Shown here: in pieces, positions 1 to 29,843 of the stretch
Position numbering within the stretch: position 1 is the first letter of the stretch
How the letters are laid out: each line of letters starts with the position of its first letter
Notes under the pieces: generated by a model
Seen by the model: only the letters and a program-made list of their open reading frames with translations
Database searches by the model: none
Told to the model about the DNA's origin: nothing
Position numbers and translations under genes: made by a program
DNA from: a virus
Strand: one strand, 5' to 3'
DNA length: 29,843 nt
Virus record (IMG/VR): IMGVR_UViG_3300045988_044226

Positions 1-77
1 ATCCGACCGCCACGCCATCCGCTAGGTACTTGCCTACCTCGTCGCGCATGACCTTGGACGGCGAGGCGATGCCGAAG
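1..77. repeat. 77-bp terminal direct repeat, identical to 29767..29843; contig-end overlap of a circular or circularly permuted genome
   Basis: Positions 1..77 (atccgaccgccacgccatccgctagg...gcgaggcgatgccgaag) match the last 77 bases exactly. A 77-bp overlap is a common assembler k-mer size. Unit genome is about 29766 bp. Confidence 0.9.
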
Positions 78-1783
78 AAGCCCTTGATGCCGCTCACGAT
101 GTTGTTCGCGAAGCCCGAAATCTGGTTCATCAGCCACCCAGCGGCACCGCTGATGCCAGACCAGATGCCGTGAACGATGTCCGAGCCGACGGACATGACG
201 CGCCCAGCGAGGCCGGACAGTCCGCTCACGATGTTCGACACGAACTGGCTCGCCGCTTGGATTGCGGACGACGCGAAGCTCCCAACGAAGCTCGCTGCGC
301 TCGAAAGCGCGCTGCCGAGGAACGACGCTATCTGGCCGGGGATTCGGCCAGCCGCGCTCAGCATGTTGCTCACCGCGTTCGGAACGCTCACGGTGAAGAA
401 GCTCACCACGCTGGACACGAACCCGCTCACCGTGCTCAGCGCACCGTTGAACACGCTGACGATGCTGTTCCACAGGTTCTGGAAGAACCCTATGACGACT
501 CCGATTGCGTTCGGCACCGTGACCGTGAAGAAGTTCACGATTGCGTCGATGACGACCTGCGCCACCTGCTGAATCTGCTGGAACGCGCCCGTCACGAAGT
601 TTCGGAACGCCTCGCTGTTGTTCCAGAGACCGATTATCGCCACGACAAGACCAGCTATGAGCGTGACTATAAGCGCTATGGGGTTCGCGTTCATCACCAT
701 GTTCAGCAAGCCCTGCGCGGCGGCGGCGGCGTTGGTCGCCACGGTTTGAGCTGTTGTTGCAATCGTCGATGCGTTTAGCACGACGGCCAGCAGGCCTATC
801 GTCGTCACGATGCCCGCAAGTATCGGCGCGATTATCGGCAGGTTGGTCACGAACCACTGCACCGCAGGCTGCACGCCAGACAGCAGCATGGTCGCCACGT
901 TCGTAAGCCCGGTCACGATGGGCATGAACGCCTGCCCGAGCGACGACATCGCTGCGGTGAGGTCGCTCTGGCTCTGTCGGTACGCGATGACATCCGCGTT
1001 CGTCTGCTGGTACTGAGCGCCAGCCTCCGCGTACACGCCGTTCAGCGTGTCTGTGATAAGCTGCGCCCTCTCCTGCTCCGTGTTGCACGCGGCCAGCGCG
1101 GCGTTGAACGCGTCCTCCTGCGTCGCGCCGTCCGCGAGCGCGGAGTTGTACGCGTCAATCGCCGCTTGGTTTCCAGACAGCGCAACGCCCTGCTGCACCG
1201 CAGCCTCGCTCGCCCAGTTGATTGCGTCGGCGAGAGGGCCAGTCACCTGACCGACCTTCGCCGTCTCGTTCGCGGCCTCGGTCAATCCTTCCAGCGGCAG
1301 CGAGTCTCCGAACGTCGCGTACACGCCGCTCGCGATGTTCGTCCAGTCGCTCAGCGCCTGCGTGTTCTCGCCGCACAGCGCGAACAGGTGGTTCACCGCC
1401 TCCACCGACTGGTCTGTCTCTCCTAGGATGCCCACCATGTCTCGGTAGGCTCCGTTGGCCGCGTCGGTCGCCACGTTGTTCTGCTGCGCAGCGACCGACA
1501 GCTTGCCCATGTCCTCTTGGAACTCGTTCGTCACCGACACAAGCTCGCCGATTGACGCTGCCAGAGCGGCCACGGAGATTCCCGCGAGCACGCCCTTCAT
1601 CTTGTCGCCGAACGATTCTATGTTCGCGCCAGCCTTGTCGGCACCAGACTTCGACCCTTGGTCTAGGCCTTGCTCCAGACCGTCTCCAGCAGCGTCGCCC
1701 GCCGATGCTCCAGCCGCCTTCGCCTCCGACTTGATTCCGCCGTCGTCAAGCTCGATGCCGATTCTGATTGTTCCGTCCGCCAC
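1..1783 (-). CDS. tail tape measure protein, N-terminal and central part; the ORF continues across the contig junction into 29558..29766, about 664 codons in total
   Basis: The minus-strand frame is open from the GTG at 1783 down to position 1. An in-frame TGA lies just upstream at 1799-1801. The frame is continuous with the listed ORF 29558..29815 across the 77-bp overlap. The translation is rich in small residues (…ISGFANNIVSGIKGFFGIASPSK…), typical of tape measure proteins. Its position between the tail chaperones and Dit fits. It is absent from the ORF track because no stop falls inside the window. Confidence 0.6.
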   Translation of the reverse strand, partial: MADGTIRIGIELDDGGIKSEAKAAGASAGDAAGDGLEQGLDQGSKSGADKAGANIESFGDKMKGVLAGISVAALAASIGELVSVTNEFQEDMGKLSVAAQQNNVATDAANGAYRDMVGILGETDQSVEAVNHLFALCGENTQALSDWTNIASGVYATFGDSLPLEGLTEAANETAKVGQVTGPLADAINWASEAAVQQGVALSGNQAAIDAYNSALADGATQEDAFNAALAACNTEQERAQLITDTLNGVYAEAGAQYQQTNADVIAYRQSQSDLTAAMSSLGQAFMPIVTGLTNVATMLLSGVQPAVQWFVTNLPIIAPILAGIVTTIGLLAVVLNASTIATTAQTVATNAAAAAQGLLNMVMNANPIALIVTLIAGLVVAIIGLWNNSEAFRNFVTGAFQQIQQVAQVVIDAIVNFFTVTVPNAIGVVIGFFQNLWNSIVSVFNGALSTVSGFVSSVVSFFTVSVPNAVSNMLSAAGRIPGQIASFLGSALSSAASFVGSFASSAIQAASQFVSNIVSGLSGLAGRVMSVGSDIVHGIWSGISGAAGWLMNQISGFANNIVSGIKGFFGIASPSKVMRDEVGKYLADGVAVG

Positions 1784-1818
1784 GTTCGCCCCATTCCGTC
1801 AACGGGTGCGTTCCCTGC

Positions 1819-2370
1819 CTATGGGTACGAGATGTTCCCGAACGCCTTCTTCTGCCACTCGATTATAGCCTTTGACTCAGCGGTCTTCTTGGGCGGAAGC
1901 CTCCACATGCGCTGAGCCTCCTCGTACTGATTCTCCATCTTCTTCTTCGCGTCGTTCTTGTTCCAGCCGCGATAGCCCATTATCTCCGCCATCTTCGTCC
2001 CCTCGGGTAGGCTGCGGAACAGGGCTAGGAACACGTGCCAGTGCAGGCCTTCGACGGTCGCTAGGTTGATGCCGTACGCCTGCATGAACGAGCCGACGAG
2101 ATAGTCTCCGTCGAGGATGAAGTCGAACGTCTCCCGCGTCGCCTTTCCAGACTTCCTCGGGGTGGCGTTCTCCGACTGCGCGAACTCCAAGGCCGCTGTC
2201 ACCCACTCGGTGCCGTCTGGCCTCTCTCCCTTGAAGATGCAGTACGACGCGATGGCCTCCTCCTGATAGCAGCGAAGCCACTCAATCCACGTCCTGAAGT
2301 CCGTGTCCAAAGCAAAGAGCCTCCCGCCGACCTCTAGGCTGGCGGGAAGCTCGAATCGGAGGTCTATCAT
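1819..2370 (-). CDS. tail-assembly-region protein, Gp15-like; second chaperone-position ORF
   Basis: 183 aa, placed between the first chaperone ORF and the tape measure protein. The sequence pattern resembles the Bacteriophage Gp15 family. The start follows an in-frame TAG one codon upstream. Confidence 0.4.
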   Translation of the reverse strand: MIDLRFELPASLEVGGRLFALDTDFRTWIEWLRCYQEEAIASYCIFKGERPDGTEWVTAALEFAQSENATPRKSGKATRETFDFILDGDYLVGSFMQAYGINLATVEGLHWHVFLALFRSLPEGTKMAEIMGYRGWNKNDAKKKMENQYEEAQRMWRLPPKKTAESKAIIEWQKKAFGNISYP

Positions 2371-2373
2371 CGC

Positions 2374-2760
2374 CTATCTCACGGCCTTGAAGCCTTGGCG
2401 CGAGTTGCCCATGACGGCGAACTTGCCAACAGCGTCGGCAGCTCCGACGACGGGCTTCAGCGCCTTCATCTGCTCTGCGATTCCCTCCGCCTGAGCCTTG
2501 GCCGCTGGTGCAGCGTAGGAGTTCACGATTCCAACGTACACGACGTTCAGCGCAACGAGGTCGATGTCCTCGATGCCCTCTCCGTCGAGCGCCTGTGCGG
2601 CGTACTCCTCGCCGCACACCTCCTTGACGAACTCGTACTGCAAGCGGTATCGCTCTCGGTTCGACTGCGCCGCGCTCACTTCGTCAATCTTGTCGCTGAT
2701 GCCCAGCGTCAGCTTCGGAAGCTCCACTGCGTTGCCCTTGGTGTCTCGATACGTGACCAT
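2374..2760 (-). CDS. tail assembly chaperone, gpG-like
   Basis: 128 aa acidic protein immediately downstream of the major tail protein gene, the usual place for a tail chaperone. Confidence 0.45.
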   Translation of the reverse strand: MVTYRDTKGNAVELPKLTLGISDKIDEVSAAQSNRERYRLQYEFVKEVCGEEYAAQALDGEGIEDIDLVALNVVYVGIVNSYAAPAAKAQAEGIAEQMKALKPVVGAADAVGKFAVMGNSRQGFKAVR

Positions 2761-2775
2761 CTTTCCCTACCTTTC

Positions 2776-2812
2776 AACGAAAAAGCCGTGACGCTCGATT
2801 GCGCCACGGCTC
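2776..2812 (-). terminator. rho-independent terminator after the major tail protein gene
   Basis: Minus strand reads GCCGTGGCGCAATCGAGCGTCACGGC followed by TTTTTCGTTG. The hairpin-plus-U-run arrangement matches the differential expression usually seen after major tail protein genes. Confidence 0.45.
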
Positions 2813-2882
2813 ATTCTACCACGCTATCCCCTGCCGACTACAGCCTCGCCGACCTTGGCGGAACCGACCCTCGCGGTTCCCT

Positions 2883-3377
2883 CTACGCTTTTGGGACGAA
2901 CTTCACGTCCTCGGTGCCGAGGCCAGTCACGGTGCCCTCAACGGGGTCGCCGTTCAGGCTGATGGTGAACGTCAGGATGCCGTCAACGGTGTTCAGCGTG
3001 TCTCCAACGACGGTCGCCTCCTGCCACATGAGCGCCTTTGTGGCCTCCCCAGTCTCCACGTCGGGTCGCACGAACAGGAACGGAACCTTGGCCGCGCTGC
3101 CCACGGGGAACGAGTTCAGGTATTCGTCCATGAACTTGTACAGCGGGTTGTCGCTCTCCAGCGCGATTTCCTGCGGAAGCTCGGGGGCGTAACCCGTCAC
3201 CTCGTTCGTGTCGTTCTTGAAGCAGATGTACGACTTCGTCTCGGTGTTGGGGTTGTAAGCCAGCTCGAACTGCGTTGACAGGTCGATGGGCACCCACTTG
3301 AATGTGCCCTCGCCAGCGCTCGCTCCCTTCAGCGTGTCGATGAGCGGTACGAACAGGTTTCGCGTCAACTGTGCCAT
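2883..3377 (-). CDS. major tail protein
   Basis: The start is taken at the internal ATG at 3377 (MAQLTRNLFVPLIDTLKG…), which abuts the upstream gene stop at 3380. About 165 aa. The position and the beta-rich sequence are typical of siphovirus major tail proteins. Confidence 0.55.
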   Translation of the reverse strand: MAQLTRNLFVPLIDTLKGASAGEGTFKWVPIDLSTQFELAYNPNTETKSYICFKNDTNEVTGYAPELPQEIALESDNPLYKFMDEYLNSFPVGSAAKVPFLFVRPDVETGEATKALMWQEATVVGDTLNTVDGILTFTISLNGDPVEGTVTGLGTEDVKFVPKA

Positions 3378-3379
3378 TT

Positions 3380-3817
3380 CTACTCCTTCTCCCAGTACGT
3401 GATGCGTGCTTGGAACATGTACCTCGCAAGCTGCTCCTCCTGATAGGTCGCGGCCAGCGACGGGATGTTCTGGAGCGATTCTATCGCCCTGATTGTACAC
3501 TTATCGCCGAAATCTGGCACGTTCCCAGCCTTGAACTGCGCGTCGCACCAGTCGAGCCACATCTCGCCCCACGCCTCGGCCTCCGCGTTCACCGTGTCGA
3601 ACCCAGACGACCAGTCGCAGACCATCACGAGCGCGAACGTGAACTGCCGCTCCACGGTGCCGTTGATGAACTCCCGCACCTTCGCGTCGTTGTACACGGT
3701 GTTCACCGTGCGCTCGCCTGCGGTCAGCTCCGTCGCGTTGAGCTTCAGGTACCCGTCAAGCTCTGGGTACGTCCTCAGCCACTCCACGACCGCTTCGGTC
3801 TTGCCGTGCATCCCCAT
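3380..3817 (-). CDS. tail completion or tail terminator-like structural protein
   Basis: Start at the internal ATG at 3817 (MGMHGKTEAVVEWL…), adjacent to the stop of the 3822..4160 ORF. Gene-order position is just upstream of the major tail protein. Confidence 0.35.
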   Translation of the reverse strand: MGMHGKTEAVVEWLRTYPELDGYLKLNATELTAGERTVNTVYNDAKVREFINGTVERQFTFALVMVCDWSSGFDTVNAEAEAWGEMWLDWCDAQFKAGNVPDFGDKCTIRAIESLQNIPSLAATYQEEQLARYMFQARITYWEKE

Positions 3818-3821
3818 CGAA

Positions 3822-4160
3822 TCACCTCCCGAGGTACGCCGTCGCGGCTCGCGCCAGCTCCTGCCCGTGGGCTGCTGCGTAAGCCCTGTCCCACTCAGCC
3901 GTAGCAAGCGAGTGCCGCTCCTTGGAGAACGTAAGCGACGTGCCGTGGTAGATGCGCCTAGCGTAAGACGTGCTGTACGTCACCGCGAACGGCTCGGCCT
4001 TCGCGGAAGCGTCGAGGTAGCCGTTCCTGAACGGAACGTACGGGGACATGCCCCTCATCGCCTCGGTCGCCATGAACAAGCCCAAGCCATCGTCCGACTT
4101 GATTCTATCGACCTTGCGCGGAATCCCGTCGAGGTCTAGCGTCACCGTAGCCACGCGCAC
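3822..4160 (-). CDS. head-tail joining or minor structural protein
   Basis: 112 aa with a GTG start preceded by GAAGAGAGGAGG. First gene downstream of the locus A repeat element. Confidence 0.35.
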   Translation of the reverse strand: MRVATVTLDLDGIPRKVDRIKSDDGLGLFMATEAMRGMSPYVPFRNGYLDASAKAEPFAVTYSTSYARRIYHGTSLTFSKERHSLATAEWDRAYAAAHGQELARAATAYLGR

Positions 4161-4165
4161 GCGCC

Positions 4166-4444
4166 TCCTCTCTTCTTAACTAAACTAACCTAAACTAAAC
4201 TAAACTAATCTAAACTAGCAGTCATTTTGCAAGCAGTTGCAAGCAGTTTGCAAGCAGTTTGCGTGCAGTTTGTAAACACCGAGGTAGACGCTAGTTTCTT
4301 CTATCTTTCAGCCAGGTTCTTAGGCCGAAATAAGCCAACATACAGATTGCAAGCAGAACGTCTGCAAACGCTTGCAGAGTGCTTGCAACCTGCTTGCAGA
4401 GTGCTTGCAACCTGCTTGCAACCTGCTTGCAACCTGCTTGCAGA
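4166..4444. repeat. non-coding iteron cluster (locus A): 5-bp TAAAC tandem repeats (4166-4215), four to five direct 10/11-bp TTGCAAGCAG units (4226-4278), a spacer of about 65 bp, then seven inverted 11-bp GCTTGCA(ACCT/GAGT) units (4346-4444)
   Basis: Read directly in the sequence. The units have 11-bp periodicity, lie in opposite orientation on either side of a lower-GC spacer, and share the core ctaaactagcag + tttgcaagc + cgtgcagtttg with locus B inside the rep gene. Confidence 0.8.
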
Positions 4445-4455
4445 ACGCACGCACG

Positions 4456-4932
4456 CTACACCCCCTCGGCATAGACGACGCTCGCGTACTTCAGGCACCC
4501 GACCTCCGGCGCGGACACAGCGCCGTTGTTGCGGAGGTCGCGGAACGCCGTCACCTCGCAGTGCGGCTTGCCATCCACGGCGGCGATTACTTCTTGGCGC
4601 GTCAGATCGCCCTGTACGGCCACGGAACCCTCCATCATGTAGTCGTGTAGGGATAGCGTGTAAACGCCCGCTGTAGCGCCTTCTACGGCCTCAGAGACCC
4701 ATTCCCGATAGGGTTTGAAGGTCGCTGTTCCGTCTGGCACCTGAACCTTGACCGTTCGCTTGAAGTGCACCGTGCCGTCAGCGTCGGTCGTGCGCGTCAT
4801 CGTCTCAGCCCACAGCGCTGGATGCAGAACGAGGGGACGGTACGTGTCCGCCCCCTCGCCCGAATCCTTGGCGCTGATGCGGTTGAACACGGTCACTGTG
4901 CTGTCGAGCAGCCCGTCAACGTCGATGTTCAC
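4456..4932 (-). CDS. head completion or stopper-like structural protein
   Basis: 158 aa, placed between the head-tail connector and the tail genes. Confidence 0.35.
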   Translation of the reverse strand: MNIDVDGLLDSTVTVFNRISAKDSGEGADTYRPLVLHPALWAETMTRTTDADGTVHFKRTVKVQVPDGTATFKPYREWVSEAVEGATAGVYTLSLHDYMMEGSVAVQGDLTRQEVIAAVDGKPHCEVTAFRDLRNNGAVSAPEVGCLKYASVVYAEGV

Positions 4933-4942
4933 ACCGCACCTC

Positions 4943-5347
4943 CTAACGCGCGTCGTTGTACGCCACGCAGGCGCTCACAAGCTCCACGGGCAGCATCCTG
5001 CACACCTCGTGGTATGCGGATGCCTCCGCAGCCGTGGTCTCGCTCGAAGCCCCGCCGCCGAACGAGAACGAGTTCACGCCGTTGTTGAAGCTCGTCACCT
5101 CGGTGCCCTCGGACTTCGCCTTGCGTGCCTTCTCGATGCCCTGCATCTGGTCAACGAGCCAAGCCATCGCGACCTTGACCTTCTGGTACTCGCCCATCTG
5201 CTCCAAGTCCGCGACGACCCTCTCGGACTTCAGGCGGTTGAGCGTCCAGCTGTCGAGCAGCATTTCAGCCCTCGGCTCGGCGGTGGCGAAATCCTTCTCG
5301 TCGAGCGTCCCGCCAAGCTCCCTGTACTCCTCGTAGGTCACGTACAC
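4943..5347 (-). CDS. head-tail connector protein (gp15/gp6-like)
   Basis: The N-terminus MYVTYEEYRELGG is typical of head-tail connector or DNA-packaging proteins of Gram-positive siphophages. Position is downstream of the capsid gene. Confidence 0.5.
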   Translation of the reverse strand: MYVTYEEYRELGGTLDEKDFATAEPRAEMLLDSWTLNRLKSERVVADLEQMGEYQKVKVAMAWLVDQMQGIEKARKAKSEGTEVTSFNNGVNSFSFGGGASSETTAAEASAYHEVCRMLPVELVSACVAYNDAR

Positions 5348-5357
5348 TGCGCTTCAC

Positions 5358-5639
5358 CTACCCCTGCGCAGGGATGACCCCATCGGCGACCTTCGCCGCC
5401 GTGACGGCCTTGTCCTGAATGTTCGCGGTGGCGACGGCGTTCGTTCCAATCTTGCCCGCGCCGACAGCCGACGCGCCGATTTTCGCGGACGTGACGGCAC
5501 CGTCGGCGATGTTGCTCGTGCCGATGGCACCTTCTGCGGACAGAGCCGCGAGCTGGTTCTCGATTGCGTTCAGGCGCTCGGCGGTGATGACTTCCCCGTC
5601 CTTCCACTGGTGCGCGGTGTACTCAGGTGCTGTTGCCAT
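5358..5639 (-). CDS. small protein with tail-fibre-like repeats, possibly a capsid decoration protein
   Basis: The start is taken at the second ATG (MATAPEY…), which has a GGAGAGAGAA RBS. The sequence repeats DGAVTSAKIGASAVGAGKIGTNAVATANIQDKAVTAAKV, resembling phage fibre repeat motifs. Confidence 0.45.
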   Translation of the reverse strand: MATAPEYTAHQWKDGEVITAERLNAIENQLAALSAEGAIGTSNIADGAVTSAKIGASAVGAGKIGTNAVATANIQDKAVTAAKVADGVIPAQG

Positions 5640-5657
5640 TTCTCTCTCCAATCAACG

Positions 5658-5728
5658 AGGGGCTGAGGTCGCCCGACCCCAGCCCCTAACTGCTACTCTG
5701 TCCCGACCTTGGCTGTCCCGACCTTGGC
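5658..5728 (-). promoter_or_regulatory. hairpin GGGGCTG…CAGCCCC plus two tandem 16-bp repeats (ctgtcccgaccttggc) downstream of the capsid gene; candidate attenuator or processing element
   Basis: Inverted repeat at 5658-5686 and tandem direct repeats at 5697-5728. The motif CCGACCTTGGC recurs after the major tail protein gene at 2844-2856. Confidence 0.4.
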
Positions 5729-5769
5729 CGAGCCGACTTTCGCCGTGGCTGGGCTAGGCTGCTCCCCCG

Positions 5770-6633
5770 CTAAAAAACCACCGTCGCGACGGCGACGACC
5801 TGCGGGCGCAGAACCTTAGCGCCGTAGACGTGCAGACCCTTGACTGCATCGGCGAAGCGCTTCTCGGGGCGGTACGCCTCGGTCTTCAGAATCTGCTGCG
5901 CGAACGTGCCCTGAATCGGGGACGAACCCACGATGGAGAACACGGTCGTGGAGCCAGAGCCGCCGTCGGTCTCGGACGGCACGTTGTTGGACGTGCGAAT
6001 CTCAAAGCCAGCTGCGCGGTAAACGGTGCCCTCGGTGAGTCGGTCTTGCGACGCGTCCACGGGCACTGCCACGAAGCGCGGGTCGAGCAGCATGAAGCCC
6101 TCGAACTCGGGCGGGACGACGACCTTGCGCTCCTGCTTGGGCAGGTTGGCCTTGTCCAGCGCCGTCTTCATCTTGACAAGCGTCTCGTACGCGTTGTCGG
6201 CGGTGATGGTGATAGGCGTTGACTTGGTGCCCAAGCCAGTCTTTACGGTGCCGCTCGTGGCGAGCAGGTTGCCGAGGTACTGGTCGCAGACATCGGCGAA
6301 ACCGTATCCCGCACGCTGGGTGGCGGTGTCGAGCAGGGAAATCTTGCTCTGCACCTCGTTCACGTCGCAGACGCTGATGTTGAAGTACTTCGACTGGTCG
6401 ATTTCGAGCGTCAGGTCTTCGACCTTAACGTCGTCGGGCGCTGCGATGTCGGTATCGCACTTGAAGTCCTTGATGGTCACGTCTCCGACCTGGGCGATGT
6501 GGACGGTATCGCCCGCCTCGGCAATCTCGCCCTCGTAGTCGGTGTTGAACAGGCCAGCGTAGACAAGCTCCTTGTCCAGCGCCTCCAGAATCTTCGCAGA
6601 CCAAACCTGCGGGATGAAGTAGTTGGTAGCCAT
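5770..6633 (-). CDS. major capsid protein
   Basis: 287 aa. The N-terminus MATNYFIPQVWSAKILEALDKELVYAG… resembles major capsid proteins of SPP1-like and lactococcal siphoviruses. It directly follows the scaffold gene. Confidence 0.6.
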   Translation of the reverse strand: MATNYFIPQVWSAKILEALDKELVYAGLFNTDYEGEIAEAGDTVHIAQVGDVTIKDFKCDTDIAAPDDVKVEDLTLEIDQSKYFNISVCDVNEVQSKISLLDTATQRAGYGFADVCDQYLGNLLATSGTVKTGLGTKSTPITITADNAYETLVKMKTALDKANLPKQERKVVVPPEFEGFMLLDPRFVAVPVDASQDRLTEGTVYRAAGFEIRTSNNVPSETDGGSGSTTVFSIVGSSPIQGTFAQQILKTEAYRPEKRFADAVKGLHVYGAKVLRPQVVAVATVVF

Positions 6634-6646
6634 CGCTACTCCTCTC

Positions 6647-7279
6647 TTACTTCTGGTTCGACAGAACCTTGTTTACCTCGTCCATGTGGGCGCGAATCTC
6701 CTCGACGGACATGCCCTTCAGGTCTTCGATGTTCTGGATGGTCTGGGTTCCAGCCGCAGAGCCGCCGTTCCCGCTCGCTGCGGGCATCTTCTTGACGGTC
6801 TGCTGCGGGTTCTGCCAGACACCCTCCGCATCGCCGACGATGCCGCCCAGAATCGCGGCAACGTCCATGTCGGGGTTCGCCTTGGCGATTGCGTACGCCT
6901 TGTCGGCAACGGCACCGCGCACGATGTCGTTCACGAACTGCTTGTCGCCTACCGTCTTGACGAACTTCTCGTCGAACTCCTGACGAGCCTTCTCCTCCTC
7001 GGTCTGAGCCTTGCGCTCCTCGTCCGCCTTCTCGTAGGCGGCAATCTTGTCGCGCATGGCCTGAACCTCGTCGGCGTTGCTCACGTCGGCGTTCTTCGCA
7101 GCCTCCAGCGCCTCGTTGGCGGTCGCCAGCTGCTGCTCCAGCTCGCTGATTCGGCTCTGCTTGTTCTCGACCTCGGCCACCGTGCGGTAGTTCTCCAGCA
7201 CGGCCTTCTCCAAGTCGCCCAGCTTCGCCTCGTCAAGCTCGATTCCAAGCTCCCCGATGATGTCCTTGATGTTCTTCAC
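6647..7279 (-). CDS. capsid scaffolding protein
   Basis: 210 aa, strongly charged and coiled-coil (EELEQQLATANEALEAAKNAD…). GTG start with a GGAG RBS. Sits upstream of the capsid gene. Confidence 0.6.
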   Translation of the reverse strand: MKNIKDIIGELGIELDEAKLGDLEKAVLENYRTVAEVENKQSRISELEQQLATANEALEAAKNADVSNADEVQAMRDKIAAYEKADEERKAQTEEEKARQEFDEKFVKTVGDKQFVNDIVRGAVADKAYAIAKANPDMDVAAILGGIVGDAEGVWQNPQQTVKKMPAASGNGGSAAGTQTIQNIEDLKGMSVEEIRAHMDEVNKVLSNQK

Positions 7280-7364
7280 TGCCCAACTCCGTTCTAAAGT
7301 CGCTTCTTAACCGCCCCTTCGGCGGTGGGAACGTGCCGAGTTCAAGCACCCGGCTGCTTTCCGC

Positions 7365-7376
7365 ATGATAGCACAA
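7365..7376 (-). promoter_or_regulatory. late-type extended -10 promoter (TTGTGCTATCAT) upstream of the scaffold and capsid genes
   Basis: Minus strand reads TGcTATCAT, the same TGnTATNAT pattern as the elements at 13554-13562 and 25101-25109. Confidence 0.35.
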
Positions 7377-7433
7377 CGTGCTGCCGTCTACGCCTCCCCG
7401 TCCGCCTGTCTGGGTGTTTGGTGCCGAGTGCGC

Positions 7434-7706
7434 TCAATCTCCCCGTACACGCCGTTTCACGGCCTCTTGGAGCACCCTCCGCTGCTTCTGTGATAGCCAG
7501 TTCTCGTCAACCAGCCACTCGTCGGCATCCCGGTCGTACAACGCACACAGCCCAGTGCCCAGCAGCTCGCTGTGCGGCCACGTCTCGCCAGCGAGCGCCA
7601 GAACCCCGTCGAGTTCAGACCGATACACGGCGACGCGCCCCGCCCGAATGGCTCGGGAGAGACGCGCCGCGTCCTGCATCGCTCGCTCGTACGTGTAAGC
7701 CCGCAT
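7434..7706 (-). CDS. hypothetical protein
   Basis: ORF between the minor head protein and scaffold genes. Internal start at MRAYTYERAM…. The N-terminal extension of the listed ORF overlaps the neighbouring gene and is arginine-rich. Confidence 0.3.
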   Translation of the reverse strand: MRAYTYERAMQDAARLSRAIRAGRVAVYRSELDGVLALAGETWPHSELLGTGLCALYDRDADEWLVDENWLSQKQRRVLQEAVKRRVRGD

Positions 7707-7776
7707 CAGTCGGTGTGGATGGTCACGGTGCTGCCGCTCGGCCAATCTCCTCGACGTGCTTCTTGCCGTCGGTCTC

Positions 7777-16082: not shown

Positions 16083-16369
16083 CCCGCCTTCTCGATTTCG
16101 CCCAGTGTCACGCCGCCGACCTTCTGGCAGAACTCGTCGAGCGTGCCGTAGAACAGGCTCTTTCCACGGCTCGCCGTGTTGCTGTTCACCTGAACCTCGA
16201 CCATCAGCTCGCGGTTGCCGTCGCTGTCCTCTGGCAGCGTCAGCTCGACTATGACGCTTCCCTCGTACGACTGCGCGAACGTCCTCAACCCGCTCGCATA
16301 CGTGCCTCCCCCGCTCGCGCTCGTCTTCGCGCTTCCGAAGACCTGTCCGTAGAACGTCGCCATTTTCAC
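16076..16369 (-). CDS. hypothetical protein
   Basis: 97-aa ORF in the early gene string. Confidence 0.4.
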   Translation of the reverse strand: MKMATFYGQVFGSAKTSASGGGTYASGLRTFAQSYEGSVIVELTLPEDSDGNRELMVEVQVNSNTASRGKSLFYGTLDEFCQKVGGVTLGEIEKAGW

Positions 16370-16380
16370 AACCCCCTGTC

Positions 16381-16698
16381 CTAGTTGTTTCTCACAAGAA
16401 GCTCGTACACCATGTTCGTGTACTCGCGGCTCTTCTCTGCGGCCAGGTCAGCGATGCTCTTCGCGCACCCCTCGTCGTGCTCTTCGGTTCCGCGCATCGC
16501 CTCGACGAACATCTGCTTGCGCATTTCCGTGCTCTCCCTTCTCGCTTCGGCGCACTTCCTGACGAGCTTCTTGGCGATTTCGTTCTCCCAGAGTTCGTCC
16601 GTCTTCCCAGCCAGGTCGAGCATGATGTCCTCTCTCCAGACGTTGGCGACCTCGAACAGGTCTTCGACGAACTGCTCTTTCGTGTATTCCTTCTCCAT
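16381..16698 (-). CDS. hypothetical protein
   Basis: 105 aa, the first gene downstream of early promoter copy 3. Confidence 0.45.
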   Translation of the reverse strand: MEKEYTKEQFVEDLFEVANVWREDIMLDLAGKTDELWENEIAKKLVRKCAEARRESTEMRKQMFVEAMRGTEEHDEGCAKSIADLAAEKSREYTNMVYELLVRNN

Positions 16699-16745
16699 CT
16701 TCGCATCCTGCCTTTCTAGTCCGTGTGGTGTTTCCGCCTGTAATC

Positions 16746-16774
16746 ATCTTATCGCATTACGTTCACGATTGCAA
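16746..16774 (-). promoter_or_regulatory. early sigma-70-like promoter copy 3 (-35 TTGCAA, 17-bp spacer, -10 TAAGAT)
   Basis: Minus strand reads TTGCAAtcgtgaacgtaatgcgaTAAGAT. The cassette is conserved with copies at 21075-21103 and 22658-22686, including GAACGTA in the spacer and (G/A)TTACAGGC…AAACACC downstream. Confidence 0.5.
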
Positions 16775-16793
16775 ACATTTGCGCAAGTTTTTT

Positions 16794-16832
16794 CGCAAAG
16801 AAAAGCCCGCCGACCTGCAAGGCCAAGCGGGC
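16794..16832 (-). terminator. rho-independent terminator preceding early promoter copy 3
   Basis: AAGCCCGC…GCGGGCTT hairpin followed by TTTTCTTTG on the minus strand. Confidence 0.5.
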
Positions 16833-16840
16833 TTCAATCA

Positions 16841-17215
16841 TCACCACAACGGGTTGCTGAACGGCACCCAGCCGTCCATCTTCAGCGCCTCCGAGTACTT
16901 CACTGGCTCGTCGGTCTTCAGGTACTCCCAGTGGCCTCCGCTCGTGTTCAGCAAGCCGAACTTGTCGCACGGCTGCCCCGACTTCACCCACCTGAAGTGC
17001 AGGCGGTTCGCGTGCGCGAGGCCTTGGCAATATTCGCGACCGTCAGCGTCGTGCAGGTTGTTCCCGAACCCGCAGAGCGTGACCGTCGGCTTCTCGACCT
17101 CCCTGCCGCCCCTGTGCATCTTCCCAGCGCCCCTGCGCACGACGTGGTGCTGGTTGAGCGGATATGTCCGCCCGCAGACGGCGCAGTACGGCGTTCTCAC
17201 CGTCACTCCGTCCAT
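16841..17215 (-). CDS. small HNH-like or zinc-finger protein
   Basis: Internal start MDGVTVRTPYCAVCGRTYPLNQHHVVRR…CGFGNNLHD…CQGLAHANRLH. The C..C…HH…N…C…H…H spacing suggests a His-Me finger. The longer listed N-terminus is arginine-rich out-of-frame overlap. Confidence 0.35.
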   Translation of the reverse strand: MDGVTVRTPYCAVCGRTYPLNQHHVVRRGAGKMHRGGREVEKPTVTLCGFGNNLHDADGREYCQGLAHANRLHFRWVKSGQPCDKFGLLNTSGGHWEYLKTDEPVKYSEALKMDGWVPFSNPLW

Positions 17216-17256
17216 GAGAGGGCGCAGGTACTGCGGCAGCGTGTCCACGCGTGCCA

Positions 17257-17526
17257 CTACTGCCCCTTCACCACGTAGACGGTCGCGCCCTCGCGGCGGC
17301 ACTTGATGCCGCTGAACTTCTTGCGGGCGACGGCGCTGATTGCCGCCTGCGCGGTCTTGGCCTTCTTCAGGTCGTCGAACTCGCAGCCGATGCACTCGTC
17401 GTCACCAGCCCAGAACGCCTCCAGAACCTTCTCGTAGCGACCGCTCGCGCCCATCGGCTTCTCGCAGGGCGCGAAGCCCATACCGTACTCGCTCATGTTC
17501 TGCCTTTCTTTCGTGTCTGAAAACAT
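17257..17526 (-). CDS. hypothetical protein
   Basis: 89-aa ORF. A 15-bp palindrome, GCGCCACAGTGGCGC, sits just upstream of its start. Confidence 0.4.
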   Translation of the reverse strand: MFSDTKERQNMSEYGMGFAPCEKPMGASGRYEKVLEAFWAGDDECIGCEFDDLKKAKTAQAAISAVARKKFSGIKCRREGATVYVVKGQ

Positions 17527-17627
17527 GCCTTTGCGCCACTGTGGCGCTCTGTAAGCCCCGTTTCACCTCTCTCTGGTGTAAGTGGATGCCAGACGGCGAT
17601 TCGGGGCTTAGAACCGATTCTACGGCC

Positions 17628-17849
17628 TTACGCAGGCCACGTGCTTCCCACGATGAACCATGTCAGCATGATGCAGCCGACGATTACGATGCAGGCGATT
17701 GCCCCTGCCGCGTTCGGGTGCTCGTAGGCGAAGTCGTCGGTTGCCTCTCCCAACGTGCGGCGAACCTTGCGGTACGGGTGGATTGTTCTCTCCTCCAGCC
17801 CGTTACCCGTCCAGACCTTGACCCTCTTCTCGACCGTGTAGAACTCCAT
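17628..17849 (-). CDS. small membrane protein
   Basis: Internal start MEFYTVEKRV… with a C-terminal hydrophobic segment (AGAIACIVIVGCIMLTWFIVG). Its ATG overlaps the TGA of the upstream HTH gene in a TGATG arrangement. Confidence 0.4.
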   Translation of the reverse strand: MEFYTVEKRVKVWTGNGLEERTIHPYRKVRRTLGEATDDFAYEHPNAAGAIACIVIVGCIMLTWFIVGSTWPA

Positions 17850-18034
17850 CACCAAATCTCCTCTGCCTTGACACCGAACAGCTCGCACATCTTCTTCAGC
17901 AGCTCGACGCGAGCGTCGCGCTTCTGGTTCATCACGTTGGACATGTGCGCGACGGACACGCCGGTGCGGCGTGCCAGCTCGTTCTGGCTGATTCCCTGCT
18001 TCTCGCACTGCTCGCGGATCGCCTTAACGTTCAT
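17849..18034 (-). CDS. XRE/Cro-like helix-turn-helix transcriptional regulator
   Basis: 61 aa with the HTH signature QNELARRTGVSVAHMSNVMN. It has its own upstream TATGAT -10. Confidence 0.7.
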   Translation of the reverse strand: MNVKAIREQCEKQGISQNELARRTGVSVAHMSNVMNQKRDARVELLKKMCELFGVKAEEIW

Positions 18035-18077
18035 TGCCCGTCCTCCCTTCTGTGTTTACAATCGTTATCATAGCACG

Positions 18078-18911
18078 TTACACGCCTAGGTCGTCCATGA
18101 TTTCTCTGTACCTGTCGCGCGTAGCCCTGCGCCTTCCCGTCTCGACCTCCACGGGCAGGCACGCCTCCAGCACGCGCCCGTAGATTCTTGCGGACATGAC
18201 ATCGGCTGGCGCTGCAAGCTCCTCCCTCGTGAGGTTCGTCGATACCACCATCGGCTTTCTCGCGCTGTAGCGCCCGTCCACCACGGCGTAGACGTACTCC
18301 TGTCCGAACGACGTGCTTCGCTCTGCTCCCAAGTCGTCCAGCACCAGCAGGTCGCACACGAGCAGCCTGTCCAGCATCGCATCGTCCCTCTGCACGAGCA
18401 GCTGCGGCATCGAGCGCATTATCACCGAATGCCCAGCGTCCAGCGCGGCGTTGGCGATGCAGCAGCTCAGAAACGTCTTTCCGCTGTCTGGCCTGCCGAA
18501 GAACAGCAGCCCGTAGTCGAGCTTCCCGCCAGTCTCCGCGAACCTGTCCGCGTAAGCCCTCGCCTTGCGCATCTGCTCGGCTCCGAACTTGCCGTCGTCC
18601 GCGTCGAACGTCTTCTGCCTCATGGCCTCCGACGGGAACGCAGCCCTTATTCTCGCCCGCTCGGCTTTCTCGGCACACTTGCGCTGCTCTTCGCGCTTCT
18701 GCTCCTCGTCCGCCCTCACCATGCACTCGCACATGCACGGCAGCTTGCGCACGGTTCCCTCTGAATCGGTCAACACGACCTGACGCGGCGTTCCGCACCT
18801 ACCGCAACGCACGAGGCCGTCGTCTCCGACGAACGTGTCGGCACCGAACGGCTTTCCCTCGAACCCGTCAAGCATCGAGCGCAGCGCCGATTGCATCGAA
18901 GACCGTTGCAT
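18078..18911 (-). CDS. DnaC/IstB-like helicase loader ATPase
   Basis: Walker A GRPDSGKTFL and Walker B LLVLDDLGAE are present, and the gene follows the replisome organiser. Confidence 0.8.
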   Translation of the reverse strand: MQRSSMQSALRSMLDGFEGKPFGADTFVGDDGLVRCGRCGTPRQVVLTDSEGTVRKLPCMCECMVRADEEQKREEQRKCAEKAERARIRAAFPSEAMRQKTFDADDGKFGAEQMRKARAYADRFAETGGKLDYGLLFFGRPDSGKTFLSCCIANAALDAGHSVIMRSMPQLLVQRDDAMLDRLLVCDLLVLDDLGAERSTSFGQEYVYAVVDGRYSARKPMVVSTNLTREELAAPADVMSARIYGRVLEACLPVEVETGRRRATRDRYREIMDDLGV

Positions 18912-19566
18912 CCCTCGCAGCCCCCTTCCTATTGCCGTCTCGCTTAGCCCACGAGCGGATGGTCGCGAGGTAGTTCTTGTACGACTTGCCCTTGGACGCG
19001 CAGTAGGTCGATACCTGCTCGATGCGCTCAGCCCAGTCGCTAGGGAACTCGGCCTTCAGATTCTCCAGCTCCTCGTCGGACAGCATGACGTTCCAGTACT
19101 CCCCGTAGGCGCGACGCGCAGGCTTACCCTTACCTCTACTAACCTCTCCTAAACTAACCTCTCCTAAACTAGCAGGCGTTTCGCACGCATCTTCGCGCGG
19201 TTTGCTTGCAGTCTTCGTGCAGTTTGCAAGCGGTTCGCAAACAAGCTGGTAGGAACCGCAATCCGTGACCGTCAGAGCCGCAAGCTCCTCCTCGTACTGC
19301 GTCGCCTTGCGTCGGCTCTCCGTGATGGTGTTGTTCTGCCACCAGTCCATGATGACCAGAACCCCGCTCGGGAACATGTGGACGAAGCCAGCCTTTGCGA
19401 GTTCCGCCATGGCCGCTGGCTTCGACCCTATCGAGCGCTGCACGCGCTTTGGCGCTCCCACGAAGCCCCAGTCGTCCGCGTCCATCGACAGATGGACGTA
19501 CAGCGCCTGCGCCTCGAAGCCCATATCAGCGAACCCGTCAGAGCCGATAACGTCTCTTGCGAACAT
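18868..19566 (-). CDS. phage replisome organiser / DnaD-like replication initiator
   Basis: The N-terminus MFARDVIGSDGFADMGFEAQALYVHLSMDADDWGFV is typical of the phage replisome organiser N-domain, followed by a DnaD-like C-domain. The ATG at 19566 has a GGAAAGAGG RBS. Iterons lie within the coding sequence. Confidence 0.7.
   Translation of the reverse strand: MFARDVIGSDGFADMGFEAQALYVHLSMDADDWGFVGAPKRVQRSIGSKPAAMAELAKAGFVHMFPSGVLVIMDWWQNNTITESRRKATQYEEELAALTVTDCGSYQLVCEPLANCTKTASKPREDACETPASLGEVSLGEVSRGKGKPARRAYGEYWNVMLSDEELENLKAEFPSDWAERIEQVSTYCASKGKSYKNYLATIRSWAKRDGNRKGAARDATVFDAIGAALDA
19139..19245. repeat. iteron cluster inside the rep gene (locus B): a 2x 15-bp direct repeat taacctctcctaaac, then tagcag, then TTTGC(A/T)TGCAG-type units; candidate origin of replication
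   Basis: The tandem repeat at 19140-19169 is read directly. It shares ctaaactagcag…tttgcaagc…cgtgcagtttg with locus A (4166-4444). On translation it encodes the linker SLGEVSLGEVS. Confidence 0.6.
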
Positions 19567-19645
19567 CCTCTTTCCCGCCAATTCGCACCTCCTTTCAAGG
19601 GTTCCCCCCTCCGATTTCTCTGGAGGGGGGTGTCGTCCTCGGAAC

Positions 19646-20143
19646 CTACTTCACCTGAAGGTTCTGGCTGACCTCCAAGTGAGCGCCGGCCACCTCGCGG
19701 CCAGCCTTCAGCGCCTTGGCGATTTCGGTCTTGTTCACCTTCACGGTCACGACCTTCTCGGTGAACTCCTCGGGCACAGCGGCCTCGTCATCGACGATGG
19801 TTCGCGTTGACTTGCGCGTGCCGAGCGCGACCATCGGCGTTTCCAGCTTCTGCTTCGGCGTTTTCAGCAGGCAGCGCAGCACGTACCCGTTCATGCGCTC
19901 CAGACGCTTCTCGATTGCCTTGCGGCGATCGTACAGCGCCTTCTCCTCTGCTCTGATAGCGTCAGCGAGCGACTTCTGGTTCTTCATCCAGATTCCGCAG
20001 GCCTCCAGCTTCTCGTCGAACGCGACCTGAAGCTGCTCCAGGTCGCCCTCCTCGAACAGCACCTCGCCAGTCTCCTCGTCCCACGAGAAACCCGTCTCGA
20101 TTACCTGCTCGATTGCTCGGTCGATTTCGTAAAGCGTCGCCAT
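19646..20143 (-). CDS. Sipho_Gp157-family protein
   Basis: Start MATLYEIDRAIEQVIE… with a GGAGGAG RBS. The coiled-coil pattern …EEKALYDRRKAIEKRLERMNGYVL… is characteristic of the Gp157 family. Confidence 0.5.
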   Translation of the reverse strand: MATLYEIDRAIEQVIETGFSWDEETGEVLFEEGDLEQLQVAFDEKLEACGIWMKNQKSLADAIRAEEKALYDRRKAIEKRLERMNGYVLRCLLKTPKQKLETPMVALGTRKSTRTIVDDEAAVPEEFTEKVVTVKVNKTEIAKALKAGREVAGAHLEVSQNLQVK

Positions 20144-20577
20144 GTCTCCTCCATTTCGGATTCGGTGCCCTCGTCGGCACCGCTGATTCTCACGTACAGC
20201 TCCTCCTGCGGGCACCTTACCCTCGGGAGCTTCACCGCCTTCAGGCTCACAACGTCCTTGTCGTCTCCGAACGCCACCCCGTTGAGCGCGTCCAGCACCG
20301 CCTTCGCAACGTTGTCGATGTCAGGCTTGAACGAGTCCCACTCTCGCTCCAGCTTCTTCGGTCGGCTCTTGGGCATCGGCCTGCGGTACGCAATCTCTAC
20401 CTCCACCGCGCCCTCGTGCATCGTTCCGCCCTGCGCCTGATAGGCCACCCTGACTAGGCTCTCGAACGTCTCGCCCTTCTTCGGCGTGAACGTCCTCACC
20501 CTGCCCCCGTACGAGGTGAAGCGGGGTCGCGGCTTTCCCACGACCTCGCCCACCACGTGGAGCACGCTACTCGTCAT
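20101..20577 (-). CDS. rusA: RusA-family Holliday junction resolvase
   Basis: Motifs GKPRPRF and KPDIDNVAKAVLDALNG are present. Confidence 0.75.
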   Translation of the reverse strand: MTSSVLHVVGEVVGKPRPRFTSYGGRVRTFTPKKGETFESLVRVAYQAQGGTMHEGAVEVEIAYRRPMPKSRPKKLEREWDSFKPDIDNVAKAVLDALNGVAFGDDKDVVSLKAVKLPRVRCPQEELYVRISGADEGTESEMEETWRRFTKSTEQSSR

Positions 20578-21007
20578 CGTTCTCGCGCTCGGCCTCGGCC
20601 AGCGCGTCCATCGCCTTGCGCTTCTCCTTCTCGTACACGGCGCGAATCTCGGTGTCCATGAGCTTGTAGAAGTCCTCGCGGCTCATGAAGTCGGGCACCT
20701 CGCCCACGTTGTCCTTGCGCCACTTCTCGAACTTCTCCACGACGATCAATCCGCTGTCATCGCGTCGAACCGTCACGTCTGGCCAGTACTTGATCGCCTT
20801 GTCCACGAGATTCTTGCGCCCCTCCTCCATGATTCGAGCCTTGGCGTAGGCGTACGGGTCGCTCTCGCACTCGGTCGGCGCTGCGATGGTCGCGATGTCG
20901 TCGTTGAGACGCTTCAGGCGCTCGTTCTCGATTCGCAGACGCGCGTTCTCGTCGTAGACCTTCAACACGGCCTCGACCACAGCGTACTTGCTGGCCTCGT
21001 TCTCCAT
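20567..21007 (-). CDS. hypothetical protein
   Basis: Start MENEASKY… with an AGGAGGAA RBS, downstream of the predicted transcription start of early promoter copy 2. The listed upstream extension would lie 5' of the transcript. Confidence 0.4.
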   Translation of the reverse strand: MENEASKYAVVEAVLKVYDENARLRIENERLKRLNDDIATIAAPTECESDPYAYAKARIMEEGRKNLVDKAIKYWPDVTVRRDDSGLIVVEKFEKWRKDNVGEVPDFMSREDFYKLMDTEIRAVYEKEKRKAMDALAEAERENDDE

Positions 21008-21042
21008 TTCCTCCTGCCTTTCTGGGCTTCCGCCCATCCTGC

Positions 21043-21103
21043 CAAACACCCCTGTGGTGTTTGTGCCTGTAAACATCTTAGCACGGTACGTTCGCGTATG
21101 CAA
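21043..21103 (-). promoter_or_regulatory. early promoter copy 2 (-35 TTGCAT, 17-bp spacer, -10 TAAGAT) with an operator-like palindrome CAAACACC-cctgt-GGTGTTTG over the transcript start
   Basis: Hexamers at 21098-21103 and 21075-21080. Inverted repeat at 21043-21063. Confidence 0.5.
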
Positions 21104-21112
21104 ATGTTTACG

Positions 21113-21143
21113 TGAGAAAAAAGCCCCCGATTTCTCAGGGGCT
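21113..21143 (-). terminator. rho-independent terminator
   Basis: AGCCCC-cgatttctca-GGGGCT followed by TTTTTTCTC on the minus strand. Confidence 0.5.
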
Positions 21144-21148
21144 TCTCG

Positions 21149-21334
21149 CTACTCGTCCTCGAAGTGAAGCTCCTCCTGCGACGTGCGGAGGTCGCAGGCC
21201 ATCAGCTGCCCAGTCATGCCGACGAGGCGCGGCAGCTCGTCGATGCTGTTAGAGTCGATGCTCAGCACCAGCTGCGCCTTGCCGTTGTTCGCCGTCACCT
21301 TGTCCAGCGTCACCAACATGTCGGTCACGTACAT
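21149..21334 (-). CDS. small acidic hypothetical protein
   Basis: 61-aa ORF between the SSB gene and the terminator. Confidence 0.35.
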   Translation of the reverse strand: MYVTDMLVTLDKVTANNGKAQLVLSIDSNSIDELPRLVGMTGQLMACDLRTSQEELHFEDE

Positions 21335-21344
21335 TTCTCTCTCC

Positions 21345-21764
21345 TTAGAACGGGATGTCCTCGTCGTACATTTGCGCCTCGTAGTCGCCTTGCGCCTCGG
21401 CCTGCTGCTGGTCGTAATCGTCGCCGTCGAGCCTCCGCGACTCGAAGTGGATGTTGTCAGCCGTCACCTCCAGCTTCGAGCGGTTCTGGCCGTCCTTGTT
21501 CTGCCATCGGTTCTGGTGCAGACGGCCAGTCAGCGCGACGTACGTGCCCTTGGTCAGGTATCGGCTGACGCTCTCGGCACGACGACCGAGCATCGTGCAG
21601 TCCACGTAGTTCGGGTAGTCCTCGTACTCGCCCGTCTGCTGGTTCTTGCGGCTCTCGTTCACCGCCACGCTGAACGTCAGCACGGCCATGCCGCTCGCGG
21701 TCGCCCGAAGCTCCGCGTCCCTGCACAGGTTGCCTCCGATGGACACCGTGTTCAATCCCTGCAT
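21345..21764 (-). CDS. ssb: single-stranded DNA-binding protein
   Basis: OB-fold SSB pattern with the characteristic acidic C-terminal tail …DEDIPF. Confidence 0.85.
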   Translation of the reverse strand: MQGLNTVSIGGNLCRDAELRATASGMAVLTFSVAVNESRKNQQTGEYEDYPNYVDCTMLGRRAESVSRYLTKGTYVALTGRLHQNRWQNKDGQNRSKLEVTADNIHFESRRLDGDDYDQQQAEAQGDYEAQMYDEDIPF

Positions 21765-21773
21765 GTTCTCTCC

Positions 21774-22547
21774 TTACTTCGACTTCTCGACCCACGCTGC
21801 GAGTATGCGTATCGCGGTTGCAGCTTGAATCTGGTCGTACTCCACCGCGTTCGGCGCGACCCCTAGGCTCACCATGTGCTGGCTCTTGTTGAGCGCGGAC
21901 ACAACCTCGTCAACGGTCTTGCCCTTCAGCTCGGCGAGCTGTCCGACGAGCGTCAGAATCTCGTCCATCTGCTGCTGCGTGGCGGGCTGTGGCGGCTCCT
22001 GACGCGCCGTTTGGCGCTTGGCGGTAGTGTTGGAGGGCTTGGCTGTTTTCGTGCCGCTGCGGGCGTTCTGCGCCTTCTGGCGCTGGCTTCCGTTGTCCAT
22101 AGCGTCCACCTCCTCGCCAGAATCGATTGCGAACAGGGCGCACGCCGCGTACTTGCGGGCGTAGCTCGACGCAAGCCCAGTCACCTGAGCGTCGTCCATG
22201 CCCTTCTTCGAGACCTGCTCCCTCGCGTATGCGGTCGCCGATACGGTCTCTCTGCACCCAGCAGCCCAGAACGTAATCTTCGCGCGAAGGTACCACCTGA
22301 AGGCATCCTCGCCCGCCGCCTTGTCGAGCGTCGGGTCTCCCCCGTCGTCCGCACGCTTCGGTACGATCTCGTCCTCGAAGACGTAGCCGCACCGCAGCTC
22401 TTTGCACAGCGGCTTCAACGCCGCGTTGATGTCCTCCAGCGAGCGGTACGAGTACCCGCCGAACTTGTTCACTCGACCCTTCGGGCAAGTCACGCGGTGC
22501 TGAACCTCGGCCAGCACGTCGTAGACGCTTCTCTCCTCGTTTGCCAT
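21774..22547 (-). CDS. ERF-family single-strand annealing protein
   Basis: Conserved GYSYRSLEDINAALKPL and KYAACALF match the ERF superfamily. The ATG at 22547 has an AGGAGGTG RBS. It lies upstream of ssb. Confidence 0.7.
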   Translation of the reverse strand: MANEERSVYDVLAEVQHRVTCPKGRVNKFGGYSYRSLEDINAALKPLCKELRCGYVFEDEIVPKRADDGGDPTLDKAAGEDAFRWYLRAKITFWAAGCRETVSATAYAREQVSKKGMDDAQVTGLASSYARKYAACALFAIDSGEEVDAMDNGSQRQKAQNARSGTKTAKPSNTTAKRQTARQEPPQPATQQQMDEILTLVGQLAELKGKTVDEVVSALNKSQHMVSLGVAPNAVEYDQIQAATAIRILAAWVEKSK

Positions 22548-22627
22548 AAACACCACCTCCTATGCAACGAACTCCTCGTAGAACACCGTATTCATGTCTC
22601 CTGCCTTTCCGCCCTCTCGGGCATCCT

Positions 22628-22686
22628 TGCACAAACCCTGTTGTTTGTGCTTGTAAACATCTTAGCAGGTTACGTTCACGGTGGCA
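22628..22686 (-). promoter_or_regulatory. early promoter copy 1 (-35 TTGCCA, 17-bp spacer, -10 TAAGAT) with operator-like palindrome GCACAAAC-cctgtt-GTTTGTGC
   Basis: Hexamers at 22681-22686 and 22658-22663. Perfect inverted repeat at 22628-22649, overlapping +1. Confidence 0.5.
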
Positions 22687-22699
22687 AACAGTTTGCGCA

Positions 22700-22731
22700 A
22701 GAAAAAAGGAGGCCTCCGAACGGAAGCCTCC
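22700..22731 (-). terminator. rho-independent terminator after the lysis cassette
   Basis: GGAGGC…GCCTCC hairpin followed by TTTTTT on the minus strand. Confidence 0.5.
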
Positions 22732-22749
22732 CAAAGTCGCCCTGACATT

Positions 22750-23808
22750 CTACAGCTTGATTACCTGACACGCGTAAATCAGGTTCGCGTTCTTGATTGA
22801 CGGGTTCTTCGCCAGAATCGCCGAGACAGTGGTGCCGTTGCGCAAGGCGATGGCGCTGAGCGTGTCGCCGCTCTTGACCGTGTAGGTCTTCCCCGCGCCG
22901 TTGATGATGCCCTGCGCCTCGGCGTACTTGCCGCCGCACGCCTCGATGACAGTCTGCCGCACGGGGTTGTTCCCGTACTTCCCAGCCTTGATCCACTCGG
23001 CTAGCGTCGCCGCCGACGCGTTGTGCGTGTCGTTGATGAAGCCCTGCACCTCGTCGTACCGCGAGCCGCAGTACTCGCGCCGCGCGTCGCCGTTTATCTC
23101 GTTCGTCACGACGTGGTACACGAGGTCGAGCGTCGAGCCGTCGGGCGCTTCCTGCTCGGGCTTCTGAGGCTCCTGCGGCTTCTGGCCTCCTCGGTCGCCT
23201 CTTGCGATAGCGTCCCAGCCCTCTCGGGTCAGGTATGCGATGTCGAGGTCGAGGTTGCCATCGTGCCCGTCGAGCCTGCCCGTGCTGGAATACTGGTGCA
23301 TCGTGACTGCCTTGAACGCCCCGATGCTGCCCTTCGGGAACCACGGGTCGCTCTGGTATCCCGTGGGCTTGCTGTTGGCGTACTGGGCGACCCACAGCGC
23401 GTGGTAGGGCGCGATGGCGCTCCAGTCCTCCTCGGTCAGCACAGAGCGCGACGTGTACACCATGCAGCGCACCTTGGTCTTCTCGTACACGCGGTCGAGG
23501 AACCGCTTCACCCACGCGGTGCCCTTGCGACCGTACATTTCGTAGTCGAGCACGGGGATGCCCTCGCCGAAGTAGTTCAGGCAGTTCTTCACGAAGAAGT
23601 CGGCTTCGGCGATAGCGTCGCCGCCTGCTGCGAAGTGGTAGAAGCCCCACTTCTTGCCCAGAGCCTTCGCCTGCTGCACCCACGGGTCGCACGTGTCGTG
23701 GACGATGCTCGTTCCCTCCGTCGCCTTGCATACCACGAAGTCGCACGGCACCTTAGACAGGTCAAGCCCGCGCTGGTAGTTGCTGATGTCAATTCCGTTG
23801 AGCGCCAT
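22750..23808 (-). CDS. endolysin: GH25 muramidase with a C-terminal LysM domain
   Basis: The N-terminus NGIDISNYQ…KATEGTSIVHD…GFYHFA matches GH25. The C-terminal YTVKSGDTLSAIALRNGTTVSAILAKNPSIKNANLIYACQVIKL matches LysM. There are two internal repeats of about 25 aa. Start at the ATG at 23808 with an AAGGGGTGG RBS. Confidence 0.8.
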   Translation of the reverse strand: MALNGIDISNYQRGLDLSKVPCDFVVCKATEGTSIVHDTCDPWVQQAKALGKKWGFYHFAAGGDAIAEADFFVKNCLNYFGEGIPVLDYEMYGRKGTAWVKRFLDRVYEKTKVRCMVYTSRSVLTEEDWSAIAPYHALWVAQYANSKPTGYQSDPWFPKGSIGAFKAVTMHQYSSTGRLDGHDGNLDLDIAYLTREGWDAIARGDRGGQKPQEPQKPEQEAPDGSTLDLVYHVVTNEINGDARREYCGSRYDEVQGFINDTHNASAATLAEWIKAGKYGNNPVRQTVIEACGGKYAEAQGIINGAGKTYTVKSGDTLSAIALRNGTTVSAILAKNPSIKNANLIYACQVIKL

Positions 23809-24493
23809 ACAGACCACCCCTTATCCCGTAGAAGTACTTCCAATCGACCTCTCGCAGCTCGTCCTCAGTCCACACGCGCTGCGAGTTGCCCCCGCTGTCT
23901 GGGTCGCGCATCCAGTACGACCCGTCGCTCTCCATCCAGAGCATCACCACGTGTCCGTCGTACTCCGAATCCCCAAGCTCGCCAGACATGCCGCAGAACA
24001 CCAGCCAGCCGTCCCTCACCAGCGCCAGCGCGTCGCCGATGCGCCATATCTGCCCAGTGCTCTCGATTCCGTACTCTGGGTACGCCTCCTCGATGTATCG
24101 GCAGAACTTGCCCATGTCGTTCACGCCGTCTGTCAGGCACGAATCGCCAACGCAGTCAGCGAGCTGCAACGGCGTGACGCGCTGCAAGGTCATGTACTCC
24201 AGCGCCATTGCCGCGCACACGAGGCCGCACCCGCTGTCGCCGACCGTCCAGCCAGCGTACGGCACGTGCGCCCACTGCGGGTCGTCCTGAAGCCACAGCT
24301 GCATGACGTTGCCCTCTGGTATCGGGCGGTCGTACACGGTCATCATCCGCTCCGTATCGGCGTTGAACTCGTCAACAGCCCTTATCGCGTCCTCCTGCGC
24401 GTGCTCCAAGAACAGATGCCCCCACCACAGCGTCGCGGCGAGGGCACCAGTGAGGAGTATGCAGGCGGCTCTTAGAAACCTACTCGGCCTCAT
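23789..24493 (-). CDS. signal-anchored papain-like cysteine peptidase (Peptidase_C39_2 / NlpC-P60-like); candidate second lysin
   Basis: N-terminal hydrophobic segment LRAACILLTGALAATLWW. The GDSGCGLVCAAMALEYM cysteine motif is followed by a downstream His (HVVMLW). It lies between the holin and the muramidase. Confidence 0.5.
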   Translation of the reverse strand: MRPSRFLRAACILLTGALAATLWWGHLFLEHAQEDAIRAVDEFNADTERMMTVYDRPIPEGNVMQLWLQDDPQWAHVPYAGWTVGDSGCGLVCAAMALEYMTLQRVTPLQLADCVGDSCLTDGVNDMGKFCRYIEEAYPEYGIESTGQIWRIGDALALVRDGWLVFCGMSGELGDSEYDGHVVMLWMESDGSYWMRDPDSGGNSQRVWTEDELREVDWKYFYGIRGGLYGAQRN

Positions 24494-24758
24494 GAGTGCT
24501 CTTAGCCCCCTTGTACAGCTCCCAAGCTCCCGTGGCTGCGAGGCCGCTCACGAGGCCAGTGCAGACGATGCTCACGATGTTGTCCGTGGTGATGCCGCCC
24601 GTGAACGATGTCACGACCGAGCAGGCGATGCCCAGAACGCCCGCGATAAGCGGCACATAGCGGTCTACCTTCTCCCCAGCCGTCTTCTTCACCACGTAGC
24701 AGACACCGTAGCACAGCACGGCGATTACGGGCATGACGTAAGGCTCCAGAAACTCCAT
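24480..24758 (-). CDS. holin
   Basis: 92 aa with three predicted transmembrane segments and a charged C-terminus, inside the lysis cassette. Confidence 0.6.
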   Translation of the reverse strand: MEFLEPYVMPVIAVLCYGVCYVVKKTAGEKVDRYVPLIAGVLGIACSVVTSFTGGITTDNIVSIVCTGLVSGLAATGAWELYKGAKSTHEAE

Positions 24759-24770
24759 CTTCTCCCCTTC

Positions 24771-25067
24771 CTACTGCAACCCCAGCCGAAGCAGGATTGC
24801 GCCTATCACTGCGGCAACCACGAGCGTGATTACCTGCTTCACCAAGTCTTCCCAGCGCTGCGCTGGCTTCATCTGCTGAGCGTCCATGCGCCCGTCGATT
24901 TTCGCGACCGTAGCGTCGATGCGGGTAAGCACCGTGTCCATCGTAGCGCTCTTGATTTTCAGCTCGTCAAGCTCCGTGCCGTGATTGCTCACGCGCTCGT
25001 CCAGCGTCTTGATGTCGGACATCATCTGCTGGCTGTCCGCTTCGAGCTTTCTGACGCGACAGTCCAT
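24771..25067 (-). CDS. XhlA-family protein (haemolysin XhlA-like lysis accessory protein)
   Basis: Coiled-coil N-part and a C-terminal transmembrane segment (VITLVVAAVIGAILLRLGL). The start is taken at MDCRV… with a GGAGGAA RBS, because the -10 element lies only 6 nt before the upstream GTG. Confidence 0.55.
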   Translation of the reverse strand: MDCRVRKLEADSQQMMSDIKTLDERVSNHGTELDELKIKSATMDTVLTRIDATVAKIDGRMDAQQMKPAQRWEDLVKQVITLVVAAVIGAILLRLGLQ

Positions 25068-25100
25068 TTCCTCCACAAGCGCCTCCTTCCGCACCGCTCG

Positions 25101-25109
25101 ATTATAGCA
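25101..25109 (-). promoter_or_regulatory. late-type extended -10 promoter (TTTGCTATAAT) in front of the lysis cassette
   Basis: Same 9-mer as at 13554-13562, directly abutting a terminator hairpin. Confidence 0.4.
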
Positions 25110-25170
25110 AAGAGGGGAAGCCGATTTCTCGGCCTCCCCTCGGCTGCGGAAGGCAGGAGCCGCAGCGGTT
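25110..25170 (-). terminator. double hairpin terminator after the tail-fibre region
   Basis: GCTGCGG…CCGCAGC and GAGGGGAGGCCGAGAAATCGGCTTCCCCTC. Confidence 0.5.
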
Positions 25171-25184
25171 GCAATCTTAGCACA

Positions 25185-25988
25185 CTACTCGACAAGCTCC
25201 CAGTTGGCGGGCACCACGTCGGGCGCGTAGGCGTTCCAATCGACCTTGGAGCGGTACACGGGGCTGTCGGCGTTCGGGTAGTGGCGCAGCTCCCCCTTTC
25301 TCACGGAGTCGTACTGCCCGTGTGCCGCGCGGTAGACGATGATGCCGTCGGGCGCGATGACGATTTCGTAGTAAAGCGCCTCCGAAACGTCTGGCGGGTA
25401 GATGCTCTGGCTCGTGGTGTTCTGCGAGGCTCGCCACGTGCGCTTCTCCCACTGGAACGCGTCGCCCTGCTTGTACTCGTGCCCGTCGGGCACCCAGTCT
25501 GGCAGCAGCGTGCTCACCTCGGCGATTTCAGTCTCGCTCTCGAACTCCAGCGTGGCGACATGAGCGCGTGCGGCCATGATGTTGTAGGTCTGGAGCTGCA
25601 TCGCCTGACGTGAGGCGTACTCGGCCTCTTGGCGCTGCTTCTCGCGCTCCTCCAGTTCCTCCTCGGTGTACGGATGGTAGATGACGTACTCGAAGATGTC
25701 TGGCACGGGCACGTCGTGAGGCCAATCGTCGCTGAGCGTGCCGTCGAAGTCAGAGACTTCCTCGCCTTCGCCGTCCGTCGTCCTCCAGTGCCCCTGCTCC
25801 TCTGCGGTGACGCGCCACTCAACGTCCTTGCCGCCAGTCTCGGGGTACTCCTTCAGCGTGACCCACTTGCCCTGCTCCTCGGAATCGACCACCCATCGGT
25901 GCTCCACGGCCTCGCTCTTGTTCTCCAGATAGCCCTTGTCGAGGTCGTATTCCTCGATTCGGTGCCCGCTCTCGTCGTACACTACCAT
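25185..25988 (-). CDS. hypothetical acidic protein downstream of the tail fibre gene
   Basis: 267 aa with no recognisable motif. Positioned between the tail fibre and the lysis genes. Confidence 0.4.
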   Translation of the reverse strand: MVVYDESGHRIEEYDLDKGYLENKSEAVEHRWVVDSEEQGKWVTLKEYPETGGKDVEWRVTAEEQGHWRTTDGEGEEVSDFDGTLSDDWPHDVPVPDIFEYVIYHPYTEEELEEREKQRQEAEYASRQAMQLQTYNIMAARAHVATLEFESETEIAEVSTLLPDWVPDGHEYKQGDAFQWEKRTWRASQNTTSQSIYPPDVSEALYYEIVIAPDGIIVYRAAHGQYDSVRKGELRHYPNADSPVYRSKVDWNAYAPDVVPANWELVE

Positions 25989-26023
25989 TTCGGTTTCTCC
26001 TTCCTATCACGTACAGCGTTATG

Positions 26024-27505
26024 CTATGCGGTTCTGCGCCAAGCATACAGAGTCTGGTACGCGGGCATGTTGTTGTGCGATTTCCCGTTGCCGAGGTACA
26101 CCAAGAGAAAATTCACGTACGGCGAGCCCTGCGTGAATGCGGACGTGTAGAGTTTTTCATTGAGACCCGCGTTGGTGTTGAAGCTATTCGACGTGTATAC
26201 AGAGACCTTTGGAAGCTCGCCGACTGTTAATTCGTGTGTGTTTGAACCACCCGTGGACGTGCCAGCGTTGAAGTACGGGAATCGTCCCGTGATAGGTGTC
26301 CACGTTCCGCCAACGATGCCAGACGGAGACGTGTTCGTGTATGACATCCACACGTATCCGACCATGAACACGTTGTCCAGCAGCCACTTCTTGATGCCGA
26401 GGTTGTTCAGCGCACTCGTGCCAGATGTGCCGCCAGTGCCGCCCTGCGCGATTGGCAGGATGCCGAACGACGGCTCGGCGTTAGCGCCAGTCGCGAACAT
26501 CGCGCCGTTCGCGGTCGCCTTCTGCTTCACCGCACCAGTGCCGTTGCCGAGCAGCACGGCGTTTGCATTCAACGTGGATGCGCCAGTGCCGCCGTCGGCC
26601 ACGGGGACGACGGAACTCGAATCGTAGGTCTGCACCCACGCGCCAGCGCCAGCCCTGCACCATCTCGAGCCGTCAACCGCGTCGATTGCCTCTTGCATCA
26701 CGGCGCTGCCGACCGCGTGGACGAACAGCAGGAACGGGTTCGCAAGCCCGCTGGGCTTGTTCTTGATGCCCGCGACGTTGCCAGCTACCGAGCAGCCGTA
26801 GTTGCCCACGGTCTTGTACTTGTTCAGGTCTGCCGCAGCTGGAATCTCCGTCTCCACTCGCAGGCTCCTGCGGTACTTCTGGAGGTTGCCAGCCGTCGTG
26901 CCGTCGAGCGCATTGTTCATCGCGTCGACGGCATCCTGCGTCGCCTGCTTCAGCTGCTCGAACAGCGTTGTCGTGTCGAACTCGACGAACGGTGTCACCG
27001 CGCCGCAGCGCTGCGTCTCCAAGCGTGTGTCGCTGATTCGGCCTTGGCTGATGGTCGCTATGCCCTTCGGCAGGTACACGTCGGCGAGGCCTAGCTCCCA
27101 CACCGTCTCGTTGCGCGTGAGGTTCGGGCGCACGGGGTCTTCGGCGGGCGTTCCCTTCAGCACGTACAGGTCGAGCGAACGAGCCTCGATTGCGAGGTCG
27201 AGGCGGGCGACGATGGTGTCGATTCGGTCGAGGCTCGCGCTCGCAGCGTCAAGCTGCAACGTCCTCTGCTCGGTCTCCACTCCGAACGCTCCGTTGATGT
27301 GGCACGTGCCAGCCTTCACGTACACGTTCATGCCGCCCGTTGCGTTCATAACCTGAAGCGACGTGCTGTCGTCCATGAACACGCCGTTGCTGAAGAAGTT
27401 GGCGTACACCTCGCGCAGGTCTGCGCTGACGTACGGACGGTCGTAAATCGGCAGGCCGTCTTCGCCGAGCTTCGTCACGATGCTGTCTACTGGGAACACC
27501 TTCAT
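26024..27505 (-). CDS. tail fibre or receptor-binding protein
   Basis: 493 aa. It contains two copies of the tail-fibre motif P(V/I)A(D/Q)GGTG…T..N(A/N)LG and a Gly/Ser/Thr/Asn-rich C-terminal region. It follows the Dit and Tal genes. Confidence 0.55.
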   Translation of the reverse strand: MKVFPVDSIVTKLGEDGLPIYDRPYVSADLREVYANFFSNGVFMDDSTSLQVMNATGGMNVYVKAGTCHINGAFGVETEQRTLQLDAASASLDRIDTIVARLDLAIEARSLDLYVLKGTPAEDPVRPNLTRNETVWELGLADVYLPKGIATISQGRISDTRLETQRCGAVTPFVEFDTTTLFEQLKQATQDAVDAMNNALDGTTAGNLQKYRRSLRVETEIPAAADLNKYKTVGNYGCSVAGNVAGIKNKPSGLANPFLLFVHAVGSAVMQEAIDAVDGSRWCRAGAGAWVQTYDSSSVVPVADGGTGASTLNANAVLLGNGTGAVKQKATANGAMFATGANAEPSFGILPIAQGGTGGTSGTSALNNLGIKKWLLDNVFMVGYVWMSYTNTSPSGIVGGTWTPITGRFPYFNAGTSTGGSNTHELTVGELPKVSVYTSNSFNTNAGLNEKLYTSAFTQGSPYVNFLLVYLGNGKSHNNMPAYQTLYAWRRTA

Positions 27506-28536
27506 CGCGCCATCGCCCTCCTCATGTTCGTAATCCTCTTGCTACCGAACCCCAATTGTACGCTATGCCCCTCTGGCTTGAACACCTCAGTGACCTCCAC
27601 GATGCGCGTCTCCAGCTCCAGACCGATGTCGTCTAGAATCACGCTCACCTTGTCGCCGAGGTCGAAGTCCTCCAGATAGTTCGCGTCTCCGAGGTTCGAC
27701 ACGTCGATTTCCTGCGCCACAACGCAGTCAGCCAGCTTCTCCAACGCCTCCTGCCTCAGAGCCGCCTTGAAGTCCTCCTCGCTCTGGTCTTCCTCTGGTG
27801 CCTCGCTGCCCTTGTCCAGAAACACCTCGTACCGCTCGCCGCCGCCGCTCAAATCGACCTCGAACTGCAACGCCTCGTCCTTAGCCGACACCTTGCATAC
27901 GTTGGCGTACGCGGAGCGGTCGATGGAGATCTCCTCGTCCTCCACGTTGCCGAACGCCGAGCTGAACACGCACCACGGGTTTGCGTCCTGCGACTGCGTT
28001 CTGTCGATGCCCTGCCAAATCTGGCACACTAGCCCGCTGAAGTCGTCAAGCGCCGTCACCCTGTAGCTCAGCTCTCGCGTCTCCAGAATCGAGTACCACT
28101 TCTCGCCGAGCAGGTCGCCGATGAAGTCGCACTGCGTCCTGTCGCCGAGCGGCTGCTCGTTGGCCTTCCAGCCGATGCCCTTCTTGGCCTGCACCCCGAA
28201 CGTGTCGTACATGCGCTTTATGACGTTCTCCGTCTTGCTCAGGTCTGCGACGAAGCGCGGCGATGCCACGATGCCGTTCAGCCTCTGCTCGGCGAAGAAC
28301 CCCGACAGCTGCACCAGCTTCTCGCCGCCGTTGTTCGTGTACTGGAGCTTCTGCACAACGCCGACCTCTGGGCGGTCGTGCGTCATGATGTACGCCCAGC
28401 TCGGGTCGTACACGTCTGCGGAAATCTGGATGCTGAAGTCTCCAGCATCGTAGTACTTTCGATTCCACTGCAAGTTGAAGTACGGGATTGCGGCTGTCAC
28501 GAGGCCGAACTTGTCGTCAAGGCCGTAGACCTCCAT
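27502..28536 (-). CDS. tail-tip protein, Tal-like N-terminal domain
   Basis: 344 aa between the Dit gene and the fibre gene. See the G9 tract and upstream ATG at 28567 for uncertainty about the true start. Confidence 0.45.
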   Translation of the reverse strand: MEVYGLDDKFGLVTAAIPYFNLQWNRKYYDAGDFSIQISADVYDPSWAYIMTHDRPEVGVVQKLQYTNNGGEKLVQLSGFFAEQRLNGIVASPRFVADLSKTENVIKRMYDTFGVQAKKGIGWKANEQPLGDRTQCDFIGDLLGEKWYSILETRELSYRVTALDDFSGLVCQIWQGIDRTQSQDANPWCVFSSAFGNVEDEEISIDRSAYANVCKVSAKDEALQFEVDLSGGGERYEVFLDKGSEAPEEDQSEEDFKAALRQEALEKLADCVVAQEIDVSNLGDANYLEDFDLGDKVSVILDDIGLELETRIVEVTEVFKPEGHSVQLGFGSKRITNMRRAMAR

Positions 28537-28543
28537 GGAGCCA

Positions 28544-28552
28544 CCCCCCCCC
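28544..28552. repeat. homopolymeric tract, C9 on plus and G9 on the coding strand, just 5' of the tail-tip gene start
   Basis: Read directly as ccaccccccccccg. It separates an out-of-frame ATG with a strong SD at 28567 from the listed start at 28536. Confidence 0.9.
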
Positions 28553-28576
28553 GTCGAACCAGTTCATTCTTCCTCC

Positions 28577-29461
28577 CTAGATGCCGAGATAGCGCTTCCA
28601 GTAGTAGAGCGACACGGACATGACGTTCTCGCCCGAATCAGCGTCGTACTCGAACGTCGTGTCGCCCGCCTCGATTTGGAACGACGTGAACGAGCTTGCT
28701 CGGTCAACCTTGTTTATCGCGTTCTGCCCGTTGAGCGTCACCCTAGGCGGCCGCTGCTCGAAGTCGATTACCAGCTCGTCCTTCTGCTGCAACGTGCCCA
28801 CGAAGCGCACGAACTTGTCTCCGATGCTGATTCTCGGGTTCTCCACCGTGCCGTCTGCTCTGATAACGACCCTCGGGAACGTCGTAACGTCGCCGTCGTT
28901 CTGGATGTCCACCGTCCTGTTGAAGTCGTACACGCCCATGACGAAACCGCGCTTGTACACGCCTGCTGGCGTGCTCTGCACGACCGAGTGGTACGGGAAG
29001 CCGAACTTCGCCGTGATGAACGCCACGTCCTTGCCGAAGTTGTCCTCGCTCAGCAGGTACGGCATCGGGCACAGTATCGTCCAGTCGAACGTCACTGGCT
29101 GGTAGATGTTGCCCGTCTCGCACTTGAACGCGTACTGCTCGCCAGCACACCACAGCGTGCGCCCCTGATACGTCAGGTGCGCCTCGTACGTGTGCTTCGG
29201 GCTGAAGAACCTGATTGCCTCCAGACGCTTCTCCGCGTTGTCGGCTGGGTTCGCAAGCTCCGCGTGAACCGAGCGGTCTACCGTCTCCACTCGCTTGTTC
29301 GTGACGACACCGCCGTCATAGCTCGCGTTCTCCTGCACCGAGACCGAGTGCGGAAGGTTCGCCCAGTTCTCCAGCCCGTCGTTCGGAATCATCCAAACCA
29401 CGTTGTCGATGTCGAACTCCAGACCGTCGTCTCTCACGATGTGGAGTATGACTTGCTCCAT
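28577..29461 (-). CDS. distal tail protein, Dit-like
   Basis: 294 aa immediately downstream of the tape measure protein, with an AGGAGG RBS. This is the conserved position of Dit in siphoviruses. Confidence 0.5.
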   Translation of the reverse strand: MEQVILHIVRDDGLEFDIDNVVWMIPNDGLENWANLPHSVSVQENASYDGGVVTNKRVETVDRSVHAELANPADNAEKRLEAIRFFSPKHTYEAHLTYQGRTLWCAGEQYAFKCETGNIYQPVTFDWTILCPMPYLLSEDNFGKDVAFITAKFGFPYHSVVQSTPAGVYKRGFVMGVYDFNRTVDIQNDGDVTTFPRVVIRADGTVENPRISIGDKFVRFVGTLQQKDELVIDFEQRPPRVTLNGQNAINKVDRASSFTSFQIEAGDTTFEYDADSGENVMSVSLYYWKRYLGI

Positions 29462-29502
29462 AATGCCTCCTAGACCTCACAGAATCGCCTGTAACGGGCG
29501 AT

Positions 29503-29536
29503 GCGCCCATGTCCAGTGTAGTTGTAGCATGGGCGC
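29503..29536 (-). promoter_or_regulatory. stem-loop between the tape measure and Dit genes
   Basis: GCGCCCATG…CATGGGCGC with a 9-bp stem and no U-run. Confidence 0.3.
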
Positions 29537-29557
29537 GTTCCAACGCCTTGTGCGGCC

Positions 29558-29843
29558 TTACACGTACGAACCCGCGAGTCCGTACCGCTGCTGCAAGCGC
29601 ATCGTCCGCGCAACTTGGTCGGGGCTTTCCACGGGCTGGTTGAAGTTCACCGTCTGGTAGTTCGTCGTGCCGCCAGCGCCTTCGAGCGCCTGCGCCTGAA
29701 CGCTCAGGCGGGACACGCCGACGTTCAGGTCGCGCTCGATTGATGCCATCGGGTCGTTCTTCTCCCATCCGACCGCCACGCCATCCGCTAGGTACTTGCC
29801 TACCTCGTCGCGCATGACCTTGGACGGCGAGGCGATGCCGAAG
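29558..29843 (-). CDS. tape measure protein, C-terminal part; same ORF as 1..1783 after circularisation
   Basis: The listed ORF 29558..29815 (MRDEVGKYLADGVAVGW…) stays open upstream to the window end, and its frame matches the minus-strand frame at 1..1783. TAA stop at 29558. Confidence 0.6.
   Translation of the reverse strand, partial: FGIASPSKVMRDEVGKYLADGVAVGWEKNDPMASIERDLNVGVSRLSVQAQALEGAGGTTNYQTVNFNQPVESPDQVARTMRLQQRYGLAGSYV
29767..29843. repeat. second copy of the 77-bp terminal overlap
   Basis: Exact match to 1..77. Confidence 0.9.

Follow-up and report, generated by a model that had tools for sequence, protein, structure and literature searches.

The window, by which we mean the whole 29,843-nucleotide stretch of viral DNA analysed here, begins and ends with the same 77 bases, and because of this terminal overlap we treat it as a closed circular genome of 29,766 bp. 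Every recognisable gene lies on the minus strand. Read in that direction, the gene order starts with endolysin, ERF, SSB, RusA, Gp157, Rep, a DnaC-like loader, an HTH protein and early genes, continues through small terminase, TerL, portal, Phage_min_cap2, scaffold, major capsid and head-tail adaptors, and ends with a 158-aa gene, a gap, Minor_capsid_2 and the tail genes. The gap had been flagged in a first-pass annotation as a non-coding, repeat-bearing interruption between two head-tail genes, and the sequence with its open reading frames bears this out: it occupies 4161-4455 (295 bp), flanked by the 158-aa gene at 4932..4456 and the 112-aa Minor_capsid_2 gene at 4160..3822, both on the minus strand. 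We refer to the gap as locus A and to a related segment inside the rep gene as locus B. The features used in the rest of the text are as follows.

4161..4455, minus strand: locus A, the whole non-coding element (295 bp; from the sequence and open reading frames)
4456..4932, minus strand: upstream flanking gene, head-tail module (158 aa; phrog_3366; homologous to PMBT5 gp18)
3822..4160, minus strand: downstream flanking gene, Minor_capsid_2 / head completion (112 aa; PF11114, E 1.8e-14)
4347..4453, minus strand: left (upstream) iteron array, in which YTGCAAGCnnn recurs about 9 times with an 11-bp period (Tandem Repeats Finder at 4363-4444 plus motif matches)
4278..4346, minus strand: lower-GC spacer between the arrays (69 bp; read from the sequence)
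4214..4277, minus strand: right iteron array, 4-5 units of CTGCnnGCAAA, ending at the junction CTGCTAG
4178..4217, minus strand: TAGTT pentamer array, putative DNA-unwinding element (8 units; Tandem Repeats Finder)
4175..4275, minus strand: segment paralogous to the putative rep-internal origin (101 bp; ungapped local alignment, score 77)
4164..4172, minus strand: RBS GAGAGGAGG of the Minor_capsid_2 gene, immediately after the pentamers (read from the sequence)
18868..19581, minus strand: Rep1, replisome organiser / DnaD-like initiator (237 aa; phrog_8489, E 1e-45), presumed binder of A and B
19129..19245, minus strand: locus B, rep-internal origin-like segment with iterons and TTAGTTTAGGAGAGG repeats, in the Rep linker at about codons 113-151 (Tandem Repeats Finder at 19138-19171)
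18078..18911, minus strand: DnaC/IstB-like helicase loader (phrog_50, E 3.5e-44; PF01695), overlapping the end of rep

On the coding (minus) strand, locus A reads as left array, spacer, right array, pentamers and RBS, and the Minor_capsid_2 gene starts with a GTG codon behind GAGAGGAGG. The GC content of locus A is 0.46, compared with about 0.62 for the genome. Tandem Repeats Finder assigned 8.0 copies to the pentamer array at 4178-4217, where the first-pass annotation gave about 10, and 4.4 copies to a 10/11-bp array at 4226-4272, in keeping with the four to five units originally described. The tandem 11-bp array in the gap was also recovered, with about 7.5 units at 4363-4444. A lower-GC spacer does lie between the arrays, but it measures 69 bp (4278-4346) and not about 65. 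The arrays had further been described as lying in opposite orientations, which did not stand up: the core CTGCNNGCAG matches both strands, and as it is nearly palindromic, the orientation of the arrays is unassignable. In the relative L008, both arrays read CTGCATGC, with the unit CTGCATGCAAA, in the same direction. The number of iterons in locus A changes in 11-bp steps among relatives, and since such steps would disrupt any reading frame, we reject the idea that the arrays are coding and regard locus A as non-coding. The spacer is not part of the conserved core, as its sequence is unconserved in L008 and it is missing altogether from the relative L029.

A motif search of the whole window returned matches in numbers well beyond chance, confined to the gap and one place in rep. 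When at most one mismatch was allowed, TTGCAAGCAG gave 11 matches in the window compared with 1.8 expected, 10 of them in the gap and the remaining one at 19224, inside rep. The phased pair TGCNNGC-N4-TGCNNGC matched 20 times at the gap, 5 times in rep and 6 times elsewhere (6.6 matches being expected for the whole window), and the phased iteron motif clusters only at A and B.

That the same core recurs inside rep had been recognised from the letters alone, and the relationship proved stronger than was claimed. When the gap was locally aligned with the rep gene (714 bp), a single ungapped match came out, in which 4275..4175 aligns over 101 bp to 19229..19129 (rep nt 353-453) with a score of 77; the next best score elsewhere in the genome was 25-30, and shuffled rep sequences scored 18 +/- 2.3. 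The right array of A and locus B are colinear unit by unit. Each has 4 or 5 11-bp iterons, the junction CTGCTAGTTTAG and then short repeats of the TTAG type, which at B take the form TTAGG/TTAGT. Within the protein, locus B encodes a poorly conserved, length-variable linker between the N- and C-terminal domains of Rep.

Rep1, which also falls in phrog_8489/5708 as a DnaD-like loader, is 39% identical over residues 1-169 to Rep2009 of Tuc2009, a lactococcal phage of the P335 type (tblastn, E 7e-28), and the Tuc2009 rep gene carries the GenBank note "contains origin of replication." Its nt 340-450 comprise 11-bp iterons, CAACCAAATGA, and after them a 5-bp repeat, AGGAT/AGGTT, in 11 copies. Both Rep2009 and ORF13 of TP901-1, a phage of the same type, bind direct repeats in their own genes, and these repeats constitute the origin (PMC8965321). 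Because locus B has the same two-part build at the same position as in Tuc2009 rep, its sequence marks it as very probably the canonical origin of this phage.

Duplex stability sets the same two loci apart from the rest of the genome. In a nearest-neighbour scan of 40-bp stretches over all 29,766 bp, the pentamers of A (4177-4216) were the least stable stretch, at -1.064 kcal/mol per bp compared with a genome-wide mean of -1.552 and a standard deviation of 0.084 kcal/mol per bp. Locus B (19131-19170) came second, even though it is coding. In relatives the ranking was much the same, with A first and B second in L029 and 000062 and A first and B third in 046997. At both A and B the weak tract directly adjoins the iterons, and iterons side by side with an unwinding element are the classic arrangement of an origin.

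The nearest named relative is Eggerthella phage PMBT5, with 65% nucleotide identity over part of the head-tail genes only. Searches of named phages by near and distant DNA comparison matched PMBT5 alone, and a TerL scan of genome contigs returned no relative. Close relatives came from metagenomes, largely from human-gut assemblies, and these show that the element has a counterpart at the same junction in all Rep1 lineages available. Locus A was present in four of the four lineages in which the junction could be inspected, namely, the window, 000062 (Rep1 93% identical to that of the window), 046997 (Rep1 78% identical, about 77% nucleotide identity genome-wide) and L029 (Rep1 66% identical), a range of Rep1 identity from 66 to 100%. 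Its size varies: the left array has 0 to about 9 units and the pentamer array 6 to 11. In L029, locus A is only 120 bp long and consists of 5 iterons and 6 pentamers, without left array or spacer. Because L029 keeps iterons and pentamers only, the conserved core amounts to a complete B-like module and not just a set of binding sites.

Comparison of the two loci within each genome shows that A and B evolve in concert across Rep1 lineages. TGCAGACAGA and the junction ATTTCATCGCTAGT are peculiar to L029, where A and B both have them; there the two loci are 75% identical to each other, whereas each is 60-68% identical to its orthologues. In 046997, both carry CTGCATGCAAA units in equal number and are 79% identical. 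A permutation test of this co-variation, which with only three independent lineages has little power, gave 4/24 by gapped identity and about 2/24 in an ungapped, register-anchored comparison made by hand.

Beyond these four lineages, the junction varies. In PMBT5 the initiator is of a DnaD type unrelated to Rep1, its gene has internal repeats of its own, and no gap separates the two junction genes. There is likewise no gap in L030/31 or in L032/33, and no Rep1 was found within 10 kb upstream of TerL in L032/33. The more distant L035/36 encodes an initiator of the SPP1 gp38 type. Its two genes at this junction are separated by 136 bp that contain 21-bp repeats of unrelated sequence as well as the least stable duplex of the locus, and its rep gene showed no internal repeats. 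A resemblance between the L035 junction repeats and the PMBT5 rep-internal repeats (AAATTKGRTAG) was considered and set aside, the similarity being not enriched and the two Rep proteins dissimilar. Group-2 contigs (n = 4, including a closed circle of 26.1 kb) no longer have any part of the Rep1 region. They encode instead a Rep2, unrelated to Rep1, whose gene holds 5 GGTGATAAAACATCAC iterons and an AT-rich tract of its own, and they keep a shortened locus A with Rep1-type repeats, which means that A can persist without Rep1, at least for some time. In a test for relaxed selection, the decay of A in these Rep2 phages was modest and inconsistent. Outside the family, an unrelated viral contig (L009) has TGCAAGCAGGT four times in a 241-aa open reading frame. 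The encoded protein gave no Pfam match and one weak PHROG match of unknown function; as it showed no homology to Rep1 (BLASTP E 0.13), L009 could not be used as support.

The two loci also lie nearly opposite each other on the map. On the circle of 29,766 bp, 14,954 bp (50.2%) separate A from B. In the complete genome 046997 (26,758 bp), the distance is 50.3% of the circle, both arcs being about 1.5 kb shorter. The arcs are 47.8% and 52.2% in 000062, and A and B are about 51% of the contig apart in L029, circularity being assumed for both. Half-circle spacing may be an ancestral accident kept by synteny. The extremes of the detrended GC and AT skew, at 6.9 and 21.05 kb, fall about 2-2.7 kb away from A and B and were not significant.

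An expanded second copy of an initiator-binding or origin module in an unusual place was what the first-pass annotation had proposed, with a second origin, a pac or partition-like site and a decoy for the Rep protein as possible roles. Homology to rep, the position of B, predicted melting, co-occurrence with Rep1 together with concerted evolution, and a control analysis of phage SPP1 described below agree in pointing to such a second copy, and among the alternative roles the evidence favours a second origin. We therefore read locus A as a second, intergenic copy of the replication-origin module recognised by Rep1, a reading that we hold to be probable rather than secure. Taken more broadly, A is real and probably functional, whether as an oriR-like second origin or as a candidate Rep-binding module. 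Homology, architecture, duplex instability, Rep1 co-occurrence and concerted evolution are all there in the genomes. Binding, unwinding and firing by Rep1 at A are steps that we infer. Rep1, made early in infection, would bind the phased iterons (core CTGCnnGC) at A and B and would distort or melt the adjoining TAGTT tract; Rep1 and the DnaC-like loader could then recruit the host helicase, and replication could thereby be initiated at A as well, a role also proposed for oriR of SPP1. In a minimal version of the model, Rep1 would bind A with high affinity and form a nucleoprotein complex there, within the late region. We favour an A that can unwind because no Rep1 lineage, not even the one with the minimal 120-bp form, has lost the AT-rich tract beside the iterons. 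Retention of A by group-2 phages after the swap of Rep1 for Rep2 weighs against this reading, and gene conversion alone could keep A and B alike.

The geometry of the circle allows a more elaborate reading, which we consider improbable, in which A and B form a selected, diametrically opposed pair. Replication would start at one locus, and the other, bound by Rep1, would serve as a site of simultaneous start or as a point of fork arrest and switching. Selection would maintain the half-circle geometry, and the hypervariable left array, with 0 to about 9 units in strains that circulate together, would tune Rep titration or competition between co-infecting phages. Such a system could include use in trans of the orphan A kept by Rep2 phages.

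Rep1 could also occupy A without firing it. Under this explanation, which is unlikely in our view but deserves to be taken seriously, A is a fork barrier for the theta-to-sigma switch, or else a titration or handcuffing locus that limits B, as exemplified by incA of plasmid P1. The iterons number up to about 14 at A compared with about 5 at B, A lies almost opposite B on the circle (50.2% in the window, 50.3% in 046997), and the RusA, ERF, SSB and Gp157 proteins of the window could process a stalled fork. There is also a precedent in the current model for SPP1 oriR, where bound gp38 is proposed to bring the fork to a halt (PMC3485210, PMC6316719). Iterons alone would suffice for a barrier or decoy, however, and yet the AT-rich tract is kept in every Rep1 lineage, where it is the weakest duplex of each genome; moreover, L029 has no left array, although these additional iterons would be the ones best suited to act as a barrier or titrator. 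The same conservation bears on the idea that A has no function and was left behind by a past rearrangement of the replication module, its origin-like look being maintained by slippage and by gene conversion with B. Replication modules have indeed moved in this family, the group-2 module lying between head genes about 3 kb from A, the group-2 phages retain A without Rep1, and intergenic divergence is about that of third codon positions (0.88-0.92 versus 0.86-0.89). A relic would nevertheless have kept an intact AT-rich tract in a genome of 62% GC, in all Rep1 lineages down to 66% Rep identity, at a junction that tolerates its precise absence in relatives. Since some relatives precisely lack A at this junction, its deletion is evidently possible, and in Rep1 phages the arrays have expanded, not eroded. 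We think a relic improbable for these reasons.

Explanations that leave replication aside fared less well. Transcriptional or RNA-level control of the downstream tail genes, through a promoter or operator or a long mRNA hairpin, would fit the position of A against the RBS of the next gene and the match of TAGTTT to the actinobacterial -10 form TANNNT, and in L035, a distant relative, this junction is occupied by repeats and AT-rich DNA unrelated to A. The two arrays are also predicted to fold as RNA at -139 kcal/mol (z = -7; the DNA hairpin has z = -6 in the window). This hairpin requires the left array, and because L029 has no such arm and several relatives have just 2-3 of its units, we rejected the hairpin as a conserved feature. 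A scan for promoters and terminators gave no sigma-70-type promoter, no convincing terminator and only a weak hairpin inside the repeats, and Rfam returned nothing above threshold, its four chance matches scoring 17-21 bits against thresholds of 50-100 bits. No promoter would be needed at this junction, given that the two genes abut or overlap in some relatives, and control of tail genes would leave the paralogy with the inside of rep unexplained; we judge this account very improbable. Hardly credible at all is a packaging (pac or cos) site, a partition site or an assembly artefact, for which one can point only to the occurrence of repeats in non-coding DNA and to a ParB_N-domain protein encoded elsewhere in some relatives. 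Pac sites normally lie near terminase genes, whereas the small terminase (HTH, 12575-13048) and TerL are about 7 kb from A, and no ParA/ParB pair adjoins it, leaving the suggested pac or partition-like role unsupported. Assembly collapse or a chimeric join, a concern raised with the original observation, is excluded because many independent contigs carry A: no fewer than 9 contigs, drawn from several metagenomes and from different samples and assemblers, have it in the same position, and the window itself is a closed circle with a 77-bp overlap.

If locus A is the second copy of an origin module that its sequence suggests, this stretch would be better annotated as replication DNA than as a promoter gap or an assembly error. 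Such pairs are detectable by simple computation, by combining rep-internal paralogy with a ranking of duplex stability. The natural variants amount to ready-made experiments, offering a 120-bp minimal A, forms with 2 to about 9 extra iterons, and an initiator swap that leaves an orphan site.

Several known systems share parts of this design. Initiator-binding arrays duplicated away from the origin at rep, with unequal copy numbers, are found in the plasmids P1 (incA) and R6K (alpha, beta and gamma). These control loci are found no more than a few kb from the origin, and incA is not known to have an unwinding element of its own, whereas the second array of the window retains an AT-rich tract and is separated from the first by half a genome, in a phage genome of lytic type. 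The origins of staphylococcal pathogenicity islands (SaPIs) have two iteron sets flanking a lower-GC region, which resembles the succession of left array, spacer and right array in the window, but they form a single ori locus beside the rep gene. As the flanked-spacer layout is absent in L029, it is lineage-specific and not part of the defining core. Tuc2009 shares with the window a homologous Rep and 11-bp iterons followed by a 5-bp array at the equivalent position in rep, and the right half of A has the same build as the Tuc2009 rep-internal origin. Its iterons differ, however (CAACCAAATGA versus CTGCnnGCAAA), and it has no second copy, the best score outside rep being 35, which is background.

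The closest parallel is phage SPP1, to our knowledge long essentially the sole well-documented tailed phage with both an origin in its initiator gene and a second copy among the late genes; the role of its oriR as an active origin is still argued. In SPP1, oriL lies inside gene 38 and oriR in a non-coding segment among virion genes, and gp38 binds both (PMC6316719). Replication starts at oriL, and oriR-bound gp38 has been proposed to stall the fork and to trigger concatemer synthesis (PMC6316719, PMC3485210). As a control, our scan aligned SPP1 gene 38 nt 373-441 with the gap between genes 7 and 8 at a score of 78, and the oriR AT tract ranked as the third least stable 40-mer of the SPP1 genome. 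Applied to Tuc2009, PMBT5, L035 and the Rep2 phages, the same scan gave background scores of 30-37 and no second copy, so the paralogy scan discriminates and the dual layout is not universal.

SPP1 and the window thus each have one origin-type segment in the linker of the initiator gene (gene 38 nt 373-441; rep nt 353-453) and a paralogous second copy of about 70-100 bp in a non-coding gap among virion-assembly genes, both copies being made of direct repeats together with an AT-rich unwinding tract. They also share an SPP1-like structural module and a nearby recombination kit (SSAP, SSB and Holliday-junction resolvase); in the window the comparable kit of ERF, SSB, RusA and Gp157 is encoded near rep. 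The proteins and details differ. No BLASTP homology is seen between gp38 and Rep1 (E 5.5), gp38 carries TIGR02220/Phg_2220_C whereas Rep1 does not, and because the two are without detectable homology, the two systems resemble each other in layout and presumably in mechanism but do not share a protein family. Their iterons are unrelated in sequence. The second copy of SPP1, oriR, separates genes 7 and 8 and is about 13 kb, or 29% of the circle, away from oriL; that of the window, A, separates two head-tail connector genes at a distance from B of about 50% of the circle, and it has in addition an iteron array of variable copy number and a spacer. SPP1 also has its own DnaB-type helicase, and in the window only a DnaC-like loader was found.

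The two-origin layout itself is therefore known already, from Bacillus phage SPP1. What the window would add is an independent case of an SPP1-like dual origin, built around an unrelated initiator family in phages of human-gut Coriobacteriia (Eggerthella-type). Because the case is independent and comes with natural variants, it offers a second system in which to test whether such a site is an origin, a fork barrier or a copy-control locus.

The first and last 77 bp of the window (1-77 and 29767-29843) form an exact direct repeat, so that the assembly closes into a circle of 29,766 bp; the sequence of relatives is continuous across the window's end-to-start join. On this circle, the origin-like locus between two genes (4175-4275) and the one inside the gene for the replisome organiser Rep1 (19129-19229) lie nearly opposite each other, at a separation of 50.2%. 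Among relatives that carry Rep1, the two loci are 50.3% apart in the complete genome 046997, divide 000062 into 47.8/52.2%, and are separated by about 51% in L029.

Four related contigs (L003, L015/L016, L005/L020, and L007/L021) are missing an 11.7-kb early region of the window, Rep1 included. They have, instead, a replication/recombination module inserted between the genes for Phage_min_cap2 and the scaffold, encoding Rep2 (an initiator unrelated to Rep1) and Erf-like, SSB, and Gam-like proteins. The rearrangement was located in one of these contigs as follows.

L003 1534-2400: group-2 rearrangement, with counterparts in the window at about 7300-7780 and 13222-24965

The Rep2 gene contains an origin-like array of its own, with five copies of GGTGATAAAACATCAC and an AT-rich tract (L003 1798-1920), and one genome of this group closes as a circle of 26.1 kb. 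An extra segment of ~2.3 kb is present in the relatives 000062 and 042698 and in the same group of contigs at a site corresponding to window about 13324-13335, directly upstream of the small-terminase region; the window is without it.

Two further parts of the window, an early gene and the large-terminase (TerL) region, involve the following features.

14290-15084, minus strand: early protein of 264 aa, with a weak S-AdoMet_synt_N match
12609..11107: TerL ORF of 500 aa, ended early by an insert
11129..10473: HNH_3 endonuclease ORF of 218 aa, in a separate frame inside the TerL insert
10813..10361: third ORF, with the C-terminal splicing block of the TerL intein

Relatives of the early protein, at about 60 to 70% identity, number more than 600 and come from very diverse viral contigs; the protein thus occurs much more widely than other parts of the genome do. 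TerL carries an intein between EDDHA and the following C, in a region (10431-11424) that lies inside and extends beyond the ORF. The insert of ~994 bp brings the 500-aa ORF to its premature end. Relatives either are without the insert (P0003, 407 aa, in which DHACDAMRY is contiguous) or contain a contiguous mini-intein of 151 aa (P0001, 558 aa). It looks as though a free-standing homing endonuclease splits or interrupts the window's intein.

Repeats also occur in other phages. L035, a relative with 44% GC and a TerL identity of 63%, encodes an initiator of the SPP1-gp38 type (HTH_36 plus TIGR02220), and no repeats were found inside its rep gene. Unrelated 21-bp repeats (2.7 copies, 17329-17446) lie between its 159-aa gene and Minor_capsid_2, the same junction as the window's intergenic locus and also the site of the weakest duplex in L035's 21-kb locus; this element may be the origin of that phage. 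In L009 (IMGVR_UViG_3300049893_001406), an unrelated 45-kb viral contig, four copies of TGCAAGCAGGT, identical to the unit of the window's left iteron array, occur at 5770-5860 within a 241-aa ORF of unknown function. A search for homology between its protein and Rep1 found none, and the repeats, followed by a purine/AT-rich tract, look as rep-internal origins usually do. In Eggerthella phage PMBT5 (L039), the nearest named relative, a segment inside the DnaD-type initiator gene (28503-28617) consists of 24-bp repeats and, after them, a 13-bp repeat rich in A. This segment, which occurs only once in that genome, is probably the PMBT5 origin.

Follow-up and report, generated by a model that had tools for sequence, protein, structure and literature searches.

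A length-unstable G tract at the Dit-Tal junction of human gut phages probably doubles as the ribosome-binding site of the baseplate hub gene

Introduction

Hypermutable polyG tracts in Campylobacter Fletchervirus phages were reportedly described by Sorensen et al. in 2021 (Cell Rep 35:109214). According to papers citing that work, these tracts lie within the reading frames of receptor-binding proteins (RBPs) and diversify the RBPs that are expressed (PMC11959909, PMC12823448, PMC10877375). Gomez, Barrick and Waters analysed contingency loci of phages T2 and T4, i.e., simple-sequence repeats (SSRs) of at least 6 nt that undergo reversible polymerase slippage at a high rate, and also reported intergenic cases (bioRxiv 10.1101/2025.10.21.683753). 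In the licA (lic1) gene of Haemophilus influenzae, the repeat is the tetranucleotide CAAT, and all start codons lie upstream of it (PMC2212159). Simple-sequence contingency sites of phages and bacteria are thus already known; the instance described here, a G tract between the genes for the distal tail protein (Dit) and Tal, is a new one and is predicted to lack an OFF state.

Results

Hereafter, the window denotes the whole 29,843-nt stretch of viral DNA analysed. On its minus strand, the junction consists of the Dit stop codon, GGGAGG, an upstream ATG (28567), a run of nine G (28552-28544) and the Tal ATG (28536), in this order (Table 1). The letters read ...GGCATC TAG GGAGG AAGA ATG AAC TGG TTC GAC GGGGGGGGG, followed by T GGCTCC ATG GAG GTC TAC.... 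A distance of 31 nt puts the two ATGs in different frames, and in the G9 state the product of the upstream one is MNWFDGGGWLHGGLRP, ended by a TGA that lies 17 nt past the Tal ATG, with the first 6 Tal codons overlapped. The Tal frame contains a TGA at 28566-28564 and hence has no other in-frame start upstream of 28536. Removal of one G from the tract produces the N-terminus MNWFDGGGGS-MEVYGLDD, which is exactly that of the natural 354-aa relatives P0001, P0126 and P0130. Indeed, G8 genomes have the upstream ATG in the Tal frame, so that it would extend Tal by MNWFDGGGGS, and in G10, G13 and G4AG5 genomes it opens an upstream ORF (uORF) of 23-24 codons. The two predicted forms of Tal would differ in their N-terminal peptides, MEVYGLDDK versus MNWFDGGGGSMEVYGLDDK. 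An earlier note on this DNA had described the same layout with its out-of-frame 16-aa upstream product and had predicted that a G8 tract would fuse the upstream ATG to Tal; the coordinates and frames read as it claimed, and such a fusion is indeed encoded in natural G8 genomes.

Table 1. Features of the Dit-Tal junction (positions in the window)
Feature	Position	Strand	Remarks
Dit (distal tail protein) gene, 294 aa	28577..29461	-	stop TAG 28579-28577; Pfam SPP1_Dit 3.2e-14
SD1 GGGAGG	28572..28577	-	ancestral Shine-Dalgarno (SD) of the Dit-Tal junction; 4 nt upstream of the new ATG
Lineage-specific 28-nt insertion, AAGAATGAACTGGTTCGAC+G9	28544..28571	-	27 nt in the G8 state
Upstream ATG and 16-codon uORF (G9 state)	28517..28567	-	ATG 28567-28565; stop TGA 28519-28517
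G9 homopolymer, hypermutable tract	28544..28552	-	length states across independent assemblies
SD2 GGGGGTGG, putative Tal ribosome-binding site	28541..28548	-	last bases of the G run (3' end) and the following TGG
Tal / baseplate hub gene, Sipho_Gp37 family, 344 aa	27502..28536	-	conserved start 28536; ATG 28536-28534

The gene downstream of the tract encodes a Tal, or gp27-like baseplate hub, protein, as is evident from its profile, its fold and its gene neighborhood. The protein scores 120.8 bits on the Pfam family Sipho_Gp37 (PF14594; curated cut-off 26.2, E=8.7e-35). Since no solved homologue was found by sequence, structure prediction and fold search were used: Foldseek with the AF2 model (pLDDT 88.5) retrieved gp27-like hubs and Tal proteins (80alpha baseplate 6v8i, Mu gp44, Listeria gp18) with a probability of 1.0. 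The gene order is TMP-Dit-Tal, with the tape-measure gene located upstream in relatives, and the Dit gene also matches the PHROG 'distal tail protein Dit'. The start at 28536 is conserved, with the motif M[EDN][VIL][YF][AG]LD present at the start of 49 out of 62 homologues; residue 19 aligns at position 18 of the PF14594 profile, and the first strand of the model begins 2 residues after the start Met. The MNWFDGGGGS extension, by comparison, has a pLDDT of about 43 and is predicted to be disordered.

As alignment with relatives shows, a 28-nt insertion separates the ancestral GGAGG from the spacer TGGCTCC-ATG, which is likewise ancestral. Relative L025, whose Tal is 92% identical, aligns with a single clean 28-nt gap at this point, its junction being TAA GGAGG TGGCTCG ATG versus TAG GGAGG [28 nt] TGGCTCC ATG in this genome, and the insertion is also missing from all relatives at 76-85% identity (L003-L006, L026). 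In the insert-less L025, L003, L005 and L006, the SD follows right after the Dit stop and directly serves the Tal start; in more distant relatives, it likewise stands directly ahead of ME[VIL][YF]GLD. A search for the donor of the insert, with as many as 4 mismatches allowed in 21 nt, found nothing similar in the rest of the window. A partial duplication of the Tal N-terminus was considered as a source and rejected, the likeness between MNWFD and the MNIYALD of some homologues being too weak.

Several features of the junction suggest that the G tract probably serves as Tal's own ribosome-binding site. Apart from a single G.U wobble, the end of the run together with the following TG (GGGGGUG) corresponds to the extended SD GGAGGUG, and its GGGGG core is separated from the Tal ATG by 7 nt, the same position and spacer as in GGAGGTGGCTCG-ATG of the insert-less L025. 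As the search for a host returned no close prophage, the best match among 185,579 reference genomes being 31% identical, we used a generic 16S tail as the anti-SD, which may differ from that of the host; with this tail, the predicted duplex reaches -18.0 to -18.7 kcal/mol for SD2, versus -10.8 for SD1. The pairing of SD2 ranks second strongest among 42 crude gene starts of the genome, and G-run SDs serve Tal in relatives L006 (GGGGGG) and L003 (GGGGGA). The earlier note had set a strong upstream ribosome-binding site against a Tal start provided with only a G run, a contrast that is not supported, given the stronger predicted pairing of SD2 at the ancestral spacing. Tal is thus most likely made from 28536 in every tract state, as far as the signals encoded at the junction indicate. 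Initiation can, however, also be slowed when the SD is very strong.

The mRNA at the junction folds no better than its shuffles (z=0.29) and an Rfam search of the junction gave no match, so that neither structure-based coupling nor a frameshift stimulator is supported. Both results bear on programmed recoding, whereby slippage of the ribosome (+1 on G9, -1 on G10) or of the RNA polymerase would fuse some of the product to Tal in all genotypes. Consecutive GGG glycine codons are slippery by nature, and the SD of the upstream ATG looks functional, occupying the same position as the SD that drives Tal in relatives. However, the length of the tract is not conserved, and the interrupted, out-of-frame G4AG5 lineages argue against slippage as a requirement; the N-terminus of the family corresponds to the downstream Met, and the strong SD and ATG immediately downstream make recoding unnecessary. 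The hallmarks of a programmed frameshift, namely, a conserved slippery sequence, a stimulator and conservation of both frames, were not found at the junction, and the lack of the insert at 92% identity and below also counts against such a site. We consider recoding highly improbable.

The G9 tract is the longest homopolymer of the 29.8-kb genome, the next ones being T7, C6 and G6, and no other long tract was found in this genome, including in the downstream gene for a Gp10_C-domain protein. Its length lies above the size of about 8 from which G/C runs are regarded as unstable. A G9 arises in 16 out of 100 dinucleotide shuffles of the genome, and composition alone is therefore unusable as evidence; what is non-trivial about the tract is its position and its behavior in relatives rather than its mere existence.

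Across 40 independent human-gut assemblies of this phage, the tract was called, at the assembly level, as G9 in 14, G10 in 12, G8 in 10, G4AG5 in 2, and G13 and T+G8 in 1 each. Among the sequencing runs behind these contigs, SRR13279620, ERR11019111 and SRR20648098 gave G10, ERR1600731, SRR25467988 and ERR1398077 G9, and DRR875564 and SRR28284022 G8. All three of the common lengths are present on the exact flanking haplotype of this genome in independent samples, and in the 20 closest relatives the tract is the sole indel within about 4 kb. At least 17 changes of tract state are required on the tree, and at least 9 among the 22 genomes within 1% divergence, a number equal to that obtained with permuted labels; this count could be raised by recombination, and the resolution of the tree is poor where genomes are nearly identical. 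Tract length carries no phylogenetic signal among near-identical genomes and hence behaves as a hypermutable repeat, with the recurrent differences in repeat number that characterize contingency loci. Judged from these assembled genomes, the tract is a genuinely length-unstable simple-sequence repeat.

An alternative is that the tract has one true length (e.g., G8, with a 354-aa Tal) and that the G9 and G10 calls are homopolymer miscalls, homopolymers being error-prone and the G10 calls tending to come from one assembly pipeline (Fisher p=0.065, and 0.11 once more data were added). This is very unlikely, however, given that the independent assemblies with G9 and G10 come from the MEGAHIT, SPAdes, Logan and JGI pipelines and that G8 lineages are consistently G8 across pipelines. 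The substitution variants in or beside the tract (G4AG5, T+G8, G8-C and G13 with T>G) represent real evolution at the site, and the error-ridden, low-coverage contigs L027 and L028 have indels everywhere, not only at the tract. The miscall suspected in the earlier note is further argued against by the recurrence of G9 in 13 independent assemblies besides this one and by the indexing of the exact 344-aa product in 196 collection blocks, versus 5 for the G8 fusion in the same protein background. Mixed populations within a sample, or errors at the homopolymer, may lie behind some of the differences between G9 and G10 calls.

Out-of-frame states form the majority and include the stabilised forms G4AG5 and T+G8, which means that Tal must be expressed without the upstream ATG. 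At the same time, three sub-branches, each sampled in independent people, appear to be fixed for G8, which speaks for the viability of the extended form or, at the minimum, of the G8 genotype; one 90%-identity cluster contains both 344-aa and 354-aa forms. In the clade of this genome, G8 is rare and G11 was never seen although G10 is common, with in-frame forms accounting for 0 out of 10 genomes in the Dit-anchored sample and 1 out of 15 in all unbiased samples (p about 0.02 versus one third). This depletion of in-frame lengths suggests that the frame is under selection. Searches with the exact 493-aa and 267-aa downstream proteins of this genome, made when enlarging the unbiased sample, yielded no record. 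The fused frame of the extension shows 2 non-synonymous (N2D, W3R) and 2 synonymous changes, too few for a constraint test.

Could slippage at this site have been selected? In an adaptive contingency locus, it would serve bet-hedging, by switching reversibly between extended and native Tal or by tuning Tal dosage via the uORF, the supposed benefit being diversified infectivity or assembly across hosts. The hypermutability of the tract with lengths uncorrelated with phylogeny, the in-frame depletion and missing G11 described above, and the dominance of G8 in other sub-branches, which makes the frame seem to matter, are all in line with such a locus, for which the Fletchervirus polyG tracts in receptor-binding genes and the contingency loci of T-even phages provide precedents. 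Yet the Tal sequence proper stays the same whatever the state, the short extension has a predicted disorder, and the tract is the sole long one of the genome. Moreover, it has been locked by substitution in some lineages (G4AG5, T+G8), which is unexpected for a valued switch, and SSRs are reported to be under-represented in infection proteins (bioRxiv 10.1101/2025.10.21.683753). On balance, we regard selected switching as unlikely.

Discussion

Collectively, these results favor, with a probability of about 0.68, the reading of the tract as an unstable G repeat that doubles as the SD of Tal and has no OFF state. The lineage gained a 28-nt insertion between the ancestral SD and the ancestral Tal start codon, which created an ATG 4 nt past the former SD and, at the same time, set a G run exactly at the place of the old GGAGG, 7 nt ahead of the Tal ATG. 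The 3' end of this run plus TG (GGGGGUG) would now act as the SD for the start at 28536, and the 344-aa Tal would be produced in every tract-length state. Presumably, replication slippage shifts the run among G8, G9, G10 and, rarely, longer lengths, altering only the frame of the upstream ATG: G8 would yield Tal with the 10-residue, predicted-disordered N-terminal extension, and G9, G10, G13 and the interrupted G4AG5 a uORF of 16-24 codons overlapping the Tal start. The site would thus constitute an isoform/uORF toggle without an OFF state, most likely tolerated as a nearly neutral by-product with some selection on the frame. The depletion of in-frame lengths fits near neutrality less well.

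The phase-variation switch proposed in the earlier note stands in part: a variable site of the slipped-strand type is present, with G8, G9 and G10 on one haplotype, but a switch in the ON/OFF sense is not supported, the Tal ORF, its own SD and its start being intact in every length state. A further, unlikely possibility is that of a bona fide contingency locus of a new architecture, in which the polyG would be both the baseplate-hub SD and the spacer to a recently acquired start. Such a locus would work as a reversible toggle between native Tal with the overlapping uORF (G9, G10) and extended Tal (G8), and the depletion of G8 and G11 in this clade, read as frame-dependent selection, would point to consequences for fitness during tail assembly or infection. 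The locus would then be unprecedented in two ways, as a switch of this kind in an uncultured human-gut siphovirus and as one that acts on Tal rather than on a receptor-binding protein.

If the tract, as an unstable repeat doubling as the SD, does flip at a high rate in vivo, it would represent a natural phage contingency site in the human gut virome, occurring across dozens of people and lying outside the Campylobacter phages and T-even coliphages. There are also consequences for annotation: the database length of the same gene, 344 versus 354 aa, depends on tract length alone, and annotators could wrongly 'repair' G9 to G8. More generally, a small insertion in a translation-initiation region would be tolerable when it supplies its own SD-like G run.

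At coupled junctions of phage structural genes, a short ORF initiated from a good SD ends just inside the next gene. The G9 uORF, with its stop 17 nt inside Tal, resembles such junctions, but it is present in some tract states only, originates from a recent insertion and is not conserved in sequence, and no occluding mRNA structure was found at this junction for coupling to relieve. With licA, the arrangement shares a repeat that follows the upstream initiation codon(s) and precedes the main part of the ORF, so that the number of repeats sets whether the upstream start is in frame, as is the case here for the ATG at 28567. Apart from the repeat unit, tetranucleotide CAAT in licA versus a mononucleotide G run here, the two differ in outcome: licA has one OFF frame, whereas here the conserved start at 28536 with its own SD2 lies downstream of the tract and the protein is predicted in all three frames.

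With the T2/T4 loci, the tract shares the nature of a simple-sequence repeat in a phage genome that probably mutates by slippage. The T2/T4 repeats are A-runs in accessory genes (agt, rIIA), whose function they knock out and bring back, and selection by host defences has been demonstrated for them; here, the G-run is located at the translation-initiation region of an essential structural gene and would have no OFF state. The Fletchervirus phages are unrelated: the junction has no megablast match among 50,697 isolated phage records, and the nearest isolate protein, of Acutalibacter phage Fontainebleau, is 27% identical. The shared features are a poly-G tract in a tail or host-interaction module and a length that, here presumably, varies by slippage and alters the encoded product. 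The Fletchervirus tracts are situated within RBP frames, where indels would truncate or restore the product, whereas the present one, the single long tract of its genome, is positioned upstream of the conserved Tal start, for which it would double as the SD, and leaves the Tal ORF intact in every state. A change in length at this locus alters the frame of the upstream ATG, which would give a 10-aa extension or a uORF, with no OFF state predicted for Tal.

Layout of the Dit-Tal junction

On the minus strand, the junction between the genes for the distal tail protein (Dit) and the tail-tip, or baseplate hub, protein (Tal) reads ...GGCATC TAG GGAGG AAGA ATG AAC TGG TTC GAC G9 T GGCTCC ATG GAG GTC TAC... 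(see the table). Its two ATGs are separated by 31 nt, and the product of the upstream one, MNWFDGGGWLHGGLRP, ends at TGA 28519-28517. Another TGA, at 28566-28564, closes the Tal frame upstream, so that 28536 is the sole start available in this frame. The layout and frames described in an earlier note on this DNA proved accurate. The G9 run is the longest homopolymer of the genome, followed by T7, C6 and G6; given that such a run arises in 16 of 100 shuffles from base composition alone, its presence by itself is not significant.

Features of the Dit-Tal junction in the window
Feature	Position	Strand	Basis
Dit gene	28577-29461	-	Pfam SPP1_Dit; stop TAG 28579-28577
GGGAGG	28577-28572	-	sequence
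Upstream ATG	28567	-	sequence
G9 run	28552-28544	-	sequence
344-aa ORF (Tal)	start 28536	-	sequence

The label "Tal-like", previously attached to the 344-aa protein, is borne out by a match to Pfam Sipho_Gp37 (E=8.7e-35, with residue 19 of the protein at profile position 18), by the gene order (tape-measure gene, Dit, then this ORF) and by structure prediction. The AlphaFold2 model of a 354-aa relative is confident (pLDDT 88.5, pTM 0.83) and matches gp27-like baseplate hubs and Tal proteins with a Foldseek probability of 1.0, including the phage 80alpha baseplate (6v8i), Mu gp44, Listeria gp18 and the NF5 tail-associated lysin.

Genome context

The window begins and ends with the same 77 nt (1-77 and 29767-29843), a direct terminal repeat, and loci of relatives, themselves 28-30 kb contigs, align across its ends; it is therefore a complete genome that was assembled as a circle, with a length of about 29,766 bp and an assembly overlap of k=77. 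The genome (GC 61.3%) is single-orientation, with essentially all long ORFs on the minus strand, and shows strong strand asymmetry (10,327 C and 7,978 G on the plus strand). A possible terminator or regulatory stem-loop is a strong intergenic hairpin at 19601-19633, CCCCCCTCC-N9-GGAGGGGGG, between a minus-strand gene that ends at 19646 and another that starts at 19581; apart from the G9 run, the genome has 6-nt runs of C and G nowhere but in this hairpin. The second-longest homopolymer, an A7 run as read in the gene direction (T7 of the plus strand, 11131-11137), falls within the 23-nt overlap of a 500-aa ORF (12609-11107) and the ORF starting at 11129, immediately preceding the ATG of the latter (gaaagaaaaaaacATG). 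In the public collection, 336 blocks index the exact Dit and 196 the exact Tal, whereas there is no record of the exact 493-aa Gp10_C-domain protein and 267-aa protein (26024-27505 and 25185-25988, minus strand), a pattern suggesting that the fast evolution takes place in the receptor-binding module that follows Tal (the start call of the 267-aa ORF may differ). The versions in relatives measure 493, 494, 497, 442 or 277 aa.

A lineage-specific insertion

Among 172 homologues of Tal from a large protein database, relatives with up to 84% identity are 344-346 aa long and begin with ME[VIL][YF]GLD, the Met of which is the start in 49 of 62 aligned sequences. In these relatives, the Shine-Dalgarno (SD) sequence directly precedes the Tal start, 9-11 nt past the Dit stop, as in loci L003 (TAA GGGGGAAGC GTG), L005 (TAG GAGGATCGA ATG) and L006 (TAG GGGGGCACCGC ATG). 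The 92% identical L025 reads TAA GGAGG TGGCTCG ATG; aligned to the window, it shows a single clean gap of 28 nt. The lineage of the window therefore carries an insertion, AAGAATGAACTGGTTCGAC plus the run of n Gs (Gn), which separates the ancestral GGAGG from the ancestral spacer and start; a search for its donor within the window found none. Extensions of 1-10 residues at the N-terminus arose independently in about a dozen further aligned homologues, and an extension on Tal is thus plausibly tolerated.

The G run as a candidate ribosome-binding site

The last five Gs of the run and the following TG (GGGGGUG) stand exactly where L025 has GGAGGUG, 7 nt separating the core from the ATG, and pair with 16S rRNA 3'-CCUCCAC-5' through one G.U wobble. 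Because no close prophage was found that would identify the host, we used a generic anti-SD, which may differ from that of the host. On this basis, the predicted duplex of the putative Tal site (SD2), computed for the last 16-22 nt ahead of the Tal ATG, reaches -18.0 to -18.7 kcal/mol, compared with -10.8 for the SD of the upstream ATG and -15.9 for L025, and ranks second among the 42 crude gene starts of the genome. SDs made of G runs are already present at the Dit-Tal junction in relatives. The stronger predicted pairing and the ancestral position reverse the contrast drawn in the earlier note between a textbook site upstream and only a G run downstream.

Tract length varies among close relatives

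Across 40 independent, adequately covered human-gut assemblies, including the window, assembly-level calls gave G9 in 14, G10 in 12, G8 in 10 (8 of them deliberately fetched through 354-aa proteins), G13 (with T>G) and T+G8 in one each, and the interrupted, out-of-frame G4AG5 in 2, plus 2 low-coverage contigs; G7, G11 and G12 were absent from the 40. Forms of 344 aa and 354 aa share the closest protein cluster (983 sequences at 90% identity), the N-terminus of the longer ones, MNWFDGGGGS-MEVYGLDD, being the exact G8 fusion. The exact flanking haplotype of the window occurs with G8 (L058-60), G9 and G10. In the 20 closest relatives, which carry 6-48 substitutions in about 4 kb, no indel lies outside the tract, unlike in two contigs of ~1.3-1.5x coverage with 1-nt deletions everywhere. 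A neighbor-joining tree of Dit and Tal DNA, with the tract left out, requires at least 17 state changes. For 22 genomes that differ from the window by no more than 1%, the minimum is 9 changes, no fewer than with permuted labels (mean 10.0), and tract length carries no phylogenetic signal.

MEGAHIT, SPAdes and Logan assemblies all yielded G10, whose trend towards Logan (p=0.065) weakened to p=0.11 after more data. Collectively, the variation on one haplotype, the sole indel, the missing phylogenetic signal and the agreement of several pipelines indicate that the G9 of the window is no private miscall, as had been considered, and that the variable tract is real; at the level of assembly calls, the site behaves as a hypermutable repeat. 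A purely technical origin of all the variation is very improbable, being contradicted by this consistency and by the substitution variants at the tract.

Out-of-frame states prevail

For an identical Tal core, 196 blocks of the collection index the 344-aa form and 5 the G8 fusion. In samples unbiased as to start call, none of 10 tracts in the Dit-anchored set and 1 of 15 in all were in frame, a shortage with a binomial p of about 0.02 against one third. In the clade of the window, the common G9 and G10 are adjacent out-of-frame lengths; of the in-frame lengths on either side, G8 is rare and G11 absent. In a more divergent clade, G8 is consistent in three sub-branches of independent samples, so this genotype is viable. 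One of these (L001 and L055-L057, about locus positions 3016-3030 and 1516-1530), in which the in-frame G8 appears fixed, reads G8-C-GGCTCG, the C replacing the T after the tract and weakening the predicted pairing of SD2, which falls from about -15 to -11.5 kcal/mol; this would be consistent with initiation shifted to the upstream ATG.

Elsewhere, substitutions lock the out-of-frame state, as in G4AG5, with its perfect GGAGG, and T+G8. The tract of one sub-lineage (L008, L011, L023, L027 and L028) is interrupted as GGGGAGGGGG-TT, which stabilises it and restores a perfect GGAGG, albeit at 10 nt from the Tal start. The upstream ATG of this sub-lineage is permanently out of frame. Given the prevailing and locked states, Tal must be translatable from 28536 without the upstream ATG.

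The frame bias hints, without proving, that the frame is under selection. An adaptive bet-hedging switch would agree with this bias and with precedents elsewhere, yet no phenotype is attached to it, and the locked lineages and the intact Tal ORF weaken the case; we consider it unlikely. A near-neutral explanation of the variation is plausible.

Discussion

We favor, with a probability of about 0.68, a scheme in which slippage during replication alters the G run, as its pattern of variation suggests, while native Tal is made in every state. The 3' end of the run, at a constant distance from the Tal ATG, would serve as SD2, and the ancestral SD would drive the upstream ATG, with the product set by tract length. 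With G8, this would be Tal extended by 10 residues, predicted to be disordered (pLDDT about 43 in the AlphaFold2 model, where the first beta-strand begins 2 residues past the native Met); with other lengths, it would be a short ORF of 16-24 codons terminating 17-40 nt inside Tal. Searches of the junction found no RNA structure (z=0.29) and no Rfam element, hence nothing pointing to structured coupling or programmed frameshifting. Programmed recoding, through slippage of the ribosome or RNA polymerase, is unnecessary and not conserved, and is slightly less probable even than a technical artefact. In this widespread gut phage, the variation is a well-documented natural polymorphism at the point where translation of an essential tail gene begins.

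Poly-G tracts reportedly diversify receptor-binding proteins of Campylobacter Fletchervirus phages, in work attributed to Sorensen and dated 2021. A-run contingency loci have been described in T2 and T4, with simple sequence repeats widespread in phages (2025 preprint, bioRxiv 10.1101/2025.10.21.683753), and in licA of Haemophilus influenzae, CAAT repeats move upstream initiation codons in and out of frame (PMC2212159). When tested at the Tal junction, the defining features of the Fletchervirus and licA systems were absent. Mechanistically, licA is the nearest counterpart, likewise with a repeat between start and ORF. However, at the Tal junction a further conserved start follows the repeat and has an SD of its own, which the repeat itself would form. 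No OFF state is therefore predicted and, with the Tal ORF intact, an ON/OFF switch is not supported. The tract is a simple-sequence variable site in a phage, outside the Fletchervirus and licA systems.
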